Part shown: positions 1 to 64,000 of the stretch, piece by piece
How the letters are laid out: the number at the start of each line of letters is the position of its first letter
How positions within the stretch are numbered: the stretch's first letter is position 1
Source of the DNA: a virus
Virus record (IMG/VR): IMGVR_UViG_3300020576_004720
Span: 7,706 to 71,705 of that record
DNA: 64,000 nucleotides
Reading direction: 5' to 3' (one strand)
Notes under the pieces: model-generated
The model's database searches: none
The model's input: the letters and a program-made list of their open reading frames with translations, nothing else
Told to the model about the DNA's origin: nothing
Translations under genes and position numbers: made by a program

Positions 1-194
1 TAAACTCACAAAAAACCTTACTCTAGAGGGGTTTCAAATTATTTATTTCTTTGTTAACTGTCTAATAACTACCATTAATACAGTCATAAAAATCATTAAT
101 AGTAAAAGAAAAATATTTACTATAAAAGATATTAATGAACTGGAATTAAGTAAGTTTATAAATAGTAATATATCAAGTATTACAAATAGGAGTA

Positions 195-548
195 TTATAA
201 CCATATATCTTTTCTTAAATGTGGATAATTATCAAAGTAATGATTCCAAGCTTTTTCTTCAGCTTTTTTGTAATCCTCAACGCCTGTTACCGTAAATACA
301 GGAAGAGAATGAGTCTTTTCTTTAAATCTGAATTGAGCTTGAAATTCATATACGTTCCAATTTTCTTCTATAAACTTCTGACATTTATGAAGATTAACTC
401 CCTTGTAAAAAGGATCAAGATCTGTATTTCTTACTTTGTTAGCAAGATCAGGTCTATGTTTTTCAAGAAACAACATATACTCTTTTCCAGGTCTTTGCTT
501 TTTATCTCTTGAGAGATTAAATTTTTCTTCGAATTGTTTGTAGGTCAT
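195..548 (-). CDS. hypothetical protein (117 aa)
   Basis: Intact ORF in the leftward block, co-directional with its neighbours. No recognisable motif. Confidence 0.5.
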   Translation of the reverse strand: MTYKQFEEKFNLSRDKKQRPGKEYMLFLEKHRPDLANKVRNTDLDPFYKGVNLHKCQKFIEENWNVYEFQAQFRFKEKTHSLPVFTVTGVEDYKKAEEKAWNHYFDNYPHLRKDIWL

Positions 549-560
549 AGTCTTGAGTTT

Positions 561-1175
561 TTAGTGTCGAAAGCTTGTTTTTAAATCAAATCCAGCGTTA
601 AGAATACGAGTTTTGTCATCTCCAATAGGTACAGATGGTTCATTCTGAGTAACTTTATTACCTAACCATTCAGATAACATAATCCATATATCCTTTGCAT
701 CTATATGTTTATTTACTCCTAATTCTTGTAAAGAAGGATAAATTGTGTCTATACATTTTTGGTTGTTATTATATAAGAATATAGGACACTCTTTACTTAG
801 CTCTTTAACTTTAGGATAAAGATTATGTATATCATTTGAAAGTTTGGTATAATATACTCTTGTATGATCCCATCTATAAGAATAAAACATATCAGGTTTC
901 AGAATATATTCGGGTTTTGGACCTTTCCAACTACCCCATTTTTTCTGTAATTCAGATTCATAATTAAATTTAGAAATCTCCTTATCAAAGTAGAATTTAC
1001 CTTCATAACAAACAAATTCAATTACTTTTCCACATATTACAAGAATATTTAAACCTTTGTATATGTTATTAAGTTTTGATGTTCCCTTAGTCCTATCTAA
1101 GATAAGTTTCTCATCAACTCCATAGATACCTTGAAGATAGTCATAGTAATCTTTATATTTACTTATAATTTTCAT
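561..1175 (-). CDS. hypothetical protein; start trimmed to the internal Met (MKIISKYKDYYDY...)
   Basis: The listed ORF 561..1226 runs into tRNA-Met (1191-1264). The first Met that does not overlap the tRNA is at 1173-1175. Confidence 0.5.
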   Translation of the reverse strand: MKIISKYKDYYDYLQGIYGVDEKLILDRTKGTSKLNNIYKGLNILVICGKVIEFVCYEGKFYFDKEISKFNYESELQKKWGSWKGPKPEYILKPDMFYSYRWDHTRVYYTKLSNDIHNLYPKVKELSKECPIFLYNNNQKCIDTIYPSLQELGVNKHIDAKDIWIMLSEWLGNKVTQNEPSVPIGDDKTRILNAGFDLKTSFRH

Positions 1176-1190
1176 AACAATATATTTTTG

Positions 1191-1264
1191 TAGACCCCAT
1201 CGGAATCGAACCGATATATCCAACATTATGAGTGTTGTTCTCTAACCAATTGAGATAGAGGTCT
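1191..1264 (-). tRNA. tRNA-Met (anticodon CAT)
   Basis: Cloverleaf read by hand. Acceptor AGACCTC/GGGGTCT with one G-U pair, D-stem TCTC/GAGA, anticodon stem CAACA/TGTTG with loop CTCATAA, T-arm ATCGG-TTCGATT-CCGAT, discriminator A. Confidence 0.8.
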
Positions 1265-1374
1265 TAAAGTCCAGCCTTTTTAAGGCATGTTATCAATCCA
1301 TTTAATAAGATAGTATACTACAACAGTACCTACTATATAAAAAATGAATCCTTTTAAGATTAGTTTTTTCATTT

Positions 1375-1779
1375 TTAATGATTTGAGTAAACGAATATGT
1401 ATCCAATTCCCTTATCTACTTGCATCATTCTTATGTCAATAGGAGAATCTCCATTTCCAAGATAAAGAGTCCAACTACCTTCATCATTTACAACAGCTTC
1501 CCTATTATATTTTTCAACAAGGGCATTTAAAGAACCTCTTGTTTTGGGCATAGCTACTATAACCTGAGAAACACCTCTTTCTACAAACACTGTAGAGTAA
1601 GATATATTATTTACAGTAAATGTAAGATAATAATCTCCTCTTTCATATGTTTCAGTATAGTAAATATGGTCTTGAGATAGTAGATACTTATATCTTGCAA
1701 AAGAAATACCTAAATATACCTGAGATTTTACTAACAGTATACTTGATATTAGTATGAGTGTTAATATGAGTTTTTTCAT
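1375..1779 (-). CDS. secreted hypothetical protein (N-terminal signal peptide MKKLILTLILISSILLVKSQ)
   Basis: ORF with a hydrophobic N-terminal signal-like segment. Confidence 0.5.
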   Translation of the reverse strand: MKKLILTLILISSILLVKSQVYLGISFARYKYLLSQDHIYYTETYERGDYYLTFTVNNISYSTVFVERGVSQVIVAMPKTRGSLNALVEKYNREAVVNDEGSWTLYLGNGDSPIDIRMMQVDKGIGYIFVYSNH

Positions 1780-2051
1780 ACTTTGAGTTTTTGTTTGTTT
1801 AGAAAATTGATTTTGTGTTTTATGTTATTGTTTATTGAGTGAATTAATCTATCTGCGTGCTCTTTTGATTGAGCTTCATAATAGTAAATCTTTGTTCCTT
1901 CAACAGAAATACCTCTTTTCCATTTAGTACTTGAAAAATAAGTACTGATTGTAATTACTTGAGATACAATCTTTTCTGGATTTTCAGGTTTAGATACTTT
2001 TTTGAGATGAAACATTTCCATATTCCATACATTTTTGGGTGAATTTAGCAC
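1776..2051 (-). CDS. hypothetical protein (91 aa)
   Basis: ORF overlaps the upstream gene by 4 nt (ATGA-type coupling). Confidence 0.35.
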   Translation of the reverse strand: MLNSPKNVWNMEMFHLKKVSKPENPEKIVSQVITISTYFSSTKWKRGISVEGTKIYYYEAQSKEHADRLIHSINNNIKHKINFLNKQKLKV

Positions 2052-2494
2052 CCTCTTGTCTTAACCATAACTGAGAAAGTTTCCAACCATAAGTTATGTT
2101 TAAGAGTAGGGTCGTGTAAAGTGATATACCCAAGGAATACTCCTCGTTCTGCTCATACATTGCTGAGAACTCGTTCGTGTTGTAAGGATTCATTGGGCAA
2201 CCTTCTCTTATGGTGAATATTCCTTTCTCAAGGGAACAACACGCCACATATTACGATGTGGATTTTAGAATTGTAACAGTTTACATCACAAGTATAAATA
2301 CTTGCTCCTCTAGGTACAATTTCAAGGATTGTGACAACCTCGTTGATAATAATATAAGGTGGTTAATCCTTACCACCTACAAAGGTTGGGATTTTAACCC
2401 CACCAAGGACTCGAACCTCTATTTAACGTAATTATATTAGTATCAACTACACTAACTTTATGTATTATAGTTAGTGATTTTCCTTTTTAGGAAA

Positions 2495-2866
2495 TTATTG
2501 AAGCATTTTTTCCAGTTCTTCAATGCTCTTTCCTGCAAGTTCTTCATTCTTTTTGTTCTGAATGAGTTCCAGGATCTTTTGGTTATGCTCTTTTGTAGCA
2601 ATTTTCTTCCTTTCTTCTTCTTTTTCTTCTTTTCTTGTCAGATAAACATCCTTCAAAATAGCAAACCTTAATTCATTTTCCTTGTCTGCAGTCTTTGTTG
2701 CATCTAAAAATTCCAAGTCAGAGTCATCTGTTTTCTTCAGAATGGTTCTTACTCTTCTGATAGAAGTTTCTAAATCCCTCATTGTCAAACCGAAAAGTTG
2801 TTCTGTAGACAATGATCCTTTGGGAGTTTCAAATCGCAGATTTTGTTGTAATGCTTCTTTGTACAT
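2495..2866 (-). CDS. coiled-coil hypothetical protein (123 aa, Lys/Glu-rich)
   Basis: ORF with a charged, heptad-like composition. Confidence 0.5.
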   Translation of the reverse strand: MYKEALQQNLRFETPKGSLSTEQLFGLTMRDLETSIRRVRTILKKTDDSDLEFLDATKTADKENELRFAILKDVYLTRKEEKEEERKKIATKEHNQKILELIQNKKNEELAGKSIEELEKMLQ

Positions 2867-2890
2867 ATGGTTTTTGTTTTTAAAAATAAG

Positions 2891-2969
2891 TTGAGATGGA
2901 TAGAATCGAACTACCGACCTTCAGCATGTCTAATAGGAGCTGACACTCTACCAACTGAGCTACATCTCA
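2891..2969 (-). tRNA. atypical tRNA-like gene (79 nt) with an expanded 13-nt anticodon region; identity unresolved
   Basis: Acceptor TGAGATG/CATCTCA, D-arm GCTC-AGTTGGTA-GAGT, T-arm GGTAG-TTCGATT-CTATC and discriminator A are canonical. The anticodon stem TCAGC/GCTGA encloses the 13 nt TCCTATTAGACAT instead of a 7-nt loop. Confidence 0.5.
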
Positions 2970-2981
2970 ACCTATTTTGAT

Positions 2982-5090
2982 TTAAAATTTGATTTTTACT
3001 GTCCTTTTAAACGAACCCTGTAATTTTACAATGAGTTCATCTCTTACTGTAGCATTGAATCCTAAACCTGACAATTGACCTTTTGTAGATTCAATTGTAT
3101 TAGTAGCTCCTAGTACTTCCAACACTTTACGATGTTGAGCTAATTCAGGAATAAGGTTCTCATTGTGGAAACTTCTTATTGAAATAGGAGATTCGCACCC
3201 TTCAATCATAAAGAAATAATGCTTGTTGCCCACATTATCTTGCCAATGATTTGGTGATAAACAAACTAAGTTCACTTTATGAAACTGATTTGTGTCAAGA
3301 CCATAAATTTCCTTACTGGAAGATGTTTCTGGTAATAGGTGCTCTACTTGGAATACCCCATCTTTAATCGTAACATTAGCAACTTTCACATTGCCAGATA
3401 CTCTACGATCATAAGAGTAGTTATATATCTCACCATTTACCTCTATTTCTGCTTTAAAACCTTGACTGTTTCTTGCAGAGAATTGATTTACCCAGAATTC
3501 ATACTTACCATCTTTCAGTAGATTTCTGTCCTTGAAATAGATATTCTCAACAGCTAATCCATGAGGATAAGTATTATCTAAGTCAAGTTGTCCCCCGTAT
3601 TTTGAAAATCTATTTCCGTGGTCTTTTCTGAATCCTGCAGAGTAACCAATACTTTCACCATTAGGTTGTTTACACCAAGCATCCAAATCACTGGTATCTT
3701 GTCCAGTTTCATTCCAAATCATGGAAAATCTCAAAAAGCCATCTATATTTCCACCTTTGGTCTTTACAGCTTCTTTTATCTCTGATTTTCCAGCAAGATT
3801 ACCATTGTATGTCCAAGAATAGTTATTAGACCATTTCATAATAGGTTTACTCTCTTTTACATTTGCTGTGGTAAGTGTAACCATATTACGTTCATGGTTA
3901 TTCTGAAGGAATACCTCTACAGATGTGCAGGAAGGTAGTATATCCTTCATGAATTTATCAATATTGATTTCCTCAATATCTTTAAACTCACTACGTTTAT
4001 GACGAGTGGATGTAGATTTTACACCATCGAACATTGACGTAGCTTTTATCTTACTTTCTGCAGCAATGTGAAGGATTTCAGATGCACGAATATCTGAAAT
4101 TGTAGCCATCCTACGATCAAATGATTCAACATAACCATTTTCCTCAACAAATTTACGAGCTTCCTCAATTTGTTTTTTGGTAATTGGAGCTGTAGCCTTC
4201 ATGTAGTTTACAGGATCTACACGAATATTCCAAGCTTTACATGCTTCATTAAGCTCTTTTCCTTCTGCAAGCTCAGTACACAATACACCAATAAGCTCAT
4301 TTTTGAATTTAGCTATTGGGAGTTTGTATGAAGTTACCCAGCACCAGTTCTCCCTTTTGTCTGCAGATAAAGCATCGTATTGAGCCTTATATGGAATAAA
4401 CTGTTCTACTTTGAACAGGTGAGTTCTTCCATCCAACAAAGAATCTTGGTTAATAAGGTCTTTTACAAGCATTAGTGTATCCATAGGAATCTCCTGCATA
4501 GCTCTTTGAAACACATTCTTAGCATCCCTGTAACTTCCCATCAGTTGTTCTACTGAAGCACCTGACATATCAACATATTCCTTAGGAAGGTCAAGAAATA
4601 AGTGCTCAAAGGTGACAATCTCGTCAGGTTTTACAACACCAAACTTCTCAGCTTCTTCTTTTGTATACCTTTTATGGTTCTTATCAATTCCTAGACGAAA
4701 TACTGAATTTGTCTTTTTACAAGACTCATAAGGGAGAGAATTAAGCTCATCAAAAGTTTCAAAGAAAACATTCTCAATAGATGAAGCTTTGATTTTTTGA
4801 GAAAGCTCTTTTGCTGTATTCTCATACTCTCCTTCAATAATTACGTCAAAAATAGACATAAGATTAAAATTCTCATCCAAAGCAACAATATTTCCATACC
4901 TTCGTATGAAATTGTTACAGAGATTACAGTTATGAACAGAGCTATCAGGATCTCTGAACTTTGGATCTTTTCCAAATGACTGTAAATAAGCATCCCATAC
5001 TTGGGAACCTGTCATTTTTACACGAAACAGCTTTCCAGTTTTGCACATTTTGTCAAACTGCTGCTGTACTTTTTGTTGAAATGATTTCAT
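2982..5090 (-). CDS. large hypothetical protein (702 aa)
   Basis: Long intact ORF. No confident motif assignment. Confidence 0.6.
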   Translation of the reverse strand: MKSFQQKVQQQFDKMCKTGKLFRVKMTGSQVWDAYLQSFGKDPKFRDPDSSVHNCNLCNNFIRRYGNIVALDENFNLMSIFDVIIEGEYENTAKELSQKIKASSIENVFFETFDELNSLPYESCKKTNSVFRLGIDKNHKRYTKEEAEKFGVVKPDEIVTFEHLFLDLPKEYVDMSGASVEQLMGSYRDAKNVFQRAMQEIPMDTLMLVKDLINQDSLLDGRTHLFKVEQFIPYKAQYDALSADKRENWCWVTSYKLPIAKFKNELIGVLCTELAEGKELNEACKAWNIRVDPVNYMKATAPITKKQIEEARKFVEENGYVESFDRRMATISDIRASEILHIAAESKIKATSMFDGVKSTSTRHKRSEFKDIEEINIDKFMKDILPSCTSVEVFLQNNHERNMVTLTTANVKESKPIMKWSNNYSWTYNGNLAGKSEIKEAVKTKGGNIDGFLRFSMIWNETGQDTSDLDAWCKQPNGESIGYSAGFRKDHGNRFSKYGGQLDLDNTYPHGLAVENIYFKDRNLLKDGKYEFWVNQFSARNSQGFKAEIEVNGEIYNYSYDRRVSGNVKVANVTIKDGVFQVEHLLPETSSSKEIYGLDTNQFHKVNLVCLSPNHWQDNVGNKHYFFMIEGCESPISIRSFHNENLIPELAQHRKVLEVLGATNTIESTKGQLSGLGFNATVRDELIVKLQGSFKRTVKIKF

Positions 5091-5110
5091 TTTTTCTTTT
5101 TTTGTGTTTT

Positions 5111-5245
5111 TTAAAGATTTTTATTTATCCACTGGTAAAGAAAGAATAGCGAGAGTATACCTGCAGATATTCGTGTTATTCTCTGTAGATTGAATACTAT
5201 AGAAGAAAGAAAAATTCCTAGTATTATGAATCCAAATATTGTCAT
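5111..5245 (-). CDS. small hydrophobic peptide (44 aa, MTIFGFIILGIFLSSIVFNL...)
   Basis: Unlisted short ORF. Its ATG overlaps the TGA stop of the upstream gene 5242..5547 (ATGA coupling). It has two hydrophobic segments. Confidence 0.3.
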   Translation of the reverse strand: MTIFGFIILGIFLSSIVFNLQRITRISAGILSLFFLYQWINKNL

Positions 5246-5547
5246 GGTTCCGTTTCTTTTATCGCTTGTTCAATAATAGCAATTCTCTTCTCCCAACCTT
5301 TATAAGTTGTTGGAAACCAGTATAAATAACGTGATCTAGGACGGTGTTTAGCTATCTCTGGAAGTAGACTATTCTTACCTTTTAAAGCATCAATACTCTT
5401 AAAGATACTTTTTCTCCAGAAAGGATTTCTACGAATTGCAACACATAAACCATATCTAACATCAGGATCATTACAAACCTGTTTAAGTAAGGATTTGTAG
5501 AATATGTGCCTGTCTTCTTTTTTTCTAAAATTAAGATTTTTTACCAT
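5242..5547 (-). CDS. hypothetical protein (101 aa, basic)
   Basis: ORF. Confidence 0.5.
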   Translation of the reverse strand: MVKNLNFRKKEDRHIFYKSLLKQVCNDPDVRYGLCVAIRRNPFWRKSIFKSIDALKGKNSLLPEIAKHRPRSRYLYWFPTTYKGWEKRIAIIEQAIKETEP

Positions 5548-5549
5548 GT

Positions 5550-6059
5550 TTAGGAGTTGATAGGTATGAGTAATGCTTTTTCAGTAAATACCTCTGCTAC
5601 TTTGTCAGATTGCTTATCAAACTCAAGCATAACCTTTACTACAGCTTCTAAGCCACGTATCTGGTCAGCACGAATTTCTCCAGCAGTGTAATTCTTATAC
5701 TCCTTATAATAAATTGAAGTATTTGTTTCAAAAGCATATTCGATCTTTTTCAACTCTTCTTCTGTAAATTCCGTAGCTTCAATATTCTCTATAATTTTTT
5801 CCCACATCTCAGGATCATCACGAATAAAACTTAAAAAAGGTGAAGGAGTTTGATAGTTTGCTGTAGTGGAAAACAAATGACCCCATATTTGATTTGTTTT
5901 ATTACAAATAAGGGTATTACCAAATTTACTAATTGTTCCACCCATACCTTTTGCTACAAGGTTACCTACGGCACAAGCTGTACAAGTACCTTTAACCAAT
6001 GTGCCATTGTTAACAGCGTCAAGGAATGTATCAATTGCTCTTTGAATACGACCAGTCAT
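5550..6059 (-). CDS. hypothetical protein (169 aa)
   Basis: ORF. Confidence 0.55.
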   Translation of the reverse strand: MTGRIQRAIDTFLDAVNNGTLVKGTCTACAVGNLVAKGMGGTISKFGNTLICNKTNQIWGHLFSTTANYQTPSPFLSFIRDDPEMWEKIIENIEATEFTEEELKKIEYAFETNTSIYYKEYKNYTAGEIRADQIRGLEAVVKVMLEFDKQSDKVAEVFTEKALLIPINS

Positions 6060-6080
6060 AACTTTTTGAATTTTAAGGGT

Positions 6081-6353
6081 TTATAATAAATAGTAATTTG
6101 GAAGTGCAGTTAAACTATCAACCATTTCGTAGAATTCAGAAATAGATATGAGTTGTTTACTAAGATCAATATGATCTCTATACCCACATATCTCTCCACC
6201 ATCAACATGTAGTCTTTTATAACCAGCTCTAAAAGAAGCTTTTGATGTACCAAAAAATACTGGCAATCCTTTAGCTTTAGCATAATTAACAGCTCTCTGA
6301 AACTCTTCCTCATCAGGAAATGGATCTGTACAGAAATTAGGTAGTTCTTTCAT
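6081..6353 (-). CDS. hypothetical protein (90 aa)
   Basis: ORF. Confidence 0.45.
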   Translation of the reverse strand: MKELPNFCTDPFPDEEEFQRAVNYAKAKGLPVFFGTSKASFRAGYKRLHVDGGEICGYRDHIDLSKQLISISEFYEMVDSLTALPNYYLL

Positions 6354-6685
6354 TTGAATTTGACTCTTTTAGGTTTTGGGGAATAGAATTTCTGTCTAAC
6401 TATATAATATGCCTTGGAATATCTCAAGATACTATAAGTTAAGCCATCTGAAGAAAGTACAGCATATGGAAAGACTAAAGAGTATGTCTCTTCAAGTATA
6501 TGAGCTTCTAAGACAGTTCTTTTATATAGATAGATAGGGGAACCTTTTTCTCCAGGAGCAACATTTTCGAGTTCTTTTTCTAGAAGTTCTAAACCAGAAG
6601 CTCTAATAGGATACCAAAGATTAAACTGAATAGTTGTAACTAACTCGCAGAGAAGAAATATAAAGACCACAATAGCAATGTACAT
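6350..6685 (-). CDS. membrane-anchored hypothetical protein (N-terminal transmembrane segment)
   Basis: ORF with hydrophobic N-terminus MYIAIVVFIFLLCELV. Confidence 0.45.
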   Translation of the reverse strand: MYIAIVVFIFLLCELVTTIQFNLWYPIRASGLELLEKELENVAPGEKGSPIYLYKRTVLEAHILEETYSLVFPYAVLSSDGLTYSILRYSKAYYIVRQKFYSPKPKRVKFK

Positions 6686-6846
6686 ATGTTTTGATTTAGT
6701 ATATAGTGCGGTTGAGCAATTTTGTGAATTGTGTTGATTTTCAATGAGTTATGTTTTTCTTGAGGGGAAAATGCACCCTCTTTTCATCCTTATTCAATAA
6801 AAATTTATCGAATATCAATAAAAAACTAACAGTAAAGCATAAAACA

Positions 6847-6859
6847 ATTGATTATCAAT
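6847..6859. promoter_or_regulatory. 13-bp palindrome ATTGATTATCAAT (copy 1), operator-like
   Basis: Exact palindrome (ATTGAT-T-ATCAAT), read directly. An identical copy lies 89 bp downstream. Confidence 0.45.
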
Positions 6860-6935
6860 GCATTATAAAATAGGATACTAACGGTTTTTATCCTATCCAA
6901 TTTGATTTTCCTAAGAGTCCAAATTCAATTAGTTG

Positions 6936-6948
6936 ATTGATTATCAAT
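6936..6948. promoter_or_regulatory. 13-bp palindrome ATTGATTATCAAT (copy 2)
   Basis: Identical to copy 1. A 7-bp-stem hairpin TAGGATA...TATCCTA (6872-6897) lies between the two copies. Confidence 0.45.
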
Positions 6949-7010
6949 ACTTTACGTTTTTTTACTTCGTATACATACCTAACAGGTTACCTATAGACGA
7001 AGTTTTAAAA

Positions 7011-7046
7011 AGAGGGACAGTGTAGAAACACATCCCTGTTTTTTCA
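7011..7046 (+). terminator. rho-independent terminator-like hairpin, plus-strand orientation
   Basis: AGGGACAGTGT-AGAA-ACACATCCCT followed by TTTTTT. Confidence 0.4.
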
Positions 7047-7071
7047 CATATAACCCCTAAAAATGGGGTAG

Positions 7072-7143
7072 TAGCCCCGATAGGACTCGAACCTATATTA
7101 AGAGTTTAGAAAACTCCCGTTCTATCCCTTGAACTACAAGGCC
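7072..7143 (-). tRNA. tRNA-Arg (anticodon TCT)
   Basis: Acceptor GGCCTTG/CGGGGCT with three G-U pairs, D-arm GTTC-AAGGGATA-GAAC, anticodon stem GGAGT/ACTCT with loop TTTCTAA, T-arm ATAGG-TTCGAGT-CCTAT. Confidence 0.6.
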
Positions 7144-7435
7144 AAATAATTATCAGCAAAGAAAACTCCTTTCTTTTGATTATTTTTTGAAGGTTGTATG
7201 AGACCAATTTCCCTGTAGATTTTACAGGGGAAGAAATTAATAAGCCACAACTTTCCATTGTTGTTTACTCTTAGAGAATATAGCAACTTTGGATACATTG
7301 TGCTCATCCTTGAACCGTATGTAGTTTCGATCTCCCTTTTTGAAGGAGTTCTCTACAAATACTTCTTTCTTTACCTCCCCATCAAAGACAGGGATTAATC
7401 CTTTGATTGCCAGCATGTTATAAGATTTAGAGGGT

Positions 7436-7475
7436 TTAATAAAAAGAGGAAGAGAGTCATTACAACTCTCTCCCC
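7436..7475 (-). terminator. rho-independent terminator downstream of gene 7500..8018
   Basis: Minus-strand hairpin GGGGAGAGAGT...ACTCTCTTCC followed by TTTTTATT. Confidence 0.55.
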
Positions 7476-7477
7476 TT

Positions 7478-7492
7478 ACAGCCTAGGAACTG
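7478..7492. promoter_or_regulatory. CCTAGG-core motif ACAGCCTAGGAACTG (copy 3; opposite orientation to copies 1 and 2)
   Basis: Quasi-palindromic 15-mer. The same motif occurs at 8588-8602 and 9919-9933. All three copies lie between co-directional minus-strand genes. Confidence 0.45.
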
Positions 7493-7499
7493 TTTTTAC

Positions 7500-8018
7500 T
7501 TATCCAGTAACCTTCCTGGAAGAAATGGCACCACCATACACGGTACGCCTTTGTTCCAACCTGCGTTGGTTGCGATAAGACGTGGATGCATTCTTGAAGG
7601 AATCATTTGGAAGTTTAAACCATACTTCCCTTGTCCTTGCAGCCACATCCAAAATGAGGTTTTCACCAGAGTAACCACCTGTTTTGTCTTCATCGAAGTA
7701 CATTTCAGGCTCAAGTTTCTCTGCCTCTTGCTCTTTTCCAGCAGCCACTAAAGCATCGTACTTTTCATTGTACTTATCTTCCAGGGACTTAATCGTAGAT
7801 GTATGGATTTTAACTTCCTGCACATCATGTTGGTCAACAGGAATCATTTTTCCATCCAATTCCACATCCTGTGAACCCCTTACATAAGGAATAGGATCAC
7901 TGAGTTTCAGGATGAGTGTGGCACCATCACCCTCACTGTCGGGGACTTTCACAAAGGAATCCCATGTAAGCTCCATCTTATCAAATTTACTGATGGCAGC
8001 TAAGATACTTTTACGCAT
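7500..8018 (-). CDS. hypothetical protein (172 aa, acidic)
   Basis: ORF. Confidence 0.55.
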   Translation of the reverse strand: MRKSILAAISKFDKMELTWDSFVKVPDSEGDGATLILKLSDPIPYVRGSQDVELDGKMIPVDQHDVQEVKIHTSTIKSLEDKYNEKYDALVAAGKEQEAEKLEPEMYFDEDKTGGYSGENLILDVAARTREVWFKLPNDSFKNASTSYRNQRRLEQRRTVYGGAISSRKVTG

Positions 8019-8091
8019 ACGCTAAAGTTTTAAATCGTTAAATAATTAAATAACTCGACACTATACACAGTTGGTTTGTGAAGGCATAAAA

Positions 8092-8133
8092 AAAATAAGG
8101 AAGCACACATATTGTGTGCCTCCCTATTAACTA
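8092..8133 (-). terminator. rho-independent terminator downstream of gene 8139..8570
   Basis: Minus-strand hairpin GGAGGCACACA-ATA-TGTGTGCTTCC followed by TTATTTTTTTT. Confidence 0.55.
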
Positions 8134-8138
8134 CAGGA

Positions 8139-8570
8139 CTAGTTAATCCTCCTCCACCTTTCTCTTCCCCTGTCCATCCTTGAGGTCTTTGCATAGTCAC
8201 TGAGCCTTGTCTTGGTGAGCCATACCTCACCTGAAGCTGAGATATCCAAGTAGCACTTACCTTTGTAAGTACCACCATCACGAATATCATCCTCATTGGT
8301 AAGATCAAACTCACTCTCTGGAATACTCTCCAACAGGTCTCCATTAACCCTTATCTCTGTAGTAAAGACTTGATCATACTTAGGAGTAGCCATCCTGTCA
8401 TCAGGATTGTAGATAGGAGAAATACCCCTCACTTCAAGTTCAGTTTCAAGAATGAACCTGTAGTTCTGAGTTTCATCACCCTTTTCATTAATGGATACTG
8501 GGTCCTTAATGACAGTTTTGAATACAAACTCAGCATTTGGCATCTCTTTGAGATTCTTAAGAGCTTTCAT
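8139..8570 (-). CDS. hypothetical protein (143 aa)
   Basis: ORF. Confidence 0.55.
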   Translation of the reverse strand: MKALKNLKEMPNAEFVFKTVIKDPVSINEKGDETQNYRFILETELEVRGISPIYNPDDRMATPKYDQVFTTEIRVNGDLLESIPESEFDLTNEDDIRDGGTYKGKCYLDISASGEVWLTKTRLSDYAKTSRMDRGRERWRRIN

Positions 8571-8587
8571 AATAATTCATGAGTCCA

Positions 8588-8602
8588 CAGTTCCTAGGCT
8601 GT
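8588..8602. promoter_or_regulatory. CCTAGG-core motif CAGTTCCTAGGCTGT (copy 1)
   Basis: Intergenic, 18 nt upstream of the start of gene 8139..8570. Confidence 0.45.
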
Positions 8603-8713
8603 TTTTTAGTTGGACCATTGTTTTCCATAGAACATTTGGTGGATATTGGTAATATGTTATGGTTCAGGATTTTCACCTACATCACCACAAGTATTGGTCT
8701 AGCCAACATATTA

Positions 8714-9901
8714 TTAGTCAAGAAACAGTTCCAGAAGATCAACTTTATTCATATTATACACAATATCTCTGGCAATTTCTTTCTCGGTGTAAAACTTTGC
8801 ATTATCCTCATCAACGTATGCAATTCCATTGTGTACTTCTATATATGAACCTTTCAAGATTTTACCTGTTCTCACATCCAATTTACAGTTCACTGACTTG
8901 AGGTAATACTTTATCTTAGCTATATTCATATTGTCAAGCCTTGTAAAGACAAAATTTCCTGTTTTACTCAATTCCTCTTTACCTACGATTATACCTCTTG
9001 ACTTTAAATCATCATACCATTCATCAGGTATAACAATCGACTTTCCAATAAATAATGATCCAATCAATTCTTTGGCAAATGCAGGTACAAACTCTATACC
9101 TTCACTTACAGCATTTTTAAACGCTGCATATCCTATATTGGGAATATTAGCACAGAAAAAGTCAATAGGTACACTCTTAATTACTCTTATGAATATACCC
9201 TCATCATCTATTTTTGCCATGAATTTTCTGAAATAGTTGCTAATGTAGGCGCTGCTGGTAACCCTTGACTCATTTATTTCAATATTGTTAAAGTCAATAT
9301 CAAATAATCTCTTTACATCACTGTCATAGCAGCGTATCCCCTTTCTGTATACATTATAAGGAGAAGGTTCATTCTTGAAGAATATTCTTCCCACTTCATT
9401 TGCATAGTCATGCTTCCTGTCAAATGCAAAGTAATGATCCCAGTTAATCACGATGTCAGAGATTTCTTTTGACAAAGGAATGTAAATTGTGGTTTTATCA
9501 TCACAATACTCCAATTGATTCTCATCATTATAGAAGCATGTGGTCATTTCAAACCCTCCTTCATCAATAGCATTGGAGACAGTTTCCCTCAATGCCATCC
9601 ATGCTTTCCAATCCAACTCACCCATTCCTGCAGTAATGGATGTCTTTTGTCCATCAACAGTAAGAACACGAATAGGTGAATCACGGTGGAGAACAATTTC
9701 GCAGTCAATGTCTATCCTCCTTTTACCACTGTAAATAATAGGAAGAATGTCATTCCTTAGGTAATAAGCCAGAGCAAACTTATTCCCTGAACCATACTGT
9801 CCAATCTTGTCAGATGCTCCTCTCTTAGTAGAAGAACCAACAAGAGTAAGATCTTCATTGTGCATGAGACCATTGTTCACGATTTTCAGATACTTTTTCA
9901 T
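8714..9901 (-). CDS. hypothetical protein (395 aa; start moved to MKKYLKIV)
   Basis: The listed ORF 8714..9979 would contain the intergenic CCTAGG motif (9919-9933). The internal Met at 9899-9901 puts the motif upstream of the gene, as in copy 1. Confidence 0.5.
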   Translation of the reverse strand: MKKYLKIVNNGLMHNEDLTLVGSSTKRGASDKIGQYGSGNKFALAYYLRNDILPIIYSGKRRIDIDCEIVLHRDSPIRVLTVDGQKTSITAGMGELDWKAWMALRETVSNAIDEGGFEMTTCFYNDENQLEYCDDKTTIYIPLSKEISDIVINWDHYFAFDRKHDYANEVGRIFFKNEPSPYNVYRKGIRCYDSDVKRLFDIDFNNIEINESRVTSSAYISNYFRKFMAKIDDEGIFIRVIKSVPIDFFCANIPNIGYAAFKNAVSEGIEFVPAFAKELIGSLFIGKSIVIPDEWYDDLKSRGIIVGKEELSKTGNFVFTRLDNMNIAKIKYYLKSVNCKLDVRTGKILKGSYIEVHNGIAYVDEDNAKFYTEKEIARDIVYNMNKVDLLELFLD

Positions 9902-9918
9902 ATGAACTCTAAGTTTCC

Positions 9919-9933
9919 CAGTTCCTAGGCTGT
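9919..9933. promoter_or_regulatory. CCTAGG-core motif CAGTTCCTAGGCTGT (copy 2)
   Basis: Same 15-mer and flanks as copy 1: ...AGGCTGTTNTTTAGT. Confidence 0.45.
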
Positions 9934-9953
9934 TGTTTAGTGGAAACTTATTG

Positions 9954-9998
9954 AACCAGCGAGGGATTCGAACCCTCACTAAGCTCCTTAGGCTGGTT
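9954..9998 (-). ncRNA. tRNA-like minihelix (7-bp acceptor-like stem + short 5-bp/3-nt hairpin + canonical T-arm GAGGG-TTCGAAT-CCCTC); no D or anticodon arm
   Basis: Minus-strand read AACCAGC-CTAAGGAGCTTAGT-GAGGGTTCGAATCCCTC-GCTGGTT. It starts at the stop codon of gene 9998..10315. Confidence 0.5.
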
Positions 9999-10315
9999 TA
10001 TTGGTGTATTGTTTTGAGATAATGTGTGTATTCCATCATGGCATTGTCCCTTTTTATACTAAGTATTCTGATTTTAGTATCAGCAACAATCATCTGGATT
10101 CTGCATTTGTATGCCCATAATGCTTCGAAGTCCTTGTCAGACAGTTCAATATAAGCTCTACCTCTTATAAAGTTGAGCCTTGATTGAACACATGAGAAGC
10201 GTTCATGAATTTCATTAGCATAATCCCTTGGGACAGGAAATGTCATGCGATAGTTAACTACCTTTCCCCTTGCATCTACTATCGCTTCGATGCAGTTTGT
10301 TCTTACTCTTTTCAT
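9998..10315 (-). CDS. hypothetical protein (105 aa; start at MKRVRTN, ATGA-coupled to the upstream gene)
   Basis: The listed ORF 9998..10366 overlaps 10312..10533. The internal Met removes the overlap. Confidence 0.5.
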   Translation of the reverse strand: MKRVRTNCIEAIVDARGKVVNYRMTFPVPRDYANEIHERFSCVQSRLNFIRGRAYIELSDKDFEALWAYKCRIQMIVADTKIRILSIKRDNAMMEYTHYLKTIHQ

Positions 10316-10533
10316 GGTTTTGTGGTTTTGTTTAAAGTGATTGTAATATACATTGCCAGTCCACATATTCCTGCAATTAGGAACATAAACAATGTTGCCA
10401 TTGCATCTGTATTAATTCCAGGAAAAAATGGATTCTCCCCATTCTTGAGAAATAAATTCCCAAAACCTACTCCTGCAAATAATACCAGATTAAATGCAAA
10501 ATAGGAGAATAATAACCAGTCTTTTGTTTTCAT
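10312..10533 (-). CDS. small membrane protein (73 aa, two transmembrane segments)
   Basis: Two hydrophobic stretches. Confidence 0.5.
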   Translation of the reverse strand: MKTKDWLLFSYFAFNLVLFAGVGFGNLFLKNGENPFFPGINTDAMATLFMFLIAGICGLAMYITITLNKTTKP

Positions 10534-10538
10534 GTTTT

Positions 10539-10772
10539 TTAGTTTAAATGGTTGATAATCAGAACACTAGTAATATTAGCATCCTTATGTCTTTTGTAAG
10601 ACCCAATAGTCCTAAAGCCGTCATCCATGCATTTGCAGTAGATGTACGATACACTCATTGGATCTTTGAATCCAAATAAGTCTATAGGATCATTAGGTCC
10701 TATAACCTCATAGATTGCCTTATCATCTGTTTTTTCGATGGCGATGAGTTCCATCATGGCTTTGTACTTCAT
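10539..10772 (-). CDS. hypothetical protein (77 aa)
   Basis: ORF. Confidence 0.45.
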   Translation of the reverse strand: MKYKAMMELIAIEKTDDKAIYEVIGPNDPIDLFGFKDPMSVSYIYCKCMDDGFRTIGSYKRHKDANITSVLIINHLN

Positions 10773-10781
10773 TTTTACAAT

Positions 10782-10949
10782 TTATTGGTTTTCAAATTCC
10801 TTATACAGCTTCTCACTGCACAAGATTACTACTTCTTTACTAGTTGCTTGAAGATCCCAGTCTCTCAACTTTTGATCTACAAATGGTCTCCAGCAGTTAT
10901 AATACTCCTGCCAAGACATTGTCACCTTGATCATCTTTTCTGTTTTCAT
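10782..10949 (-). CDS. small hypothetical protein (55 aa, MKTEKMIKVTMSWQEYYNCWRPF...)
   Basis: Unlisted sub-60-aa ORF that fills the gap between two minus-strand genes. Translated by hand. Confidence 0.35.
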   Translation of the reverse strand: MKTEKMIKVTMSWQEYYNCWRPFVDQKLRDWDLQATSKEVVILCSEKLYKEFENQ

Positions 10950-10987
10950 TTTATATATAGGGTTTTATAACTCCTCCCAGAAGTTTA

Positions 10988-11033
10988 GAGCCAAGCTGGG
11001 GAATCGAACCCCAACCTACACTCCTACCTTGGC
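10988..11033 (-). ncRNA. tRNA-like minihelix (acceptor-like stem AGCCAAG/CTTGGCT + T-arm TGGGG-TTCGATT-CCCCA; no D or anticodon arm)
   Basis: Begins at the stop codon of gene 11033..11254. Confidence 0.45.
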
Positions 11034-11254
11034 TATTGATGAAGTTTATTCCTTAAATCAATAAGGAATTTACGCTCATCACGTAATTCGTCTAAATACC
11101 ATCCCAATTCAAGATTCTCCTGATAGTCATCACCATCATCGTCATCTCTACATAAGAATTGAGGTTTAGGACGACCTGCTTCCATTTCAGCTTGGTCAAT
11201 CTCTTTCAACCTTTGGTTGATTTGGTCTTCTGACCAGTTTGTCATGCTTTCCAT
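11033..11254 (-). CDS. acidic hypothetical protein (73 aa, DDDDGDD tract)
   Basis: ORF. Confidence 0.45.
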   Translation of the reverse strand: MESMTNWSEDQINQRLKEIDQAEMEAGRPKPQFLCRDDDDGDDYQENLELGWYLDELRDERKFLIDLRNKLHQ

Positions 11255-11293
11255 AACTTTATACAGTTTTTATAGTAGTGTCTCTACTTTAGA

Positions 11294-11340
11294 AATAAAG
11301 GCATGACTTGAACATGCAGCCAACCTAGTTGGACTTTATT
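11294..11340 (-). ncRNA. tRNA-like minihelix (stem AATAAAG/CTTTATT + hairpin CCAAC-TAG-GTTGG + T-arm GCATG-TTCAAGT-CATGC)
   Basis: Begins 2 nt after the stop of gene 11343..11657. Same architecture as the elements at 9954 and 10988. Confidence 0.4.
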
Positions 11341-11342
11341 TG

Positions 11343-11657
11343 TTACAATGCTTCTTCAATAGACTCCTCTATTGAGACGAAGACTCCTTCTCTGATATCC
11401 TTAAGAATATCAGTTAATTGCCAATAATTACTTGGCAGTTCGGATGACAACATCCGAAATTTAATTATATTTTCTTGGGTCAAACCCAAGATTGTGTATC
11501 TTGGGTCATTACCCCAATGAAATACAATTTTATTCTCATACTCTGCGTAATACGCAGGGTTTGAGTGTGAGCTACAGCTCCTGATAGTTGCGTCTTTGTG
11601 TTCTTCTATAAACTTAATTAAGTTCAAGTTTGACACATTAAAATAATTTATACTCAT
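11343..11657 (-). CDS. hypothetical protein (104 aa)
   Basis: ORF. Confidence 0.5.
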   Translation of the reverse strand: MSINYFNVSNLNLIKFIEEHKDATIRSCSSHSNPAYYAEYENKIVFHWGNDPRYTILGLTQENIIKFRMLSSELPSNYWQLTDILKDIREGVFVSIEESIEEAL

Positions 11658-11833
11658 AATACTTGTGAGGTTTTAATTAGACTCAGGTTTCCTACCTCTA
11701 AACTGAGTTTGTTTATAAATTAATATCCTTATTATAGTGGAATGAACCCTGTTTCGACTCTTTTGAGTCATCATCAGCAGCACCACACAGTGCTGGACAG
11801 GAAGCAGTTTAATGACATACTCAGGTCTTAAGA

Positions 11834-12043
11834 CTAAGGGTTCCAAATCTTTAATAATCTGGAATGCAATCTCCTAGCCTTAGCTAAGGAGATTTTATTG
11901 TTTGTCTCAATCCACCTACCATCAAGCTTTATTGCCTGATACCATGTACATGTTATAATCGCCCTGCATATACATGTTTTTGGTAGGTTGGTAACGAAAC
12001 CATCCTCGTCAATTCTTGTTTCCTGCCTTTCGGCTTTTATCAT
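11834..12043 (-). CDS. hypothetical protein (69 aa); doubtful
   Basis: ORF at the edge of the divergent region. It contains a strong hairpin at 11868-11896. Confidence 0.3.
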   Translation of the reverse strand: MIKAERQETRIDEDGFVTNLPKTCICRAIITCTWYQAIKLDGRWIETNNKISLAKARRLHSRLLKIWNP

Positions 12044-12311
12044 AGTGTTTTATTTTGTTTTTGTTTTTGTTTTGTCAACACACTTTAATATTGGCAGTGT
12101 TGTTCTCCAAATTATTCATAGTTGATTGGATTTCTACCCAAGTTGTTGATTTTCATAGGTTTAGATATGGGGGGTACTAGGCGACTTCTAACTTGACCAA
12201 GCCACCAAATCTATATATCCTCCCCAAAATCACGCATAAAAACAAAAAAAAAATAAAAATTTTTTTAATTTAAAAAGTTAATTTACCTTTGTATCACAAA
12301 ACCAAGATAGT
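12044..12311. promoter_or_regulatory. divergent control region between the leftward and rightward gene blocks
   Basis: No ORF. (TTTTG)n tract at 12046-12070. Long A and T runs at 12240-12280. TACCTTTG (a TAnnTTTG-type -7 element) at 12282-12289, just upstream of the first rightward gene. Confidence 0.5.
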
Positions 12312-12731
12312 ATGGTAACTAATTTACAAGGGACTCAATTAGCAGTTTCTCTCTTAACTCCTCAGGAAAAAGAACTAACCTCTGATGGTTATCACTCCTT
12401 TAAAGAACTCTACGAATTTAGAAAGTTATACAATGCTGCATTATTTAATGAATGGTCTACTCAAGGATCTACAGAGATAGGTAGGGACGGGGAATATTCT
12501 AGTACAAGTAAATATGATGTTCACAAATCTTGGAAACATAATGATGGAGAATTGTGTTTTGGAGGTGGGTGGTTTGTCGTTGTAGCTATGTTACCTACAG
12601 GACAGATTACAAACCACTATAAAGCAGAAGATTGGGACCTTTTTAAAATTCCTGAAACAGAGAAAGCTAAATATCCTTTTGATGGACATACTTCTCAAGA
12701 TGTATTACAAAGATTAAAAGACTTATTATGA
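12312..12731 (+). CDS. hypothetical protein (139 aa)
   Basis: First gene of the rightward block. Confidence 0.55.
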   Translation: MVTNLQGTQLAVSLLTPQEKELTSDGYHSFKELYEFRKLYNAALFNEWSTQGSTEIGRDGEYSSTSKYDVHKSWKHNDGELCFGGGWFVVVAMLPTGQITNHYKAEDWDLFKIPETEKAKYPFDGHTSQDVLQRLKDLL

Positions 12732-13390
12732 AAGATCCAAATAGGGAAAGAAAGAATGAAATAAAGTACAATGTTACTTTAAATGATGAACAGAAAGAAG
12801 CTAAAAGATTAATTGTTGAAAATCAAATAGTTATAATTACAGGTAGGGCAGGTTCTGGAAAGTCTCTTGTTGGTGCTCAGACTGCACTGGATTTTCTTAA
12901 TAAGAAGATGTGTGATAAAGTGCTGGTAACCAGAGCAATGATTGAACTGGAGGATGATTCTATGGGATTTCTTCCTGGTTCTAAGAATGAGAAATTTGCG
13001 CCTTATATGGAAGCCTTCAGAGAAAATCTGGAGAAGTGTATAGATAAGGTAAAAGTTCAAGACTTGATTACTGCAGAAAGAATCATCGCTGGTCCTATTA
13101 ATTTCATAAGAGGTAAAACAATTGATGATGTTCTAATAGTTGAAGAAGCTCAAAACTTAACAAGGTTCCAAATGCTTTCTATTCTGACGAGACTTGGAAA
13201 GACAGGAAAGATGATAATAAATGGTGATAATGACCAACAGGATATAAATTTAAAACATGAATCTCAAAATGGTCTGCAATTTGCAATAGAGCTTTCTAAA
13301 AATATTAAAGATATAAAAAGAATAAATCTTAAAGAGAATCATAGGTCAGATCTTGTAGGAAAGATTCTAGACTTTGTTTATAACAAATAA
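12728..13390 (+). CDS. phoH: PhoH-like ATPase
   Basis: Walker A GRAGSGKS and the conserved PhoH core (VLVTRAMIELEDDSMGFLPG...KFAPYM...INGDNDQQD). Confidence 0.85.
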   Translation: MKDPNRERKNEIKYNVTLNDEQKEAKRLIVENQIVIITGRAGSGKSLVGAQTALDFLNKKMCDKVLVTRAMIELEDDSMGFLPGSKNEKFAPYMEAFRENLEKCIDKVKVQDLITAERIIAGPINFIRGKTIDDVLIVEEAQNLTRFQMLSILTRLGKTGKMIINGDNDQQDINLKHESQNGLQFAIELSKNIKDIKRINLKENHRSDLVGKILDFVYNK

Positions 13391-13401
13391 AAATAAAAAC
13401 C

Positions 13402-13611
13402 ATGAAAAGTTTATTTCAGTACACTGTTATTTACCATCAGTTTGAAGAAGGAGAAAAAGGTAAAGTTTACAAAGATTCAGTATTAGTACAAGAACCTAAG
13501 TTTGTTCTTGCAGCTACTGAAAAAGAAGTAGTGTTTAGAGCAACAAGGGAGATTGATGAAAAGTATGCATCAGATCCTGATAACGTACAAATCTTAATCA
13601 GAAATTTTTAA
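13402..13611 (+). CDS. hypothetical protein (69 aa)
   Basis: ORF. Confidence 0.45.
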   Translation: MKSLFQYTVIYHQFEEGEKGKVYKDSVLVQEPKFVLAATEKEVVFRATREIDEKYASDPDNVQILIRNF

Positions 13612-13828
13612 ATCCTCCCAAATCAGTAGGAACCTCTACAAATAATAGTAGAGGATTTGGGAATGATATGTTCCGAAAAAGGAGTCCTAGTGACTGGACT
13701 TATGATAAGGGACTTACTAATATAATTGGAGTTGGAAATACAACAGGTGGATATGCAGGTATGCCTACTTCAACAGAAGTTCCTTATATTACAAATACTT
13801 ATTCATTAACATCAGCATTATCAAGTAA

Positions 13829-14254
13829 ATGAGTCAACAATATTATACACCAAATATAGAAGATATAAGAGTTGGATATGAATGTGAGGCGATGCAGAGT
13901 AATATTATAAGCAATCCTGAATGGAAAAAAATTACTATAAATTCTGAAGGATTTAGAGATCTTTTAATGTATCACGATCCTATAACAGATTACTCAAAAA
14001 TATTTAGAACTCCATATCTAACCAAAGAACAAATAGAAGCTGAAGGATGGGAATTTGGGGAATTTCAATATGGTCTTAGATTTTATGCTAAAAAGAATAA
14101 TATAATACTAGGAACAAGGGCTTTATTTTATGAAGCGAGATGGTTAGAAGTATTTAGAGAGGGAATTCCCTTAACGCATTTGTTTTCTGGACAATGTAAA
14201 TCAATAAATGAATTTAGATATATTTGTAAACTTTTAAATATTAATAATGAATAA
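13829..14254 (+). CDS. hypothetical protein (141 aa)
   Basis: ORF. Confidence 0.5.
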   Translation: MSQQYYTPNIEDIRVGYECEAMQSNIISNPEWKKITINSEGFRDLLMYHDPITDYSKIFRTPYLTKEQIEAEGWEFGEFQYGLRFYAKKNNIILGTRALFYEARWLEVFREGIPLTHLFSGQCKSINEFRYICKLLNINNE

Positions 14255-14409
14255 TATACATGACTGGATTTTTCATAAAAACTGCTACACTAATAAATGG
14301 TGTGCAGTAAAGAGGGACAATTATAATTTACTTTTTAGTAATTATAATTCTCCTTTAGTATTAAAGAGTTCATCCATTAAAACTCTTGAAGATTTAATAA
14401 ATAAAACAG

Positions 14410-14973
14410 ATGGTGATGAAAAAGCTATTTCTAAGCTTATTACTAAGTAGTTCATTTTTAATAGGTTATAGTCAGATTAAATGTGTTTTCTTTTCTGATG
14501 TACCTCCTCTTCATAGATATGCAATAATGTATGATTTGCAGAGAATGTGCAGAAGACATCTTCCAGATACAGTTTCTACTGTAAGTATAAGATTTGTAAA
14601 AGAGCCTTGGTGTGGGAATATTTTTGGTTATGATGCTAATATGTATCTTGATTATCTGGATACTAATATAAGAACATTAGGTATAACTTATAGGAGTTTA
14701 TCTCACCATTGTACTGATGAAATGTTGGATGGATTGACAGTAGAAAATAGATCTATTATAACAATATATAATGTTGGAAATGTAAGAAGATTATCAAAAT
14801 TAGCTATGCATGAGTTAGGTCATAGTTATGGTATTTATAACCACTGTAAAACGAAAGGTTGTTTTATGGAAGGTGGAGGATACTTTAATCAATTAAAAAT
14901 GTATGATAGGGAGTATTTCTTTTGTAAAAAATGTAAAAAGATATTAAATGAAAAAGTATTTAACAATAGATAG
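14410..14973 (+). CDS. secreted zinc metalloprotease, archaemetzincin-like (peptidase M54-like)
   Basis: N-terminal signal peptide MVMKKLFLSLLLSSSFLIGYSQ. Motif HELGHSYGIYNHC-x4-C ... C-x2-C matches the archaemetzincin signature HExxHxxGxxHC plus a Cys pair. Confidence 0.5.
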   Translation: MVMKKLFLSLLLSSSFLIGYSQIKCVFFSDVPPLHRYAIMYDLQRMCRRHLPDTVSTVSIRFVKEPWCGNIFGYDANMYLDYLDTNIRTLGITYRSLSHHCTDEMLDGLTVENRSIITIYNVGNVRRLSKLAMHELGHSYGIYNHCKTKGCFMEGGGYFNQLKMYDREYFFCKKCKKILNEKVFNNR

Positions 14974-15658
14974 AGTATTAATGATTTTAGCAATTATATT
15001 TTTACTGGGTTTAAATAAGTGTAGTTCTGACTATTATCAATTATCAATGTCAAAACAACAACTTGAAAATCAGAAAATAGACTCTATAAAAAATAAATAT
15101 GGAGAGACAATTCTTACTCAGGAAGCAATTATAACAAATAATAAAGATGACATTGCAAATCTTTCAGATTCTATTTTTAGACTAAAAGATAAACATAATA
15201 GAAGAATAAAAGAGTTAATTGCTTTTTATTCAACTACTTCGAATACAGGGATTAGAGATGTGGCTGTCCCTTATCTTGATAAAAAAGCCATGAAAAGGTT
15301 TACAGACTCTGTTGAGCAAAGATGTGCAGAAGTCATTAAGTTCTATAGGGATAGTGCTATTCAAGTTCCCAAAACTGTAAAGGATTCTTCTGCATACTTT
15401 GTATTCCAAGGAACAGTAGAAAAAGATTCTTTTCGAATAAATAATATTCAATTCCCTGATTCTCAATATATTAGAGTTGCAAAAGTCAAAAAAGGACTAT
15501 TTAAGAAACCTATATATGAGATTCAGATGTTTCATACAAACCCTTATGTAAAAACAACAGGTTTGAATTCTGTAATTTATAAACCACCTAAACAAAATAA
15601 ACTACCTTTGTATGCAGTACTAGTTGCACTAGGGTTAGTTGCAGGAAAATCATTATAA
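14948..15658 (+). CDS. membrane/lipoprotein-like hypothetical protein (N- and C-terminal hydrophobic segments)
   Basis: ORF with MILAIIFLLGLNKCSS at the N-terminus and LPLYAVLVALGLVAG at the C-terminus. Confidence 0.5.
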   Translation: MKKYLTIDRVLMILAIIFLLGLNKCSSDYYQLSMSKQQLENQKIDSIKNKYGETILTQEAIITNNKDDIANLSDSIFRLKDKHNRRIKELIAFYSTTSNTGIRDVAVPYLDKKAMKRFTDSVEQRCAEVIKFYRDSAIQVPKTVKDSSAYFVFQGTVEKDSFRINNIQFPDSQYIRVAKVKKGLFKKPIYEIQMFHTNPYVKTTGLNSVIYKPPKQNKLPLYAVLVALGLVAGKSL

Positions 15659-15854
15659 AATGAAACTAGATAAAATTTTACACTTTTTTGTAGGAATTGT
15701 TATATATTTGCTTTTCAATAGTTTATATCTAGTATTTTTAATAGCTGGATTAAAAGAAGGATTTGATTATTTAAAACATGGTAAACCTGATTATAAAGAT
15801 TTTATTATAACAGTTATACCAGCAATACTTATAGAAATATGGCTAAATTTATAA
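15639..15854 (+). CDS. small two-transmembrane protein (71 aa), holin-like candidate
   Basis: Two hydrophobic helices. Confidence 0.4.
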   Translation: MQENHYKMKLDKILHFFVGIVIYLLFNSLYLVFLIAGLKEGFDYLKHGKPDYKDFIITVIPAILIEIWLNL

Positions 15855-16147
15855 ATAAACAAAGTATAAAAAAGATTTTAGGGTTATTTATTGGATTCGG
15901 AGCACCTCTATTATTCTTTTTAGAGAAACAGACTGGGTCTTGGATAATATTATTGTGTATTCTTTTTTCAGTAATTGGTGCAGGATTAATTACAAAATTC
16001 TCTGATTTTAAATATGAAATCAAAGGATTAGATGGAACAGATGGAAAAGTTGATATTAATCAAACATGGGGTTTATTTTTAATATCACTTATATCAAACC
16101 TTATTATTTCAATTTTAATAATTTTTTACAATGGTAGCAGTAATTAA
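15839..16147 (+). CDS. three-transmembrane membrane protein (102 aa)
   Basis: Hydrophobic profile. Confidence 0.4.
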   Translation: MAKFINKQSIKKILGLFIGFGAPLLFFLEKQTGSWIILLCILFSVIGAGLITKFSDFKYEIKGLDGTDGKVDINQTWGLFLISLISNLIISILIIFYNGSSN

Positions 16148-16319
16148 AAAAGTTTCTCATGGTAAGAGAAAAGGTGAATTTAGATTTAATTTAGTTGGTG
16201 ATAATGGGGAAGTCATAGCAACTTCCGAGACTTATACTCAAAAACATAATGTTGCTGATGTTCTGGAAAAATACTTTAAAGACTTTAAAATAGTGGATAA
16301 ATGCAAAGATGGGATATAA
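16131..16319 (+). CDS. DUF1508 / YegP-like single-domain protein (62 aa)
   Basis: KGEFRFNLVGDNGEVIATSETY matches the YegP/DUF1508 core. Confidence 0.5.
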   Translation: MVAVIKKVSHGKRKGEFRFNLVGDNGEVIATSETYTQKHNVADVLEKYFKDFKIVDKCKDGI

Positions 16320-16912
16320 TAAATAATCTAATTAAACAAAATAAGTATAAGTCTTATCTTGAGATAGGTTACTATAAAGGTTATTCTTTTGATGAGGTAT
16401 CTTGTAAATTTAAGATTGCTGTAGATCCATACCCTTGTAAAACTATAGAACAAGAAGCTGCAAAACATGGCTCAGTTCTTAATGGTAATATTATAAAACT
16501 TACATCTGATGAGTTCTTTAGTAAGAATAAGAAGACTTTTGATATAGTTTTTATAGATGGTCTTCATACTGCTGAACAAGTATACAGAGATATCCAGAAC
16601 TCTATTACTGTACTTAATAAAGGTGGTACTATAGTACTCCATGACTGTAACCCTCCTTTATATGAACATACTACTACAGGTATAGATGGTTGCTGGACAG
16701 GAGATACTTATAAAGCAGTTTTGAAGTTTCAAATGGAATATCAGGATGGTTCATATTCTTATTTTACTCATAATACAGATTGGGGAGTAGGAATTATTAG
16801 GAAAAATGAAAATCCTATTGTAACTTTGCATAAACTTGATTATCAGAGAGCTATAGATGATTGGTCTTATTTTGATGAAAATCGGGAAAAATTATTAAAC
16901 CTTAGAATATGA
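16301..16912 (+). CDS. class I SAM-dependent methyltransferase (Methyltransf_24 / TylF-like)
   Basis: FDIVFIDGLHTAEQVYRDIQNSITVLNKGGTIVLHD resembles SAM-dependent methyltransferase family 24. Confidence 0.5.
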   Translation: MQRWDIINNLIKQNKYKSYLEIGYYKGYSFDEVSCKFKIAVDPYPCKTIEQEAAKHGSVLNGNIIKLTSDEFFSKNKKTFDIVFIDGLHTAEQVYRDIQNSITVLNKGGTIVLHDCNPPLYEHTTTGIDGCWTGDTYKAVLKFQMEYQDGSYSYFTHNTDWGVGIIRKNENPIVTLHKLDYQRAIDDWSYFDENREKLLNLRI

Positions 16913-17358
16913 ATATTGTTAAAACAGAGGAACTATTTACATTTCCAGTAATAATGATTGATCCTGATAAAGAGGATGAAAGGGATGAGCTTACTCAAAG
17001 TCTTGGTATCAAGGTACAAGAGGAAGACCCTGAGATTCTTATTGGAGAAGCAATGGTTCCTCATTGGGATTTTCTCTTTATAAGAGATAGATGGAATCTA
17101 ACAGAGGAATCTTATAAAAAAGCTCTGCTTGGAAAGTTTGAATGTTGTTTAGTTGTTTTTGATCAATGTGGTACATTTATATCACCTTTATCAAAAGAAA
17201 AATTTTTAAAGAAATTAGATGAATTTAGAGAGAGGTTACCAAAACCAGAAAGACCTCAGTTATTTATGATTGATCTAACAAAACCTGTAATGGATGCTAG
17301 TAAAGTTCAAGAAGGAGATACAGGACATACTGATCCTGAAGGAAAAGATAGAGCTTGA
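16909..17358 (+). CDS. hypothetical protein (149 aa)
   Basis: ORF. Overlaps the next ORF by 65 nt. Confidence 0.45.
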   Translation: MNIVKTEELFTFPVIMIDPDKEDERDELTQSLGIKVQEEDPEILIGEAMVPHWDFLFIRDRWNLTEESYKKALLGKFECCLVVFDQCGTFISPLSKEKFLKKLDEFRERLPKPERPQLFMIDLTKPVMDASKVQEGDTGHTDPEGKDRA

Positions 17359-17806
17359 TAATTGGGTAGATAACAAGACAATATTTGTCAATTGTTCACC
17401 TGATTATTCATCTATAGTTTGCCAGATTTTGAATCACTCATTATCTTCTGCAGACTTATTTGAAGAAATCCTTCTTGAGATGCCATATCCAGTATCAAAC
17501 CAGATATTTGATAGGTATAACTTAGAGTATAAAGACTTTGATAGGTATTTGTCAGAATGGGTAACTAAATACATAGACCCTGAATATAAATACCTTTTTA
17601 TAGACTCAGGTACATTAAGAGGTAAAAACTTTACAAGGGTTAAAAATCTCATTAAGTATAAAGCTGACTGTAGATTTGCCTCGTTATATGTGCAGGATGA
17701 CTCTATTTTTATACCTGATTACTACGTTGAGAAATTTAATTTTATAAACCAAGGAGGACTCATTTTTGAATGGGAGAATCCTAAAAACAAAAATTGGAAC
17801 TACTAA
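17294..17806 (+). CDS. hypothetical protein with a phosphoribosyltransferase-like PRPP motif
   Basis: YLFIDSGTLRGKNF resembles the type I PRTase PRPP-binding loop. Weak match. Confidence 0.4.
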   Translation: MLVKFKKEIQDILILKEKIELDNWVDNKTIFVNCSPDYSSIVCQILNHSLSSADLFEEILLEMPYPVSNQIFDRYNLEYKDFDRYLSEWVTKYIDPEYKYLFIDSGTLRGKNFTRVKNLIKYKADCRFASLYVQDDSIFIPDYYVEKFNFINQGGLIFEWENPKNKNWNY

Positions 17807-18069
17807 TGCAAAAGAATGTTAAAAAAATGCTAGATGATAGCAGAGAAATGATGAAAGCTCAAGTTATTGAGCAAGAACTTTCAGCAAGAAGCTGGAAAGC
17901 ATATTATGAAAAAATGTATTATTCTTTAGAAGCAGAAAAGCTTGAGGCTCCCTATAAAGAACTGCAAGAAAGAATGAGAATTAAAAGAGAAGCTGAAATT
18001 GAACAAATGAAAAAGCTTCAGGAAGAATTAGCTGAAAAAGAAAAAGAACTTCAAGAAACTATAAATTAA
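17794..18069 (+). CDS. coiled-coil protein (91 aa)
   Basis: ORF, Glu/Lys-rich. Confidence 0.45.
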   Translation: MELLMQKNVKKMLDDSREMMKAQVIEQELSARSWKAYYEKMYYSLEAEKLEAPYKELQERMRIKREAEIEQMKKLQEELAEKEKELQETIN

Positions 18070-18075
18070 TAAGTT

Positions 18076-18432
18076 ATGGCTGTAGATAAGAAAAGTGATT
18101 ATGTAGGAAATCATGGTGGTGCATATACAGATGTAGATGGGCAATCCAGGCAGTTTACATATGTTGACCATGACCCTAAAGTTAAAATATTCTTAGAAAG
18201 CGACTATGACAAAGATTGGCAAAGTAAATATAGAGAGGATTTGATTTCAAGAATCCTCTCTATCTCTGCTGTTTATGCTCATGAGTGGCATCAAGAATTT
18301 GTCCTAAGAGGACAAGAAGGTATTAGATGGGATGAAAAAGCTATTAGTGATCAGGGCACTCCTCTCATGACACTAAGGGATATTTGTGTAGTTTTAGAAA
18401 ATAGAGTTGAGAACAGTAAAAGAATAACTTAA
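18076..18432 (+). CDS. hypothetical protein (118 aa)
   Basis: ORF. Confidence 0.5.
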   Translation: MAVDKKSDYVGNHGGAYTDVDGQSRQFTYVDHDPKVKIFLESDYDKDWQSKYREDLISRILSISAVYAHEWHQEFVLRGQEGIRWDEKAISDQGTPLMTLRDICVVLENRVENSKRIT

Positions 18433-18476
18433 TAAATTTATTTTGTTAAGTTATTTTTTTTCATTATATTATAACA

Positions 18477-18845
18477 ATGAGAGTTAAAAGTTTGCAAGAT
18501 AAAGTCTTGTTGGGGAATATGGATGATGTTCTTAGACTTCAGCTTTATTTAAAGTTACTTCAGAACAATATAAAACCAATTGAAAGTGATATAGATATAA
18601 TCTTAGAAGTCTATAAATCAGGAGGTTATAAAAATGCTGATGAACAAGCTGAATTCATTAAGAACTGTATTTCAAAGAGATTGAGAAAAAGTGATCAGTC
18701 TCTAAGGAATACTATTTCCAAATATGTTACAAAAGGAGTCCTTCAAAAACCTAAGAATTGTACTCTCTTTTTAAGGGAAGATTTTATCCCAAAACTTGAA
18801 TGTGATAGACTTGTTGTAAATTATATTGTTAGTCATGCAGAGTGA
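18477..18845 (+). CDS. hypothetical protein (122 aa)
   Basis: ORF. Confidence 0.5.
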   Translation: MRVKSLQDKVLLGNMDDVLRLQLYLKLLQNNIKPIESDIDIILEVYKSGGYKNADEQAEFIKNCISKRLRKSDQSLRNTISKYVTKGVLQKPKNCTLFLREDFIPKLECDRLVVNYIVSHAE

Positions 18846-19242
18846 TTATAAAGAATTGGTAAAACTTACATCTTGGAGAACAGGAGTTAATGAGCAGATA
18901 TACAAGGACTTATGTAATTTCTTATTTGCAAAAACTGCAGAGGAAATGAAAAAACCTAAGAATCTGATTATTAGGCTTCGAGGTGTAGGTTCTTGGTTCT
19001 TAAGAATGAAAAGACTGAAAATAAAAATTGCACTATACGAGGAGTTTCATAGTCCTGATTGGGGACAATCTATTGGTGTGGATGGAGAAGAAATCCCAGA
19101 GATAATGAAAATATTTAGAGATAGATTAAAAGACTACGAAAAATACGTAGAGAAAAGGAAATTAATCAAAGGTTTAAGAAATGAGTATAAAGCAAATATA
19201 CAATCTTCTAACAGGGAAGATAAAAGTAAAGAAGAAAGCTAA
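18826..19242 (+). CDS. hypothetical protein (138 aa)
   Basis: ORF. Confidence 0.5.
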   Translation: MLVMQSDYKELVKLTSWRTGVNEQIYKDLCNFLFAKTAEEMKKPKNLIIRLRGVGSWFLRMKRLKIKIALYEEFHSPDWGQSIGVDGEEIPEIMKIFRDRLKDYEKYVEKRKLIKGLRNEYKANIQSSNREDKSKEES

Positions 19243-19552
19243 ACTAAGTTTCGCTAACCTAAAAGCTGTTTTTCAAGCTTTTAAAAGATCGAAGACCAAT
19301 ATACCTTATCATATAAGAGAACAGATTATATGGCGAAGACTAAAAGTTATGGATCTTGAGCCAAGATGTTGGGAATCAGGTTATTGTATTGTTTGTGGCT
19401 GTGATATACTTGGTAAGACTATGGAAGATAGAGGGTGTTCTGCAGAAGATGTTGGGGATTTTCCTTGCTATTTACCTATGATGGATCAAGAAACTTGGGA
19501 GAAATTTAAATTAGATAACCAAATAAAATTATTTACAGATGTTAGTGGTTAA
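19181..19552 (+). CDS. Cys-rich hypothetical protein (CWESGYCIVCGC...C...C)
   Basis: ORF. Overlaps the upstream gene by 62 nt. Confidence 0.45.
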   Translation: MSIKQIYNLLTGKIKVKKKAKLSFANLKAVFQAFKRSKTNIPYHIREQIIWRRLKVMDLEPRCWESGYCIVCGCDILGKTMEDRGCSAEDVGDFPCYLPMMDQETWEKFKLDNQIKLFTDVSG

Positions 19553-19841
19553 TGAAGCAGATATAGATTTAGGTAACCTTTCTTTTGGAAAACCTCACAA
19601 TTTCCAATATAAGGTTAAAAACAATTCAGATCAGAATATTAAAGTTACAAAACTTATTAAAGGGTGTGGTTCTTGTACAAAAGCATCTATTAATAAAACT
19701 GATATTGCACCTAATGAATCAGCCCTAATAAGTGTAGAATTTACACCTGGTTCTACAGGTATAAACAAAAAGACAATACAGGTATTGTATGATGATAAAG
19801 AAAACCTGACTCTGTCATTTAAAGCATTCGTACAGAAATGA
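19539..19841 (+). CDS. DUF1573-like beta-sandwich protein (100 aa)
   Basis: DLGNLSFGKP...NNSDQNIKVTKLIKGCGSCT...PNESALISVEF fits the Bacteroidetes-specific DUF1573 pattern. Confidence 0.55.
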   Translation: MLVVNEADIDLGNLSFGKPHNFQYKVKNNSDQNIKVTKLIKGCGSCTKASINKTDIAPNESALISVEFTPGSTGINKKTIQVLYDDKENLTLSFKAFVQK

Positions 19842-20620
19842 TTAAATTTATAGAAGATAGCCATAGGTATTTTACAGAAGACGATAGAGAGCTAATATCC
19901 GTATCAAAGCTATACAAGAAATTTGAACCATTTGTTGATTGGAAAGAGATTGCAAATAAGTATGCAAAAAAGATGACAAAGGCAGGTACTCCAATGACAG
20001 GTGCTCAAGTTCAAGCTATGTGGAAAGAAAAAGGAGATTGGTCAACACATGTTGGTAAGATCCTTCACTTTATAGAGGAAGAGAAGGTTATTAACTCAGA
20101 TGAAAAATTCTACAATGTCTCTTGTAAAAGAAAGACATGTGATTTTAGAGACGGTGCAAAATGGTCTATCCCTATAAACAATCTGGAAAATAATACAATA
20201 TATCCAGAACTCATGATCTATGATACTGAACACATGGTATGTGGACAAAGTGATAAGGTCATTGTAACTAATAATAGAATACATATCTGGGATTATAAAA
20301 CAGATAAAGAAATAAAATTTAAAGCTTTTTCAAATGATTGGGTAAAACCTAGAAAGCTTGAACCTCCATTATCTCATCTCGATGACTGTAATGGAAATCA
20401 ATATGCTATAAAAATGAGCATGTATATGTACATGCTCTGGAAAGCAAACAGAGGAAGGTTTATGACAGGAGACCTTATTATAGAACATAAGTCTTTACTT
20501 AGAGATGAGGATGATAGACCTGTTTTAAAAAATGGGAAACCAATTGTTGTATCCGAACAAAAAATAAAGCTACCTTACTTAAAAAAGGAAGTTGAAGCAA
20601 TACTAAAAACATTAAAATGA
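19838..20620 (+). CDS. PD-(D/E)XK nuclease (RecB/Cas4-like fold)
   Basis: N-terminal HxYF...ELISVSKL and catalytic motif IHIWDYKTDK. Confidence 0.5.
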   Translation: MIKFIEDSHRYFTEDDRELISVSKLYKKFEPFVDWKEIANKYAKKMTKAGTPMTGAQVQAMWKEKGDWSTHVGKILHFIEEEKVINSDEKFYNVSCKRKTCDFRDGAKWSIPINNLENNTIYPELMIYDTEHMVCGQSDKVIVTNNRIHIWDYKTDKEIKFKAFSNDWVKPRKLEPPLSHLDDCNGNQYAIKMSMYMYMLWKANRGRFMTGDLIIEHKSLLRDEDDRPVLKNGKPIVVSEQKIKLPYLKKEVEAILKTLK

Positions 20621-21147
20621 GTGACGTATCTATTACACCTAAAATATTTATTTATGAGGAAGGAAGAGTTTTCCTTACTCCTGAATCAATGTTTATTCCT
20701 GAAATAAAGGCTATAGTAGATAAATATGGTGAATCAGGTGCTATTCCTTATATAGGATATGTACATTTGATGAAATCAATCTCATCACCTTATAGAAACT
20801 ATCAAGACTCCGAGAAGAAAGAACTTGTGATTTTTGATGTAATTACCACAATGGGTGATTTTGATATTGATGAACCTCTTTTAGAACCTGCATTAAATAA
20901 GTTAGAGCAAATGAATAGTTCAGCTCTAACTTTGTTCTTTTTAGAGATTGAACAGGAACTTCATAGATTAAGGAATTATTTAAAAGATAATGCTATTTCT
21001 GCAGGTAAAGACGGTGATTTAACAGAGAGGTTTAGAATTCTTAAAGAGGCAGGTGCTCTAACAAACTCCTACAATAAAACAAAGTTAGCAGCCGAAGAAG
21101 AACTTAGAGTAAAAGGTAGAGGTAAGGCTGAAATTGGAGATTATTAA
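20617..21147 (+). CDS. hypothetical protein; candidate small terminase subunit by position
   Basis: Lies immediately upstream of the terminase large subunit. No motif. Confidence 0.35.
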   Translation: MSDVSITPKIFIYEEGRVFLTPESMFIPEIKAIVDKYGESGAIPYIGYVHLMKSISSPYRNYQDSEKKELVIFDVITTMGDFDIDEPLLEPALNKLEQMNSSALTLFFLEIEQELHRLRNYLKDNAISAGKDGDLTERFRILKEAGALTNSYNKTKLAAEEELRVKGRGKAEIGDY

Positions 21148-21149
21148 TT

Positions 21150-23366
21150 ATGCTATGGGATTATCCTTTAATTGTAAAATGTATTGATACAACTACAAAT
21201 GCCGAATATGAAAAGGTATTTGAAACAAAACAGGAACATATTGACTATATAAAAGCTCAATTTAAAAGACCTGGACAATACAATTTAAAAAATACAGAAC
21301 GATGGCAAGATGCAGGAAATGCATATGCCAAATCTCAATCAAAAACAGGAAGACCTAATTTTGAAGGAGGTAGATATGTCGAATATCCAAAAGATTCATA
21401 TAAGGAAAAAATATTCTTCCAGCAAGAAAAACAAAAAGTTCTTAATGGTTATATAGTAGATGGTTGGTATATTCCTGGATTCTATTCTTGGTATCTTAAC
21501 TTTTGTCCTATTGTAGATGCTGTTAAGAAGAAAAAGAAATTTGGAGACGTATGGGATAGTGACTTTTGGTTTTTCCAATATATCATGTTATGCATGCTTC
21601 TTGGTAAACATGCAGTTGTTGTAAAAGCAAGACAAAGAGGTTACTCTCTTAAAATAATGGCTCTATTATACTGGAGCTATTGTTGGTTTGAAATCAGTGT
21701 AAATACAGTAGGTGCTTACAAAGAAGAATATGTAACAAAATCATGGAGATTCCTTGACTTCTATAGAAAGCATATCAACAGTTATACAAGATGGATAAGG
21801 GGTCCTGTTATTCCTAAATCTTTACATTGGGAAGAATCTACAATGACAGATGAAGGAAAACCATATGGATTAGATAGTAAGTTATCAGGAACAACATTTA
21901 AAGTATCTCCAGAAAATGGGGTTGGTGGTTCTCAAACTATATTCTTCTATGAGGAAGCAGGTATTGCTCCAACACTATTAAAAACAGTTGGTTATGTAAG
22001 ACCAGCTCTTGAAAGAGGTAATACTATAACTGGTTTAATTATTGTATCAGGTGCAGTAGGTGAGCTTGATGATGCTCAAGATTTAAAGGAAATATTCTAT
22101 AATCCAGACAAACATAACTTTCTATCAGTAGAGAATGTCTGGGATGAAGATGAGAATAAAGGACAACAATGTGGGCTATTTGTATCTGAAGCATATAACG
22201 CAGAAGGTTTCATGGATAAAGATGGTAATTCTGATGTTGAAAGTGCTACAGCTTTTATCATAGAACATAATGAAAAGAATAAGAAAAATAAAAGAAAGGA
22301 CTTAGCTCAACTTGATGTATCTCAAAAACCTTTATCTCCAAAACAAGCTTTTGCAGAAAGAAGTCATTCTGAGTTCCCTATTGATAAGTTAAGAAGACAA
22401 CAGGAGATTATCTTACATAAGGAAAAGAATAATTTATGGGAATTTAAACCATTAAAAGGATTATTTAAAGAAGACAGTACAGGTAGAATAGTACTTGATA
22501 AAAATCATGGTCCAGAACATGCATATCCTATTAAACCAGATTGGGAAGATAAAAGAGGTTGTTGGACATTATATATGCCTATTCCTGAGACTATACCAGA
22601 GAAGTATTTATTCTTTGCTTGTGTGGACTCAGTAGAAGTAGATGAAACAGAAACTTCAGAATCTGTAGCCTCTATAGATATTTATATGGCTCCTATTTTT
22701 GTAGACTATACAGATGAAAAAGGAGTAAAAAGGCAAAGAATAGAAGGTGACAAACTTGTCGCTACATATAGAGGTAGATTTAAAACAGCGGAGCAAACAA
22801 ATGAACAAATGTGGTATGGTATTAAAGTTTTCAATGCATGGACATATGCAGAACGTAATAAACCAAACTTTATTAACTACATGAGAAAGATGGGTAGAGC
22901 TGAAAGTTACCTTGCAAAAGAATCAGATGTACCTTTATTTAAGGACATGAATATAAAAAATGGCAATATAGCTAATAATTCAAAATTTGGTTTTCATAAA
23001 GGTGATAATACGGAAATTTGGAAGTATTTTAAGAGTACAGCAAAAGAGTATTTTGCTACAGAGTACGGAAGACAAACTTTTGAAAAAGATGGACTTGAAG
23101 AAACTCTGAAATTATTTACAGGAATAGACCGTATAGATGACTACTGGTTACTTGAGGAGTTCTGTCTTTTTGTAGAAGGAAAGGGTAACTATGACCGACT
23201 TGTATCATTTATGGGAGCACTCTTTATCTGTAAAACATATCAACAAAATAGATTTGTAAAAAGAAGAGATGAGACTAAGAAACCAGAAAAGAAACAAGGG
23301 ATTCAAAAGAAACCTGTTATTAATATGTTAGGAGGAAATAACAGAGGATATAAATCATTACTATAA
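21150..23366 (+). CDS. terminase large subunit
   Basis: 738 aa. ATPase-like core (VVVKARQRGYSLKIMALLYW) and a C-terminal nuclease-like region. Followed by the portal gene. Confidence 0.75.
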   Translation: MLWDYPLIVKCIDTTTNAEYEKVFETKQEHIDYIKAQFKRPGQYNLKNTERWQDAGNAYAKSQSKTGRPNFEGGRYVEYPKDSYKEKIFFQQEKQKVLNGYIVDGWYIPGFYSWYLNFCPIVDAVKKKKKFGDVWDSDFWFFQYIMLCMLLGKHAVVVKARQRGYSLKIMALLYWSYCWFEISVNTVGAYKEEYVTKSWRFLDFYRKHINSYTRWIRGPVIPKSLHWEESTMTDEGKPYGLDSKLSGTTFKVSPENGVGGSQTIFFYEEAGIAPTLLKTVGYVRPALERGNTITGLIIVSGAVGELDDAQDLKEIFYNPDKHNFLSVENVWDEDENKGQQCGLFVSEAYNAEGFMDKDGNSDVESATAFIIEHNEKNKKNKRKDLAQLDVSQKPLSPKQAFAERSHSEFPIDKLRRQQEIILHKEKNNLWEFKPLKGLFKEDSTGRIVLDKNHGPEHAYPIKPDWEDKRGCWTLYMPIPETIPEKYLFFACVDSVEVDETETSESVASIDIYMAPIFVDYTDEKGVKRQRIEGDKLVATYRGRFKTAEQTNEQMWYGIKVFNAWTYAERNKPNFINYMRKMGRAESYLAKESDVPLFKDMNIKNGNIANNSKFGFHKGDNTEIWKYFKSTAKEYFATEYGRQTFEKDGLEETLKLFTGIDRIDDYWLLEEFCLFVEGKGNYDRLVSFMGALFICKTYQQNRFVKRRDETKKPEKKQGIQKKPVINMLGGNNRGYKSLL

Positions 23367-23369
23367 AAT

Positions 23370-26129
23370 ATGGCAAAGTTAATATGGGGAGCTGACCTTT
23401 ACAAAGGATTTAAGCTTGAACCAAATAAATTACTCGGAACAGCAATTCATGATATACTACCCTTCCAAATGTTAACAATGGAAGAAAAGACAATTGATTG
23501 GATTAAAGCTGTTGGTGACTTTTACGAAGTTGTGGGATGGAGAAATGTAGAGAAAAAAGCCGCTAAAATACAAAGAAATTTTGATATGAGAACTGGGAAA
23601 ATAACTCCCACTGATTATATTATAGACCCTAATGTAAATCCATATCACCAAGTTGTGGGTATGGTTTTACCTGAACCTGAAAGGGAATCTCCTCTTCAAC
23701 AATTTTATCCTATTGCTCCAAATCTTATAGATATCCTTCGTGGTGAATTTATAAAAAGAGATAATACTTTTACTGTAGAAGCTATAGATCAATTATCTGT
23801 TGATGAAGTATTTAATAATAAACAAGAAGAATTTTCACAGGCTATCACTCAAATAGCTTTGCTTCAGAAGCAGCAAACTCTTGCTGAGATGGGATTATCT
23901 CCAGAAGTTGATCCTCAACAATATGAAATGGAGATTCAGAAGTTCTATCAAAACTTACAAGAGATTGAACTTAAATCTAAAACATTTAGAACAACAGGTG
24001 TTAAATGGGCAGAGAAAGTAATAAAAGTACAAGAGAAAAGATACAAACTTCATGAGCTTGAACCAGATGCTTTTGAAACTGGACTTATATCAGATTCTGA
24101 GTTTTGGCATCTTGATTTATTAGATGATGATTTTAAACTAGAGTTACTTAATCCAAAGTGGTGTGATTATCATAAAGGTCCAAACGTAAAGTATGTATCT
24201 GAAGGAGACTACTTTTTATGGTTTGATTTTATGTCTGTTGGTGATATTGTAAATAAGTTTGGTAGAAGAATGGATGAAGAAGACTTGATTAAACTTAAAG
24301 ATATATATGTAAAAACAGCAAATATAATTGTACCTGATTCACAAAAAGCATTTCAGGGTTCATACTATGATACTTCTAAAAATTGGGCACAAGCAACAGA
24401 TTTAGATCCTAAAATGAATGATGCTTTATTAGGTAAAGAATTGGTTTACTCATTTATGAGAAGTCCAAACTTTGACCATAATATGGATGTGGATATATTA
24501 AATCCAATGTTTGGAAGATTTGCAACAGGTTATCCTCAGATGTTTAGAGTAATGAGGTTATACTGGAGATCATTAAAAAGAATAGGTTGGTTAACAAAGA
24601 TTGATAGAGATGGTACAGTTCATCCTCCTGAATGGATTGATGAAAACTATAGAGTTACTGTAGAACCAAAGTATGACAAATCAGTTATTAAAAAAGAAAC
24701 AAAAGATAATCTTATATATGGTGAGCACGTAGATTGGACATGGACTACAGAATGGAGACATCTTATAAAGATCTCTCCAAATATGAAACATACATTCTGG
24801 CTACACTCTACAAATAGCTTTAAATCTGTATACATAGATGGTGGACCTGTTAAGTTCCAATTTAAAGGAAAAGATAATCCTTTTGATAGTTTACCTCCTA
24901 TAGAAGGATGTGTATTTAACTGGAAAAATGCAGTGTCTCATTCTCTTATTGATAGAGTTAGACCATTCCAAATACTTTATAATATTGCTATGAATAAAGT
25001 CCCTAAGAAGATTTTAGATGACAAGGGATTAAAAGTAGCTATTGATAGAAGAGGAATGTCTCAAACAAATATGGATTCAAATGATGGAATGGACCCAATA
25101 GAAGCTTATGAAAATAAGTTAGAACAATCCTTAATTCTTGATTATACGATATCCAGAGAAACTGCTGAAGGTATGGGTCAACCAGCTATACCTCAAGTAC
25201 TTCAACTTTCTACAGTATCCGATGCTCAGTTATACTTTAGATTAGCTCAAGAGATTAAAATGGAAGCTGGAGAAATTGTTGGTATTACAAGACAAAGACA
25301 AGGAAAATCAATGGCTTCAGAGACAGCATACTCTGTAAATCAAGGTATTAACTACTCTGAAATACAAACAGAGAAATACTTTGAACAACATGCTAATGTA
25401 ATGGAAAGAGTTAGACAAAGAATGCTTGATGCTGCTCAATACTATACAACCTTTACAGAGTCATCTAGGCAGGTGTACATGAACAATATGGATGAGACAA
25501 TCATGCTTGAAATTGAAGGTATGGATAACTTATTACCTCATTACAATATTCATTTACAATCAAGGGCAAATGTAAAGGCTGCATTAAAAACAATGGCAGA
25601 TTTCTTAATTCAAGAAAATACATTACCTATAGCTCCTTCAGCAAAACTTGAAGCACTTGTAAGTTATTCTGTTCCTACGATTCTTAACCTTATTAAGACA
25701 AGTGAACTTGAGCAAGTTAAGATTCAAAGAGAACAACAAGAGGCAGAAATGCAACAACAACAGCAGCAATTCCAACAAGCTCAAGAACTTGAACTTGCAA
25801 AGATTCAAAATGAAAATCAACAAAAAGAACTTGATCGTCAAAAAGAAATTGAGATTGCTCAAATAAGAGCTTCAGGTGGTTTACAGAGTGACATCAATGC
25901 TAATGGAATGATTGATTCTCAGGAGAATATGGCAAAACTAGCTTTACAAGAAAAAGACATACAAACTTCTGCACAAATGAAGAAAGATGAGCTTTCTCAA
26001 AAGAGTCAAATTGAAAGAGAAAAACTTATTGCACAGAGAGAAAAGGCTCTTGCTGATGCTGAAGCTAAGAAGTATGTTGCTGATACTCAATTGAAAATAG
26101 CAAAAGAGAACACAAGGAAAAAAGGATAA
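23370..26129 (+). CDS. portal protein (919 aa) with a Gln-rich coiled-coil C-terminus
   Basis: Large gene directly after the terminase large subunit. Confidence 0.65.
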   Translation: MAKLIWGADLYKGFKLEPNKLLGTAIHDILPFQMLTMEEKTIDWIKAVGDFYEVVGWRNVEKKAAKIQRNFDMRTGKITPTDYIIDPNVNPYHQVVGMVLPEPERESPLQQFYPIAPNLIDILRGEFIKRDNTFTVEAIDQLSVDEVFNNKQEEFSQAITQIALLQKQQTLAEMGLSPEVDPQQYEMEIQKFYQNLQEIELKSKTFRTTGVKWAEKVIKVQEKRYKLHELEPDAFETGLISDSEFWHLDLLDDDFKLELLNPKWCDYHKGPNVKYVSEGDYFLWFDFMSVGDIVNKFGRRMDEEDLIKLKDIYVKTANIIVPDSQKAFQGSYYDTSKNWAQATDLDPKMNDALLGKELVYSFMRSPNFDHNMDVDILNPMFGRFATGYPQMFRVMRLYWRSLKRIGWLTKIDRDGTVHPPEWIDENYRVTVEPKYDKSVIKKETKDNLIYGEHVDWTWTTEWRHLIKISPNMKHTFWLHSTNSFKSVYIDGGPVKFQFKGKDNPFDSLPPIEGCVFNWKNAVSHSLIDRVRPFQILYNIAMNKVPKKILDDKGLKVAIDRRGMSQTNMDSNDGMDPIEAYENKLEQSLILDYTISRETAEGMGQPAIPQVLQLSTVSDAQLYFRLAQEIKMEAGEIVGITRQRQGKSMASETAYSVNQGINYSEIQTEKYFEQHANVMERVRQRMLDAAQYYTTFTESSRQVYMNNMDETIMLEIEGMDNLLPHYNIHLQSRANVKAALKTMADFLIQENTLPIAPSAKLEALVSYSVPTILNLIKTSELEQVKIQREQQEAEMQQQQQQFQQAQELELAKIQNENQQKELDRQKEIEIAQIRASGGLQSDINANGMIDSQENMAKLALQEKDIQTSAQMKKDELSQKSQIEREKLIAQREKALADAEAKKYVADTQLKIAKENTRKKG

Positions 26130-26223
26130 TAGCTATATTATACTATAATCGGAAATACAGCTAAAAATATTTGGTAAATTAATTTAAAATGTTTATTATC
26201 AATTTATAAAACCAAGAAAGATT

Positions 26224-27393
26224 ATGGAAGTCACAGATTTAACAAATGAGCAAGTTGCCGACATTTTTAACGATTTAGCAACTTCATCACAAAAAAGTTT
26301 TGGTAGAGGGACGGATGAACCAAATACTGATTTGACATCTTCAATAACTGAAGAAATAACACAAGCAAGTACAACTGAAACAACAACAGCTAGTACGACT
26401 GAAACAACAACTGTAGCTCCTGATTTAACAGATGAGCCAGATAATAAACCTGGAAGAAAACCTAAATATAACTTTACAGATACTGTCGGTTATTTTGAAG
26501 ATAGGGTAAAAACAGGTAAGTTCTTAAAAATAGAGGAAGAAATTGAAGGTGAGAAGAAACTCTTTATTCCTAAGACACCAGAAGAAATGGATGAATTCTT
26601 TGAAATTCAGATAAACACTAAACTGGAACAAAAGTATAAGGAAACTGAGCAACAATGGTATCAATCTAAATCTCCAGCATGGCAAGCAGTTGCTAAGTAT
26701 GCAGAGATGGTTGATGATCCTTCAGAGGTTTTACCTTTTATTCAAGGTGTTAAAACTATAAATTCAGTAAAAGATATTGACGAAAAAGATATCGAAGGTG
26801 CTGAAAAAATAATAAGAATCAGACTTCAACAAAGAGGAGAACCTGATGATATTATTGAAGATCAGATTGACTCATTGAAAACAACAGATAAACTTATAGC
26901 TACTGCTACAAAGTTTAAACCTATGATTCTTCAGGATGAAGCAGCTTATCTTCAGGAAAGAATGCAAGAAGCTAAAATCCAGCAAGATAACTATATTCAA
27001 ATGGTATCTTCTATAAGGGAAAAAGCAATTGAAACAATTGAATCTCCTTTCCTTGGAAAGCAAAAACTGAAGAATGAAGAAAAGGCAGTAGTTTATGATT
27101 TAATCGCTGCTCCTTCTGTAGAAACAGGTGGTTATAAGATCTACAATGCAATTGATAACTTATTTGAAAAAGGTGATTTCAAATTGCTAGCAAAAGTAGC
27201 TCTCTTAATTGCAAAAGAAGAAGCACTGACAAATTATTTATCTCTTGATGCAGTAAATAAAAATGCACAACAGTTAGAAAGAAAACTCAGAGTAAGTGGT
27301 CAAATGCAAGGCTCTGGTGCAGAAGAAGAGATAAATGACCAACAACCAGTAGTACAAAGAAGAAGATTTGACTCTGGTTTTAAGACTAAATAA
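26224..27393 (+). CDS. acidic scaffold-like protein (TTETTTASTTETTT repeats)
   Basis: Acidic, helical, low-complexity protein between the portal and the structural genes. Confidence 0.45.
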   Translation: MEVTDLTNEQVADIFNDLATSSQKSFGRGTDEPNTDLTSSITEEITQASTTETTTASTTETTTVAPDLTDEPDNKPGRKPKYNFTDTVGYFEDRVKTGKFLKIEEEIEGEKKLFIPKTPEEMDEFFEIQINTKLEQKYKETEQQWYQSKSPAWQAVAKYAEMVDDPSEVLPFIQGVKTINSVKDIDEKDIEGAEKIIRIRLQQRGEPDDIIEDQIDSLKTTDKLIATATKFKPMILQDEAAYLQERMQEAKIQQDNYIQMVSSIREKAIETIESPFLGKQKLKNEEKAVVYDLIAAPSVETGGYKIYNAIDNLFEKGDFKLLAKVALLIAKEEALTNYLSLDAVNKNAQQLERKLRVSGQMQGSGAEEEINDQQPVVQRRRFDSGFKTK

Positions 27394-27413
27394 ATTTTAA
27401 AATTAAAATAATT

Positions 27414-29108
27414 ATGAATAATTTTGCATCTGATCAAATGGCAGGAAAACTTGGTTTACCTGGTATTTTCATGGGTCAGGGAAAAGATTTTGGTATTAGA
27501 AACCATATTGATATTCCTTATGTGACCTCTATGGCTCCAGCTTCTAGCTTGGACCTTGGTGTACTTGATCTTTGGGCACTTAAACAAAGAACAGAATCAC
27601 CACTTTTAACAATGGCTATAGAAAATGCTCAAGTGATTTACACTGACGCAGAGTACTATACTTTTGAATTACCTTCAGCAACTGATGCTACTACAAGGTT
27701 AATCAGTGGTGGTCTTGACAAAGACAAGTTTGGTATGGACGGTGAAGAAATTCCTTTTGTTGTCTCAAAAAGAGATCTTTCAGGAGGTTCTATCTTCAAA
27801 TTTGACTTGACTTCTCCAATCTCTTTCACAGTTGTTGACAGACCAATTGAGCAAGTTGGTGAACACTTTAAGGTATGGGCAGTTCTTAATACTAACTCAA
27901 GAGTTAAGTATATTACTAAAGCTGAATTCCAACCTCAAAGACAAATCCTTAAAATGGCTGACATTAGAGGTCTCGACTTCTCAAGTTATAAATCAACTTG
28001 GTCAGTAGAATCAATGGGACTTGCTAAATACAAGAACTATCTTTCAAATGCTAGACTGCAACAATCATATAGAATGACTTCTGGTGGTGTTGAATACCTT
28101 GATATGAATACAAGGTTTGATGCTCAGAAAGCTAAGATGATGGAACAAGCAGTTATCCAATTCTATCAAGTAAAAGGTATTGCTGATAATAAAGTAATTG
28201 ACCTTAAAGATGGCGAAAGCTATAAGATGTATTGGGAAAGAGTACAAGAAGCTAAAAAGAAAGGTGTTGGACACATGGCTTTTGTAAACCTTCTTGACAA
28301 TATTGCCATCAATCTGATGATGCAACAAAATAATAACCTTCTTATTTGGTCTGATTTTATCAATATCTTAAGAGATGGTTATGATAGTACAAGACTTGTT
28401 CCTGGTGTATGGTTCCAATTAGACCTTGCAGGTTACAAGCATAGCTACTCAATTGACACATTTACACTTGATACTATCACCAATGCAATTAAGGACTTTG
28501 AATATGGTAAAGTTCCATTAAGAGAATCAATTTCTCAGAATGTCTATGTTGTTAAAACAGGTAGAGGTGGTTCTGAACTTATTTATCAAGCGTTCTTAAA
28601 ATCAGGATTCCAAATTCCTGCACAAGTTCAAAATGCAGATCATGGATTTATTACTGGTCAAGCTAATAACTTAACTTACAATGCTCCAAGATTTGTAATG
28701 TATCAAATTCCTAATATTGGTTACATTAAAGTAGAATGGGAACCAGGATTTGATCCAGTAAAAGCTGACGAATTTGTAAACCCAGTATTACCAACTGGTT
28801 ATAGACTTTCTTCTTATACAATGTTAATTGAAGATTACAATACTTCAAGAGAAAACATCCTTATTGTTAGAAAGCAAGCAGCTAACAGAATCAAAATGCA
28901 CGTTGAATCAGGTGATGAAACACATCCTCTGTTAAGACAAACTACAAATGTTGCAGGTAATAATGTGACAGTTGTTAATGGTTCTGATGAGCTTACAGGT
29001 TACCAAGTTAAATTCTCTAGTAGAGCAGATACAGCAATTGTAAAAGACCCTACAAGATTGTTAAAGCTTGTACCTAAGAACCCTAGAACTGGTATTGCAG
29101 CTCTTTAA
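27414..29108 (+). CDS. virion structural protein; candidate major capsid protein by synteny
   Basis: 564 aa. Follows the portal and scaffold-like genes. Confidence 0.4.
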   Translation: MNNFASDQMAGKLGLPGIFMGQGKDFGIRNHIDIPYVTSMAPASSLDLGVLDLWALKQRTESPLLTMAIENAQVIYTDAEYYTFELPSATDATTRLISGGLDKDKFGMDGEEIPFVVSKRDLSGGSIFKFDLTSPISFTVVDRPIEQVGEHFKVWAVLNTNSRVKYITKAEFQPQRQILKMADIRGLDFSSYKSTWSVESMGLAKYKNYLSNARLQQSYRMTSGGVEYLDMNTRFDAQKAKMMEQAVIQFYQVKGIADNKVIDLKDGESYKMYWERVQEAKKKGVGHMAFVNLLDNIAINLMMQQNNNLLIWSDFINILRDGYDSTRLVPGVWFQLDLAGYKHSYSIDTFTLDTITNAIKDFEYGKVPLRESISQNVYVVKTGRGGSELIYQAFLKSGFQIPAQVQNADHGFITGQANNLTYNAPRFVMYQIPNIGYIKVEWEPGFDPVKADEFVNPVLPTGYRLSSYTMLIEDYNTSRENILIVRKQAANRIKMHVESGDETHPLLRQTTNVAGNNVTVVNGSDELTGYQVKFSSRADTAIVKDPTRLLKLVPKNPRTGIAAL

Positions 29109-29208
29109 ATATTTTTTCGGGAGTCGAAAGACTCCTTGGTACCAAGTAAATGCCTCTACGTGGCGGTACTAGATAATCAACCAAATTTACAATAAAAACC
29201 AAGAAAAA

Positions 29209-30201
29209 ATGAGTATAAGATTTGCAATTAGGTGCACAGAAGCACCTGCCTCAAAAGAGGGAAATGACATTGTTAGATTCTCAGGAACATCTGAACCTTT
29301 TTATAGAGTTTCAGAGAGAACTGCAACAAAAGTTGGAGAAGACAAAGAAAGGAATCCAATTTTAAGATTTGTAACAGGTTTGGATGAAACAAAAGTTCCT
29401 TACTACAAATGGTTTACAGAAGCTGAGAAAGAAGAAATCTTGAAACAGCTAAAGGAATTAAAACCTACCATTGAAGATTATTACGGAGGTTCTGAAACAT
29501 TAGATCCAAGTAATAAATACTTTTGGGGACAAAGAAGGGACGTTAGTAGAGTTTCTTTGACAAATCATGACATGGACATCTTTTTAGATACAAAAGATCC
29601 TATTCATGCACTTGCCTACTTAAGTTTTATAAGTGGTGCTTTTGGGGAACTTATTGCTCCTACAAAAGAATGGGCTGAACAACATCAGATACCGCATTAT
29701 ATTGCACTTGAGACAGATAAGTTCGATGAAGAAGTTGATACAGATGTAACTAAAAGTGAGGCTCACGCAGCTCTTACTGAACTTAGAAAGAATTCAGATC
29801 CAGAAGCATTATTCATTTTAGCTTGGTGTTTACAATATGACACTAGTGCTTATGGTGCTCATTTAAGATCTACATCTTATAAAGAACTGGTTAAATATCA
29901 TATTAACTATATTGATGGAAAACTAGTTACTAAGAAAAAAAGAAATATGCCAAAAACTTTTCTTGAATATGCAGAAAAGTGGAAAGGTAAACAAACAAGA
30001 CCTCTTCTTTATGCAGAGGCTTATATTAAAGCAGGTGAATACTTTGGATTCATTAAGCAAAAAGAGAAAAAGTATGTTACCCATGCTGGTACAGTTTTAG
30101 GAAATACTATTGATGAGGCAATTCAGGAAATAGTTAAAACTAAAAATTCTCAGGATCTTGAAGCGTTGAGAGATCTTGTAGAAGCTAAATGGAAAGAATA
30201 A
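29209..30201 (+). CDS. structural-module hypothetical protein (330 aa)
   Basis: ORF. Confidence 0.45.
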   Translation: MSIRFAIRCTEAPASKEGNDIVRFSGTSEPFYRVSERTATKVGEDKERNPILRFVTGLDETKVPYYKWFTEAEKEEILKQLKELKPTIEDYYGGSETLDPSNKYFWGQRRDVSRVSLTNHDMDIFLDTKDPIHALAYLSFISGAFGELIAPTKEWAEQHQIPHYIALETDKFDEEVDTDVTKSEAHAALTELRKNSDPEALFILAWCLQYDTSAYGAHLRSTSYKELVKYHINYIDGKLVTKKKRNMPKTFLEYAEKWKGKQTRPLLYAEAYIKAGEYFGFIKQKEKKYVTHAGTVLGNTIDEAIQEIVKTKNSQDLEALRDLVEAKWKE

Positions 30202-30860
30202 TGACAATATCACAGGTGTCTGCAAAAATAGATTCGAGACTAAATAAGGCTGCAAGTGGTGACTACGATAACATTTGGAATTATCACAAGAAAGAAGCTT
30301 TTTCAAAAGCAATAAGCGAATGGGTTCGTAGACAAATTCACGGTAAGAATCAAACTCAAGAAGGCGATGAAGAAACTGCCATGAGAGTTGATGACTTACA
30401 AGTTCTTTTAAAGTCAGAAAATTTATCCTTTAGGAATAAAGGTTTATATGTAGAAACTGAGAAGTTACCAGCAGACTATTTATATTTTAAAAGACTTAGT
30501 CCATTAGTTTCAACAAGTAGATGTCCAAAAGGTAGAAATATCTTATCATACCTAAAAGAAGAAGCAAATGTTGATGTTTGGATTACAATGCCTTCTTTTA
30601 ATTTTGAAGAGACTTTCCACACATTAATAGGTAATAAAATCAGAGTTTATCATAACAATGATTTTAATATAGATAAAGTAAGTTTGACGTATTATAGAAA
30701 ACCAAAAACTTACAGTTTTAAAAATCTTGATGAAGTAGTTGAGTTTAAAGATGATGTATGTGAAATTCTTGTAGATGAAGCAGTTAAAATAATAGCTTCT
30801 GATATAGAAAGTGCAAATCAAAAAACTCTTAGTCAAGAAAGAATAGAAGTAAACAATTAA
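30189..30860 (+). CDS. structural-module hypothetical protein (223 aa)
   Basis: ORF. Confidence 0.45.
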   Translation: MERIMTISQVSAKIDSRLNKAASGDYDNIWNYHKKEAFSKAISEWVRRQIHGKNQTQEGDEETAMRVDDLQVLLKSENLSFRNKGLYVETEKLPADYLYFKRLSPLVSTSRCPKGRNILSYLKEEANVDVWITMPSFNFEETFHTLIGNKIRVYHNNDFNIDKVSLTYYRKPKTYSFKNLDEVVEFKDDVCEILVDEAVKIIASDIESANQKTLSQERIEVNN

Positions 30861-30888
30861 TTTTTTAATAAACTAAACAAAAATTTTT

Positions 30889-33102
30889 ATGGAAAATTTT
30901 AGCTATCACGTACCGTTTTACGTGGTAAATGGTGGGGTTGCCACTTCAGGTCACTCATCAGATCTTCCAGCAGGACAAGTTGGTCTTTTTGATAGAGCTA
31001 ACTTTAATGTTGCTACAGGTGTAGGAAATGGTACAGAATTCTTCTTTGCCCAAGGTAATATTGGTGGTAAAGACTGGTTTGGTGGAGCTGTTTCTGAAAC
31101 ACACAAATCTCCTTTCTTTAGAGGGAAAGACGTGGAGAACATGTATTTATCACTCCCTCATAAAATCCAAAATGAAGAGTGGGTAATTGGTTACAATGGT
31201 GCTGCTTCTTCTGTAGGTCTTAAATTCGAAGAAGGTAAGGCTTTCAAAATGCAGTTCTATTTTCATGGACAACCTACTTATAGATACTACGCTGGTCCAA
31301 AGACCTATGTAGTTTCTTATACTCCTGACCCAAGTTGCGTAGCTCCTTGTGCAGAAGGTGATTGTCCAGACCCAATTGTTGATTCATTAGAGCATACTCA
31401 AAAGGTAATTGATCTAATCAACAATCATACTGAACTTAGAAAATTTGGTGTAAGAGCTAAATTAGTAGTAGATCCATATACTGCAGCTACTCCTAATATG
31501 GAAAAATACAAACTTTGTGTTTGTGACAATGGAGATTCTGTAGCTCTTAATGCTGTTAAAGCTCAATTCCCAGGAAAAGACATTAAAAGAATTAGCAGAA
31601 GTGGTTCTACATCTTGCTATGAATTCTGTCAAAAAGACTCATTGAGTGCTCCTGCTGATTTTGCACAATCTGGTTCTGTTTCATTAGCAGTTTGTGGTGA
31701 GTGTCCAGCAGGATCTACTTTATCAGTTGGTAAAGATATCTACTATGTGAGTCGTGCTATTACACCTTCAACAGACTTAAGTACTGATAATGCTAAAGCT
31801 ACATATGCAGCAAGTATTGCTACAGCTTACTTCCCTGCAGTTACCTTTAATGGTGCAACTGATGTGGAAGTTGTAGCAGCAAGTGATGCAATCACAGTAA
31901 CAGCTCATAAATTTGTTACAGGTGAAAGAGTAACTTATGCAAATGGTGGAGGTACAAGTGTTGTAGGTTTAACTACAGCTACTGATTACTACGTTATCAA
32001 TGCTTCTGCAAATACAATTAAGCTAGCTACTACAGCAGCTAATGCTCTTGCAGGTACTGCAATTGCTATTGCAGATGGTGTTGGAGCAGCTCATACCTTA
32101 ACTCCAGTTATCAGTTCTACATTTATAAGTCAAAATGGAGCAACAGCTTTAGTAAAGCTTTCAGTTCCAACTGATGCAGTAGTTACAACATTACTTGCTG
32201 ATAGTGTAGATTTCTCACATAGTGTAGGTGCTGAGTGTAGTTTTGCTGCACCAACACCAATAGCTTGGGAATTATCAGGTACTGGTATTAGTTCACAAAG
32301 AACACTTAGAATTAATGCTCTAAATAGACCAGACTGTGATGCAGATGGAGATAGAATTGATGATCTTACATCTATTTTAGCAGATGTTCAAGGAATTCAA
32401 ATTGGTACATTAACTAAGATTGCAGGTGTTGGTTGTGTAGATGATTACACTGTTCAACAAGATTCAGAAGATTGTCTTGATGAAGATTGTCTTACTAATA
32501 ATGTAAGCTTTACTTATGATACTCTTCCTGCTTTTGAAGGAAGGTCATGGGTTGTAGTTCCTGAGACAATTGTTGAAAATGCTTCAAGAAAAACTGGTAT
32601 CAGAATAACTGCAGGATATGTTGATCCTAAGTTTGGTGATGCTAGCTTTACTCCTCAGGATTACTATGAGACAATGCCAGTTAAAATGGAACTTTCTTTA
32701 CTTACTGAAAGTGGAAGTGCTTGCGATTACGCAACATTACCTACAGTTCATCAGGCTAAAGTTGGGCAAATTGCTAGACAGTCAGGTGAGTATGTTGTAA
32801 GGGAAGTAATTATGAAAACTGACGCTTATCTTAAGCATATGCAACAGTTCTCAGTAGATACCAGAATGAGAGAAGCATTTGACCAAAATCTTCTTTCTAT
32901 GGTTGACAGAAAAGCTTTCTATAATCTTTACTATGTAACTTTCAAAGCCTCTTATGGAGCTAGCTTTAGAAAAGGCGAACAAGAGAAATTTACAGCAGTA
33001 TTTGCTTTCAAAGAAGGTGACCCTGCAGCTCAGAAGTTTGAGGCTCAAGTAATTGATACTCTTACTGCAAAATCTGGTGTTAAAATGCACATTAATTCCT
33101 AA
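30889..33102 (+). CDS. major virion structural protein (737 aa, Ala/Thr-rich repeats); sheath- or capsid/decoration-like
   Basis: Followed by the strongest terminator in the window. Confidence 0.5.
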   Translation: MENFSYHVPFYVVNGGVATSGHSSDLPAGQVGLFDRANFNVATGVGNGTEFFFAQGNIGGKDWFGGAVSETHKSPFFRGKDVENMYLSLPHKIQNEEWVIGYNGAASSVGLKFEEGKAFKMQFYFHGQPTYRYYAGPKTYVVSYTPDPSCVAPCAEGDCPDPIVDSLEHTQKVIDLINNHTELRKFGVRAKLVVDPYTAATPNMEKYKLCVCDNGDSVALNAVKAQFPGKDIKRISRSGSTSCYEFCQKDSLSAPADFAQSGSVSLAVCGECPAGSTLSVGKDIYYVSRAITPSTDLSTDNAKATYAASIATAYFPAVTFNGATDVEVVAASDAITVTAHKFVTGERVTYANGGGTSVVGLTTATDYYVINASANTIKLATTAANALAGTAIAIADGVGAAHTLTPVISSTFISQNGATALVKLSVPTDAVVTTLLADSVDFSHSVGAECSFAAPTPIAWELSGTGISSQRTLRINALNRPDCDADGDRIDDLTSILADVQGIQIGTLTKIAGVGCVDDYTVQQDSEDCLDEDCLTNNVSFTYDTLPAFEGRSWVVVPETIVENASRKTGIRITAGYVDPKFGDASFTPQDYYETMPVKMELSLLTESGSACDYATLPTVHQAKVGQIARQSGEYVVREVIMKTDAYLKHMQQFSVDTRMREAFDQNLLSMVDRKAFYNLYYVTFKASYGASFRKGEQEKFTAVFAFKEGDPAAQKFEAQVIDTLTAKSGVKMHINS

Positions 33103-33126
33103 ACTTAAGAAGAACTAATATAAAGG

Positions 33127-33166
33127 CGGTAGGCAGTTAAAAGTCTGCCGCCTTTTTCTTTTTAAC
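33127..33166 (+). terminator. rho-independent terminator
   Basis: GGCGGTAGGCAG-TTAAAAGT-CTGCCGCC followed by TTTTTCTTTTT. Confidence 0.75.
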
Positions 33167-33212
33167 ATCCAGAATTATTTTAATTTTTAGAAAATTTTCA
33201 TTATCTTATAGT

Positions 33213-33761
33213 GTGATTACAACAGAATTATCTTTAGAGGTTTCAAATAGTAATAATCCAAAGGTTATGAGGTTATTTGATACCTCTTTTTATTATAATA
33301 ATCAAACAGTAGAAAATTACTTAATTGAGGTTCTACCAGTAAATAAAACAAACTGGTATACTTTTCATGTAAGTAAGAATTTCTCATTAGTCTTAAATGC
33401 ATCTAATTTACAGTATAAAAAGGTAAATAAAGCTGAAGACCTAATGGACTTACCAGATGGTATTTATGAAATAAAACAATCTATAAAACCAAATATTTAT
33501 AGTGTTCAACACTACTATCATTTTAGAATTGTTGAATTAATTAATAAAATTAATACCGAAAAAGATAAACTTATAGATAATACTTGCAAACTTTCCCAAA
33601 AGGAATATATTGCTAATAGAGATAAACTCAGAGATATTGAGGAGTTTGCTCTTGCTGCAAAGTGGAAAGTTGAAGAATCTTTAGATAAAGTAAAAGGTAA
33701 AGAGTTGTATGATTTTGCAAAATCTTTATTAGAACAATATTCAAATGAGTGTAAATGCTAA
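33213..33761 (+). CDS. structural-module hypothetical protein (182 aa)
   Basis: ORF. Confidence 0.45.
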   Translation: MITTELSLEVSNSNNPKVMRLFDTSFYYNNQTVENYLIEVLPVNKTNWYTFHVSKNFSLVLNASNLQYKKVNKAEDLMDLPDGIYEIKQSIKPNIYSVQHYYHFRIVELINKINTEKDKLIDNTCKLSQKEYIANRDKLRDIEEFALAAKWKVEESLDKVKGKELYDFAKSLLEQYSNECKC

Positions 33762-34227
33762 AGCATCTTTTGCTAAACTAAAATTTGAGCAATTATTAAA
33801 TGATAAGTATTTTGTCGAAACATGTTTTTCAAAGAAATTTGAATCATACTCTTCTAAACAAAAGCTTATTGATATATTGTTTTCTATTAGAGAGTCTGAT
33901 AAATGTGTAACTTTTTCAGAACCAATTGAATGTTATGATGATATAGTTTTCCCTACAACTACATCAACAGAAGCTCCTATCCAAGCAACCTGTTATTGTT
34001 ATCAAGTTGAAATATTAGAAGGTGAATGTAATGTGGATTGGATTGATTGTGATGGAACACCTCAGACATCTCCAATAGGAGGAGGAAAAGCTAACCCTTC
34101 AGTTATAACAATGTGTGCTCAAGAAGGTTCTGTAAGTCCATATTGTCTGACACCAGCAAATCAGGCACAAGTATTAGGTGGAATTTATCCATGTTCAATT
34201 GTAGATGATTGTCCCTCAAATAATTAA
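33745..34227 (+). CDS. Cys-rich hypothetical protein (160 aa)
   Basis: ORF. Confidence 0.45.
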   Translation: MSVNAKASFAKLKFEQLLNDKYFVETCFSKKFESYSSKQKLIDILFSIRESDKCVTFSEPIECYDDIVFPTTTSTEAPIQATCYCYQVEILEGECNVDWIDCDGTPQTSPIGGGKANPSVITMCAQEGSVSPYCLTPANQAQVLGGIYPCSIVDDCPSNN

Positions 34228-34229
34228 AA

Positions 34230-35453
34230 ATGAAGAAAGTAAATAATTGTAATACAGATAATTGTATAGAAACACAATCTTCTTGTACTATATGGAATGG
34301 TGGAGATATTGATTATCTTGGAATATGTAATGGTCAGTCCATTAATAATGTTATTTGGGAAATAGTAACTAAACTAGAGGATATTGCAGGTGATGACTTA
34401 TCATCATTTGATATAGACTCTCTGTTAGATATATGCAATCAAAAAGCACCTACTCAAGTAACTCTAATATCAGTACTAAATATAATAAAACAGAATCAAA
34501 TATGTTTATTTGATTTTATAAAGATTCTTGAAGAAAGAATTAACGAAATAAATAGGTCTGGAGTAGTATCAGCAAACTTAAAATGTTATGCTGATTTTGA
34601 CAATCTTGGAAACTCTCTACAGTTAAATAGAGATCAATTTGATCAATTACTTATTAATATTGTATGTGAGCACAAAACAAGAATAGAAACTTTAGAAGGT
34701 AAAGTTATAGATTTACAGTCACAAATTGATACTCTTAATAACACAAGTCAAGTTGAAGAACTTTCTTTTGCAACTTGTGTAGATGCAGGTGTAAAACCTA
34801 CCTCAACTCAAGTAAAGAATATTGCTGATGCTTTTTGTGATTTTAGAGATCTTTATGGTTCAGTTGCAGAAATGCAAACAGCTCTTGGACAAGTTCCAAC
34901 AGACTTTGACACTGACTATTCTGCTGTAAATCCTGGTGCATGGATTCCTGCAAATGTAAGGAATTCTTTTGCAGATGTAATGAATAACTTGCTTATTGCA
35001 TTTGGTAACTTAACAGCAAGAGTCAAATCTATTGAAGAAACTTGTTGTCAGGTATCATGTAAAGATATTGAGCTTGGTTTCTCAACAAGATACAATGAGG
35101 ATAGAGATGGTATTATTATCACATTTACCTCAGGTTCAGGAACTTATATACCTCTTGGGTTTACAGATGCTGGATCAATGGTTACTATATCTGATGCTCA
35201 AAATGGTCAAATTACTTATAATCTAGATATTCCAGATATGTTCTATAACGGAACTGAAGTAGAGATACCTATTCTTACTTTATCAAATCTGGATGACTTA
35301 GTAATATCTATAGATGCTAAGATTACGAATGGTTCTATTACTTGTGATAAATGTCTTTCACAAACAGTTAAGAGACCAGGTTGTGCTTATTGTACTATTA
35401 CTGCTACTGAAGATGTTACTATTATTTATAAAACTTGTATTTCAAACGTATAA
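34230..35453 (+). CDS. structural-module hypothetical protein (407 aa, Cys-rich)
   Basis: ORF. Confidence 0.5.
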   Translation: MKKVNNCNTDNCIETQSSCTIWNGGDIDYLGICNGQSINNVIWEIVTKLEDIAGDDLSSFDIDSLLDICNQKAPTQVTLISVLNIIKQNQICLFDFIKILEERINEINRSGVVSANLKCYADFDNLGNSLQLNRDQFDQLLINIVCEHKTRIETLEGKVIDLQSQIDTLNNTSQVEELSFATCVDAGVKPTSTQVKNIADAFCDFRDLYGSVAEMQTALGQVPTDFDTDYSAVNPGAWIPANVRNSFADVMNNLLIAFGNLTARVKSIEETCCQVSCKDIELGFSTRYNEDRDGIIITFTSGSGTYIPLGFTDAGSMVTISDAQNGQITYNLDIPDMFYNGTEVEIPILTLSNLDDLVISIDAKITNGSITCDKCLSQTVKRPGCAYCTITATEDVTIIYKTCISNV

Positions 35454-36067
35454 TTATGGCAACAGGAACAAAATGTATATATAAATCAGTTACTTTACAA
35501 CAAGGAGAAACTTTTGTTTTACCTCCTGGAGCTGAGCTTATTGGATCAACTAATGAAACAGCAATTGTTTCTTCTTGTGATGAAGAGTTTAATCTTGAAG
35601 AGATTCAATGTTACTCTATACAAATACAAGAGTCTATATCTGATGGTGGAGATGCTGCATATAATGATGTTTATATAACTGAGGCAACTTTAAATGGAAA
35701 TACTATTATATTTAGTACTCCTATTAGTTTTTATAATTGTTCAGGTTGTATTCCTACTTCATCTATTACTCAACTACAAAATGCATTAAATGAAATGGGA
35801 ATACTAGGAGCATTTAGTGATTGGTCAGGTTATGCGGATGAAATTCCAAATTCAGGAGATGCTGCAATGGTTATAATGATATGTTTTAAAACTTTTCCTT
35901 CTATTGCACAAAATTTAATTTTTAAAGCTTATGGTGATCAAGACGGAAGTGCTCCTAATGTACCAATTATTATTCCAATATTAACAGCAGATCAAATGTT
36001 AACTCAGTATTTAGGAGGAGGAGGATATACCAATTTTGTAAATGCTTGCTCTTGTTATGATCAATAA
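35435..36067 (+). CDS. hypothetical protein (210 aa)
   Basis: ORF. Confidence 0.45.
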   Translation: MYFKRIIMATGTKCIYKSVTLQQGETFVLPPGAELIGSTNETAIVSSCDEEFNLEEIQCYSIQIQESISDGGDAAYNDVYITEATLNGNTIIFSTPISFYNCSGCIPTSSITQLQNALNEMGILGAFSDWSGYADEIPNSGDAAMVIMICFKTFPSIAQNLIFKAYGDQDGSAPNVPIIIPILTADQMLTQYLGGGGYTNFVNACSCYDQ

Positions 36068-36079
36068 TAAATTAAAAAA

Positions 36080-36511
36080 ATGGCATACTATAAATATACG
36101 TGGGAAAAACTAGAAAATACTAGTTACCCTATAATAAAAATAAAATCAGTATTATTAGATTCTACTGAGAAAAATTTTGTTGACAAATATTTTCCTTTCG
36201 ATAGTTCAAAAAAAATAGGTAATGCTATTAATGATCTAAATGATTCAGATATAAGTGCTGTTACATATAGAACTGTATCGGATTCTAATAAAGTAATACA
36301 TGAACTTGTTGTTGATATAGTACCTTTAGTTACAACTACAATGCTAAAGTTAGGTTATAGTGATATTGTAGATGATTCGAATTTATATATAGTTGGAGAA
36401 CTTATTTCATATCCTCCTATAAATCATACTATATTTAGTACATGTTCACCAATAATAACAACAACGACTACTACAACTAGTACAACAACGACTACTACTG
36501 TAGCACCTTAA
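36080..36511 (+). CDS. hypothetical protein with a C-terminal poly-Thr tail
   Basis: ORF ending in TTTTTSTTTTTTVAP. Confidence 0.45.
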   Translation: MAYYKYTWEKLENTSYPIIKIKSVLLDSTEKNFVDKYFPFDSSKKIGNAINDLNDSDISAVTYRTVSDSNKVIHELVVDIVPLVTTTMLKLGYSDIVDDSNLYIVGELISYPPINHTIFSTCSPIITTTTTTTSTTTTTTVAP

Positions 36512-36534
36512 TAACTTTTTAAAATATTTTAAAT

Positions 36535-37524
36535 ATGTCTTGTTTAGAAAATACACCTTGTAATCCTTGTTCTGAAAATAGCTATGATAATTGTGGTTGT
36601 TTAAACCCAACTACTTTTGAGTGCATAACACTTCCTGGTGTTCATTCAGCTCTTGGTATTACAAATGATATGAATGGGCTTCAAGTTTTAGAAGCTCTTG
36701 ATACTCTTATTGCAAATCTTGATATTCCTACTCCACCAAGTGGTTCAGATATATATGCAAAAGTTTCATCATCAGATGATACTGCAGATTATCTAAATAA
36801 CAAATTATTAGTAGGAAACTTCATGACTAAAACAGTCTTGAATCCTGGATTAAATGAAAAAATAAGATTTAATGTAGCTCCAGCTTCACTTATTTCAGCC
36901 GATAGTGGAAACTATCTTGAAATAGGTACAGATGGAAAATTAAGAGCAATTCCTCCAACCCCTACTATAAATATGTATGTACAAGGTGGTACAGGAGTCA
37001 CTGTAACAGGTACAGGTCCTGCAACAGATCCATTTATAGTATCAATTAATCCTTCTATTACAGCAACAAGAAAGTGCTTTGATGGAGTTTGGAGAGATGT
37101 TACATTAACAGCTACAGGAAATGCAAATGTAGTTTATGTATCTGGTACTCCTAAATATAGAGTAAGATTTGATGGAACTATAGAATTTAAAGGTTCTGCA
37201 ACATATACTGTAAATTTTGGAGCATATAGTGATCTTGCTGGAACTAGAAAAAGAACTGTTACTGTAGGAAATATTTCTACAATAACTGCTTTAGCAACTG
37301 GATGTGGTGTTTCTGCAGCGGAACTTCTTGGTACAGCAGACCTAAAATCTATTAACTATATAGACCAACCTGGAACTGGAGATCAAATAACTCAACAATA
37401 TGGTTATATTGTAAGAAAGAATGGAACAAATCTTATCTTAGAATTCCAATCAGCTTTTATAAATGCTACATCAAAACAAATTGTAGTAAATTTTGAAGGA
37501 GTAATAATTCATCCTAACATATAA
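36535..37524 (+). CDS. structural hypothetical protein (329 aa)
   Basis: ORF. Confidence 0.5.
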   Translation: MSCLENTPCNPCSENSYDNCGCLNPTTFECITLPGVHSALGITNDMNGLQVLEALDTLIANLDIPTPPSGSDIYAKVSSSDDTADYLNNKLLVGNFMTKTVLNPGLNEKIRFNVAPASLISADSGNYLEIGTDGKLRAIPPTPTINMYVQGGTGVTVTGTGPATDPFIVSINPSITATRKCFDGVWRDVTLTATGNANVVYVSGTPKYRVRFDGTIEFKGSATYTVNFGAYSDLAGTRKRTVTVGNISTITALATGCGVSAAELLGTADLKSINYIDQPGTGDQITQQYGYIVRKNGTNLILEFQSAFINATSKQIVVNFEGVIIHPNI

Positions 37525-37560
37525 TAAACTTGCAGTTTTCTTGGTTTCTGTAAAAAGTTT

Positions 37561-37590
37561 TGACCCTTGTTCTCAAGGGTCTTTTTTTAA
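37561..37590 (+). terminator. rho-independent terminator
   Basis: GACCCTTG-TTCT-CAAGGGTC followed by TTTTTTT. Confidence 0.7.
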
Positions 37591-37618
37591 AATAAATTTG
37601 GAAAATATAAAAACATTT
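37581..37618 (+). promoter_or_regulatory. promoter (AAATAAATTTGG - 20 nt - TATATTTG), family copy 1
   Basis: Matches the Bacteroidetes sigma-A consensus: -33 TTTG, -7 TAnnTTTG. Confidence 0.55.
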
Positions 37619-37637
37619 CGTATATTTGTATTCCAAA

Positions 37638-37682
37638 ACAGATTACTATGGCTTGTGGCTGTGGAAAACCTAAACCCAAACC
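37638..37682 (+). CDS. tiny ORF (14 aa, MACGCGKPKPKPKK); candidate leader peptide
   Basis: First ATG after promoter copy 1. Translated by hand. Confidence 0.25.
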
Positions 37683-37686
37683 TAAA

Positions 37687-37764
37687 AAATAAAAATATGT
37701 GGTTTATATTTGGAATCCTTTTAGGATTTTTTATAGGTAAAAATTTTGATAAGATCAAAGACTT
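37687..37764 (+). CDS. tiny hydrophobic ORF (25 aa, MWFIFGILLGFFIGKNFDKIKDLIL)
   Basis: Second short ORF between promoter copy 1 and the terminator at 37886. Confidence 0.3.
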
Positions 37765-37885
37765 AATTTTATGAAAAATAACTTTACACATACATGGCAA
37801 CCCACAACCCAGTGTCCATTTGGCATCTGCGAGGGTCTATGTATATGTATTAAAAAGTAAGCTTTTATTTTTTCCGATTCATACA

Positions 37886-37915
37886 CAAACCCTCAATAAC
37901 ATGAGGGTTTTTTAT
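37886..37915 (+). terminator. rho-independent terminator
   Basis: CCCTCA-ATAACA-TGAGGG followed by TTTTTTATTTT. Confidence 0.65.
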
Positions 37916-37961
37916 TTTATGGCGATGTAGGGAAGTCAGGTTTTTCCCACTAGCTTTGGGA

Positions 37962-38003
37962 TAAAAATAAATTTGGAAGTTCGAAAACTTTTTACTATAT
38001 TAG
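37962..38003 (+). promoter_or_regulatory. promoter family copy 2 (TTTG - 20 nt - TATATTAG) with an embedded hairpin AAGTT-CGAAA-ACTT
   Basis: Same AAATAAATTTGG leader as copy 1. It ends 4 nt before the ATG of HNH-1, so the mRNA is probably leaderless. Confidence 0.5.
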
Positions 38004-38007
38004 TAGT

Positions 38008-38571
38008 ATGAAAGTAAGTTTAATATGTCCTGTTTGTAAATCTAAATTTGAAAAGGAAGAGAAATATATAAATTTTAGTATCAAAAAAGATTGGAAAATT
38101 TATTGTTCAAATGAATGTAAGCATATAGGAAAAGCAAAAGAATATAATTATAAATGTGCAAATTGTGGTAAAGATTTGATAGTTACTCCTAGTAGAATTA
38201 AAAGGTCTAAAACAGGAAATTTATATTGTAGTAAAAAGTGTTCGACTATAAAAAACAATACTCTTTTTAAAAAATGGGAAAATCATCCTCAATATAAAAC
38301 TGGTATAGGTAGTTATAGATGGATAAAGATAAAATCAATGAAGGAATTAAAATGTGAGGAATGTAATTTTGATAACCCTTTAGCTTTAGAAGTTCATCAT
38401 AAAGATAGAAATAGAAAAAATAATAATCTTGATAACTTACAACTACTTTGTTGTAATTGTCATACAATAAAGCATAAAACAGGTAGTGGGCTAATTGGTA
38501 AGCCGCCACATTTGGGATGTGGACATCATGCAGAATCGTCCTCTGTCTACCTGACACAAAAGATTGAATAA
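38008..38571 (+). CDS. HNH homing endonuclease (HNH-1), with N-terminal Cys-rich zinc fingers
   Basis: LEVHHKDRNRKNNNLDNLQLLCCNCHTIKH (HNH motif) and CPVCKSKF...C...C. Confidence 0.8.
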   Translation: MKVSLICPVCKSKFEKEEKYINFSIKKDWKIYCSNECKHIGKAKEYNYKCANCGKDLIVTPSRIKRSKTGNLYCSKKCSTIKNNTLFKKWENHPQYKTGIGSYRWIKIKSMKELKCEECNFDNPLALEVHHKDRNRKNNNLDNLQLLCCNCHTIKHKTGSGLIGKPPHLGCGHHAESSSVYLTQKIE

Positions 38572-38625
38572 TTTAAGCGACTAAGTTATAAAATAGATGG
38601 TTCGAATCCATTCATTGCCACATAG

Positions 38626-38700
38626 GTCCATATGGCTGAGAGGTCAAAAGCAACAATCTGCAAAATTGTAAAACCGTTGGTTCAAATCCAACTATGGACT
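38626..38700 (+). tRNA. tRNA-Cys (GCA)
   Basis: Acceptor GTCCATA/TATGGAC, anticodon stem ACAAT/ATTGT with loop CTGCAAA, T-arm GTTGG-TTCAAAT-CCAAC. Confidence 0.75.
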
Positions 38701-38706
38701 CTAAAT

Positions 38707-38780
38707 GCCTCCTATGCAGATATGGTGCTGCGTCTGCCTTGTAAGCAGAAATAGAGAGTTTTCGAGTAACTCAGGAGGAT
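38707..38780 (+). tRNA. tRNA-Thr (TGT)
   Basis: D-arm GCAG/CTGC, anticodon stem TCTGC/GCAGA with loop CTTGTAA, T-arm GAGTT-TTCGAGT-AACTC. Positions 1 and 72 are a G-A mismatch. Confidence 0.65.
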
Positions 38781-38786
38781 CTAAAA

Positions 38787-38860
38787 GGTAACTAAGCAAT
38801 TGTTGGTCAATGCATCTGTTTGAAGAACAGACTAACTCAGTTCGAACCTGAGAGTTACCA
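38787..38860 (+). tRNA. tRNA-Phe (GAA)
   Basis: Acceptor GGTAACT/AGTTACC, anticodon stem TCTGT/ACAGA with loop TTGAAGA, T-arm CTCAG-TTCGAAC-CTGAG. Confidence 0.8.
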
Positions 38861-38865
38861 CAGAT

Positions 38866-38936
38866 ACCTCGTTGGTGTAATGGTAGCACAAGAGCTTCCA
38901 AACCTCTTGGAACCTTTTCGATTAGGGTACGAGGTG
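38866..38936 (+). tRNA. tRNA-Trp (CCA)
   Basis: Acceptor ACCTCGT/ACGAGGT, anticodon loop TTCCAAA (one C-C mismatch at the base of the anticodon stem), T-arm ACCTT-TTCGATT-AGGGT. Confidence 0.65.
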
Positions 38937-38959
38937 CAGGATACTGGATGAAGAAAAAT

Positions 38960-39032
38960 TCCAATATGGGGTAATTGGTAACCCGACTGACTTTGATTCA
39001 GTAGATTCTAGGTTCGAACCCTAGTATTGGAT
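38960..39032 (+). tRNA. tRNA-Gln (TTG)
   Basis: Acceptor TCCAATA/TATTGGA, anticodon stem ACTGA/TCAGT with loop CTTTGAT, T-arm CTAGG-TTCGAAC-CCTAG. Confidence 0.8.
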
Positions 39033-39034
39033 CT

Positions 39035-39107
39035 GGTGGTTATAGCTTAATGGTAGAGCGGTACATTGTGGCTGTATTATGTGAGGGTTCGAGTCCCTTT
39101 AATCACC
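39035..39107 (+). tRNA. tRNA-His (GTG), with G-1
   Basis: Acceptor GTGGTTA/TAATCAC preceded by an extra G that pairs with C73. Anticodon loop TTGTGGC. T-arm GAGGG-TTCGAGT-CCCTT. Confidence 0.75.
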
Positions 39108-39114
39108 CTGTAAA

Positions 39115-39187
39115 CCACTTTTAGTTAAACTGGAAATAACCTTTGACTACGGATCAAAAATTATCTGTTCGAATCAGATAAAGTGGT
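39115..39187 (+). tRNA. tRNA-Arg (ACG)
   Basis: Acceptor CCACTTT/AAAGTGG, anticodon stem TTTGA/TCAAA with loop CTACGGA, T-arm ATCTG-TTCGAAT-CAGAT. Confidence 0.75.
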
Positions 39188-39390
39188 CAAAAATATATAT
39201 CTTTGTAGTATGAGAAATATCACACTTTATACTGGAGTTGGTGGTTATATAATGTTTCAAGAGTCATTAGAACAAATAACTCTTGGGACTAGAAGAGTAT
39301 ATATAGGCAAAAAGGTCCCTAGAATACTAAGAAAAGTTCATAAGAAAATAGAAAAAGCAGAAAACGGAAAATATTTTTTTAGAACAAAAA

Positions 39391-39428
39391 AATAAATTTG
39401 GATTTTTAAAAAATACATTGTATATTTG
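39391..39428 (+). promoter_or_regulatory. promoter family copy 3 (AAATAAATTTGG - 20 nt - TATATTTG)
   Basis: Exact consensus. Confidence 0.55.
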
Positions 39429-39457
39429 CACTAATTAAAAGTTATAGACATTCACAA

Positions 39458-39544
39458 ATGCAATCTTTAAATATCATAGCGATGGTGAAAGGTAATATTG
39501 AGGATAGAAACTCAATAGGGTTTGTGTTGTCTTTCTGTAAGTGA
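39458..39544 (+). CDS. candidate leader peptide (28 aa, MQSLNIIAMVKGNIEDRNSIGFVLSFCK) upstream of the Lys-Val-Arg-Asn-Met...Gly-Glu-Asp-Ile tRNA array
   Basis: Short ORF between promoter copy 3 and the terminator at 39567-39600. Codons AAA/AAG, GTG, AGA, AAT/AAC, ATG, GGG/GGT, GAG, GAT and ATC/ATT/ATA correspond to the downstream tRNAs. Confidence 0.35.
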   Translation: MQSLNIIAMVKGNIEDRNSIGFVLSFCK

Positions 39545-39566
39545 GAGTTAAGAAAATAAAATACAC

Positions 39567-39600
39567 AAGCCCTTCCCAAAAAGAAGGGCTTTTTTATTTC
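39567..39600 (+). terminator. rho-independent terminator / attenuator immediately 5' of tRNA-Lys
   Basis: AAGCCCTTC-CCAAAAA-GAAGGGCTT followed by TTTTTATTTC. tRNA-Lys starts at the next base. Confidence 0.65.
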
Positions 39601-39674
39601 TCCTCTTAACTCAGTTGGCTAGAGTAGTAAACTTTTAATTTACGAGTCGTGGGTTCGAGTCCCTCAGGGGAGAC
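39601..39674 (+). tRNA. tRNA-Lys (TTT)
   Basis: Acceptor CTCCTCT/AGGGGAG with a G-U pair, D-arm ACTC/GAGT, anticodon stem GTAAA/TTTAC with loop CTTTTAA, T-arm GTGGG-TTCGAGT-CCCTC with one U-U mismatch. Confidence 0.7.
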
Positions 39675-39679
39675 ATATA

Positions 39680-39752
39680 GAGGATTAACTCAGTTGGCAG
39701 AGTGCTTGTATTACAAACAAGAAGTCAGGATCTCGGAATTCCTATCCTCTAC
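39680..39752 (+). tRNA. tRNA-Val (TAC), non-canonical T-loop
   Basis: Acceptor AGAGGAT/ATCCTCT, anticodon stem CTTGT/ACAAG with loop ATTACAA. T-arm AGGAT-CTCGGAA-TTCCT lacks the usual TTC. Confidence 0.6.
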
Positions 39753-39757
39753 ACAAG

Positions 39758-39830
39758 TCCTTGTAACTCAACGGATAGAGTATTTGCCTTCTAAGCAAAA
39801 AGTTGTAAGTTCGATTCTTACCAAGGATAC
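39758..39830 (+). tRNA. tRNA-Arg (TCT)
   Basis: Acceptor GTCCTTG/CAAGGAT, anticodon stem TTTGC/GCAAA with loop CTTCTAA, T-arm GTAAG-TTCGATT-CTTAC. Confidence 0.75.
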
Positions 39831-39871
39831 AGGTGGGTTACCTTTCCCCGTGGAGTTAAAAAAGGAGATGT

Positions 39872-39945
39872 GGGAAGTTAGCTCATGTTGGTAGAGCAAA
39901 TGACTGTTAATCATTAGGTGAAGGGATCGTCACCCTTACTTCCCT
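39872..39945 (+). tRNA. tRNA-Asn (GTT), unusual T-loop ATCGTCA
   Basis: Acceptor GGGAAGT/ACTTCCC, D-arm GCTC/GAGC, anticodon stem AATGA/TCATT with loop CTGTTAA, T-stem AAGGG/CCCTT. Confidence 0.7.
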
Positions 39946-39950
39946 CATAA

Positions 39951-40022
39951 TGTGAGGTAATGCAGCGGTAGCAGAAAAGGCTCATACCCTTTTAGTCGGG
40001 AGTTCGAATCTCCCCCTCGCAA
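39951..40022 (+). tRNA. tRNA-Met (CAT)
   Basis: Acceptor TGTGAGG/CCTCGCA, anticodon stem AAAGG/CCTTT with loop CTCATAC, T-arm GGGAG-TTCGAAT-CTCCC. Confidence 0.75.
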
Positions 40023-40046
40023 CAGAAAAATTACTATCTTTGCAAT

Positions 40047-40511
40047 ATGGAAAAATATTTTCGGACACAAGATGGTAAAATAGTAAATATCATCGAACAT
40101 ACGCTAGATCAGATTGAAAAATTCAATCATCTAGAAATATCTATCGGAACAGATAGTCAAGACTGGGGACAAGATACCGTTTATGTAACTTGTATAGCTT
40201 ATAGATATGGAAGAAGAGGTGCTCATTTTATTTACTTAAAAGAAGTTGTATCAAGAATAAAAGATTTTAGTCAATTTACAAGATTATATGGAGAAGGATT
40301 AAGAACTCTTGAAATACATGATACTTTGACTCAAGATATCCCTATTGCTGTTAAAGCTTTGGAATTTGATTTTGCAGATGCAAAGAAAACTATAAGTTCT
40401 AAATTAGTTTCTGCGTTTAAAGGTTATGCAAACTCAACTTTTAAAACTGGAGAAATGATAGCATGTAAGGCTGCAGATCACGTCATAAGACACCCTTCTG
40501 TATATAAATAA
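40047..40511 (+). CDS. hypothetical protein (154 aa) embedded in the tRNA island; weak RNase H-like/DUF458-like GTDSQ motif
   Basis: ORF. ISIGTDSQDWGQDTVYVTCIAY is the only suggestive motif. Confidence 0.45.
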   Translation: MEKYFRTQDGKIVNIIEHTLDQIEKFNHLEISIGTDSQDWGQDTVYVTCIAYRYGRRGAHFIYLKEVVSRIKDFSQFTRLYGEGLRTLEIHDTLTQDIPIAVKALEFDFADAKKTISSKLVSAFKGYANSTFKTGEMIACKAADHVIRHPSVYK

Positions 40512-40634
40512 GTGTTACTGATGTACACAGTGTCGTAGTCCCTCTTAAGCCTCTGATTCAAGCTCAAATGAAGAGTGTAATCGTAAAGTACACATAGTTA
40601 ATAGGTTCTATCGGGCGTACAAAAACCTAAACCT

Positions 40635-40708
40635 GCAGTAGTAGTTCAATTGGTAGAATGCCGTCCTTCCAAGTCGGAGGTTTGCAAGTTCGAGTCTTGT
40701 CTACTGCA
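40635..40708 (+). tRNA. tRNA-Gly (TCC)
   Basis: Acceptor GCAGTAG/CTACTGC, D-arm GTTC-AATTGGTA-GAAT, anticodon loop CTTCCAA, T-arm GCAAG-TTCGAGT-CTTGT. Confidence 0.7.
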
Positions 40709-40711
40709 CAT

Positions 40712-40785
40712 GCCATGTTTGACTAGCGGTCTAGGTCAACACTCTTTCACGGTGTTATTCATGGGTTCGAATCCCATACATGGTA
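40712..40785 (+). tRNA. tRNA-Glu (TTC)
   Basis: Acceptor GCCATGT/ACATGGT with G1-U72, anticodon stem ACACT/GGTGT with loop CTTTCAC, T-arm ATGGG-TTCGAAT-CCCAT. Confidence 0.75.
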
Positions 40786-40789
40786 CTAA

Positions 40790-40864
40790 CGCCTATTAGG
40801 GGAGTTGGTCGTCCCTGTTCCTCTGTCTAAGGAAAGATCCTCGGTTCGAATCCGTGATAGGCGA
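40790..40864 (+). tRNA. tRNA-Asp (GTC)
   Basis: Acceptor CGCCTAT/ATAGGCG, D-stem GGGG/CCCT, anticodon stem TTCCT/AGGAA with loop CTGTCTA, T-arm CTCGG-TTCGAAT-CCGTG. Confidence 0.7.
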
Positions 40865-40867
40865 CAT

Positions 40868-40944
40868 GCTGATGTATCCTCTCTGGCTTATATCCAGTTG
40901 AAAAGGTAGTTGGTTACACATTAGTTCGAATCTAATCATCAGTA
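40868..40944 (+). tRNA. irregular tRNA-like gene (77 nt), possible tRNA-Ile(TAT)-like; D-arm missing or displaced
   Basis: Acceptor GCTGATG/CATCAGT and T-arm ATTAG-TTCGAAT-CTAAT are clear. The only anticodon-like hairpin is CTGG-CTTATAT-CCAG, which gives TAT. A D-loop-like GTAGTTGGTTAC sits where the variable region should be. Confidence 0.4.
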
Positions 40945-40947
40945 CAA

Positions 40948-40984
40948 AATAAATTTGATAAATTCGAACTTTTATCTTATATTG
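40948..40984 (+). promoter_or_regulatory. promoter family copy 4 (TTTG - 20 nt - TATATTG) with an embedded TTCGAAC hairpin; drives HNH-2
   Basis: AAATAAATTTGATAAATTCGAACTTTTATCTTATATTG is homologous to the HNH-1 promoter region. Confidence 0.5.
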
Positions 40985-41004
40985 TATATATAAAGTATAC
41001 AATA

Positions 41005-41550
41005 ATGGTTAAAAAGACAAAAATTTTGGAACTTTTTCATAAAGGATTTAGTTCTGCTGAAATATCTAAACAGTTAAGATGCTCTAAATCAACAGTAAGT
41101 TATCATTGTTCAAAATTTATTAACAAAGTTGATAAATATACACCTGAATTATTAAAAATATATCAGGATGCTTATGATCAAGGATTATCTTTTAAAGGTG
41201 TTGCTGATAAATTTAAAGTATCAAGACAATTATTAGGTAAAAAATTAAAAGCAAGAAAACTTACAAAACTTCAAATTAAACAAAAAGCTGACAAAAGAAA
41301 AAAAGGCTATAGGTTAAAAGTAAAAGAACAATGTGTAGAATATAAAGGAGGGAAATGTTGTAAATGTGGATATAATAAATGTCTTGCTGCTTTAGAATTT
41401 CATCATATTGATCCTAATAAAAAAGATTATACTATAAGTGGTGGAACTAAAAGTTTTCAAAACTTAAAGTCTGAATTAGATAAATGTATTTTAGTGTGTA
41501 AAAATTGTCATGCAGAGATACATTTTCAAATAATTAATAATGACTTGTAG
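41005..41550 (+). CDS. HNH homing endonuclease (HNH-2) with an N-terminal helix-turn-helix
   Basis: LEFHHIDPNKKDY...CKNCHAEIH (HNH motif) and AEISKQLRCSKSTVSYH (HTH-like). Confidence 0.8.
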   Translation: MVKKTKILELFHKGFSSAEISKQLRCSKSTVSYHCSKFINKVDKYTPELLKIYQDAYDQGLSFKGVADKFKVSRQLLGKKLKARKLTKLQIKQKADKRKKGYRLKVKEQCVEYKGGKCCKCGYNKCLAALEFHHIDPNKKDYTISGGTKSFQNLKSELDKCILVCKNCHAEIHFQIINNDL

Positions 41551-41613
41551 CTCAAATGGTAGAGCGTTACACTGATAATGTAAAGGTAGTGAGATCGTTA
41601 CTCACCAAGTCAA
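41541..41613 (+). tRNA. tRNA-Ile (GAT), overlapping the last 10 nt of HNH-2
   Basis: Acceptor TGACTTG/CAAGTCA, D-arm GCTC-AAATGGTA-GAGC, anticodon stem TTACA/TGTAA with loop CTGATAA, T-arm GTGAG-ATCGTTA-CTCAC. Confidence 0.75.
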
Positions 41614-41770
41614 CTAAGGGGGTGCATGTTCCAAGGCTGGCGAAGTAGTTTTGCAAACTATTTGAGAAGATTTCGATTATCTTCATCTCCACAAAATAAA
41701 TTTTGGAAGAAAAAAGAAAAGTTGTATTTTTGCCTTGGTTTTTATAGGCATCATTGTCACGGAATAGAAA

Positions 41771-41805
41771 GTCCTTCTAGAAATAGAAGGATTTTTTATT
41801 TTGAC
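41771..41805 (+). terminator. rho-independent terminator
   Basis: AGTCCTTCTA-GAAA-TAGAAGGATT followed by TTTTTATTTT. Confidence 0.65.
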
Positions 41806-42178
41806 TAATATCCCTTATTTTTGCCAAAAGGTTTTTTCCAACTTTTATCCTTTAGCACAATAAAAGTTATCTATTAAAACTAGTATGAAAGTAACTAATT
41901 CATACGATAGGATGTATAAATATCAAGCAATGTCTATCCGTGACAACTTGTACCTGCAAGAAAAAACCAAGTAGGCTAAAATACATTCCTCCGTGAAAAT
42001 ATAAAGTCCTCATAATCAACAGCCTACATGGTGAAAAGATGAGGCACAGGGACACGGGAGTTTTAGGTTAGATGAGTCTATCTAAATGCTTGAAGATAGA
42101 AACCCTACTTGCAGGGATAAACGGAGGTGTGTTTGGTAATATCAGAAATATTTAGTATATTATAATAAAAGTATAAAA

Positions 42179-43978
42179 ATGGCAATATATTACGTAGATT
42201 CCAGTTACACTGGTTCAACATCTAATGGTGGTATAAATACACCTTGGAAGTCTCTATCAAATGTAAATTCAAATATGAGTTTACTTCAACCTGGAGACCA
42301 AGTCTTATTAAAAAGAGGACAGAGTTATTCAGGAACTCTAAATATAACAAGATCTGGTAATTCATCAGCAAGAATTATTTTTGGTGCATATGGAACAGGG
42401 GCACAACCTAAATTATTAGGTACAGGTGCATCTATTAATGTTCTTATATCTATGTATAATAGATCATATATTACACTGCAAGACTGGACTATAGTAGATG
42501 AGTCTATATCTGCAGTAGATAGAACAATACAGGCAAAAATTCAAAGAGCTATTGTTCCAGATTCATCTACTAATATTACTATTACAAGATGTAATTTTGA
42601 TAGAACTGGTTGTGCGTTGTATACTACTGGTGATAATACAACTTTTACATATTCTACAGTACAGAATATGAGGATGATTAAAAACACCAAAGATGGTCCG
42701 CCTCCCGGAAATGATGATGACTATGGTGCTAATGGTGTAATTATATCTTCTTCTAATAATATTATTACAAATAATATATTTGAAGGGTGTTGGGCAGATT
42801 CATATGATTATGAATATGATGGTGGAGCAGTAGATATTTACGCTGATGTAGATTGTAGTAATAACCTTATAGCATACAATAGTTTTAATGATTGCAATGG
42901 TGTTATTGAAATTGGTGGTTCAGGTGGACGTACTGTAACCGGAACTGTATTAGCATACAATAAATGTACAAATAATGGGTCTTTTATGTATGTGAGTAAT
43001 TCAGGCACTTTTGCTACAAATGTAATTAATACAAGTATACTTAATAATGTTATTGTCGAAACTCAACCATTTAGAGTATCAAGTAATGCAATGATAGGAT
43101 ATAAGAGCACTCCTACTACAGCAGCTACTTTAACTGTAAAGAATAATATATTTCAATTATATGGTACTGTAGATGTCTATAGAGCACAGTGGAATAATAC
43201 TACTCTTATTCATGAAAATAATGTATACAAATTAAATACATCAGGAACAGGTTCATTATTAAATATTACAGCAAACCCTAGTGAGATTGTAACAAGTGCT
43301 AACTTTTGGACCTCAACTTCAGGAAATGCAAAAGATTGGAACTTCTCTCCTTTAGTTGGCAGTGTATTAATAAATGCAGGAACAAATGTGGGGTACTCTG
43401 TAGATTTTGCAGGTGTTGCTGTTAGTAATCCTCCTGAAATAGGTATTTTAGAATATGTTGCTGGTACAACAACTACTACAAGTTCTACTTCAAGTACAAG
43501 TAGTACAAGTACAACTTCTACTTCAAGTACAAGTACAACTACAACTACAACTTTAGTTCCTACTACAACAACTACTACTTCAAGTACATCAACAACATCA
43601 ACAAGTAGTACAACTACCACTAGTTCAACAACTACAACTACAAGTTCTAGTACAACTACGACTACAACTATAAATGAACCTATTCAAGGAACTATTTCTT
43701 TATCAGGAACATTACCAAGAAGAAGAGTTTCAAATATTTGTTGGAATATAAATACAAATGTACCTGTAGTAAAATATATTGAAAGAATGACAAATAATGT
43801 ATTTACAACTATTTACACTATTCCTGGTGGTTATAGTACTACAGCATCTAACTGTAGGGATATCAAATTAAGTTTAACCATTAATACTTTTAGAATTAAA
43901 GTAGTAGATAGTTATGGAAATATAAAATACTCTCAGACTATAAGTTATAATAATCAGGGATTTTTAATAGATGTTTAA
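42179..43978 (+). CDS. tailspike / polysaccharide-depolymerase-like protein (right-handed parallel beta-helix + Ser/Thr-rich linker + C-terminal domain)
   Basis: Repeated NxxIxxNxF-type pectate-lyase-fold repeats (ITITRCNFDRTGCALYTTGDN..., IISSSNNIITNNIFEGCW...). About 70-aa linker made only of Thr/Ser. Confidence 0.55.
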   Translation: MAIYYVDSSYTGSTSNGGINTPWKSLSNVNSNMSLLQPGDQVLLKRGQSYSGTLNITRSGNSSARIIFGAYGTGAQPKLLGTGASINVLISMYNRSYITLQDWTIVDESISAVDRTIQAKIQRAIVPDSSTNITITRCNFDRTGCALYTTGDNTTFTYSTVQNMRMIKNTKDGPPPGNDDDYGANGVIISSSNNIITNNIFEGCWADSYDYEYDGGAVDIYADVDCSNNLIAYNSFNDCNGVIEIGGSGGRTVTGTVLAYNKCTNNGSFMYVSNSGTFATNVINTSILNNVIVETQPFRVSSNAMIGYKSTPTTAATLTVKNNIFQLYGTVDVYRAQWNNTTLIHENNVYKLNTSGTGSLLNITANPSEIVTSANFWTSTSGNAKDWNFSPLVGSVLINAGTNVGYSVDFAGVAVSNPPEIGILEYVAGTTTTTSSTSSTSSTSTTSTSSTSTTTTTTLVPTTTTTTSSTSTTSTSSTTTTSSTTTTTSSSTTTTTTINEPIQGTISLSGTLPRRRVSNICWNINTNVPVVKYIERMTNNVFTTIYTIPGGYSTTASNCRDIKLSLTINTFRIKVVDSYGNIKYSQTISYNNQGFLIDV

Positions 43979-44016
43979 AATAAATTTGGTTTTTGTAAAT
44001 TATTATACTATATTTG
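43979..44016 (+). promoter_or_regulatory. promoter family copy 5 (AAATAAATTTGG - 20 nt - TATATTTG)
   Basis: Exact consensus. The ATG of the leader ORF lies 5 nt downstream. Confidence 0.55.
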
Positions 44017-44020
44017 CATC

Positions 44021-44092
44021 ATGAAAAATAACAAACTATATAGTTCCTTATCGTATCTCTTACAAAGTAAGAGCAGGGATTATATTGTTTAA
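44021..44092 (+). CDS. candidate leader peptide (23 aa, MKNNKLYSSLSYLLQSKSRDYIV) of the Leu-Leu-Ser-Ser-Tyr tRNA operon
   Basis: 12 of 23 codons are Leu/Ser/Tyr (CTA, TTA x2, CTC, TAT x3, AGT x2, AGC, TCC, TCG). This matches the five downstream tRNAs. A terminator follows 25 nt after the stop. Confidence 0.4.
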   Translation: MKNNKLYSSLSYLLQSKSRDYIV

Positions 44093-44117
44093 AAATAATT
44101 ATATTGTTTACAATAAA

Positions 44118-44149
44118 ACCCTGCCAATTTTGGTGGGGTTTTTCTTTTT
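44118..44149 (+). terminator. rho-independent terminator / attenuator abutting tRNA-Leu
   Basis: ACCCTGCCAA-TT-TTGGTGGGGT (10-bp stem with two G-U pairs) followed by TTTTTCTTTTT. tRNA-Leu starts at the next base. Confidence 0.65.
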
Positions 44150-44235
44150 GGGGATGTGGTGGAATTGATAGACACCCTAGACTTAGGATCTAGTGTTAAT
44201 AAACTGGCGTGAGAGTTTGAATCTCTCCATCCCTA
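44150..44235 (+). tRNA. tRNA-Leu (TAG), type II with long variable arm
   Basis: 86 nt. Acceptor GGGGATG/CATCCCT, anticodon stem CTAGA/TCTAG with loop CTTAGGA, T-arm GAGAG-TTTGAAT-CTCTC. Confidence 0.7.
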
Positions 44236-44240
44236 CAAAT

Positions 44241-44314
44241 GGTCTAGTAAGCTAACTGGGAAAGCTATAAAACTTAAAATTTTATGTTTGTGAGTTCGAA
44301 TCTCACCTAGACTA
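44241..44314 (+). tRNA. tRNA with anticodon TAA (Leu UUA) but short type I architecture (74 nt)
   Basis: Acceptor GGTCTAG/CTAGACT, anticodon stem TAAAA/TTTTA with loop CTTAAAA, T-arm GTGAG-TTCGAAT-CTCAC. Variable region is only 5 nt. Confidence 0.6.
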
Positions 44315-44318
44315 CAAT

Positions 44319-44405
44319 GGTAAGGTGCTCAAGTGGTCATAAGAGCCTCGCTTTGAAAGCCTGTGTGATGTAAAAGTCCCGTGGGTTCGAATCCCACCCT
44401 TGCCT
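44319..44405 (+). tRNA. tRNA-Ser (TGA), type II
   Basis: 87 nt. Acceptor GGTAAGG/CCTTGCC, anticodon loop TTTGAAA (imperfect stem), 17-nt variable arm, T-arm GTGGG-TTCGAAT-CCCAC. Confidence 0.6.
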
Positions 44406-44410
44406 CAAAT

Positions 44411-44494
44411 GGAGAGTTGCAGGAATTGGTAAACTGTTCTGTTTGCTAAACAGAAGATGTAAAAGTCGCAAGAGTTCGAATCTTGTACTCTCCT
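44411..44494 (+). tRNA. tRNA-Ser (GCT), type II
   Basis: 84 nt. Acceptor GGAGAGT/ACTCTCC, anticodon stem TCTGT/ACAGA with loop TTGCTAA. Its 15-nt variable arm resembles that of the neighbouring Ser tRNA. Confidence 0.65.
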
Positions 44495-44504
44495 CATAAT
44501 CAAT

Positions 44505-44576
44505 GGGATAGAAAGCAGGGCACTTAGCAACGTCTGTAAAACGTAGGCTCGTGAGTTTCGAGTACTCCCTATCCCA
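44505..44576 (+). tRNA. tRNA-Tyr (GTA)-like, short (72 nt) with a weak D-arm
   Basis: Acceptor GGGATAG/CTATCCC, anticodon stem ACGT/ACGT with loop CTGTAAA, T-arm TGAGT-TTCGAGT-ACTCC. No long variable arm. Confidence 0.5.
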
Positions 44577-44675
44577 CTTTTTCTTTTTATCATCTAATGA
44601 TTAAATATTGTTTACTTCAATAATTAATGTAAAAAATTATTTTTTTATATGAATACTTTTTCATAATTTTGTATT

Positions 44676-45308
44676 ATGATAGATTCAGATTTAAAAAGAT
44701 GTGGAGTTTATAAAATTACAAACTTAAAAAATAATAAGGTATATATCGGTAGTACTACAAAAACATTATATAGTAGAAAAAGGTCCCATTTTTTAAAATT
44801 AAAAAATAATATTCATTTCAATACACATCTTCAGTTGTCATTTAATAAATATGGCGAGAATTTCTTTACATTTGAAATATTGGCAATATGTAAAGAAGAA
44901 CATACAGTAATATTAGAAAATTTCTTTATTAAATTATACTCTTCGCATTTAAAAGATAAAGGTTATAATATGGCTATTCCATTAGAATTACCAGTTCCAA
45001 ATATTTCAAATAAAGGTAAAAAATTTTCTGAAGATCATAAAGAGAAAATATCATATTCATTAAAAAGAAATTGCTATTGGAAAAATAAAAAACAGCCTCA
45101 ATCTATGATCTCTAAAAGATCTGAAAAAAATAAAAAACTTATTCAACAAATATGTAAAAGTACTGGTAAAATTTTAAATACCTGGAGTTTTGAAGAAGCC
45201 AAGAAGAATGGTTATTATCCTTCTGCTGCTAGAAATTATATACAGGGCAAGAGAAAGTCTTATAAAGGATTTGATTGGAAAATAATAAAAAAATTATATG
45301 ATAAGTAA
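44676..45308 (+). CDS. GIY-YIG homing endonuclease
   Basis: GVYKITNLKNNKVYIGSTT (GIY-...-YIG) near the N-terminus. Confidence 0.75.
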   Translation: MIDSDLKRCGVYKITNLKNNKVYIGSTTKTLYSRKRSHFLKLKNNIHFNTHLQLSFNKYGENFFTFEILAICKEEHTVILENFFIKLYSSHLKDKGYNMAIPLELPVPNISNKGKKFSEDHKEKISYSLKRNCYWKNKKQPQSMISKRSEKNKKLIQQICKSTGKILNTWSFEEAKKNGYYPSAARNYIQGKRKSYKGFDWKIIKKLYDK

Positions 45309-46143
45309 AAAGGAAATAGAAAAATTTATTTTGGTTCGTAAGGGGTATCTTAAAAAATCTCCACATGTTACATTAGAGGCAATTTGGAAAAGTCTTCCAA
45401 AAACTACTGCTAAAACTATAAAAGAAGCACAAAAAGAACTAGAACTTGTAAAAAGTGTTCAATCTGAGCTTAGAGAAGCTGATAAAATTATTCATTCTAC
45501 ATCAGATCTTGCCTTATTAGAAACCTACAATTTAATACATAAAGAAAGAGAAAGACCTAAAAGAAAACTATTCTTTGACATAGAGGTTAGTCCAAATATT
45601 GTAACTTCTTGGAGAATTGGTTCAGATATAAAACTTTCACATGAAAATATTATACAAGAAAGGGCGGTCATATGTATTTGTTGGAAATGGTCAGATTCTG
45701 ATAAAGTAGAATCTTTACAATGGAAAGATGGAGATGATTATGAAATGTTAGTAAAATTTGCTAAAATCATAGATTCTGCAGATGAAACAGTTACTCAAAA
45801 TGGAGATTCTTTTGATATTAAATGGTTGAGAACTAGATGTTTATATCATAGAATTGAACTCTCTCCAAAGTTTAACTCTATAGATACTTTAAAAATGGCA
45901 AGAGCAGGTTTTAAATTTAATTCAAATAAACTTGATTATATGGGACAATTCCTAGGTCTTGGTGAAAAAATTAAAACTGAACCAGATTTATGGAAAAATA
46001 TTGTACTAAAGAATTGTAAAGTATCTATGAAAAAAATGATAGATTATTGTAAACAGGATGTAAATCTTTTAGAACTAGTTTATAATGAATTACAAAGTTA
46101 CTCACCTATTAAAAAGTTTAAATATAAGATCCCTCTGAAGTGA
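45298..46143 (+). CDS. DEDDy-type 3'-5' exonuclease (DnaQ/family-B proofreading-like), standalone
   Basis: Exo I LFFDIEV, Exo II NGDSFDIKWL, Exo III YCKQDVNLLELVY. Confidence 0.6.
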   Translation: MISKKEIEKFILVRKGYLKKSPHVTLEAIWKSLPKTTAKTIKEAQKELELVKSVQSELREADKIIHSTSDLALLETYNLIHKERERPKRKLFFDIEVSPNIVTSWRIGSDIKLSHENIIQERAVICICWKWSDSDKVESLQWKDGDDYEMLVKFAKIIDSADETVTQNGDSFDIKWLRTRCLYHRIELSPKFNSIDTLKMARAGFKFNSNKLDYMGQFLGLGEKIKTEPDLWKNIVLKNCKVSMKKMIDYCKQDVNLLELVYNELQSYSPIKKFKYKIPLK

Positions 46144-46222
46144 GGGATTTTTAATATATCAAATTAATTTTGATTATACACTAAAAATCACTATATTATA
46201 CTAGGAAATTTTAATATTTAGG

Positions 46223-46714
46223 ATGAAAAGAACAGGAAAAAAAGAATTCTCTATAAACATAGTATGTAAGGAGAATTTTGAAGAATTTATAAAAGAATAT
46301 CCAGAACATAAAGATCTGAATTATTCAGATTTCTTACAGAGATGGAAAGAGTTAACAGAAACCCTTCATAGTGAGGTTATTACAAACCCACTTGGAGTAA
46401 AACTTGGTTCTTATTTAGGGGAGTTAAAATACCAATATTTACCTTATAAATTTAAGGCAACTGGACATAATACATTCTCTGAAACAGGTGAAGAAAATAA
46501 TTTTGTAAACCTGAATACAAAAGGAAAAATTGGGGTTATTAAATGGGAAAGAAGGTGGGCTGTAAAGTTTAATAAGATTTTACAGTTTTATGCTTTTGAC
46601 CCATTCAGAAAAATGAATACTATGGCAAAAGCTCATACTGATGAAAACCCTCATATGATAAGAATGTCAAGAATTACAACTGGTGGAAAAAGTGTCTGGA
46701 GACAAAAAATATAA
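46223..46714 (+). CDS. hypothetical protein (163 aa)
   Basis: ORF. Confidence 0.5.
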   Translation: MKRTGKKEFSINIVCKENFEEFIKEYPEHKDLNYSDFLQRWKELTETLHSEVITNPLGVKLGSYLGELKYQYLPYKFKATGHNTFSETGEENNFVNLNTKGKIGVIKWERRWAVKFNKILQFYAFDPFRKMNTMAKAHTDENPHMIRMSRITTGGKSVWRQKI

Positions 46715-46716
46715 AA

Positions 46717-47406
46717 ATGAGTACAAAAAGAAAACATATTGATACCTTTAGACAAATGTTAAAGGAACGAAATATAGATACTAATTACACCAATCAGTAT
46801 TTATATAATGTACTTTTCGACCAAGCAAAATGGTTGATAAAAAGAGAAATAAATAATGGAAATGTTCATAAAAATCCAAAGTTTTTACAAACTTTATCTT
46901 GTTGGGATATAGTTCCATCTTCAACTATTGAAGAGTGTTGTCCAGTAACAGTTAATTGTAAAATATATAGGACTAAGCATCAATTGCCTGAAATGTGGCA
47001 AACTGCAAATGGTCCAGCAATATTCTCAGTTACCTCTGTAGACAACACAACAAACTTTTTTATAACAAACTATAGAACATGGCAGTCCAAAAGACAAGAT
47101 CCTTATCATAAATTACAACCTACAAAGTATGTTTTTTATGAAAATGGTTATTTATGGTTTCCAGAATTTAATCCTCACAAGGTAAATATAAGAGTATTTG
47201 CAGTAGATGACGTTAGATTAATGGATATTAAATGTGAGGATTGTGATACTAATGAGAATGAGTGTATACAATTTCTTGAAACTGAGTTTTTAATACCAGA
47301 TTGGGTTGAAGCAGAAATGTATGCAAAAGCACTTCAGTTACTTGTTCCATTAAAACAGATACCTGAAGACCAACAAATTGATAAAAATGCAAACCGTAAG
47401 CTATAA
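46717..47406 (+). CDS. hypothetical protein (229 aa)
   Basis: ORF. Confidence 0.5.
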   Translation: MSTKRKHIDTFRQMLKERNIDTNYTNQYLYNVLFDQAKWLIKREINNGNVHKNPKFLQTLSCWDIVPSSTIEECCPVTVNCKIYRTKHQLPEMWQTANGPAIFSVTSVDNTTNFFITNYRTWQSKRQDPYHKLQPTKYVFYENGYLWFPEFNPHKVNIRVFAVDDVRLMDIKCEDCDTNENECIQFLETEFLIPDWVEAEMYAKALQLLVPLKQIPEDQQIDKNANRKL

Positions 47407-48248
47407 TGGTAAATAATAAAACAATAGATCATAAACCTATTCAGGAGCTTATAGCCATTGTTAAAAATGACTTTAAGAAATTTGATCTTGAAGGATTAAT
47501 TGATGATGGAAACCTCATCAAATCAGTAATGTATTGTAATGATAAACTTGGTTTAAATATTAGAGAGATAAGAGAAATAGCAATTCCTGTAAATGAGTAT
47601 AAAGCTAAATTACCTCTTGATTTTGAGAAGATGTTTTATGTATGTGCGTTAGAAGCTACAAATACACAAAATGTAACACTTACAAATCCTTTTGATAATA
47701 ATGTAGACCAAGATATTATATATGAAGCATCTTTAGATAGAGAATCTCTTGGATGTGTAGATAACTATAGGGTCCAAATTAAAAGAGAATCTAAACATGT
47801 TGTATATCAATATGGTAATTGGGTTCAACTTGAGGTTGATCCAAGTACTAGTTACTGTCATATAGACTGTCCAAATAAAACAAAGAAAGGTAGGTATAAA
47901 GTAGAGATTGATGGTGAATATATACATACTCCTTTTAGGTCTGGTACTTTATATCTTGTATATATAGGTATGATGAAGGATGAGAATGGTAATATTACAT
48001 TTCCTTTTCATCCATTAATTACACCATATTACGAATGGACTTTGAAAGAAAGTATAGTTAGTACTGCTTTATTTAATAGTGACTCTCCTAATCTTGGTGA
48101 GTTATGGAAATTAGCAAATAGACAAAGACAACTTGCTTGGTTGGATGCATATAATTTTACGACTGAAAAGTCTTATAATGAAACACTCCAAAGAGAAAAG
48201 AAAAAACAATTAGGTTGGTATCATCAATGGTTTAGATATTTTCAATAA
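47406..48248 (+). CDS. hypothetical protein (280 aa)
   Basis: ORF. ATGA-coupled to the upstream gene. Confidence 0.5.
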   Translation: MVNNKTIDHKPIQELIAIVKNDFKKFDLEGLIDDGNLIKSVMYCNDKLGLNIREIREIAIPVNEYKAKLPLDFEKMFYVCALEATNTQNVTLTNPFDNNVDQDIIYEASLDRESLGCVDNYRVQIKRESKHVVYQYGNWVQLEVDPSTSYCHIDCPNKTKKGRYKVEIDGEYIHTPFRSGTLYLVYIGMMKDENGNITFPFHPLITPYYEWTLKESIVSTALFNSDSPNLGELWKLANRQRQLAWLDAYNFTTEKSYNETLQREKKKQLGWYHQWFRYFQ

Positions 48249-48778
48249 TGTTTGATAAACTTGTAGACTTTTTACTAAATTTTATAGAAGATGTTCTTCC
48301 ACTTGTTATTGTGAAAGAATACGATAGAGGTGTACATTTTAGAGGTGGAAAGTTTTTAAAGATTGTTGAGCCAGGAATTTGTTGGAAGATTCCATTTTTA
48401 GATAAAGTAGAAACGAGAACTGTTGTTACTACAACATTAAGTATCCCTACACAATCTTTAACAACAAAAGATGGTAAACAAATAGTTGCAAAGGCAGTTG
48501 TAAAATATAATATCTCTTCTATAAAAGATGTTATATTGGAAGTATATGACCCTGTTGACGCAATATCGGATACTACCCAAGCAATAATAAAAGAACAGGT
48601 TACATCAAGAGCATGGGAAGATGTTACAGACAATGAAACAGATAACACTATTACAAAAAAAGTAAGAGTTGAAGTAAAGAAATGGGGAATAAATGTTGAG
48701 AAAGTAACACTTACAGATATAGGTATAATAAAATCATTAAGATTATTTAATGAGATGTCAAATATTGTAAATGGATAA
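48248..48778 (+). CDS. SPFH / band-7 (stomatin/HflC-like) domain protein
   Basis: VKEYDRGVHFRGGKFLKIVEPGICWKIPFLDKVE...IVAKAVVKYNI matches the SPFH core. Confidence 0.5.
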   Translation: MFDKLVDFLLNFIEDVLPLVIVKEYDRGVHFRGGKFLKIVEPGICWKIPFLDKVETRTVVTTTLSIPTQSLTTKDGKQIVAKAVVKYNISSIKDVILEVYDPVDAISDTTQAIIKEQVTSRAWEDVTDNETDNTITKKVRVEVKKWGINVEKVTLTDIGIIKSLRLFNEMSNIVNG

Positions 48779-51700
48779 TAATTTAAATAAAGTAGATACT
48801 AATGCATTAAATAAACCAGGTCTAGTTACAGACCTGGATTCTTCTTATGTAAATGGTGAATCTTATTCACATGCAAGGAATATTATAAGAGCCAGTAAAG
48901 AAGGTAGTCTTGGAACACTTGGTAACGAACCATCTACTATAAAATCATATTCAGCACCTTACAAAATAATAGGAATAATAGATTTACCAGATGGTAAACA
49001 TCTTGTATTTTCTACAGATAACATTAATTCAGAAATAGGAATAGGAGATCCTTCTACAGATACATATACAAAACTTCTTAATAAAAGTTGTTTAAATTTT
49101 AATACCGATTACCAAATTACAGGTAAAGCTAGAAAGGATTTTAATAAAAGTACTATTGTATATTTTACTGATAAATATAATCCTTTTAGAAGAATAGATT
49201 TATTAACATTACCAAAAATCAAAGATTGCGATGAAATTCTTCTTTTTAAGAATATACAACATCCTTGTATATCAACCAAACAAGGTTTTATTGGAAATTT
49301 ACCAAATGGCGCATATTCCGCTGCTATAGCATATACAATTGATGGAAAAATATATTCTGATTGGTATTCTATTTCTAATAGAAAACTTCTTTATTCTGAC
49401 AATAATACATGTTCATTAGATGTATCTATATCAGATATTGATACAGAATTTGATGAATTTGCATTATGTATAGTAGCGAACTATATTGACCCAGTTACTA
49501 AAGGAGCTACAAAAGTAGCAAAGATAGTAGGATACTATTCTACAAAAGTAAAATCTATAACAGTAACAGATATAAATAATACAACATTTGAGACAATTAA
49601 TTTATCAGATCTTGTTATTAAGAAAAATACATGGGTTAAAGGGGGTATTATTTCTTCTAACTCCAATACTCTTATATTAGGAGACTTGGTAAGAAGGGAT
49701 GAAGAAAATTATCAACTTAAGGCTTTTGAAATAGAAGCAGAATATGTAGTTACTCAAGCACCTATTGATTATTATGAAAATGATGGTGATAATATTGGAT
49801 ACTATAGAGATGAGAACTACGACTTTTATATACAAGGTGTTTATAAAACAGGTGAGTTAACAGATAAATATCACATAGCAGGAAGAAAAGCAAATGCAAA
49901 AGATAGAGACGCTGTCTCCTCTGCAGATGTTTATGAATTAGATAAAAACGTAAAAGATTGTGATATTCCAGAGAAAATCCAAAGATGGATGATAGAAAAT
50001 ACTGCTGGAAAAATGAGGTCTGAAAATAATGAATTTTCTTGTGGTATTAGAGTTATAGGTAGAGGAGAGATGGGGTATTTTGAGAGTACTGACCTCTATC
50101 CTGATAATGAGGAAGTTTATGGAGAAAATGCTAATAAACCAATTAGATACCACAAATTTCCAGATGAGGAGAAAGTTCCTAGATATTCTATAGTTGATGG
50201 AAAAACTTATATTAATATTCTAGGTGTAAGGTTTAAAAATATACCAAAATTTAGTGACCCTGATATAATAGGTTACAAAATCACAAGGTCTGATAGAAAA
50301 GGAGGAAATGGAACAGTTGTATCTAGAGGACTTATAACAAACATGAGAGCTTATGTTGACAAACAAACCAATGAAGAAATACTCTACTCAAACTATACAG
50401 TCAACGACTTATCACCAGATGTATACATATCTGCAAAACAGACAGTGTACAAAAGTGGACGAGAAACTAATTTTGTTCCTCTTTCTGAATATAAAAAAGA
50501 TACCTTTACATTCTATTCACCACATACTTTATTCGAACCTAGATACTCAATCGGGAATGAACTAAAAGTTGAATGTGAAGAAGTTGCAGAGATAACTGGA
50601 CAGTTTGAGATTGTAAAAAATCATCCTAAATTAAAACTTTTAAATCAGTTTTCATTTTGGGCTGCTCTTGCTATTGGTTCATTAGAAGCTTTTTATCAAG
50701 CAAAAGGTTTAGATAAACAAGTTACAGAATCTGTTGATCAAGCTAGTTTTGGGAATGTTCCTACAACAGGAACAGTTGGTGATATAAATTTTGGATTTAA
50801 TTTTCAAACATCTAATTTAAAAACTCAAGGTACAAACATATCAAACCAATATACTTTACTTTCATTATCTTTTAAAGGTATTGCAGATATAATTCAAGAA
50901 CTAAGTAAAGTAAAAGACCTTCCTAAAAAAGGAAGATTATTAAAACAAATAAAATTAGTATTACAGCTTATTGGAAGCGTAGGAATTTCTGTTACTTTAC
51001 TAGCACTAACTGCAATAAAATATGCTAACGAGGTTCTAGATATAATTAATGGTTTTACAGCAAATACTGACTATGTACTCCAATATAATGCATCAGCAGA
51101 ATTTAGAAAATCTACTGCTGCTAAAACAGGAAACAAAAGGAGGGCTATTATTCAATCGAAATATTTACCCTCACAAGTTGTAAGTATTGATAATGAAACA
51201 ATTAATAACTTTAAAAGAGAAAAAGGGGTATATTTAAAATTAAATAAAGAGATTATAGACCCAAGTACTAAAGATAATTCAAGGAATACAATATCTGGAT
51301 TTGGAATATGTAATGATATTAATCAGAAAGTAAAATCACAAGGTTCTGCATACTATGTTACTAACAAAGTAAATAATAGAAATCAATATGGTAGACTTGG
51401 TTCAAGTTCACCTGTATCTATGCACTCTTGTGTATTAAATGATTTTAAAGAAAGTCCAGTATTATATGGAGGAGATTGTATTATTGCAAGAATGTATTTT
51501 TTAAAAAAGATGCAATTCTTTAATCAGAATCTTGCAAACGCAAATTTCCCTGATGGAATAGAATATGATTACAGACTTTATAGAAATATAGGATATCCCA
51601 GATATTGGTTAGATAGCACAAAATATGATTTTTCAGAAATATTTACATTAAAAACTGTAAACTTTTCTACTTTTAATAGAACAACTGCAAATAAACATAA

Positions 51701-53375
51701 TCTTGATTGTAAAAAATCTAAGGATGGAAAAACATTATCTAGAATAGATGATGCTTATATGTATTTGTCAAATAATTGTGCTATTGATTTTATATGTGAA
51801 GCTGACTACAATATTTCATTTAGAGAAGAAAGTGAGCATCCTTTTTATTATCAAAAGAACAAAACATTATCAAAAATATTTGCATCAGATAAACTTGACT
51901 TTGATGAGGAGTTCAAAATAAATAGAGTATACTCTGATTTATATACAACCGAAATATTTGCACCTCAACAAAGGTCAGACTTTGATCCAAAAAACCCTAT
52001 ACCAGTAAATGAACCAAATTCTGTCATATACAGTCTTCCTGCATACAATTTACAGAAGATTGACAACTGGCAGTACTTTTTACCTCTGAACTTTTTTAAC
52101 TTCAGTGAAACTGATTTTGGAAAATTAACAGGTATTCATCCTATAGATCAGGATAGATTAATGTTTTTGTTTACAAAAGCTTCTCCATTTGTATCAATGG
52201 GTAGAAGTTTATTAGAATTATCAGGACAAACTGTAACTATAGGGGATGGTGGTTTATTTGCTCAAGATCCAAGAGAAATAATGCCAACGACAAACAATTT
52301 TGGTGCATCATCTAGTAGACTAGCTTTTGCATCAAATCAGTTTGGAAGATTTTATATCTCTGAAAAGCAAGGAAAAATACTTTCTTTTGGAGAAAATCTT
52401 GATGATATTTCAATGAAAGGAATATCTTTTTGGTGCAAAAATTATATGCCAATATTCTTATATAAATACTTTCCATCTTATACTAAAGATGAAAATACAA
52501 TATCAGGAGTTGGTTACCAAATAGTTTTTGATAACTTTTATGAAACATTGTATATCTCAAAAAGAGATTTTGTACCAGTATCAAATGAAATTATTTGTGA
52601 AAACAATGAATTTTTCTTTAGAGGTGTAAAAGTCTCTTTAAGAGATAGTAAATATTTTAAAGATGTATCATGGACACTCTCTTATTCACCAATGGATAAA
52701 GCATTTGTTTCATGGCATGACTGGCATCCAGACTTAGTTGTTCAAGGGGAAAATCACTTTTATTCTGTAAAAGATAAAACTTTATGGAAACATAATGAAT
52801 CATATGAATCTTTTTGTAATTTCTATGATGTAGAATATCCTTTTGAGATTGAACCTATTTCGGCTACAGGTCAAAATGTAGAGATAATAAGAAGTCTTGA
52901 GTACATATTAGAAGTATACAAATATAAGAACTTTGGAAGAGATAGATTTCATGTTCATCATGAGAACTTTAGTAATTTAATTGTTCATAATTCAGAACAA
53001 ATATCACCATTATTAAATCTCTCATATGGTAATCCTGATCCAGAACAGAATCTAAAATACCCTAAGAAGAGTACAAATTTATCATATGATATTGTATTTT
53101 TTAAAGAAGAGAATAAATATAGAGTAAATCAGTTCTGGGATATAACAAAAGATAGAGGTGAATTTACAAATAATGAGTATCATTTATTCCCTACAGATGA
53201 ATCTGGTTATAAGAATGTAATCAATCCAGTAGCTATAAATATAGATAAACCAGAAGAACAAAGAAAGAAATTTAGACATTACTTTACAAAATTCAGATTG
53301 ATAAAATCTATATCTGGTTCACATAAATTTATATTTAAAATAATAAATATCAAGAAGTTAATAAGCTTACGATGA
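48771..53375 (+). CDS. giant virion-associated protein (1534 aa)
   Basis: Long intact ORF in the second structural block. Confidence 0.55.
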   Translation: MDNNLNKVDTNALNKPGLVTDLDSSYVNGESYSHARNIIRASKEGSLGTLGNEPSTIKSYSAPYKIIGIIDLPDGKHLVFSTDNINSEIGIGDPSTDTYTKLLNKSCLNFNTDYQITGKARKDFNKSTIVYFTDKYNPFRRIDLLTLPKIKDCDEILLFKNIQHPCISTKQGFIGNLPNGAYSAAIAYTIDGKIYSDWYSISNRKLLYSDNNTCSLDVSISDIDTEFDEFALCIVANYIDPVTKGATKVAKIVGYYSTKVKSITVTDINNTTFETINLSDLVIKKNTWVKGGIISSNSNTLILGDLVRRDEENYQLKAFEIEAEYVVTQAPIDYYENDGDNIGYYRDENYDFYIQGVYKTGELTDKYHIAGRKANAKDRDAVSSADVYELDKNVKDCDIPEKIQRWMIENTAGKMRSENNEFSCGIRVIGRGEMGYFESTDLYPDNEEVYGENANKPIRYHKFPDEEKVPRYSIVDGKTYINILGVRFKNIPKFSDPDIIGYKITRSDRKGGNGTVVSRGLITNMRAYVDKQTNEEILYSNYTVNDLSPDVYISAKQTVYKSGRETNFVPLSEYKKDTFTFYSPHTLFEPRYSIGNELKVECEEVAEITGQFEIVKNHPKLKLLNQFSFWAALAIGSLEAFYQAKGLDKQVTESVDQASFGNVPTTGTVGDINFGFNFQTSNLKTQGTNISNQYTLLSLSFKGIADIIQELSKVKDLPKKGRLLKQIKLVLQLIGSVGISVTLLALTAIKYANEVLDIINGFTANTDYVLQYNASAEFRKSTAAKTGNKRRAIIQSKYLPSQVVSIDNETINNFKREKGVYLKLNKEIIDPSTKDNSRNTISGFGICNDINQKVKSQGSAYYVTNKVNNRNQYGRLGSSSPVSMHSCVLNDFKESPVLYGGDCIIARMYFLKKMQFFNQNLANANFPDGIEYDYRLYRNIGYPRYWLDSTKYDFSEIFTLKTVNFSTFNRTTANKHNLDCKKSKDGKTLSRIDDAYMYLSNNCAIDFICEADYNISFREESEHPFYYQKNKTLSKIFASDKLDFDEEFKINRVYSDLYTTEIFAPQQRSDFDPKNPIPVNEPNSVIYSLPAYNLQKIDNWQYFLPLNFFNFSETDFGKLTGIHPIDQDRLMFLFTKASPFVSMGRSLLELSGQTVTIGDGGLFAQDPREIMPTTNNFGASSSRLAFASNQFGRFYISEKQGKILSFGENLDDISMKGISFWCKNYMPIFLYKYFPSYTKDENTISGVGYQIVFDNFYETLYISKRDFVPVSNEIICENNEFFFRGVKVSLRDSKYFKDVSWTLSYSPMDKAFVSWHDWHPDLVVQGENHFYSVKDKTLWKHNESYESFCNFYDVEYPFEIEPISATGQNVEIIRSLEYILEVYKYKNFGRDRFHVHHENFSNLIVHNSEQISPLLNLSYGNPDPEQNLKYPKKSTNLSYDIVFFKEENKYRVNQFWDITKDRGEFTNNEYHLFPTDESGYKNVINPVAINIDKPEEQRKKFRHYFTKFRLIKSISGSHKFIFKIINIKKLISLR

Positions 53376-56008
53376 AAAATAAATATAGACCTAAATATCA
53401 ATTAGGTAAAAATAAAGTACCTCCATTATCTCAGGAAGAGATGCCATATCATGTTTTAACAAATCCAACTGGTTATAAAACACCAGTTAGCACTGTGTTA
53501 AATAATGCTAAAAAAGTTAAAGAACCAGAGACTAAATCTATAAGAAAGAGGATTTATGATGGTAGTAAACTAGCAATGAATGCTGAAATGCCAAAAGGAT
53601 TAGGTATTCTTCGTGATATAATGTTAGGTCCAGGTGCATCTGTAGCAAATCTATTAAATCCAGAAGAAGCCTATAAAGGACAAAGTATGCTGGAATCAAT
53701 GGGTAGTAGTGCAGTTGATATGTTTAATGCAGGTATTACACCTAATGTAGTTTTTAGACCTATAGAAAAAGTTTATTCAAAACTATCAAATTTAGGAACT
53801 AAAGCATTAGATAAACTTACTACTAAAATGTTTAGACCTAGATTCTCAACTGCTGTTGATGATTTAGGTTATCATAGTCTTGATTCAAAAACAGGTAAAC
53901 AAGTGTATGAACTTACAGATGAAGAAATGTTTACACCTGACTATGAACCTCATTTTTCCAGTGAACAATATAAAAAATTTTTAGAAGAAGATACTCCTTT
54001 ATCTAGAGATGCTAGAAGAGTACTATATAATGAAGACTACCATGTTAATCAACTTATTGATAATATGCAAGTTCCAATTCCTAATTCATGGATTCCATCT
54101 AGAGCAATGAAGGTTGCAGAGGCTGAGAATAGTGAAACTATTGGTAAAATACTAGGAAAGTATTTTTCATCACCTTCTTATCAAAAGAAAGGAGGACTAA
54201 TAAAAGCTCAAATTGGATTAAATGGAACACCTTTACAAGGAGTTAGAAGACAAGGTAATTACTTATGGGATAATCCTATTGAAATAAATCAACCTTATCC
54301 TCAAGTAAAATTTTCTGATACAGGAGTACAAATACCAGAAGAAATACAAAATGATTTAATTGCAGAAGATAGGTGGAGTATGATTCCAGGATTTGACCAA
54401 TTTTCTGAAAGAATGAATCCTGCAAATCCTATTCAGAAAGGAAGAACTGCAGTTGGTCAACCTATAACAAGAAGTCCTCAAACTCAAAAGAAAGAACCTT
54501 TTAATCCTTACTTTATGTTAAGAGGAGCTACAACTGGACTTTCATGGTTGGCAAATAATAAAGAAATGAATAGGCAGAATCAATATATGTATAATCAATA
54601 TAGTACTCTTGGGCAAATGGAACCAGCAAACATTGAAGATTTTCAACCGAATTATTACTCCTTATATGCAAGATTTGGTGGTAAAGTAAGTAAACAAATG
54701 GGTGGTGAGCAATCTAATATTCCAATTGCTCAAAAAGGTGGTAGAGCACCTATTACGGTAACAGATAAAAACGACCCAAGACTTAGAGCTTATAATGATA
54801 GTTTGATTTTGTACAAGAATCAGATTTTAAAAGATAATTTTTATAAAAATAATCCAAACTATATAAAGAGAGAGAAAAGTGGCACTTCTAATGACAATAT
54901 TCCAAATTTAATACAAGGAATAGAGAAATTTAAAAAAAACCTTTCTACAAAACAATATGAATACTTATTGGAAAAATTATCTATTGATGCAAATTTTGGT
55001 TCAGATATAGTGTTCTCTCCAAAACAAGAAAAGAATTTTAATAATAGATATAGAAAAGTTAATAATAATATTTATTCATCGGGAGATATATTAGATGGAG
55101 CTATTGATTACTATTTTGACCCTAAAGCCCCAGTTTCTCTATTCAGTGACAATATACTACCTCAAAAATGGGAATCATATATAGCTTCTAATAATAAAGA
55201 TAAAACCAGAAAAATTGATATTACTGATGTTCCTATATATGATAGAGATTTGATAAAACCAGTACAACCAGTAGTATATCAGAAACCACAACCTAAAACT
55301 CAAGAGAGAGTCCCTATTGTTGTTACCAATCCTAATGACCCTCGTTTAAAAGCTTATAATGATAGTTTGAGTTTATATAATAGCTTTTATAAACCTAAAA
55401 TAACTAATTCTTCAGCATATAGCGATTGGATTTTAAAAGAAGAAGATTTAAATAAAGAATATTTTAAAAATCAAGAGAGAATAATACAAAATCCTAATAA
55501 TACAAATAAAAAAATAAAACCTGTAGATAAACAATTAAGTGTTTCAAAAGCTGGACCTTTATATCAAAAAGATTTTTATAAAAAACCAGTACAACCAGTA
55601 GTATATAAAGAAGAACCAAAAGATTATCCAATAGTAACCAGACCTAAAGGACAAGTAAGAGGTACTATAAGTGGTGGAGAAATGAGTCCAGATACAACAA
55701 AAAGTGGTGCTTCAGTTTTTGGCCCTGCTAATAGTTTAATTGGTTATTGGAAAGATGGTCAATTTTGGCCAACTGATGGTGCTGCTGGAAAAGTAAATCA
55801 AGCTGATTTAGATTTAAAGAATAATCCAGAAGAACTTTCTAAATTTCTAAGAGGTAAAGGTTTACAAATGAAAAAGGGTGGATTTATGGGAATTAATCCA
55901 GAACATAAAGGATATTGTACGCCAATGACAAAATCAACTTGTACACCACATAGAAAAGCACTTGCTAAGACTTTAAAAAAATATCACGGATTTCATAAAA
56001 AAAAATAA
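53372..56008 (+). CDS. large repeat-containing virion protein (878 aa)
   Basis: Contains the RAPITVTDKNDPRLRAYNDSL, KPVQPVVY and KKGG repeat modules shared with the next gene. Confidence 0.55.
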   Translation: MKNKYRPKYQLGKNKVPPLSQEEMPYHVLTNPTGYKTPVSTVLNNAKKVKEPETKSIRKRIYDGSKLAMNAEMPKGLGILRDIMLGPGASVANLLNPEEAYKGQSMLESMGSSAVDMFNAGITPNVVFRPIEKVYSKLSNLGTKALDKLTTKMFRPRFSTAVDDLGYHSLDSKTGKQVYELTDEEMFTPDYEPHFSSEQYKKFLEEDTPLSRDARRVLYNEDYHVNQLIDNMQVPIPNSWIPSRAMKVAEAENSETIGKILGKYFSSPSYQKKGGLIKAQIGLNGTPLQGVRRQGNYLWDNPIEINQPYPQVKFSDTGVQIPEEIQNDLIAEDRWSMIPGFDQFSERMNPANPIQKGRTAVGQPITRSPQTQKKEPFNPYFMLRGATTGLSWLANNKEMNRQNQYMYNQYSTLGQMEPANIEDFQPNYYSLYARFGGKVSKQMGGEQSNIPIAQKGGRAPITVTDKNDPRLRAYNDSLILYKNQILKDNFYKNNPNYIKREKSGTSNDNIPNLIQGIEKFKKNLSTKQYEYLLEKLSIDANFGSDIVFSPKQEKNFNNRYRKVNNNIYSSGDILDGAIDYYFDPKAPVSLFSDNILPQKWESYIASNNKDKTRKIDITDVPIYDRDLIKPVQPVVYQKPQPKTQERVPIVVTNPNDPRLKAYNDSLSLYNSFYKPKITNSSAYSDWILKEEDLNKEYFKNQERIIQNPNNTNKKIKPVDKQLSVSKAGPLYQKDFYKKPVQPVVYKEEPKDYPIVTRPKGQVRGTISGGEMSPDTTKSGASVFGPANSLIGYWKDGQFWPTDGAAGKVNQADLDLKNNPEELSKFLRGKGLQMKKGGFMGINPEHKGYCTPMTKSTCTPHRKALAKTLKKYHGFHKKK
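54737..54804 (+). repeat. 68-nt direct repeat, copy 1 (identical to 60432-60499)
   Basis: Exact 68-nt identity, read directly. About 85 nt at near identity with the flanks. Encodes GGRAPITVTDKNDPRLRAYNDSL. Confidence 0.8.
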
Positions 56009-56009
56009 T

Positions 56010-59000
56010 ATGGATTTAAAATCAATACTTGGATATAGTCAAGGTTCACCATTTGCAAATAACCCTTATTTAAATATACAGGGTAATAATATCACTATGC
56101 AAAATACTGATATTCCTTTACTTTTGCAACCAATGAAGAAAGGTAAAAAGTTTGGAAAACCAAAAATGGGAATACCATTTGATAAAAATCCATACTTGTT
56201 CCCTTCTGCAGATTCTGTAATGGAAATTCCTTTAATGCAAAAAGGGGGTATTAGTTATGAAGATTGGAAGAAAAAATATAACCTGAAAGAAAGTAATGAC
56301 TATAGATTACAAAGAGCTTGGGAATTGGGTTATGTTCCTGATAATCAAGGTCATTTACCAAGTGTAGATAATCAAACTTTAGAATTTTTAAAAGCTCCGA
56401 ATCATCCTAGTATTAAGTCAGAATTAGAATGGTATAATAGTCCTGAAGCACAGGGTTTTAAAAGTAAGTATGACATAGATTCTACAGGACTGTTTTGGAA
56501 ATATGTTCCAAAAATGCAAAGTGGAGGAAAAGGAGGGTTTTCTTGGATGCAACCAATTCCAAGACCTTCATCTGAAAGTACAAGTATGGGAGTAGATGTT
56601 CTAAGAAGAAATCCCGAACTTGAACGTAAAGTTGCTAATCAAAGAGCTATTCAGGAAAGTCTTGAAAAACAAGGACAAATTAAACAAGCTGAGCCAAAAA
56701 GATCTGCTAAATCTAAAGCATGGGCTATTGCTACACATCCCATGACAGCTCTTAAATATAAACTGCATGGACAAGATATTCCAGAAAACTTTGAAAGAGG
56801 GGAAGTTAACCCTTTAGAACATGCTGTCAATATAGTTAATCCTTTTGCATATGGAGATATTGCTGCTTCTATTCCAGGAAATATCAGAAGAGGAGAATAT
56901 CTTCAAGCTGGATTAAATACAGCTAGTATATTACCATTTGCTGCAGAATTTCGTCCACAATTAAAAAATATAACAAAAACACTTATAGATATTCCAAGAG
57001 CTGAAAGTTTAAAAGAAGCGATGGGAAGAGTTGCTGGTATTCCTCTAAAGAAGGATCTTCCAAGAATGGCTGCTGAGGATGTTAAAGCTCTTAGGCAAGT
57101 TCAGGAAATAGGAAGACTTAGGGCAACAAATGTTTCAATGGCTGAACAAATGAAATATGGTTTGGAGAGTAATCTTCCAGAAGAACACTTCCAACAAGTA
57201 TTTAGAAAATCTAGACAAGAAGCTCAAGATTTATTAAATGAAGGATTTGGTCAACAGAAAGCTGCTAGATTTGCTGATATAAGAGGTAGAATAAATTTAC
57301 AAAGACCATCTAGAGGAAGAGATTTAGATATTGATGTAACAGGTATTACAGATGAAAGATTTCAAAGAGCTTATAATGATTTAATTAGTTCAGGAAGAGT
57401 AAGTAGAACAATTATTCCAGGACAAGAGAGTTCTAGAATACCTCTATCCATGCAATTAAAACAAGATATTAATCTTGGAGTAAATAAACTTAGTAATAAA
57501 TTAGAAGACTTTGTAGGTAATGTAGCACAAAACTATCCATTCTACAGTGGAGAGGTTCTTGAAAAAGTTCCTTCTCTTTCCCTATCTGGTTCAGGAAATT
57601 TATTTGCCACAAATTACCATCGTTTGCACAGGATGCAAAAAGAAGTTTCTAAAAAAGTTAGTTTTGCACCAGAAGGTATTAAATCAGGAGATGTATTTAC
57701 AGGAAGTACAAATACATCACACAGTTCATATCTTCCTCAGTTAAAACAAGTATTTAAATACACTAAAGGAGATCCTCAGTTCCTTGGATATAGACCTATG
57801 AATACACTTGGTTTTCTATCAGGGTATGGGTATGAAGGAAAAGATATTGCTAAATATTTAAATAGTGAAATAGATGAACAAATTAAAAGAGGCATACTTC
57901 CAAAAAATATACAAAGACCTTTTGTAAAAGGAGAATATGTTATACTTCCTCATTATGGAGTGAAGCAACATAAGAAAGGTGGTGTAATAAAAGCCCAAAA
58001 TGGAATAGAAGGAACTATGGGAGGATATACAGACATTCCTTTTAAATACAATAGTGCTTGGGGTGGACAGTTTCAAATGGGTGGTTCTCTTCCTGGTTCT
58101 GTAGGATTTACATACGCACGTACACAAGGTATTCCTTCTGAAGGACCTTATGCTAAGAAGACTATGCCTAGTGCACAGAATGGAAAAGTTCATAAAAAAT
58201 ATTTACCTGAAAAAGTTGAAAATTGGCAAGAACCTAAATATGTCGCAGGATTAAATTCTGAAGGACACTATGGATATGATGGCAAAGGCACAATTAATTA
58301 TGATCCAAATAGTCAGATAGAAAACATAAATAATCCTTGGTGGGTTGAGCATGAGAAATATCATCATTTCCAAACATTATCTGGAAGGAATCCAAAAGAA
58401 AGAAGACAGCAAGAGGTAGATAATCAAGTGAATGAAATGATTAAGTCTAATCCAGGATTGCAGTTTATTCCAAAAAGTAAATTAATAAGTGGATCAAAAC
58501 CTAATGAGAAAGGTCAAAAGTCTTTTGTAGGTGCTGAAGATCTCATATATGAAAATCCTTCTACTCTTGAAGGAGAGGCTAGACTATATGAAGATTATAT
58601 TAATAGTGGTGGTAAATCTATTTTTCCAAAACAAGAAAATGGTGGTATGTCCTACTACCAACATGGACTAGACTGGAAACCAAAGAGTATTAGTAAAAAA
58701 GGATCTAAAGTTCCAAAAGCTCAAGTGGGCATTAAGTATGTAATGCCTAGAGCAGCTTCTGAAAGCACTGCTATAATGTTCTTTGATCCTGTAACAAAAA
58801 GAATGGTTAGTACAGCCACTACAGGACAAAAGAAAGAAGATGTAAAAGCTTCTACAGAAGCTATGGGGAAAGCTAAAAGAAGAGAAGAACAAGAGAAAAA
58901 ACAAAGAATAGCTGAGAGAAAAGCTGCTAAAGCTTTTAATGAGGGCAAATCTAAAACCTTCACATTCCCTACAGGAGAAACTAAATCTCTAGACCAAATG

Positions 59001-61874
59001 GACTGGAGAGAGAAAGCTTATGTTTCTGGTAAATCTGTTGAAGGTAAAGGTAGATTTAATGAAAATGATGAAGCCTGGTATGATGATTGGTTAAATCCTT
59101 TTGGTATAATAGGTAATATGAGTGGAGCATTAGGAACAGCTCCTTATGAGGCTAAACAATCTGATTCCAATCTTCCTTACATTGGAGCTGTAGCAAGTCC
59201 ACTACTTATGGGAAGAATGGCAGGTTCTGGAAAGATTAACCCCCTTAGTAAAAAGTTTTGGACTAATGAGGTTTCCAATCGTGAGTTTATTTCTAATTTA
59301 GGATTTGGTCCTGTTGGAATGATTGGTGGTATTTCTAAAGTTCCTGGTAAGATAGCTCAGTCTATGGAATCAGGACTTCTTTCTAATATACCTGGTCCCA
59401 AAACTATTACTCTATCTAAAATGTTGAATAATAGTAAACTGAATAAAACATTAGCTGATAATCTTTATGCCAATCGTATTCTTGAGGAAGAATTAATAGC
59501 TCCTAATATATCATATAGAGGGACACCTAATTTTCCAGAAGGTAAAATAATAAACCACTATGGTGCTCCTTTTCTACAGAAAGATGGTAGAATGTACTAT
59601 ATGGCAGAATTTGAAAATGGTTTTGGACTTAACGATGCTACATATGATTTTATGCCAAGACCAGATTATAAATATCCCTCTAAACATATAAAAAACTTAC
59701 AAAAAAAATATAATGTTTCGGATGCTGCTGAATCTGAATTTAATAGCATATCCACACCATATGATAACTATTATCCTTTTGATCAAACTGTCACTCCTGT
59801 AGATGATTGGATTATTCATAATGATTTTGGACAAATAAAAGGAGATAAAACATGGTGGAAAAAAAGTAGTCCATATAAAGGAACTACTGCAAGGACTTTA
59901 TTTGATAAACCTGTTGGTAGACATTTATTTACAAAACAATCATCTTTGGAGTCTTTTTTAAAAAAACCGCTTGACCAACACAGAGAGTTGATAGGAGATG
60001 TAATTAATAAAGGAAATGTACCAAGAGAGGGTATTACAATAACACCTAATGTTGAAAAATCTTTAGAAGATATAGAAGGGTTAAAGTCATTTACATATAA
60101 TCCTATTACAAAATCAATGGAAAGAGGTATATACGATCCATTGGTAAGAAGTCGTATTAGAACTAATCCTGAAGTTATTCAAAATTGGTTAGAAACATTT
60201 AAAAAAGTTACTAAACAAAAACAAGGTGGTGTAGTAAAAGATAATATGGGATATTGGAATCCAGAGAATTGGGGAAAGGTGGTGGAAATAAATTCTCCAG
60301 ATATAACAATGCAGGGAGTAAATCAACCTCTCTTAGGAATCTCAGATGAAGGAGATATTCAATACATGGAACCGGGAAAAGATTATAAATTTAAGGGTAA
60401 GAAGGTGACAGAATATCCAATAGCTCAACAAGGTGGTAGAGCACCTATTACGGTAACAGATAAAAACGACCCAAGACTTAGAGCTTATAATGATAGTTTA
60501 GCTTTGTATAATAGTATTAAAAAATATAGTTTAGATACTAAAAAACCTATCACGGCATATTCTCAAGATGATGCTAATTATCTTAAATTACTATACCCAA
60601 ATAACAAAGTAACTACAGTAGAAAATATTAAGTTAGACCCATACACTAAAAGTACTTTTGAGGAATATGGTCGTAAAACTAATTTTGTTGTAGGAAAGAA
60701 TTATTCTCAAAAAGAATTAAATTTAGAATCAAATAAAGCAGAACAATACCGTAATAAAGTTGCTATTACACCTTTTACCCATAATAGAGGTAATATGATT
60801 ACTGATGATAAAGGAGTTGCTTTAAGAAACACAAAAATAGCACCAATAGGTTCAGGATATGGTGATATGTCTGATAAAGATAATTGGAATAGTGGACTTG
60901 TAACACTATATAAAAAACCAGTACAACCATATATTTTTCAAGAACAACCTGGATTACAAAAAAGAGTAGGTAAAGTAAATCCTATAACTACTCCAGACAA
61001 TATGTATGGATTTCCTGATAGATTACAAGGTGTTGGAACTCAAAAACTTCCACCAGTTCCTCAAGGGAATTATATGGTGGGATACTTTGATGAAAGTAAT
61101 CAAGGAGTGGATAGAGGGTTTCCAACTAAAGAAGCAGCAGATGATTTCATAAAGATACTTAATCAGCGTAATTTAAATTCTGTTGCTCCTTATCGTGGAA
61201 GTATAACACAATATACAAAATTACAAGATGGTGGACAAATAGATGACAATGATGAATTCTTTAACTTCTTATTTAGTGATGAAGAGGTAGAACAAGAACA
61301 AGAAGACGATATGCAGGTAGGTTCTATTTGGAATCAGGTAGATACAGTTGCTCAAAGTAGAGATGAAAAAACTGATGCAAAAAGACAAAGAGAGTATTAT
61401 ATTCAAAGTTATAATGCTTCTCAATTTGGAGGTGGGGAAAATAAAGCACAATATGCTTATAACTTTTTTAAATCTAGAGGATTAGCATCTCATCAGGCTG
61501 CAGGAGTTGTTAATAATTTAATACAAGAATCTGGAAATTTTAGAGATGATGTTATATCTTTTGAAACAACTGGAGACAATAACTTAAAAGATAAGGCTTA
61601 TGGAGTTGCTCAATGGAAAGGCGAAAGAAAAAATAACTTTTTAAAATTTGCATCCTCAAATGGTTTAAATCCTTATAGTTTAGACACTCAATTGATGTTT
61701 GTTGAAATAGAGGCAAAACAAAGAGGTGACTGGGATAAGTTATTAAATACTAAAGATATACCTGAAGCAACACATGTATTTAACTATAATTATGAAGTTT
61801 CGGCAGATTCAAGAAATCCAGCTACAAGATACTTAAGATTAAAACACACTAACAAATATAATATATGGGAGTAG
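56010..61874 (+). CDS. giant protein (1954 aa) with a C-terminal phage tail-lysozyme-like domain; tape-measure or ejection-protein candidate
   Basis: C-terminal HQAAGVVNNLIQESGNF...AYGVAQWKGERK...LDTQLMFVEIE resembles the phage tail lysozyme domain family. Shares the internal repeat modules with the 878-aa protein. Confidence 0.5.
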   Translation: MDLKSILGYSQGSPFANNPYLNIQGNNITMQNTDIPLLLQPMKKGKKFGKPKMGIPFDKNPYLFPSADSVMEIPLMQKGGISYEDWKKKYNLKESNDYRLQRAWELGYVPDNQGHLPSVDNQTLEFLKAPNHPSIKSELEWYNSPEAQGFKSKYDIDSTGLFWKYVPKMQSGGKGGFSWMQPIPRPSSESTSMGVDVLRRNPELERKVANQRAIQESLEKQGQIKQAEPKRSAKSKAWAIATHPMTALKYKLHGQDIPENFERGEVNPLEHAVNIVNPFAYGDIAASIPGNIRRGEYLQAGLNTASILPFAAEFRPQLKNITKTLIDIPRAESLKEAMGRVAGIPLKKDLPRMAAEDVKALRQVQEIGRLRATNVSMAEQMKYGLESNLPEEHFQQVFRKSRQEAQDLLNEGFGQQKAARFADIRGRINLQRPSRGRDLDIDVTGITDERFQRAYNDLISSGRVSRTIIPGQESSRIPLSMQLKQDINLGVNKLSNKLEDFVGNVAQNYPFYSGEVLEKVPSLSLSGSGNLFATNYHRLHRMQKEVSKKVSFAPEGIKSGDVFTGSTNTSHSSYLPQLKQVFKYTKGDPQFLGYRPMNTLGFLSGYGYEGKDIAKYLNSEIDEQIKRGILPKNIQRPFVKGEYVILPHYGVKQHKKGGVIKAQNGIEGTMGGYTDIPFKYNSAWGGQFQMGGSLPGSVGFTYARTQGIPSEGPYAKKTMPSAQNGKVHKKYLPEKVENWQEPKYVAGLNSEGHYGYDGKGTINYDPNSQIENINNPWWVEHEKYHHFQTLSGRNPKERRQQEVDNQVNEMIKSNPGLQFIPKSKLISGSKPNEKGQKSFVGAEDLIYENPSTLEGEARLYEDYINSGGKSIFPKQENGGMSYYQHGLDWKPKSISKKGSKVPKAQVGIKYVMPRAASESTAIMFFDPVTKRMVSTATTGQKKEDVKASTEAMGKAKRREEQEKKQRIAERKAAKAFNEGKSKTFTFPTGETKSLDQMDWREKAYVSGKSVEGKGRFNENDEAWYDDWLNPFGIIGNMSGALGTAPYEAKQSDSNLPYIGAVASPLLMGRMAGSGKINPLSKKFWTNEVSNREFISNLGFGPVGMIGGISKVPGKIAQSMESGLLSNIPGPKTITLSKMLNNSKLNKTLADNLYANRILEEELIAPNISYRGTPNFPEGKIINHYGAPFLQKDGRMYYMAEFENGFGLNDATYDFMPRPDYKYPSKHIKNLQKKYNVSDAAESEFNSISTPYDNYYPFDQTVTPVDDWIIHNDFGQIKGDKTWWKKSSPYKGTTARTLFDKPVGRHLFTKQSSLESFLKKPLDQHRELIGDVINKGNVPREGITITPNVEKSLEDIEGLKSFTYNPITKSMERGIYDPLVRSRIRTNPEVIQNWLETFKKVTKQKQGGVVKDNMGYWNPENWGKVVEINSPDITMQGVNQPLLGISDEGDIQYMEPGKDYKFKGKKVTEYPIAQQGGRAPITVTDKNDPRLRAYNDSLALYNSIKKYSLDTKKPITAYSQDDANYLKLLYPNNKVTTVENIKLDPYTKSTFEEYGRKTNFVVGKNYSQKELNLESNKAEQYRNKVAITPFTHNRGNMITDDKGVALRNTKIAPIGSGYGDMSDKDNWNSGLVTLYKKPVQPYIFQEQPGLQKRVGKVNPITTPDNMYGFPDRLQGVGTQKLPPVPQGNYMVGYFDESNQGVDRGFPTKEAADDFIKILNQRNLNSVAPYRGSITQYTKLQDGGQIDDNDEFFNFLFSDEEVEQEQEDDMQVGSIWNQVDTVAQSRDEKTDAKRQREYYIQSYNASQFGGGENKAQYAYNFFKSRGLASHQAAGVVNNLIQESGNFRDDVISFETTGDNNLKDKAYGVAQWKGERKNNFLKFASSNGLNPYSLDTQLMFVEIEAKQRGDWDKLLNTKDIPEATHVFNYNYEVSADSRNPATRYLRLKHTNKYNIWE
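60432..60499 (+). repeat. 68-nt direct repeat, copy 2
   Basis: Identical to 54737-54804. Confidence 0.8.
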
Positions 61875-63535
61875 GAGATAACAAATCGTACAAAAATATG
61901 TACCATTTTACAGGAAAGTACTATCAGAACGATCCTAGTAAATTACCATCATTACATAATGATAATCCAAAAATCAATGATTCTATTGATGAGAATCCTT
62001 ATGCAGCTAATGTAGAAGTAGAGGAAGGAGAGATAATACTCAATCCTGATTTATCTGCATTATTCAAAGCAAAGGGTAAAAAGCACTCTCAAGGTGGTAC
62101 AGATGTATACCTTAAAGGAGGATCTTTTGTATTTTCTGATCATAAGTCAATGAATATATCTAATGATGAACAAGAAATGTTTGAACTAAAAACAGGCAAA
62201 AAGAATACTCCTGCAGAGGTACTTAAAAGAAATATTGATACTAAGCATTATAATGCATTGGTTCAGAACCTTTTAGATCCTAAAAAGGATGATTTAGCTA
62301 AAAGAAGTTCATCTATGATGTTAGAAAAGTATGTTGAAAAACTAGGACAAATAGGATACATACAAGAATCCAAAAAAGGATTTCCAGATGGTACTCCTGC
62401 ATTTTCTACAAATACTGCACCTGTATTTGACAAAGATATAAAAGAAGATATTATGGAAAGTAAACAATATATGAAGTACGGTGGAAGAATTCTTCCTAAG
62501 TTTCAAGTGGCAGGTGGTTGGGGAAGATTATCTACATTTTTTGACCAAAAGAAAGAAGTGATCCCAGAAGGATATAGATTAAATCCATTAGCTGGATTTA
62601 GAGGTATGCCAAGATATATTCCTACAGGTACTCAGTCAGTAACTACACAGACAACAACTCCTCCCGTAGCAACTACTCCTCCACAAACTAGTACTAATAC
62701 AAAAGTTTCTGGTGTTCCTGAAAAAACTTCAGGTAATCCATATAATAAACAGTTAGAAATAAAAATAACTCCTGGGGAAATTGGATATGCTACTCCAGAT
62801 ATAGGAGTTGGTAAAATAGATGAAAAACCAGATTCATTTATGAAAATTCCGTGGGAGTTTACTCCTTATCAAAAGGAAAGTCAAGCTTATAATGCACTAA
62901 AAGCAGCCTCTGTAAAAAGGTATATGCCTATGAGAAGTAGATTTAATACTACTTACATGGACCCTTCTTTACTTAATCCAGAGCAAACTATAGCAGACAT
63001 GAAAGGTCTTGCTAATCAACAAGTTGGAGCTACATCTGCATTAAATCCTATACTTGGTAATGCACAGGCAAATGATATATGGGCATCTTTACTGGATAAA
63101 GCTCCAACTATAAGAAACCAATATGATAATCAAAACTCACAGATTATAAATAGTTCTAGACAATTTAATACTCAATTAAAAACTCAGAAAACCCTTACAG
63201 ATATGCAGAATGATCAGAATTACTATAGAGAGTCTATAACTGGTCAACAGAACTATGATAACATGAAGAACTACATGTGGGATCAGTTTATGAATAATAG
63301 AATGAGAGATGTAGAGACTAATCAATCTTTAGCATATATGATGGCTACTCAAAAGAATCCAGCTTGGAGATTTGATTATAAAACAGGTCAATTCTTAAGA
63401 AATAAGAAAGATTTTAGAGATGTTGATGATGATCAATTCTCAAAGCTTTTAAATGAGATGATTGGAAATTATAAATCATATGATCCAAAGGTACAAGTTG
63501 CAATTCTGTCACTTTTAAAATCTAAATTAACATAA
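61865..63535 (+). CDS. large virion-associated protein (556 aa) with a Thr/Pro-rich linker
   Basis: ORF overlapping the giant gene by 10 nt. Contains a YGG/KKGG-type motif. Confidence 0.5.
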   Translation: MGVGDNKSYKNMYHFTGKYYQNDPSKLPSLHNDNPKINDSIDENPYAANVEVEEGEIILNPDLSALFKAKGKKHSQGGTDVYLKGGSFVFSDHKSMNISNDEQEMFELKTGKKNTPAEVLKRNIDTKHYNALVQNLLDPKKDDLAKRSSSMMLEKYVEKLGQIGYIQESKKGFPDGTPAFSTNTAPVFDKDIKEDIMESKQYMKYGGRILPKFQVAGGWGRLSTFFDQKKEVIPEGYRLNPLAGFRGMPRYIPTGTQSVTTQTTTPPVATTPPQTSTNTKVSGVPEKTSGNPYNKQLEIKITPGEIGYATPDIGVGKIDEKPDSFMKIPWEFTPYQKESQAYNALKAASVKRYMPMRSRFNTTYMDPSLLNPEQTIADMKGLANQQVGATSALNPILGNAQANDIWASLLDKAPTIRNQYDNQNSQIINSSRQFNTQLKTQKTLTDMQNDQNYYRESITGQQNYDNMKNYMWDQFMNNRMRDVETNQSLAYMMATQKNPAWRFDYKTGQFLRNKKDFRDVDDDQFSKLLNEMIGNYKSYDPKVQVAILSLLKSKLT

Positions 63536-63580
63536 AAGATTAATTGGAAATCATACAATTAATCAATATCTTTGTAGTTT

Positions 63581-64000
63581 ATGAAACATAATATAAAGGA
63601 AAAAGTTTGTAAAATATGTAAAATTCAGAAAACAATATCTGAATTTTATCCTAAATCAGATGGATATTTTACAGGTTCCTGTAAAGAATGTTTATGTCAA
63701 AAGCAAAAGTCCTACCCTAAAAGTAGGAAAATTTATCCTAAAGAGTACTATAGAGAAAAATTTGTCATAAGTAAGTATAATCTTACAAAGAAAGAATATG
63801 ACAAAATATACTTTGAACAAGTAGGAAAATGTGCTATTTGTGGTACTCCAGAATCAGAACTAAATAAGAGTTTATGTGTAGATCATGATCATAAAACAGG
63901 AAAAGTACGAGGCTTACTCTGTTCTTTGTGTAATAAAGGTTTAGGTTCATTTAAAGATAATCAATCAAATATAGAAAACGCATTGTATTATCTAATATCA
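63581..64000 (+). CDS. endonuclease VII-like (T4 gp49-type His-Me finger) protein, 3'-truncated by the window end
   Basis: Hand translation gives ...CAICGTPESELNKSLCVDHDHKTGKVRGLLCSLCNKGLG..., the Endonuclease_7 signature. Confidence 0.55.
   Translation, partial: MKHNIKEKVCKICKIQKTISEFYPKSDGYFTGSCKECLCQKQKSYPKSRKIYPKEYYREKFVISKYNLTKKEYDKIYFEQVGKCAICGTPESELNKSLCVDHDHKTGKVRGLLCSLCNKGLGSFKDNQSNIENALYYLIS

Follow-up and report, generated by a model that had tools for sequence, protein, structure and literature searches.

Leader-peptide attenuators control the amino-acid operons ilvGMEDA, thr, ilvBN, trp and his of Escherichia coli, and a Phe-rich leader attenuates the pheST genes for phenylalanyl-tRNA synthetase. 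Leader-peptide motifs have also been predicted in the Bacteroidota, the Rfam 'Bacteroid-trp' leader being one example, which suggests that ribosome-mediated attenuation operates in these hosts and hence that the host machinery would be compatible with a phage-borne element of this type. To our knowledge, the regulation of the tRNA genes that phages carry has hardly been described, and we found no earlier description in the literature of leader-peptide control of this type for tRNA genes.

Here, we analysed a 64,000-nucleotide window of the IMG/VR virus record IMGVR_UViG_3300020576_004720, in which three tRNA islands, A, B and C, each follow a promoter, a short leader ORF and an intrinsic terminator. 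We judge it likely that the unit at island B controls the phage tRNA block by ribosome-mediated attenuation of transcription through a leader peptide. As in the multivalent E. coli leaders, a promoter-proximal short ORF holds clustered codons for more than one amino acid, and a terminator overlaps an antiterminator, the choice of fold being predicted to follow ribosome position. Unlike in those amino-acid operons, the regulated genes would be tRNA genes and the element is phage-borne; moreover, the leaders of this phage sample 3 to 10 amino acids and those of related phages all 20, with most of them occurring just once or twice and with no long tandem repeats. The pheST leader offers another parallel, as attenuation there sets the supply of a decoding component by the reading of cognate codons; however, the pheST product is a synthetase for one amino acid, whereas the product here is tRNAs, so that the sensor would gauge how abundant its own product is. 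T-box riboswitches likewise register tRNA status by codon–anticodon recognition in a leader and operate a terminator/antiterminator switch, but they are ribosome-free, rely on a single specifier codon together with the conserved T-box sequence, and control synthetase or amino-acid genes. The 'Bacteroid-trp' leaders differ in being cellular and in serving a single amino acid, Trp, ahead of biosynthetic genes. Between the tRNA genes of this phage lie homing endonucleases and small ORFs, as in the tRNA regions of phages T4 and T5, where promoters and terminators are interspersed as well. The annotated small ORFs of T5 display no terminator-coupled roll-call pattern; the sole hint in T5 is T5.072 (WEGWEGEIEWLYFY), which lies upstream of Tyr-Glu-Trp-Phe.

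Architecture of the island B unit

The promoter, the 28-codon ORF, the terminator and the array opening with tRNA-Lys are all present where the first-pass annotation had placed them (Table 1). In a consensus scan, the promoter fits the Bacteroidota consensus TTTG-N18-20-TAnnTTTG, with the -33 and -7 elements ~19 nt apart; transcription probably starts near 39435, and the leader start codon is the first ATG downstream of that point. This consensus has 9 matches in the window against 2.4 expected from shuffles, and four of the five matches on the + strand fall within the tRNA region (37597, 39397, 41702 and 43985), three of them preceding the three leaders. The island B promoter belongs to a repeat family common to the other leader promoters, and the same extended motif is frequent in IMG/VR phage contigs. 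The leader ORF matched no NCBIfam family and no PHROG. Downstream, the GC-rich stem of the terminator comprises 9 bp, and its T tract ends at the 5′ end of tRNA-Lys.

Table 1 Coordinates of the three leader units and their tRNA islands within the window.
Feature	Position	Strand	Details
Unit A promoter	37597–37628	+	
Unit A small ORFs	37648–37692, 37697–37774	+	
Unit A leader	37771–37860	+	MKNNFTHTWQPTTQCPFGICEGLCICIKK
Unit A terminator	37887–37918	+	adjoins 5′ tRNA-Pro remnant
Unit A 5′ remnant of tRNA-Pro	37920–37963	+	
Island A tRNAs Pro, Cys, Thr, Phe, Trp, Gln, His, Arg(ACG)	38480–39188		behind inserted HNH cassette
Island B promoter, Bacteroidota sigma-A (host-type)	39397–39428	+	-33 TTTG 39397–39400; -7 TATATTTG 39421–39428
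Leader B ORF, 28 codons + stop	39458–39544	+	MQSLNIIAMVKGNIEDRNSIGFVLSFCK
Roll-call run, leader B codons 5–18	39470–39511	+	NIIAMVKGNIEDRN
Antiterminator 5′ strand (region 2)	39517–39527	+	AGGGUUUGUGU, within leader B codons 20–24
Antiterminator 3′ strand (region 3)	39563–39573	+	ACACAAGCCCU, shares 7 nt with terminator 5′ arm
Island B intrinsic terminator	39567–39599	+	stem AAGCCCUUC/GAAGGGCUU (39567–39575/39583–39591), loop CCAAAAA, T tract to 39599
tRNA-Lys(TTT)	39600–39674	+	ARAGORN, Rfam
tRNA-Val(TAC)	39679–39751	+	Rfam only, 46 bits
tRNA-Arg(TCT)	39757–39830	+	ARAGORN, Rfam
tRNA-Asn(GTT)	39872–39946	+	ARAGORN, Rfam
tRNA-Met(CAT)	39951–40023	+	ARAGORN, Rfam
Inserted ORF, RNaseH-like (PF04308)	40047–40511	+	154 aa
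tRNA-Gly(TCC)	40635–40709	+	
tRNA-Glu(TTC)	40712–40786	+	
tRNA-Asp(GTC)	40790–40865	+	
Non-canonical Ile(TAT)-like tRNA gene	40868–40944	+	Rfam 30.6 bits vs gathering score 29
Inserted HTH-HNH homing-endonuclease-like ORF	41005–41550	+	own promoter copy 40946–40983
tRNA-Ile(GAT)	41541–41614	+	
tRNA-Ala(TGC)-like gene, sub-threshold	41622–41692	+	ARAGORN at 90% threshold
Unit C promoter	43985–44016	+	
Unit C leader	44021–44092	+	MKNNKLYSSLSYLLQSKSRDYIV
Unit C terminator	44115–44149	+	
Island C tRNAs Leu(TAG), Leu(TAA), Ser(TGA), Ser(GCT)	44150–44495	+	
Island C Tyr(GTA)-like gene, sub-threshold	44501–44581	+	

The order of the array had also been described correctly, with the HTH-HNH ORF and the Ala-like gene left out. 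The 3′ end of this ORF overlaps tRNA-Ile, and the Ala-like gene, which neither Rfam nor ARAGORN at its default setting calls, possesses a G3:U70 pair, a canonical T arm and a poor D arm. The RNaseH-like ORF is preceded by its own -7-like box (TATCTTTG, 40033–40040), and a 58%-identical homolog in the metagenomic phage L153 is likewise situated between tRNA genes. Promoter-like sites before both inserted ORFs could let the distal tRNAs bypass the attenuator.

The anatomy matches that of leader-peptide attenuators: the promoter is followed by a short ORF ahead of the first tRNA (39600), cognate codons are clustered in a 14-codon run, an intrinsic terminator separates the ORF from the tRNAs, and a mutually exclusive antiterminator has a predicted dependence on ribosome position. 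The typical targets of such attenuators, biosynthesis enzymes and aminoacyl-tRNA synthetases, are not downstream, where we found 11 tRNA or tRNA-like genes and the two inserted mobile ORFs. By sequence, the unit belongs to neither of two Rfam leader families: Phe_leader (RF01859, 28.2 bits) and Thr_leader (RF00506, 20.4 bits) scored below the gathering threshold of 55, and these matches are essentially to the terminator.

Leader codons call the roll of the downstream tRNAs

Leader B contains an unbroken run of 14 in-set codons, AAT ATC ATA GCG ATG GTG AAA GGT AAT ATT GAG GAT AGA AAC, that covers 10/10 amino-acid types and leaves none of the 11 tRNA and tRNA-like genes downstream, both Ile isoacceptors included, without a cognate codon. 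GCG, the lone 'foreign' codon of the run, is accounted for by the Ala-like gene. Against proteome composition, the run and its coverage have P ~1e-4; among 73,000 stop-free windows generated with a genome-based order-2 Markov model none equalled it, and with the Ala-like gene disregarded P is ~1.4e-5 in the same windows. Of the window's 417 small ATG ORFs, leader B alone attains this combination of run and coverage. The signal is thus the clustering of cognate codons, not their overall count.

This distinction bears on the first-pass annotation, which had based its case on total enrichment and on rare ATA codons, and had judged the match weaker than at what it called island 2. Its count of 18 served codons among 28 is right, but that total is not significant (binomial P = 0.15 at the amino-acid level and 0.08–0.25 at the codon level), and the enrichment test that it proposed would reject the finding. 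At 31 per 1000 codons, ATA comes close to ATT (36) and cannot be called rare in this phage, and the match is not a weaker one, since its 14 codons form a perfect run in which each of the 11 tRNA genes is represented. Its central proposal, a repeated promoter/leader/terminator module with codons matching the downstream tRNAs, is supported, more strongly than it had supposed, by clustering, by the placement of a predicted antiterminator, by own-set specificity and by recurrence in other phages. In a leader-by-set matrix of the three modules of the window, with leaders A, B and C, runs against the own set extend over 13, 14 and 9 codons, as opposed to at most 5 against any other set. The codon matches of islands B and C are completed only by the sub-threshold Ala-like and Tyr-like genes. 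The terminator and the array of island A are now set apart by an HNH cassette that carries its own promoter.

The design recurs in the cultured, distantly related Cellulophaga phage phi4:1, whose tRNA genes are partitioned differently among three units with leaders that match accordingly (P 1e-5 to 1e-4 each). There, QRLHLQELEQP precedes Pro, Glu, Gln, His, Leu, Leu and Arg(ACG); TKTGITVIDKTKGARA precedes Ala, Lys, Ile, Gly, Met, Asp, Thr, Val, Arg(TCT) and Met; and YNNSNWSFSY precedes Tyr, Ser, Asn, Trp and Phe. Even the Arg codon tracks the isoacceptor, with CGT accompanying ACG and AGA accompanying TCT.

Could an ordinary small gene or spurious ORF, followed by a terminator, simply have come to lie before a tRNA block, its codon match an AT-rich coincidence? 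The in-set total of 18/28 does not exceed background, intergenic ORFs of AT-rich composition can resemble a match when the set is large, and a generic scanner for leader matches returned composition-driven false positives with large AT-rich sets. Nulls that preserve nucleotide composition, however, give P <=1e-4 for the run and coverage of leader B and ~1e-4 or lower for each of the five other units in the two phages; every leader matches its own island only; and the 6–10 nt between terminator and first tRNA are too few to hold a promoter. We regard coincidence as scarcely credible.

A predicted antiterminator is positioned for ribosome control

Folding of the leader, a check suggested by the first-pass annotation, revealed an antiterminator where attenuation needs it. 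The predicted helix at island B is 11 bp long, its 5′ strand begins 5 nt past the codon run, and the duplex energy of -17.2 kcal/mol is lower than expected from 1000 dinucleotide shuffles (P = 0.007); it appears in the minimum free energy fold once the 3′ arm of the terminator is removed. Across the six units of the window and phi4:1, the 5′ strand always occupies the codons directly after the run, and the helix is significant against shuffles in five of the six (P = 0.003, 0.007, <0.001, 0.016, 0.08 and 0.001 over all six). We then modelled the geometry by ending the transcript at the terminator loop and placing the ribosome codon by codon. With the ribosome on any codon as far as the last one of the run, antiterminator probability was 0.4–0.99; it collapsed within the next 1–3 codons, in 6/6 units.

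These alternative folds, together with a run that is complementary to the downstream tRNA anticodons by construction, would also suit a T-box-like device that is independent of translation, in which the codons act as specifier triplets that pair with anticodons and stabilize one leader fold. We consider such a device very improbable: no T-box riboswitch reached the gathering score anywhere in the window, and none matched within 37500–44700 at E <= 10. Every run belongs to a reading frame that opens with a start codon and closes at a stop just past region 2, and in 6/6 units the place where the run ends agrees with a ribosome footprint lying upstream of region 2. Among the related phages described below, the set of all 20 amino acids is conserved while their positions change, which fits decoding rather than a fixed RNA–tRNA docking.

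With the full terminator present, equilibrium folding prefers the terminator at every ribosome position and does not discriminate between the states; the proposed switch would thus have to be kinetic, as in classical attenuators.

Related phages carry leaders with all twenty amino acids

Databases contain only near-identical copies of this phage, so that covariation evidence for the design comes from other phages and not from leader B itself. Many metagenomic phages possess a single leader bearing all 20 amino acids upstream of an array of ~15–25 tRNA genes. All 20 are present within 39–53 residues in 13/19 leaders from IMG/VR phages and in 36/37 homolog clusters. The amino-acid set is kept while positions vary, and the leader sequences diverge freely except for that set and the region-2 nucleotides. 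The antiterminator helix of this family shows compensatory changes, being 94% paired with 7 double-change cells, a level reached by 0/500 shuffles. crAss001 has tRNA arrays and lacks the roll-call design.

Leader translation might instead act outside termination, through a finished peptide that signals in trans the presence of every required tRNA, or through ribosome traffic that affects how RNases process the tRNA precursor or how stable it is, the hairpin being only a 5′ stabilizer or the terminator of an upstream gene. A leader with all 20 amino acids would also suit a peptide that reports overall decoding capacity, and the dominance of the terminator in equilibrium folding is compatible with such a role. 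Yet the antiterminator is conserved and covarying, its position relative to the run is identical in 6/6 units, and the free divergence of the leaders speaks against a structured peptide product; we hold this explanation to be improbable.

The same parts could also serve another signal, as a timing device or a global sensor of translation and coupling that turns the tRNA genes on when ribosomes are scarce or slow, regardless of individual tRNAs. In the ribosome-free leader, the antiterminator is predicted with P = 0.67 in unit B and 0.86 in unit C, such that an untranslated leader would already read through, and single codons per tRNA imply weak specificity. The codon set of such a sensor need not follow the tRNA content of an island, whereas the leaders track the partition in two phages and also the missing amino acids in three metagenomic ones. 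In L196, leader and array both lack Glu and nothing else; in L188, the leader lacks Arg only and the downstream array, as sampled, has no tRNA-Arg; and in L165, the leader lacks Ala and Asp and the array lacks Ala, Asp and Ser. A global sensor is, in our estimate, likewise unlikely.

A model for attenuation of phage tRNA genes

Taken together, a model for ribosome-mediated attenuation of the tRNA block emerges. By computation, we observe the anatomy of the unit, its statistical non-randomness and its geometry, and we find the design conserved and covarying in other phages; translation of the leader, read-through caused by stalling, and the physiological trigger are the steps that we infer. Host RNA polymerase would initiate at the 39397–39428 promoter and transcribe the 28-codon leader, in which codons 5–18 would sample Lys, Val, Arg (AGA), Asn, Met, Gly, Glu, Asp, Ile (ATA), Ile (ATY) and Ala. 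During smooth reading, the ribosome would be over region 2 (39517–39527), or between regions 2 and 3, while the terminator is synthesized; with the ribosome past the run, the terminator hairpin (39567–39591) would form and transcription would halt right before tRNA-Lys. Were a charged tRNA scarce, the ribosome would stall in the run, leaving region 2 free to pair with 39563–39573, and this pairing would sequester the 5′ arm of the terminator and let the polymerase enter the tRNA array. A leader left untranslated may likewise permit read-through. The outcome would be a demand-driven negative feedback on phage tRNA supply, with one sensor for each of the three islands. Candidate triggers are codon-usage mismatch, loss of host tRNAs during infection, and host anticodon nucleases. 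With a single codon per tRNA, such a sensor would be weaker than the tandem runs of classical leaders.

Implications for phage tRNA biology

The purpose of phage tRNAs is debated, with compensation for codon usage, replacement of degraded host tRNA, and escape from anticodon nucleases under discussion. If the model is true, the phage gauges decoding capacity and expresses tRNAs on demand, and the reason for carrying them becomes testable through which perturbation opens the attenuator. Cellulophaga baltica and phi4:1 constitute a culturable system suited to direct tests. Leader content also predicts tRNA genes that standard tools miss, namely the Ala(TGC)-like and Tyr(GTA)-like genes, and is consistent with the Ile(TAT)-like gene. 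Leader-peptide attenuation would then reach tRNA genes, and the amino acids that it reads would go from one to three up to all twenty. We lean towards the broader view that a widespread, unrecognised class of roll-call attenuators exists in phages that infect Bacteroidota, and perhaps in those of further hosts, with leaders written for the subset of one island or for all 20 amino acids before a full array; these attenuators would provide demand-sensing feedback on phage tRNA supply, and could also act as an inducible response to the loss of host tRNAs or to a tRNA-cleaving defence.

Organization of island B

This AT-rich phage genome (GC 32%) carries 20 confidently called tRNA genes on the plus strand at 37.5-44.6 kb, arranged in three islands. 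The closest protein relatives of the phage come from phages of Flavobacteriia. A neighbouring pair of its ORFs falls in the Pfam families CrAss_Ring_2 and CrAss_Ring_1, which makes it a relative of crAss-like phages. Three isolated tRNA genes, for Met, Arg(CCT) and again Arg(TCT), stand on the minus strand at a distance from the islands, with neither a leader nor an abutting terminator.

The promoter, the 28-codon leader ORF, the terminator and the array from tRNA-Lys onward, all listed in the first-pass annotation of island B, were found in the window. A sigma-70 promoter scan of the window was uninformative (50 found versus 49.7 expected), and promoter calling was based on the Bacteroidota consensus in its place. 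Two genes had been overlooked: an HNH endonuclease ORF, and a tRNA-Ala(TGC)-like gene with a G3:U70 identity pair, called by ARAGORN at a relaxed threshold only. That threshold furnished only five extra calls in 64 kb, three of which are the TAT-anticodon and Ala-like genes of island B and the Tyr-like gene of island C. The Ala-like tRNA and the Tyr-like tRNA, at 44501-44581, are sub-threshold, the tRNA-Val of island B was called by Rfam only, and the TAT-anticodon tRNA at 40868-40944 is non-canonical (Rfam, 30.6 bits). Beyond island B, a fourth strict promoter match is followed ~35 nt on by a terminator that resembles the one in unit B, with no ORF between them and no tRNA downstream (window 41693-41801); this element could be a decayed attenuator or a ~65-nt small RNA.

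Features of the tRNA region and of the comparison leaders (window positions unless a locus is named)
Feature	Location	Strand	Details
Isolated tRNA genes Met, Arg(CCT), second Arg(TCT)	1190-1264, 2890-2969, 7071-7143	minus	
First small ORF before leader A	37648-37692	+	MACGCGKPKPKPKK
Second small ORF before leader A	37697-37774	+	MWFIFGILLGFFIGKNFDKIKDLIL; hydrophobic
Apparent 5' half of tRNA-Pro(TGG)	37920-37963		acceptor GGCGATG, D arm, anticodon loop TTTGGGA
HNH ORF, island A	38008-38571		
Intact tRNA-Pro	38480-38555		
Apparent 3' part of split tRNA-Pro	~38590-38622		T arm, complementary acceptor strand CATTGCC
Promoter B	TTTG 39397, TATATTTG 39421	+	Bacteroidota consensus scan
Leader ORF B	39458-39544	+	28 codons
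Antiterminator B	39517-39527 with 39563-39573		
Intrinsic terminator B	T tract 39592-39599	+	
tRNA genes, island B	Lys from 39600	+	Lys, Val, Arg(TCT), Asn, Met, RNaseH-like ORF, Gly, Glu, Asp, TAT-anticodon tRNA, Ile(GAT)
HNH ORF, island B	41005-41550	+	
tRNA-Ala(TGC)-like gene	41622-41692	+	
Fourth promoter match; terminator	41702-41732; 41769-41801		
GIY-YIG endonuclease ORF	44676-45308		in or beside tRNA islands
CrAss_Ring_2 and CrAss_Ring_1 ORFs	46717-48248		
phi4:1 leader	NC_021788		MKIQRLHLQELEQPIISGGTGV; before Pro Glu Gln His Leu Leu Arg(ACG)
phi4:1 leader	NC_021788		...TKTGITVIDKTKGARAY...; before Ala Lys Ile Gly Met Asp Thr Val Arg(TCT) Met
phi4:1 leader	NC_021788		MKTNYCTYNNSNWSFSY...; before Tyr Ser Asn Trp Phe and Cys-like pseudo-tRNA
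All-20 leader family	L158, L162, L169, L170, L174-L176, L184, L186, L190, L197 (IMG/VR)		proteins P0001-P0037
Candidate subset-type leader	L037 4907-5052		MIQVNNIFDFNIEAAEADFGTQRLR; before Asp Asp ? Ala Phe Phe Glu; terminator and antiterminator GGUUAAGG
Candidate subset-type leader	L182 8198-8385		MKTTMTYKLGVDKTGMVADS...; before Ser Asp Val Thr Lys Met Ala Gly
Candidate subset-type leader	L157 850-1000		MVLNFFFMCLFLRHLTFHAS; before Phe Gln His Leu Arg Leu Arg Cys

A clustered codon run in leader B

The first-pass annotation had counted 18 of the 28 leader codons as decoded by the downstream tRNAs and had proposed enrichment over the phage proteome as the measure of that match. The count is right; the enrichment is not significant (binomial P 0.15 at the amino-acid level, 0.08-0.25 at the codon level), and on that measure, which lies within background, the finding would fail. 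The ATA codons described as rare belong to a common codon in this phage. The overall enrichment test was replaced by run-length and coverage statistics under three nulls, and the codon-match signal of leader B is one of clustering and coverage, not of total count.

Codons 5-18 (N I I A M V K G N I E D R N) form an unbroken run made up exclusively of island B amino acids. All ten island amino acids are represented, every one of the eleven tRNA genes finds a cognate codon there, and the matching extends to isoacceptors: ATA for the TAT tRNA, ATC/ATT for GAT and AGA for TCT. Run and coverage together have P ~1e-4 in random peptides of phage proteome composition, and among ~73,000 stop-free windows generated by an order-2 Markov model of the genome, none matched the run. 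With the Ala-like gene left aside, a 10-codon run with all nine types is retained (P ~1.4e-5, Markov null). No equal or better match to island B was found among the other 416 small ATG ORFs of the window or in ~14,700 windows of real proteins. A generic leader scanner with proteome-based P values, which an antisense control showed to be unreliable for large AT-rich sets through composition artefacts, gave 8 matches at P < 1e-3 for leaders paired with their own arrays versus 0-1 with random arrays; this excess favours a real coupling between leader and array. A chance codon match, with which the total count is compatible, is the less likely explanation.

Leader content tracks the island in two phages

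The two sister units repeat the pattern. Leader A, MKNNFTHTWQPTTQCPFGICEGLCICIKK, precedes Pro-Cys-Thr-Phe-Trp-Gln-His-Arg(ACG) and has 13 consecutive in-set codons; leader C, MKNNKLYSSLSYLLQSKSRDYIV, precedes Leu-Leu-Ser-Ser and the Tyr-like gene and has nine, including codons for both Leu and both Ser isoacceptors. Each window leader is specific to its own island (own-set runs of 13, 14 and 9; cross-set runs of at most 5). The terminators of islands B and C stop 6-8 nt 5' of the first tRNA, and that of island A adjoins an apparent 5' half of tRNA-Pro. Two small ORFs come before leader A on a single short transcript, and the second of them ends in a stop codon that overlaps the leader A start codon (ATGA).

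Relatives were sought by several routes. In deposited phage genomes, megablast with the region hit nothing but short segments of single tRNA genes; searching with the neighbouring exonuclease returned Flavobacterium siphophage-like contigs that carry no tRNAs; IMG/VR searches with the ring-protein and RNaseH-like ORFs gave nothing useful; and a scan of a single metagenome gave one 1.3-kb contig with no leader. An exact-protein look-up returned only near-identical copies of the phage (99-100% identical), in which leader B is unchanged. A generic promoter-pattern search gave many unrelated Bacteroidota phages, few with tRNAs. Cellulophaga phage phi4:1 is a distant cultured relative, its virion protein 24% identical, with the same architecture. 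Its three leaders have P of 1e-5 to 1e-4 under both nulls, and the leader-by-island cross matrix is again diagonal. The terminator T tracts of the three units lie at 87187-87195, 88163-88169 and 89917-89925 in NC_021788. The partition of tRNAs differs between the two phages, and leader content tracks the partition: the islands that hold Glu, Leu, Thr, Asn, Trp, Phe, Cys, Tyr and Ser are not the same in the two genomes, with the leader switched to match, and the leader Arg codon is CGT with Arg(ACG) islands and AGA with Arg(TCT) islands. RefSeq has no annotation for two of the phi4:1 leaders and lists the third (gp075) as a hypothetical protein. A purely global sensor of translation, indifferent to island content, is less likely.

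Alternative folds of the leader transcript

When the terminator 3' arm was omitted, the 5' arm paired with a G-rich segment inside the leader ORF, directly after the run; in unit B, this antiterminator comprises 11 bp (-17.2 kcal/mol). Against 1000 dinucleotide shuffles, the antiterminators of the three window and three phi4:1 units gave P of 0.003, 0.007, <0.001, 0.016, 0.08 and 0.001, respectively, with the leader partner always at approximately codons 15-26. Equilibrium folding with the complete terminator favoured the terminator at every ribosome position and did not discriminate the states, so selection between the folds has to be kinetic, as it is in the classical trp and his attenuators.

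We modelled the decision point with a transcript truncated at the terminator loop, in which folding was confined to RNA 3' of the ribosome edge. In 6/6 units, the antiterminator is predicted for an A site at any codon through the run end and collapses one to three codons past it; for unit B, its probability is 0.69 up to codon 15, 0.65 at 16, 0.43 at 17, 0.25 at 18 and 0.04 at 19. By this model, the run would end exactly where a sensing codon stops being useful. If left untranslated, the leaders of units B and C are likewise predicted to read through, so that read-through may be the default state and fast translation the condition that turns it off. A ribosome-free, T-box-like sensor is less likely; no Rfam T-box or leader family matched.

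Mobile ORFs and possible exchange of tRNA genes

Two HNH ORFs and a GIY-YIG ORF lie in or beside the islands, each with its own promoter copy. Promoter-like sites of inserted ORFs may let distal tRNAs bypass the attenuator. Each HNH ORF extends into the 5' end of the tRNA gene that follows, which in island A is the intact tRNA-Pro. There, promoter copy, ORF and intact tRNA-Pro lie between the two apparent halves of another tRNA-Pro (window 37918-38625), which when joined are called as a tRNA by ARAGORN. The sequence suggests that a homing-endonuclease cassette inserted into the initial tRNA gene of island A, splitting it and supplying a replacement. In a 99.3%-identical contig from another sample (L141, 1345-1416; window 40632-40703), tRNA-Gly(TCC) is a different allele, with 16 differences in ~70 nt and identical flanks, leader B included, which suggests cassette-like replacement of a single tRNA gene.

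Leaders with all 20 amino acids

Among large-array IMG/VR contigs, a single 39-53-codon ORF and, 6-12 nt ahead of the first tRNA, a strong terminator are common, and 13/19 such leaders contain all 20 amino acids (P 0.002-0.03 each). One family (39-54 codons, typical start MKTLTLHT...) directly precedes arrays of ~15-25 tRNAs where sampled; almost all of its members use the full set of 20 amino acids, and its proteins are unnamed or annotated hypothetical. In one leader family, 36/37 homolog clusters hold all 20 within 50-54 residues, the single Cys shifting among positions 17, 10, 29 and 20. Absent amino acids covary between leader and array: leader and array of L196 both lack Glu only; the L188 leader lacks Arg only, and its array as sampled lacks tRNA-Arg; in L165, Ala and Asp are missing from the leader and Ala, Asp and Ser from the array.

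In an alignment of 11 leaders from this group, the antiterminator helix is 94% paired, with both-side changes at two positions (seven cells), a level reached by 0/500 shuffles. At one position, region 2 (the antiterminator 5' strand) changes from A to G together with U to C in region 3 (the 3' strand), and the terminator partner stays G. A peptide or RNA-processing role in place of termination is less likely.

The roll-call design, one codon per downstream tRNA, is not universal; it is absent from phage T5, and Bacteroides phage crAss001 has 23 annotated tRNA genes in 1683-5807 and no roll-call leaders. T5.072 (L214, NC_005859, 15618-15893, minus strand) has WEGWEGEIEWLYFY and lies directly upstream of a Tyr-Glu-Trp-Phe tRNA cluster, with no abutting terminator and an annotated promoter between it and the cluster; the match may be coincidence.

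A model for tRNA supply

The best-supported reading of unit B, computational throughout, is ribosome-mediated attenuation of tRNA genes. Smooth translation of the leader would allow the terminator to form; a ribosome stalled at any codon served by the island tRNAs would free region 2, so that the antiterminator could form and the tRNA genes be transcribed. The leader peptides match no named family, and full-text literature searches with limited coverage of subscription papers turned up no account of tRNA genes, phage or cellular, being controlled through a leader peptide. The mechanism itself is of a known kind; what appears new is its use on tRNA gene arrays, a roll call of as many as 20 amino acids, and its occurrence in a virus. 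The outcome would be feedback on the phage's own tRNA supply.

What the first reader, a model, noticed from the sequence alone, without database searches (positions are those of the whole stretch)
43979..44576. Leader-peptide attenuator in front of a phage tRNA operon: a 23-aa Leu/Ser/Tyr-rich leader precedes the Leu-Leu-Ser-Ser-Tyr tRNA array
The order is: a consensus promoter (43979-44016), a leaderless 23-aa ORF MKNNKLYSSLSYLLQSKSRDYIV (44021-44092), a strong intrinsic terminator (44118-44149), and then tRNA-Leu(TAG) starting on the very next base. After it come tRNA(TAA), tRNA-Ser(TGA), tRNA-Ser(GCT) and tRNA-Tyr(GTA). The leader uses CTA, TTA x2, TCC, TCG, AGT x2, AGC and TAT x3. These are exactly the codons read by those five tRNAs, and Leu, Ser and Tyr make up 12 of its 23 residues. 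This is the classic his/leu/trp-type attenuation design, here applied to tRNA supply. Ribosome stalling at hungry codons would be expected to allow read-through into the tRNA genes. A direct repeat TTATATTGTTTA brackets the leader stop (44080-44091 and 44099-44110). It could form the alternative antiterminator pairing. I am not aware of such a device being described for phage tRNA clusters.
Basis: partly seen in the sequence, partly recalled or inferred. Interest (0 to 1): 0.9.

Follow-up and report, generated by a model that had tools for sequence, protein, structure and literature searches.

The report
Leader-peptide attenuators controlling phage tRNA genes
A crAss-like phage places a short "sensor" reading frame and a switchable transcription stop in front of its tRNA genes, and the sensor is written in exactly the codons those tRNAs read, so the phage probably makes tRNAs only when decoding of those codons slows down; I found no description of such a control for tRNA genes.

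Summary

At 43979-44149 there is:
- a Bacteroidota-type promoter;
- a predicted leaderless 23-codon ORF with nine consecutive Leu/Ser/Tyr codons;
- a strong intrinsic terminator that abuts tRNA-Leu(TAG).

Eighteen distinct homologous leaders from crAss-like relatives (exonuclease of the protein-retrieved ones about 60-65% identical) keep three things:
- an ATG;
- a run of 9-12 codons that are only Leu, Ser or Tyr; in the 13 leaders tabulated, all five codon boxes read by the downstream tRNAs are present;
- the three-helix attenuator layout, in which the antiterminator segment covaries with the terminator.

The window holds two more units of the same design.
- 37771-37860 has the run FTHTWQPTTQCPF, in front of Pro-Cys-Thr-Phe-Trp-Gln-His-Arg.
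- 39458-39544 has the run AMVKGNIEDR, in front of Lys-Val-Arg-Asn-Met-Gly-Glu-Asp-Ile-Ala.
- Together the three leaders partition all 20 amino acids exactly as the tRNA blocks do.

The mechanism is inferred: a ribosome stalled at hungry codons frees the antiterminator and lets transcription run into the tRNAs. There is no expression data. No Rfam family matches and eight literature searches found no description.

Corrections to the finding: tRNA-Tyr is sub-threshold in this window, the promoter is not an E. coli consensus, and the direct repeat is not the core antiterminator.

The parts
43979..44016 (+). Promoter of Bacteroidota sigma-A type: A-rich element plus -33 TTTG (43985-43988), a 20-nt spacer, and the -7 box TATATTTG (44009-44016). 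The predicted transcription start is 44021.
   Evidence: The motif AATAAATTTG-N17-23-TANNTTTG has 3 hits in the window against 0.03 expected. Position of the -7 box relative to the start site is taken from PMC9723704.
44021..44092 (+). Leader ORF of 23 codons, MKNNKLYSSLSYLLQSKSRDYIV, predicted to be leaderless.
   Evidence: The ORF is listed. The ATG and the reading frame are conserved in 18 homologous leaders.
44036..44062 (+). Regulatory run of nine codons: CTA TAT AGT TCC TTA TCG TAT CTC TTA (L Y S S L S Y L L). It covers all five codon boxes read by the downstream tRNAs.
   Evidence: Frame 0 uses 3 amino acids; frames +1 and +2 use 6 and 7 in the window (5-9 across the 13 leaders tabulated).
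44033..44048 (+). Region 1: the 5' strand of the anti-antiterminator hairpin P1. It overlaps the regulatory codons.
   Evidence: Minimum-energy fold. In the covariance-model alignment, the two helices that make up P1 are 84% paired and 10 of their 16 pairs carry compensatory changes.
44073..44090 (+). Region 2. It pairs either with region 1 (44075-44090) or with the terminator's 5' arm (GCAGGG 44073-78, UU 44080-81, UAUUGU 44083-88). It lies inside the ORF, upstream of the stop codon.
44110..44126 (+). Region 3: the terminator's 5' arm (44115-44126) plus five upstream bases. It is the partner of region 2 in the antiterminator.
   Evidence: On an alignment that was not fitted to this helix, 66% of cells pair, against 23-44% when the 3' partner is slid by 1-3 columns.
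44115..44149 (+). Intrinsic terminator: 12-bp stem AAAACCCUGCCA/UGGUGGGGUUUU, loop AUUU, and a T tract at 44143-44149.
   Evidence: (-16.6 kcal/mol).
44150..44236 (+). tRNA-Leu(TAG), the first regulated gene. It starts on the base after the T tract.
44241..44315 (+). tRNA-Leu(TAA).
   Evidence: Strain variants carry a compensatory pair change at 44270 and 44282.
44319..44406 (+). tRNA-Ser(TGA).
44411..44495 (+). tRNA-Ser(GCT).
44501..44575 (+). tRNA-Tyr(GTA)-like sequence. It is atypical and below the default detection thresholds.
   Evidence: Called only by ARAGORN -ps90 and absent from the Rfam results. Relatives have a canonical tRNA-Tyr at this position.
37591..37628 (+). Promoter of the first attenuator unit, with the same motif.
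37771..37860 (+). Leader A, MKNNFTHTWQPTTQCPFGICEGLCICIKK. The run FTHTWQPTTQCPF uses only amino acids whose tRNAs are in block A.
   Evidence: The covariance model built on leader C also hits 37767-37918.
37887..37916 (+). Terminator of leader A (AAACCCUCA/UGAGGGUUU plus a T tract). The predicted antiterminator partner is GAGGGU inside the ORF.
38480..39188 (+). tRNA block A: Pro, Cys, Thr, Phe, Trp, Gln, His, Arg(ACG).
39391..39428 (+). Promoter of the second attenuator unit.
39458..39544 (+). Leader B, MQSLNIIAMVKGNIEDRNSIGFVLSFCK. The core AMVKGNIEDR holds each of the ten block-B amino acids exactly once.
39567..39599 (+). Terminator of leader B, abutting tRNA-Lys at 39600. The predicted antiterminator is AGGGUUUGUGU pairing with ACACAAGCCCU.
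39600..41692 (+). tRNA block B: Lys, Val, Arg(TCT), Asn, Met, Gly, Glu, Asp, Ile(TAT)-like, Ile(GAT), Ala-like. It is interrupted by an RNaseH-like gene and an HNH gene.

Best explanation
The segment 43979-44149 is a ribosome-mediated (leader-peptide) transcription attenuator that gates the tRNA block Leu(TAG)-Leu(TAA)-Ser(TGA)-Ser(GCT)-Tyr(GTA).

Proposed sequence of events:
1. Host RNA polymerase starts at a Bacteroidota-type promoter. The transcript begins at or next to the ATG of a 23-codon ORF.
2. If the ribosome reads through the nine Leu/Ser/Tyr codons without delay, it covers region 2 (44073-44090). If nothing translates the ORF, region 2 pairs with region 1 (44033-44048). In both cases the terminator (44115-44149) forms, and transcription stops one base before tRNA-Leu.
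3. If the ribosome stalls inside the run because decoding of a TTR, CTN, TCN, AGY or TAY codon is slow, region 1 is covered and region 2 is free. Region 2 then pairs with the terminator's 5' arm. The polymerase reads through, and RNase P releases the tRNAs from the read-through transcript.

The result is negative feedback on the supply of exactly those tRNA species. Two more units of the same design control the other tRNA blocks, so the three leaders together sample all 20 amino acids.

Shown: the sequence architecture, its conservation, covariation of the helices, and the match between codons and tRNAs. Inferred: translation of the ORF, stalling, read-through, RNase P processing and the physiological signal.
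For: Anatomy in the window
- The promoter motif occurs exactly three times, once before each leader, against 0.03 expected.
- The ORF is confirmed, the terminator is confirmed, and the tRNA starts on the next base.
- The leader RNA folds with z = -4.1 against shuffled sequence.

Conservation of the leader
- The tRNA array has the same block order in relatives whose exonuclease is about 60-65% identical.
- Eighteen distinct leaders lie in front of the tRNA-Leu that opens the Leu/Ser/Tyr block. Each has 9-12 consecutive Leu/Ser/Tyr codons.
- In the 13 leaders tabulated, frame 0 uses exactly 3 amino acids in the run, while the other two frames use 5-9 and mostly contain stop codons.
- All 13 contain all five codon boxes. 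For a single run the chance of this is 0.34-0.56.
- A covariance model built from 11 leaders finds two held-out leaders, at 84 and 52 bits. It finds nothing in control loci that lack the array.

The switch
- All 11 leaders folded give P1 plus terminator as the minimum-energy structure.
- All 11 give region 2 paired with the terminator's 5' arm when a footprint is placed on the run.
- The duplex between region 2 and its own terminator arm averages -12.5 kcal/mol, against about -5 for shuffles, with p<=0.014 in 16 of 18 leaders.
- The pairing covaries in several classes: CAGGG:CCCUG, GCUAGGA:UCCUGGC, GCUGGGG:CCCCAGC, GAGAAUGGG:CCCAUUCUC and GAGAUUGGGA:UCCCGAUCUC.
- On an alignment not fitted to the antiterminator, 66% of cells pair, against 23-44% when slid. 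Five of 9 pairs carry compensatory changes.
- For P1 plus terminator, 85.7% of cells pair and 18 of 26 pairs are compensatory. None of 500 shuffles reaches these values.

Generality
- Leaders A and B of the window fold in the same way.
- Residues of leaders A, B and C were tabulated against the tRNA block that decodes them in eight genomes. Chi-square is 175.6, p = 7e-37.
- Only 22 twelve-residue windows in 2.17 million six-frame codons hold all ten block-B amino acids, and 12 of them are copies of leader B.

Host plausibility
- Flavobacteria show signs of leader-peptide attenuation upstream of amino-acid biosynthesis operons, and about 5.5% of their mRNAs are leaderless (PMC9723704).
- In several relatives the leader's ATG overlaps the stop codon of an upstream ORF (TAATG), which suggests translational coupling.
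Against: - There is no expression, ribosome-profiling or termination data for any of these phages.
- Thermodynamically the terminator wins. With a stalled ribosome, the full-length RNA still prefers the terminator (-20.6 kcal/mol). The antiterminator reaches -15.9 only before the 3' arm is made. A forced antiterminator on the full-length RNA gives -18.1, against a minimum of -34.5. The switch would therefore need kinetic control, such as a polymerase pause, which has not been shown.
- Each tRNA species is sampled by only one to three codons. Classical attenuators use longer tandem runs, so sensitivity may be low.
- Stalling caused by amino-acid starvation would not be relieved by making more tRNA, so the signal is ambiguous.
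- TCC and CTC need wobble or superwobble reading by the phage's UGA and UAG anticodons.
- The window's tRNA-Tyr is degenerate.
- Homing-endonuclease genes with their own promoters sit between the attenuator and the tRNAs (block A in the window; the Leu/Ser/Tyr block in L035 and L037). The control can therefore be bypassed and is not indispensable.
- Two of the 18 leaders (L120, L146) show only weak antiterminator complementarity.
- The sequences are related by descent, so the combined p-values overstate independence.
Confidence: 0.8

Rival explanations
1. The unit is translation-dependent, but its output is not termination. Ribosome occupancy of the leader would change processing or stability of the pre-tRNA (RNase P or RNase E access, 5' end protection), or would act through Rho. 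In this reading the hairpin with its T tract is only a constitutive partial terminator.
For: - The conserved ORF and its match to the tRNA blocks require translation but do not by themselves specify the output.
- The terminator is thermodynamically dominant in every state modelled.
- The leader stays attached to tRNA-Leu in any read-through transcript, because there is no spacer.
Against: - Region 2 is complementary specifically to the terminator's 5' arm, and it covaries with that arm across several sequence classes. A pure processing model does not predict this.
- The 1:2, 2:3 and 3:4 geometry is that of classical attenuators.
Confidence: 0.08
2. The region from promoter to terminator encodes a small structured RNA of about 129 nt that acts in trans. 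In this reading the ORF is incidental, or is used only secondarily.
For: - The RNA folds significantly better than shuffled sequence, z = -4.1.
- A promoter-plus-terminator unit without any ORF exists at 41694-41800.
- RNAs released by attenuators can act in trans, as with rnTrpL (PMC6614838, listed).
Against: - An RNA-only constraint does not explain why frame 0 is restricted to Leu, Ser and Tyr while the nucleotide sequence varies.
- It does not explain why three leader families partition the 20 amino acids as the tRNA blocks do.
- No Rfam family reaches its gathering score.
- This reading is compatible with the attenuator model as an added function, but not as a replacement for it.
Confidence: 0.04
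3. The three ORFs encode functional micropeptides, and their position next to the tRNAs is only a matter of gene order.
For: - The ORFs are conserved in position, and the ATG is invariant.
- Leader A has a conserved Cys-rich tail.
Against: - The conserved parts outside the runs coincide with region 2 of the RNA switch. For example, CEG in leader A is UGC GAG GGU, which pairs with ACCCUC of its terminator.
- Stop-codon positions and C-terminal sequences vary freely.
- A peptide function does not predict that the composition should mirror the downstream tRNA set.
Confidence: 0.03
4. The arrangement is chance. The hairpin merely terminates the upstream 599-aa gene, and the small ORF is an accident of AT-rich sequence.
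For: - The upstream gene ends at 43978 and has no other terminator before 44115.
- Leu/Ser/Tyr runs of 8-10 do occur elsewhere in the six-frame translation.
Against: - A strong promoter lies between the gene's end and the terminator.
- The leader is conserved in relatives where the upstream neighbour is a different gene, or is tRNA-Ala.
- The evidence also argues against chance.
Confidence: 0.02

Closest known systems
Classical ribosome-mediated attenuators of amino-acid operons (E. coli trpL, hisL, leuL, pheL; the multivalent thrL and ilvL leaders). This comparison rests on my own knowledge of the textbook systems.
   Same: - A promoter-proximal short ORF with regulatory codons.
- Three overlapping helices (1:2, 2:3, 3:4) ending in an intrinsic terminator.
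- Region 2 lies at or before the stop codon, so a ribosome that is not delayed favours termination and a stalled ribosome favours read-through.
- Leaders that sample several amino acids have precedent: thrL (Thr and Ile) and ilvL (Leu, Val and Ile).
   Different: - The regulated genes are tRNAs, not biosynthetic enzymes, so the loop feeds back on the decoding capacity that is being sensed.
- The unit is in a virus.
- The leaders sample 3, 7 and 10 different amino acids, often once each, and together cover all 20.
- The mRNA is predicted to be leaderless.
- No sequence or Rfam similarity to these families was found.
pheM leader of pheST, where a leader-peptide attenuator controls an aminoacyl-tRNA synthetase (my own knowledge).
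   Same: Attenuation by a leader peptide is applied to a component of the translation apparatus rather than to a biosynthetic pathway.
   Different: - The target there is a synthetase for one amino acid.
- Here the targets are the tRNAs themselves, in blocks of 5 to about 11 genes.
T-box riboswitches
   Same: - The purpose is similar: to sense the state of a particular tRNA.
- The output is similar: a choice between terminator and antiterminator.
   Different: - A T-box binds uncharged tRNA directly and needs no translation.
- It has a stem I specifier and a conserved T-box sequence.
- No T-box match was found here. The sensor here is an ORF.
Leader-peptide attenuation in Bacteroidota: the Bacteroid-trp motif (Weinberg 2010) and the candidates reported for Flavobacterium psychrophilum (PMC9723704)
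   Same: - The same host phylum and the same kind of device.
- These cases show that the host machinery can support such control.
   Different: - Those cases lie upstream of amino-acid biosynthesis operons.
- None reaches threshold on this sequence.

Membership tests
Ribosome-mediated (leader-peptide) transcription attenuator | A short ORF with a start and a stop codon lies between the promoter and the first regulated gene. | tested here: met
   The ORF is 44021-44092. The ATG is invariant in the alignment of 11 leaders. The ORF is present in all 18 homologous leaders.
Ribosome-mediated (leader-peptide) transcription attenuator | The regulatory codons correspond to the product or function of the regulated genes. 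| tested here: met
   The run is nine consecutive Leu/Ser/Tyr codons. All five codon boxes of the five downstream tRNAs are present in all 13 leaders tabulated. The table of leader residues against tRNA blocks gives chi-square 175.6.
Ribosome-mediated (leader-peptide) transcription attenuator | An intrinsic terminator lies between the leader ORF and the regulated gene. | tested here: met
   The terminator is 44115-44149. Terminators of -13.6 to -20.0 kcal/mol are present in all 18 leaders. Covariation is seen in 8 of 10 stem pairs.
Ribosome-mediated (leader-peptide) transcription attenuator | An antiterminator (2:3) is mutually exclusive with the terminator. | tested here: met
   Segment 44073-44088 pairs with 44110-44124. 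The pairing is predicted in 11 of 11 leaders folded with a footprint. It beats shuffles in 16 of 18 leaders. Its pair counts exceed the slid controls.
Ribosome-mediated (leader-peptide) transcription attenuator | An anti-antiterminator (1:2) has a 5' strand that overlaps the regulatory codons. | tested here: met
   Segment 44033-44048 pairs with 44075-44090. The two helices that make up P1 are 84% paired, and 10 of their 16 pairs carry compensatory changes.
Ribosome-mediated (leader-peptide) transcription attenuator | The leader is translated, and read-through rises when the cognate charged tRNA is limiting. | not testable with these tools
   This needs reporter assays, Term-seq or ribosome profiling in an infected or surrogate Bacteroidota host.
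Ribosome-mediated (leader-peptide) transcription attenuator | A polymerase pause synchronises transcription with translation. | not tested
   No pause signal was sought. The energetics imply that kinetic control is needed.
T-box riboswitch | A stem I with a specifier codon, plus the conserved T-box sequence in the antiterminator bulge. | tested here: not met
   No T-box hit appeared in cmscan at E<=1 over 37500-46000, nor at E<=10 over 43960-44160.
Described Rfam leader families (Leu_leader, His_leader, Thr_leader, Trp_leader, Phe_leader, Bacteroid-trp and others) | A score at or above the family's gathering threshold. | tested here: not met
   The best leader-type hits are Phe_leader at 24 bits (threshold 55) and His_leader at 13 bits (threshold 49). 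Both are driven by the terminator.
Known small RNAs | A score at or above the gathering threshold of an sRNA family. | tested here: not met
   rli38 scores 32.7 bits against a threshold of 49, and MicX scores 23 against 75. All hits are below threshold.

The most novel reading that the evidence does not exclude
A clade of environmental crAss-like phages, about 90-170 kb where long contigs are held, carries a complete, self-regulating decoding supplement. Three paralogous leader-peptide attenuators together interrogate all 20 amino acids, and for Leu/Ser/Tyr every codon box. Each one switches on only the block of phage tRNA genes that would relieve the stall it detects. This would be the first case of tRNA genes controlled by ribosome-mediated attenuation. 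It would work as a demand-driven tRNA homeostat. It could plausibly act as a counter-measure when host tRNAs are depleted or cleaved during infection, for example by host shut-off or anticodon nucleases.
Probability: 0.65. Interest if true: 0.95.

Novelty: new variant of a known kind. Interest (0 to 1): 0.9.

Why it matters
Why phages carry tRNA arrays, and how they use them, is a long-standing question. The usual answers are codon-usage compensation, replacement of degraded host tRNAs, and escape from anticodon nucleases. This element has several consequences for that question.
- The expression of phage tRNAs would be conditional on translational demand, and the sensor is readable directly from the sequence.
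- The hypothesis becomes testable. Depleting or cleaving one tRNA species should open one specific attenuator and not the others.
- Classical attenuation is extended to a new class of targets (RNA genes of the translation apparatus) and to viruses.
- It is an unusually compact natural design in which ten amino acids are each sampled once.
- It offers portable, amino-acid-specific or tRNA-specific sensors for Bacteroidota.
- It gives a simple annotation rule: a short ORF whose composition mirrors the downstream tRNA set. Applied to other viral and cellular tRNA clusters, that rule may reveal further cases.

Tried and rejected
- **Direct repeat as the antiterminator.** Rejected as the core element. 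A direct repeat cannot pair with itself, and it is not conserved in relatives. Only its first copy contributes, as an extension of region 2.
- **E. coli-type promoter.** The sigma-70 scan did not list 43979-44016. The Bacteroidota motif explains the site.
- **Known RNA families, T-box and sRNAs.** Nothing reached a gathering threshold.
- **Close relatives in public phage genomes.** Nucleotide search found only tRNA and homing-endonuclease fragments. Protein searches found distant Flavobacterium and Cellulophaga phages. In Cellulophaga phage phi17:2 and in phage csAssE-Sib, the region syntenic to the ring-protein gene has no tRNA array, so no cultured model was identified.
- **IMG/VR protein-based scans.** These gave only siphovirus-type exonucleases or nothing. 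The exact tRNA-Leu pattern hit an unrelated jumbo phage without a leader.
- **Scan of genome contigs.** It returned only the siphovirus-type exonuclease in Bacteroidota and other MAGs.
- **Near-identical strains (L023-L028).** They carry no substitutions in the leader, so they are uninformative.
- **RNAalifold on the MAFFT alignment.** It recovered only the terminator. P1 and the antiterminator had to be shown by per-sequence folding, a covariance-model realignment and pair counts.
- **Literature.** Eight full-text searches were run. Seven combined leader peptide or attenuation with phage, viral or crAss tRNA genes or arrays, and found no description. The eighth was used for the promoter consensus. 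The library does not cover most subscription journals.
Full report
**1. What is in the window**

- An ORF of 23 codons (44021-44092, MKNNKLYSSLSYLLQSKSRDYIV) is followed by a 12-bp G+C-rich hairpin (44115-44142) and a T tract that ends at 44149.
- ARAGORN and Rfam place tRNA-Leu(tag) at 44150. After it come Leu(taa), Ser(tga) and Ser(gct).
- The fifth gene, tRNA-Tyr(gta), is not called by default ARAGORN or by Rfam at E<=1. It appears only at a lowered ARAGORN threshold (44501-44575, weak D arm). Relatives have a canonical tRNA-Tyr there.
- The 'consensus promoter' is not an E. coli consensus. It is the Bacteroidota sigma-A type: TTTG, a 20-nt spacer, then TATATTTG.
- The extended motif AATAAATTTG-N17-23-TANNTTTG occurs exactly three times in 64 kb (37591, 39391, 43979), against 0.03 expected.
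- In Flavobacterium psychrophilum the TAnnTTTG box lies at -12 to -5 (PMC9723704). That puts +1 on the A of the ATG at 44021, so the mRNA is predicted to be leaderless.

**2. What the phage is**
- The neighbouring genes carry the CrAss_Ring_1 and CrAss_Ring_2 domains, and the source contig is about 122 kb.
- The nearest cultured relatives are distant Flavobacterium and Cellulophaga phages.
- The window therefore comes from an uncultured crAss-like phage of a Bacteroidota host.

**3. The comparative test**

The exonuclease gene downstream of the array has hundreds of homologues. Contigs encoding proteins about 60-65% identical keep the same tRNA array, in the same order, upstream of that gene:
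- block A: Pro Thr Cys Phe Trp Gln His Arg;
- block B: Lys Val Arg Asn Met, then Gly Glu Asp Ile Ala;
- block C: Leu Leu (Leu) Ser Ser Tyr.

In every relative that includes the DNA in front of the tRNA-Leu that opens block C, there is a short ORF with the same peculiarity:
- MKKLYTYYSLSLLSLNGLARNTM
- MKKTFTYYLSLSLSLESSG
- MKKTFTYYSSLLLSLRESWLG
- MKKFNTYYSSLSLLLSKTQAGKGV
- MMILSSYYSSLSLYQASGNRVRT
- MKQYLSYSSLSLLSNRAGYGM
- MKKNLSYSYLSSLLLNKSQGKLCEEDDCK
- and others.

One exact-pattern scan of IMG/VR added five more. That gives 18 distinct leaders.
- Each has 9-12 consecutive codons that are only Leu, Ser or Tyr.
- Each is followed by a terminator of -13.6 to -20.0 kcal/mol.
- In 15 of 18, tRNA-Leu follows 119-147 nt after the ATG. 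In L142 the distance is 182 nt, and in L035 and L037 an HNH gene is inserted in between.
- For the 13 leaders tabulated, the codon order differs between leaders but frame 0 never leaves the three amino acids. Frames +1 and +2 of the same bases use 5-9 amino acids and mostly contain stop codons.
- In the MAFFT alignment of 11 leaders, the gaps inside the run are multiples of three.
- All 13 leaders tabulated contain all five codon boxes TTR, CTN, TCN, AGY and TAY, which is one for each tRNA species of the block. A random Leu/Ser/Tyr run of that length would do so with probability 0.34-0.56.
- Leu, Ser and Tyr make up 18.8% of codons in the phage's long genes.
- crAss-like relatives that lack the array (L139, L140) have no such ORF.

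**4. The RNA switch**

Folding of the leader:
- The window's leader RNA folds better than all 200 shuffles, z = -4.1.
- In all 11 leaders first analysed, the minimum-energy structure is a hairpin P1 followed by the terminator. The 5' strand of P1 is the Leu/Ser/Tyr codons and its 3' strand is a segment just downstream, region 2.
- A 29-nt ribosome footprint was placed on the middle of the run, and the transcript was cut before the terminator's 3' arm. Region 2 then pairs with the terminator's 5' arm in 11 of 11 leaders.
- In the window the pairs are GCAGGG 44073-78 with CCCUGC 44119-24, UU 44080-81 with AA 44117-18, and UAUUGU 44083-88 with ACAAUA 44110-15.

Tests of the antiterminator:
- The duplex between region 2 and its own terminator arm averages -12.5 kcal/mol, against about -5 +/- 2 for shuffled region 2. 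The p-value is <=0.014 in 16 of 18 leaders. L120 and L146 are weak.
- The pairing changes together with the terminator in several classes:
  - CAGGG:CCCUG;
  - GCUAGGA:UCCUGGC;
  - GCUGGGG:CCCCAGC;
  - GAGAAUGGG:CCCAUUCUC;
  - GAGAUUGGGA:UCCCGAUCUC.
- A covariance model was built from P1 plus terminator only, and the sequences were realigned to it.
- On that alignment, which was not fitted to the antiterminator, its nine pairs are 66% paired, against 23-44% with slid partners. Five pairs show compensatory changes.
- P1 and the terminator are 85.7% paired, with 18 of 26 pairs compensatory and none of 500 shuffles as good. That alignment is fitted to them.

Position of region 2:
- Region 2 lies inside the ORF, at or before the stop codon, in all leaders.
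- A ribosome that passes the run therefore occludes region 2, and a ribosome stalled in the run leaves it free.
- This is the trp/his geometry.

**5. The design is general**

The same promoter precedes two further units in the window.
- Leader A (37771-37860, MKNNFTHTWQPTTQCPFGICEGLCICIKK) has 13 consecutive codons drawn only from Phe, Thr, His, Trp, Gln, Pro and Cys. This is the longest such run in the window. It lies before a terminator and tRNA block A.
- Leader B (39458-39544) contains AMVKGNIEDR, which holds Ala, Met, Val, Lys, Gly, Asn, Ile, Glu, Asp and Arg once each. It lies before a terminator that abuts tRNA-Lys at 39600 and block B.
- Relatives keep both families: HTWFTCTQCP-type leaders, and MIVDNLIEAGRK, MIVRNILGADEK, MIVDNGINGRADEK and MNKKVEGRDAI cores.
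- Only 22 twelve-residue windows in 2.17 million six-frame codons contain all ten block-B amino acids, and 12 of them are leader B.
- Every residue of every leader was assigned to the tRNA block that decodes it in the same genome, for eight genomes. The resulting 3x3 table has chi-square 175.6, p = 7e-37. This is overstated, because the genomes are related.
- Leaders A and B also show the region 2 to terminator alternative.
- The model built on leader C detects leader A units at E about 1e-3, so the attenuators are paralogues.
- The three leaders thus partition all 20 amino acids exactly as the tRNA blocks do.

**6. Mechanism and its limits**

The best-supported reading is classical ribosome-mediated attenuation applied to tRNA supply. 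Slow decoding of any codon in the run opens the attenuator of the block that encodes the matching tRNAs. That makes it a negative feedback loop.

What is shown is architecture, conservation, covariation and the codon-tRNA match. Translation, stalling and read-through are inferred.

Weak points:
- The terminator is thermodynamically favoured in every modelled state (-20.6 against -15.9 kcal/mol with a stalled ribosome), so kinetic control is required.
- Each tRNA species is sampled by few codons.
- Stalling caused by amino-acid starvation would not be cured by more tRNA.
- Homing-endonuclease genes with their own promoters sit between attenuator and tRNAs in some copies (window block A; L035 and L037), which bypasses the control.

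**7. Comparison with what is known**
- The device meets every sequence-testable criterion of a leader-peptide attenuator.
- It matches no Rfam family. The best leader-type hit is 24 bits against a threshold of 55.
- It has no T-box features.
- Multi-amino-acid leaders exist (thrL, ilvL), and pheM controls a synthetase (my own knowledge). I know of no attenuator in front of tRNA genes.
- Seven full-text searches found none. The library lacks most subscription journals.

**8. Verdict**

The element is a new variant of a known kind, with high interest.

Noticed in passing
window 38008-38571, 41005-41550, 44676-45308; L035:500-1000; L037:8610-9143: Homing-endonuclease genes (HNH, HNH and GIY-YIG) sit inside or beside the tRNA array. 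The two HNH genes are preceded by a copy of the AAATAAATTTGG promoter element (37965 and, with one mismatch, 40947), and they run into the next tRNA gene. In L035 and L037 an HNH gene is inserted exactly between the leader-C terminator and tRNA-Leu. L037 keeps a duplicated 5' half of the tRNA. Such insertions would bypass the attenuator.
   Followed up: partly
window 41694-41800: A promoter-like element (AAATAAATTTTG ... TATTTTTG) is followed about 60 nt later by a terminator-like hairpin. There is no ORF and no tRNA. It lies directly after the tRNA-Ala-like sequence. In relatives (L033, L034) the promoter of leader C occupies this position, so it may be a remnant left when the 599-aa gene was inserted, or it may be a small RNA.
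   Followed up: partly
window 39679-39751, about 40853-40945, 41622-41692, 44501-44575: Four tRNA-like genes fall below default detection. Val(tac) is found by Rfam only. Ile(tat), Ala(tgc) and Tyr(gta) are found only by ARAGORN at -ps90. They may be atypical but functional, or decaying copies.
   Followed up: partly
window 44263, 44270, 44282 (tRNA-Leu(taa)) compared with L024 and L025: Strain variants differ at three positions. Two of them (A44270G and T44282C) look like a compensatory A-T to G-C change in the anticodon stem. The leader itself is invariant among these near-identical strains.
   Followed up: partly
window 38480-44578 and the arrays of L030, L032, L033, L115, L120, L121, L143: The tRNA blocks have a regular make-up. 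Block C (Leu, Ser, Tyr) is exactly the set of bacterial class II, long-variable-arm tRNAs. Block B holds amino acids whose codons start with a purine: A D E G I K M N V and R(AGR). Block A holds those whose codons start with a pyrimidine, C F H P Q W and R(CGN), plus Thr.
   Followed up: no
L041:337, L115:2626, L118:236, L143:3065: Relatives carry a tRNA with anticodon CTA (called 'Pyl' by ARAGORN), or an odd tRNA reported as '(ttca)'. These may be suppressor tRNAs, which would hint at stop-codon reassignment in part of the clade.
   Followed up: no
window 37650-37775: Two further small ORFs lie between the promoter at 37591 and leader A: MACGCGKPKPKPKK and a hydrophobic 25-mer. The stop codon of the second overlaps the ATG of leader A (ATGA). 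In L115 and L121 the leader-C ATG overlaps an upstream stop codon (TAATG). Both arrangements look like translational coupling.
   Followed up: no
L146:7051-8000: In this 118-kb IMG/VR contig the Leu/Ser/Tyr block is followed directly by Pro and Thr, which belong to block A. The order of the blocks therefore differs between lineages, while each block keeps its own leader.
   Followed up: no
L021:4140-4180, L022:4150-4192: An unrelated jumbo-phage contig has a nearly identical 5' part of tRNA-Leu(tag). A terminator-like hairpin abuts the tRNA, but there is no leader ORF. A terminator next to a tRNA is therefore not diagnostic of the attenuator on its own.
   Followed up: partly
window 42179-43978: This 599-aa protein has a long Ser/Thr-rich linker and only a weak PHROG hit. 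L023 is 100% identical to the window from 43900 to 44680, yet its exonuclease is only 84% identical, which points to a recombination mosaic.
   Followed up: no

Follow-up and report, generated by a model that had tools for sequence, protein, structure and literature searches.

The unusual tRNA genes carried by the crAss-like phage analysed here are probably (at a probability of about 0.68) working elongator tRNAs that its lineage has remodelled while keeping the features read by host synthetases, and not decayed genes. Conserved families of short-arm tRNA-Leu and of compact tRNA-Tyr occur in phage contigs, and the compact tRNA-Tyr is essentially absent from cellular genomes. Compared across relatives, the oddities of the Leu and Tyr tRNAs appear to be real and selected, the result neither of decay nor of misreading. 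An earlier note on this DNA had claimed that several of its tRNAs break canonical rules, and this was borne out, with the sequence-level features reproduced.

A tRNA array in a crAss-like phage

The window, a stretch of 64,000 nucleotides from IMG/VR virus record IMGVR_UViG_3300020576_004720, was assigned to a crAss-like phage from its TerL and portal PHROGs and its CrAss_Ring_1/2 families (PHROGs and Pfam profile scans). ARAGORN and Rfam together gave 27 tRNA genes and candidates that cover all 20 amino acids, 24 of them in a main array on the plus strand (38480..44576) and three outside it on the minus strand (1190-1264, 2891-2969 and 7071-7143). HNH, GIY-YIG and PF04308 genes are scattered within the main array; the PF04308 RNase H-like gene (40047..40511, plus strand) has a homologue within the tRNA array at 9/9 annotated related loci. 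Relatives with arrays were found through protein database and contig look-ups, and those at ~60–65% exonuclease identity carry tRNA arrays with a gene order identical to that of the window. IMG/VR relatives reached through the exonuclease (~54% identical) had no tRNA in the retrieved flanks (up to 10 kb), and a megablast of the array against a phage collection returned 40-nt tRNA fragments only and no near-identical array. Single-sequence MFE folding was uninformative, with z-scores from -1.9 to +0.05 and several folds that were not cloverleaves.

Two observations argue that the odd tRNAs did not arise by chance. A C lies directly 3' of the discriminator in 27/27 window tRNA genes and candidates, and the weak candidates occupy, by synteny, the positions of canonical Ile(UAU), Ala(UGC) and Tyr genes in relatives. 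The discriminators also match what is expected of each isotype, for example U in Cys, G in Trp, Asn and Asp, and C in His.

A conserved family of short-arm tRNA-Leu genes

By the textbook rule, bacterial Leu, Ser and Tyr tRNAs are class II. The window tRNA-Leu(UAA) (44241..44314, plus strand) instead forms a class-I cloverleaf, 74 nt to the discriminator, with a 5-nt variable loop UGUUU (ARAGORN 114.5). It matches Rfam RF00005 at 61.8 bits, above the gathering score of 29. The earlier description of a 74-nt, type I shape without a long variable arm was reproduced. The gene carries G1.U72, A73, U8, A14, A15 and U48. An exact search of viral contigs with its D arm gave no match. We considered an origin from Ile(UAU) by one anticodon change, given the shared G1.U72, U8 and A9, and rejected it because the nearest neighbours of tRNA-Leu(UAA) among 403 tRNAs are short-arm Leu genes.

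These neighbours belong to a family of 35 distinct short-arm tRNA-Leu genes, with UAA, UAG or CAA anticodons, in the window phage and 20 related contigs. The variable region measures 4–7 nt in 35/45 distinct Leu tRNAs and 11–19 nt in the other 10/45; the long arm of class II (>10 nt) is absent from the former, tRNA-Leu(UAA) included. The neighbouring tRNA-Leu(UAG) of the window (44150..44235, plus strand) is class II, with a 17-nt variable arm, and in it A19 and U56 replace G19-C56. Within the short-arm set, 92.8% of helix cells are paired, and the covariation score is 0.954, where shuffled alignments give 0.285 and slid partners no more than 0.168. At the strain level, A29-U41 of tRNA-Leu(UAA) is changed to G29-C41 in strains L021 and L026, a compensatory change.

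The nucleotides expected to matter to the synthetase are retained. All 45 Leu-anticodon tRNAs have A73 (45/45, window gene included), and the tertiary core for LeuRS (U8-A14, A15-U48 and G18G19) is kept in the short-arm set, in which U8, A14 and U48 each occur in 35/35, A15 in 34/35 and the D-loop GG in 35/35, while G3.U70 occurs in 0/35. As a mark specific to Leu, A15-U48 is weakened by a control, since 46% of the remaining tRNAs in these AT-rich arrays have it too. Published work places LeuRS identity in A73 and the tertiary core and reports that deletion of the variable arm mainly lowers affinity (PMC2377443). In the Aquifex (A. aeolicus) tRNA-Leu lacking this arm (PMC2377443), as would be expected for the phage tRNA-Leu, LeuRS acts if A73 and the core are present; that tRNA was engineered and has lower affinity, whereas the genes of the phages occur naturally, are conserved and have diversified. 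Because tRNA-Leu(UAA) keeps A73 and the core, the host LeuRS should charge it. It would have lost a long variable arm that is dispensable for bacterial LeuRS, and would read UUA and UUG, the Leu codons that the phage uses most.

The Ser tRNAs serve as an internal control, since Ser synthetase needs the long arm. Both tRNA-Ser(UGA) and tRNA-Ser(GCU) (44319..44494, plus strand) have it, and all 19/19 distinct Ser tRNAs in the data set are 83–92 nt long with the arm kept.

A compact tRNA-Tyr with an unusual cloverleaf

The last gene of the array, tRNA-Tyr(GUA) (44505..44576, plus strand), is 72 nt long, as the earlier note had it, but the degenerate D arm described there did not stand: a 3-bp stem and a 7-nt loop are present, conserved and covarying in relatives. 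The gene folds with a 7-bp acceptor, a 1-nt connector, the D stem (AAG/CUU) and D loop (CAGGGCA), an anticodon arm lengthened by AGC:GCU across an A/AG internal loop, a 2-nt junction, a T arm and A73. The class-II arm and the standard D arm of bacterial tRNA-Tyr (two connector nucleotides, 3–4 bp and an 8–11-nt loop) are absent, and nucleotides of the variable region pair as part of the anticodon arm. ARAGORN detected the gene at a relaxed threshold only, with a score of 94.7 and the acceptor shifted. It had no match to the Rfam tRNA model even at E<=10, and 0/8 compact Tyr tRNAs of relatives reached the Rfam gathering score. The covariance-model scoring that had been proposed earlier recovers the UAA (61.8 bits), Val (46 bits) and TAT (30.6 bits) tRNAs and leaves the Tyr gene unmatched.

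Compact tRNA-Tyr forms a discrete family of 25 distinct sequences. Model R1, which gives the window gene 76.3 bits, scores the members at >=68 bits and all other tRNAs at <=36 bits, and it recovered two members that did not come from the pattern search of the viral collection, L035, which fits the pattern, and L029, which does not; L029 has A19 together with U56, and an A31-U39 swap. Across the family 93.1% of cells are paired, with compensatory double changes in 20/22 pairs and a covariation score of 0.863, compared with 0.239 for shuffled and at most 0.142 for slid alignments. In the D stem pairing is 100%, with as many as five pair types at a position, and the pairs 23:44 and 24:43 of the lengthened anticodon arm are also 100% paired with double changes, followed by 1–4 nt before the T stem. 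Of 23 sequences, 19 have G1-C72 and all 23 have A73, and the GUA anticodon is kept. The retrieval pattern fixed D-loop and anticodon-loop columns, so that invariance of these columns in alignment A3 is partly by construction; the CUGUAAA anticodon loop is also found in the members obtained independently of the pattern search, which number only six. In viral contigs, 20/20 matches to the defining pattern were true tRNAs, compared with 1/29 in 185,579 cellular genomes, this one on a mis-binned phage contig. The compact form is the sole Tyr tRNA in most arrays, the window included; some relatives keep a class-II tRNA-Tyr, and one (L049) carries both.

These data suggest that tRNA-Tyr was rebuilt as a compact cloverleaf, with an anticodon arm that would have been lengthened with former variable-region nucleotides, and that G1-C72, A73 and the GUA anticodon would have been retained for a bacterial-type TyrRS. 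Taking both families together, charging of the phage Leu and Tyr tRNAs by the host LeuRS and TyrRS is most likely, and we infer that the two tRNAs are expressed, receive CCA and are charged by these host enzymes. The phage-specific charging route put forward earlier appears unneeded, since the identity elements of bacterial LeuRS and TyrRS are kept. A Pfam search found no aminoacyl-tRNA synthetase among the 20 larger window ORFs, and Pfam, PHROGs and NCBIfam scans found no synthetase or tRNA enzyme among the ORFs tested. The Leu and Tyr tRNAs read the commonest codons of the phage: TTA makes up 43% of its codons for Leu, and 4.8% of all codons specify Tyr.

Class-I tRNA-Leu and tRNA-Tyr are known in animal mitochondria, and class-I tRNA-Tyr in archaea and eukaryotes. 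These resemble the phage forms in joining a Leu or Tyr anticodon to a 4–5-nt variable loop (classes as defined in PMC2377443 and PMC7609411). They differ from them at the acceptor end, where the phage tRNAs have the bacterial-type G1-C72 or G1.U72 and not C1-G72, and in that the phage genes belong to a virus of bacteria, for which the class-II rule would be expected to hold. Class-I Leu or Tyr tRNAs in phages were not described in the open-access full-text literature that we searched. The closest structural likeness of compact tRNA-Tyr is to mitochondrial tRNA-Ser(UCN) (a type I mt-tRNA) and tRNA-Pyl, which, like it, join the acceptor and D stems by one nucleotide, have a small D loop and combine a lengthened anticodon stem with a variable region of only ~3 nt (PMC7609411). 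Like mammalian mt-tRNA-Ser(UCN), it keeps G18G19 and the T-loop consensus, and like M. alvus tRNA-Pyl, it has a long anticodon stem broken by unpaired A residues. It differs from them in its GUA anticodon, G1-C72 and A73, in an anticodon arm of 4 bp, an internal loop and 2–3 bp, in its invariant 7-nt CAGGGCA D loop, and in being a gene of a bacterial phage and not of an organelle or methanogen. The likeness is structural only and implies no common descent.

Swapped tertiary pairs and a possible role of drift

The ATCGTYA T loops noted earlier in tRNA-Asn and tRNA-Ile were also found here. The canonical U54-A58 T-loop motif is absent from tRNA-Asn(GUU) (39872..39945, plus strand; T loop AUCGUCA), from tRNA-Ile(GAU) (41541..41613, plus strand; AUCGUUA) and, in addition, from tRNA-Pro(UGG) (38480..38554, plus strand; AUCGUCC), all three of which have A54/U58. 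The AUCGUUA loop of Ile(GAU) recurs in L029, L030 and L035, and L055 has AUCGUAA, likewise with A54/U58. In the whole set, positions 54/58 are U/A in 364 tRNAs, A/U in 22, A/A in three and U/U in two (Fisher p = 1e-30), with the A54/U58 tRNAs spread over nine isotypes and 14 loci. Since the two positions covary, as do 19 and 56, we read A54/U58 as a swapped 54-58 tertiary pair, and AUCGUYA T loops would preserve this pair in swapped form. A54/U58 T loops were likewise not described in the open-access full-text literature searched.

Such pair changes could also have accumulated in functional tRNAs without adaptation, if AT-biased mutation and weak constraint eroded the Leu arm and let pairs drift, with no link to defence. 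We regard this as unlikely, though several features speak for it. The genome has a G+C content of 32%; many G-C pairs have become A-U, with A19-U56 in at least 12 tRNAs, A-U or U-A at 53-61 in 22 and G1.U72 in 101/403; the lengths of the Leu variable arm form a continuum (4–7, 11–13 and 15–19 nt); and long and short forms coexist within the same arrays. Against it, a change from U54-A58 to A54-U58 leaves base composition as it was, short Leu genes outnumber long ones by 35 to 10 across divergent contigs, and compact tRNA-Tyr is a coordinated redesign of connector, D arm and extended anticodon arm that stands sharply apart from other tRNAs.

Singletons, weak candidates and decay

Four genes fit the tRNA form less well. 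In tRNA-Val(UAC) (39679..39751, plus strand), which ARAGORN missed and Rfam scores at 46 bits, the CTCGGAA T loop reported earlier was confirmed (CUCGGAA), with a U53.U61 mismatch; it is a singleton, and the Val genes of relatives are canonical. The gene at 40868..40944 (plus strand), also a singleton, lies at the position of the canonical Ile(UAU) of relatives and passes the Rfam gathering score narrowly, with 30.6 bits against 29. Its acceptor, anticodon arm (CUUAUAU) and T arm are all perfect, but it has no 5' D arm: only ~7 nt occupy that site, and a 21-nt variable region holds a D-arm-like hairpin, GUA-GUUGGU-UAC, which the Rfam alignment renders as a deleted D arm and an 18-nt insertion. 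Acceptor and T arms with a displaced D-like element and a TAT anticodon, as first noticed, were thus recovered, and a pattern scan of viral contigs gave no second copy of the oddity.

For the 79-nt tRNA-Arg(CCU) (2891..2969, minus strand), the 13-nt anticodon loop claimed earlier depends on which of two competing folds is taken. The covariance-model fold has it, closed by a perfect UCAGC/GCUGA stem and with an insertion-like 6 nt; the ARAGORN fold has a 7-nt CU-CCU-AU loop, an imperfect stem and a 12-nt unpaired variable region. Pattern scans for this oddity were empty, and relatives of the neighbouring 702-aa gene had no similar tRNA. Finally, a weak tRNA-Ala(UGC) (41618..41691, plus strand; ARAGORN score 91 once the threshold was relaxed, Rfam 16.7 bits) is syntenic with the canonical Ala(UGC) of relatives. 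Read from the sequence, it has G3.U70 and A73, its D stem holds a single G-C pair besides three U.G wobbles, and its T stem is rich in A and U.

These genes bear on the earlier proposal of pseudogenes and on a wider form of it considered here, in which the deviant tRNAs are pseudogenes or recombination relics in an array churned by homing endonucleases. Between strains an entire cassette beside HNH genes has been replaced, no homologues with the same oddities were found, the MFE z-scores are unremarkable, and the missing D arm of the TAT gene, the 16.7 bits of the Ala gene, the U.U at 53-61 of the Val gene and the insertion-like nucleotides of the CCT gene would all suit decay. For the Leu, Tyr and A54/U58 tRNAs, decay is contradicted by conservation, by the compensatory 29-41 change, by covariation and by the joint occurrence of the 54 and 58 changes. 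The acceptor and T stems are perfect even in the weak candidates, which have the expected isotype discriminator and C74 and fill otherwise empty slots (Ala, Tyr, Val and Ile-AUA) of the 20-amino-acid set. We consider decay very improbable as a general explanation. The TAT, CCT and Val oddities are lineage-specific singletons that may be defective, and a pseudogene or an unusual decoder is possible only for 40868-40944 (TAT) and 2891-2969 (CCT).

Variable-arm nucleases and other proposed roles

Known phage tRNA-Tyr genes offer one possible reason why an arm would be lost. Those of T5, SP15 and T6 counter PtuAB (retron-Eco7, Septu), a nuclease that cuts the variable loop, and a 2026 paper attributes the resistance of a T5-derived tRNA-Tyr to its distinctive variable loop (PMC13096335, PMC11555353, PMC12673091). 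The tRNA-Tyr of the crAss-like phages is phage-encoded like these, in which the variable region decides the outcome against the nuclease; whereas T5, SP15 and T6 keep a long or longer arm or win by gene dosage, the crAss-like form has the arm removed, and its family is not linked to any defence system. Changes in the anticodon loop let phage tRNAs evade anticodon nucleases (PMC10264068; T5 tRNA-Lys against PARIS, cited in PMC11555353). The crAss-like tRNAs share with these cases the general idea of variants selected against host tRNases, but their changes lie in the tRNA body (variable arm, D arm and T-loop pair).

Arm loss was possibly favoured because the long arm is where anti-phage nucleases of the host, PtuAB for example, cut or hold class-II tRNAs, and loss of the long arm is possibly an escape from nucleases that cut it. 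It is not obligatory, given that Leu(UAG) is still class II in the window phage, as is Tyr in some relatives. Nor is simple arm loss automatically compatible with function, since SP15 tRNA-Tyr without its variable loop no longer rescued infection in E. coli (PMC12673091). No bacterial nuclease targeting the variable arm of tRNA-Leu was found in the literature searched. The further proposal that a widespread crAss-like lineage uses arm-less Leu and Tyr tRNAs, the two class-II kinds that their synthetases can handle without a long arm, as counter-defence, with compact tRNA-Tyr as an undescribed natural fold that serves with the bacterial ribosome and TyrRS, is a tentative one.

Compact tRNA-Tyr might instead act outside translation, by titrating away a host nuclease directed at tRNA-Tyr as a decoy or an inhibitor. 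Overexpressed tRNA-Tyr does neutralise PtuAB toxicity (PMC12673091), and L049 has a class-II tRNA-Tyr in addition to the compact one. A decoy would leave most arrays, that of the window among them, with no other Tyr tRNA, and would not account for the charging and decoding features that are conserved (G1-C72, A73, the CUGUAAA loop and the T loop), so that we give this role little credence, less than decay. Least probable of all is that the tRNAs are frameshift, quadruplet or suppressor decoders, as the earlier note had suggested, or recode UUA or UAY through non-cognate charging: LeuRS ignores the anticodon, which makes anticodon switching easy, a 13-nt loop is possible in the CCT gene, and among relatives L032 has a tRNA (2626-2701) whose anticodon loop is 8 nt long and L041 and L056 have CUA suppressor tRNAs, but the Leu and Tyr anticodon loops are the standard 7 nt with U33, purine 37 and sense anticodons, all three Leu anticodons exist in short form, consistent with ordinary Leu decoding, no G3.U70 or foreign identity mark is seen, the UAA tRNA is closest to Leu tRNAs, and long ORFs read normally in the standard code.

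Implications

Because the Rfam tRNA model misses compact tRNA-Tyr, phage tRNA sets will look incomplete. The compact tRNA-Tyr and short-arm tRNA-Leu are possible scaffolds for orthogonal tRNAs, and the phage tRNAs are test substrates for the requirements of LeuRS, TyrRS, EF-Tu, the ribosome and modification enzymes (m5U54, m1A58). They also give rise to a testable hypothesis, that phages may evade tRNases directed at the variable arm by removing it. Taken together, these natural, diversified phage tRNAs depart from the class-II rule for Leu and Tyr and never for Ser, as would be predicted from which synthetases depend on the arm.

The tRNA array and its relatives

The window has a G+C content of 32% and encodes a large terminase and portal of crAss-type PHROG families, together with crAss tail ring proteins 1 and 2; its terminase shares only ~25% identity with the terminases of cultured crAss-like phages of Flavobacterium and Bacteroides. 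ARAGORN at default settings identified 23 tRNA genes, to which Rfam added Val(UAC) at 39679-39751 and a weak match at 40868-40944, and relaxed ARAGORN added Ala(UGC) near 41618-41692 and Tyr(GUA) near 44505-44576. All 20 amino acids are served by the resulting set of 27 genes. The codon usage of the phage fits this set: TTA makes up 43% of Leu codons and ATA makes up 42% of those for Ile, AGA is dominant among Arg codons, and Tyr accounts for 4.8% of all codons.

A near-identity search of a phage collection and an exact search of IMG/VR returned nothing useful, and the retrieved flanks of IMG/VR relatives of the adjacent exonuclease (45298-46143) held no tRNAs. A large protein collection contained many relatives of this exonuclease at 57-67% identity, several on long contigs, and the gene occurs on contigs of up to 122 kb and in several metagenomes. 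Relatives and window share the array order Pro, Thr, Cys, Phe, Trp, Gln, His, Arg, Lys, Val, Arg, Asn, Met, Gly, Glu, Asp, Ile(UAU), Ile(GAU), Ala, Leu, Leu, Ser, Tyr, so that the weak candidates of the window occupy the slots of well-formed Ile(UAU), Ala(UGC) and Tyr genes in the relatives. Discriminator bases agree with isotype rules throughout the data set.

HNH and GIY-YIG endonuclease genes break up the array, as does a PF04308 RNase H-like gene (40047-40511, +). The PF04308 gene lies inside the tRNA array in all nine annotated related loci (among them L021 4196-4669, L027 7598-8113, L029 6535-7053, L030 7839-8279, L032 5668-6192, L035 5788-6246 and L036 5202-5678); it had no PDB or NCBIfam match and is a candidate phage tRNA-processing factor. 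Between flanks that are 99% identical in two strains, window 39834-40781 and L021 3158-5486 hold unrelated cassettes, which suggests that tRNA cassettes are swapped beside homing endonuclease genes. The Asn gene of the L021 cassette is a different one, whose T loop (UUCGACU) is normal, and the cassette also holds an 88-nt Met gene, an additional HNH_2 gene and an additional Gly(GCC). The window array is also divided by a 599-aa ORF (42179-43978, +) whose Thr/Ser-rich linkers are long and whose N-terminal part weakly matches a lacto-N-biosidase model; its product may be a virion protein that binds or degrades glycans.

Other features were seen in the arrays of related contigs. A tRNA at L032 2626-2701 (Rfam 45.8 bits) has an 8-nt anticodon loop, AUUUCAAC, read by ARAGORN as the 4-base anticodon UUCA, and is a possible UGA suppressor or quadruplet reader. 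CUA-anticodon tRNAs (amber suppressors) at L041 3197-3272 and L056 1140-1212 are consistent with stop-codon reassignment in some relatives, and the array of viral contig L045 includes a GOLLD RNA (Rfam RF02032, 272.5 bits; 1780-2200, -).

The base directly after the discriminator is C in all 27 window tRNAs (e.g. 44315, 44577) and in 395 of 403 distinct tRNAs from the window and related loci L021-L056, where the usual trailer is C followed by A or T and CCA is encoded in only 26. This C has the look of a selected signal for 3' processing, and might halt exonucleolytic trimming ahead of CCA completion. A G1.U72 wobble at the acceptor end is unusually frequent in the same set (101/403), its carriers including the UAA tRNA, the TAT gene (40868-40944) and the Ile(UAU) and Val genes of relatives.

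A tRNA-Leu without the long variable arm

The UAA-anticodon tRNA at 44241-44314, described in the earlier note as type I, is indeed a textbook class-I cloverleaf with a 5-nt variable loop (Rfam 61.8 bits, ARAGORN 114.5). Strains differ from the window phage at only three positions over the 461 bp Leu-Leu-Ser-Ser-Tyr block, all within this tRNA, and two of the three constitute a compensatory pair change, A29-U41 to G29-C41. Among 45 distinct Leu-anticodon tRNAs from the window and 20 related contigs, the variable region measured 4-7 nt in 35 and 11-19 nt in 10, and the short form was seen with all three anticodons UAA, UAG and CAA. The gradation of arm lengths from 19 nt to 4 nt suggests that the loss was stepwise, and the D arm characteristic of tRNA-Leu (UG-GYG-GAAUUGG...) is retained in many short genes.

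In a fixed-register alignment of the short-arm helices, 92.8% of cells were paired and double changes occurred in 19 of 21 pairs; the covariation score, 0.954, compares with 0.285 in shuffles and 0.168 at most with slid partners. U8, A14, U48 and the D-loop GG are present in 35/35 and A15 in 34/35. Since A15-U48 is also carried by 46% of other tRNAs here, and so is not Leu-specific, the stronger argument for Leu identity is A73, found in 45/45 Leu-anticodon tRNAs, with the absence of a competing mark: the alanine pair G3.U70 occurs in 0/35. The window UAA tRNA falls in a subgroup marked by U8 A9 and a D stem of 4 bp, and its nearest neighbours among the 403 tRNAs are other short-arm Leu genes, with no other isotype among them.

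A compact tRNA-Tyr family

The GUA tRNA was likewise recovered at its reported length of 72 nt (44505-44576). Its acceptor stem is a perfect 7 bp, its anticodon and T loops are CUGUAAA and UUCGAGU, and its discriminator is A73; Rfam gave no match to it even at E<=10. Four Tyr genes of this shape identified by synteny (window, L027, L032 and L036) have CAGGGCA, a gap and UCUGUAAAA in common, and a search pattern built on these elements gave 20 matches in IMG/VR, on contigs of 9-362 kb (most >20 kb), and every match is a tRNA built to one design. The pattern gave 29 matches in 185,579 species-representative genomes, with ~17 expected by chance from collection size; 28 lacked tRNA features, and the sole true match was on a 69,056-nt contig that is also listed as viral in IMG/VR, here binned into a Melioribacteraceae MAG.

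In this design, the 7-bp acceptor stem and one connector nucleotide lead into a D arm of a 3-bp stem and the 7-nt loop CAGGGCA; three nucleotides after the D arm pair with three of the former variable region, and an internal loop (A opposite A-R) precedes the 4-bp anticodon stem with its CUGUAAA loop, followed by 1-4 junction nucleotides, the T arm and A73. Across 23 distinct aligned sequences, 93.1% of cells were paired, with double changes in 20 of 22 pairs and a covariation score of 0.863, compared with 0.239 in shuffles and 0.142 at most with slid partners. Pairing in the D stem is complete (100%), a single position having as many as five pair types, and extension pairs 23:44 and 24:43 are likewise paired in every sequence, with G-C/A-U and G-C/C-G switches. 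Bacterial TyrRS marks are present: G-C as the first pair in 19/23 and A as the discriminator in 23/23.

Model R1, a covariance model built from this alignment, scored members at 68-81 bits and all other tRNAs at 36 bits or less, and yielded two members that the pattern search had not supplied: the L035 gene, which fits the pattern, and the L029 gene (9435-9505), which does not. The L029 tRNA has D loop CAGAGCA and T loop UUUGAGU, A19 with U56 replacing G19 with C56, and an A31-U39 swap in the anticodon stem with the anticodon loop unchanged. None of eight relatives tested reached the gathering threshold of the Rfam tRNA model. The architecture matches that published for mitochondrial tRNA-Ser(UCN) and tRNA-Pyl, in which a single nucleotide connects the acceptor and D stems, the D loop is small, the anticodon stem is long and the variable region is tiny; G18G19 and the T-loop consensus are kept, just as they are in mitochondrial tRNA-Ser(UCN) (PMC7609411).

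T loops and tertiary pairs

The unusual T loops noted for Asn and Ile were reproduced as AUCGUYN, which Pro shares, as was CUCGGAA in Val, where positions 53-61 form a U.U pair. Among the 403 distinct tRNAs, positions 54/58 are U/A in 364, A/U in 22, A/A in 3 and U/U in 2 (Fisher p = 1e-30 for the association), the swapped A54/U58 occurring in nine isotypes and 14 loci and being common to Ile(GAU) genes of several contigs. tRNAs with U56 carry D-loop GA instead of GG, the window class-II Leu(UAG) among them. In this A19-U56 form, seen at window 44150-44235, L029 9435-9505 and in ~12 other tRNAs in L029-L053, a GA D loop accompanies a UUUGA T loop, so that the elbow pair G19-C56 shows tertiary Watson-Crick covariation. 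Covariation of the 54-58 and 19-56 pairs is difficult to account for unless the RNAs adopt the usual L shape.

Isolated oddities

The displaced D-like element reported for the TAT gene is borne out by its Rfam alignment, which lacks a D arm (4 nt for 15) and has an 18-nt insertion in the variable region; a D-arm-like hairpin lies on the 3' side of the anticodon arm. The 13-nt anticodon loop proposed for the CCT gene (2891-2969) was reproduced as one of two possible folds: the covariance model pairs UCAGC/GCUGA around 13 nt, whereas ARAGORN favours a normal CU-CCU-AU loop closed by a weaker stem and leaves 12 variable nucleotides unpaired. Close strains show no differences in these two genes, the Val T loop or the weak Ala gene, and searches beyond those strains gave no counterparts. 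The preserved acceptor and T stems of these genes, together with C74 and the discriminators expected of them, point to function or to a very recent origin. An active TAT gene would be remarkable; recombination could just as well have produced it, in an array whose strains differ by whole cassettes beside homing endonuclease genes.

Probable charging and the loss of the arm

Arrays of tRNA genes in phages are already established, as is the notion of phage tRNAs evading host tRNases; class-I Leu and Tyr tRNAs are known in mitochondria, and class-I Tyr also in archaea and eukaryotes. For phages of bacteria, we found no description in the open-access literature of a conserved arm-less tRNA-Leu, a compact tRNA-Tyr fold or A54/U58 T loops.

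TyrRS depends mainly on the acceptor end and anticodon (E. coli identity set). For bacterial LeuRS the identity set is A73 and the tertiary core, and removal of the variable arm, which is not required, mainly lowers affinity (PMC2377443); for SerRS the long arm is an identity element (PMC7609411). The ranking of arm loss matches this reported dependence: the long arm is kept by 19/19 distinct Ser tRNAs (83-92 nt; 0/19 lost), and is lost in 35/45 Leu genes and, for Tyr, in the compact family.

A serious rival explanation of the loss is that the arm eroded neutrally under AT pressure, and many other changes in these genes go from G-C to A-U. Alternatively, the arm may have been lost as an escape from variable-loop nucleases. 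PtuAB nucleases of Septu and retron-Eco7 cleave tRNA-Tyr in the variable loop, and phage tRNA-Tyr genes beat them by a distinct variable loop or gene dosage (PMC13096335, PMC11555353, PMC12673091); an arm-less tRNA-Tyr would present no PtuAB cleavage site. However, in the papers searched we found no report of an equivalent bacterial nuclease for tRNA-Leu, the window phage retains a class-II Leu(UAG), and SP15 tRNA-Tyr with its variable loop deleted was unable to rescue infection (PMC12673091), a result that fits the compact family having needed additional core remodelling.

The tRNA genes are probably transcribed as part of the array and excised by host RNase P and 3' processing enzymes; with CCA so rarely encoded, the host CCA-adding enzyme would be needed to complete their ends. 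Host LeuRS and TyrRS would then charge the short-arm Leu and compact Tyr tRNAs, which would read the abundant UUA/UUG and UAY codons of the phage. In one array of a related contig (L049, -), a compact 71-nt Tyr (1671-1741) adjoins a class-II Tyr (1747-1829; 86 nt in ARAGORN), a pair that offers a natural comparison of the two forms.
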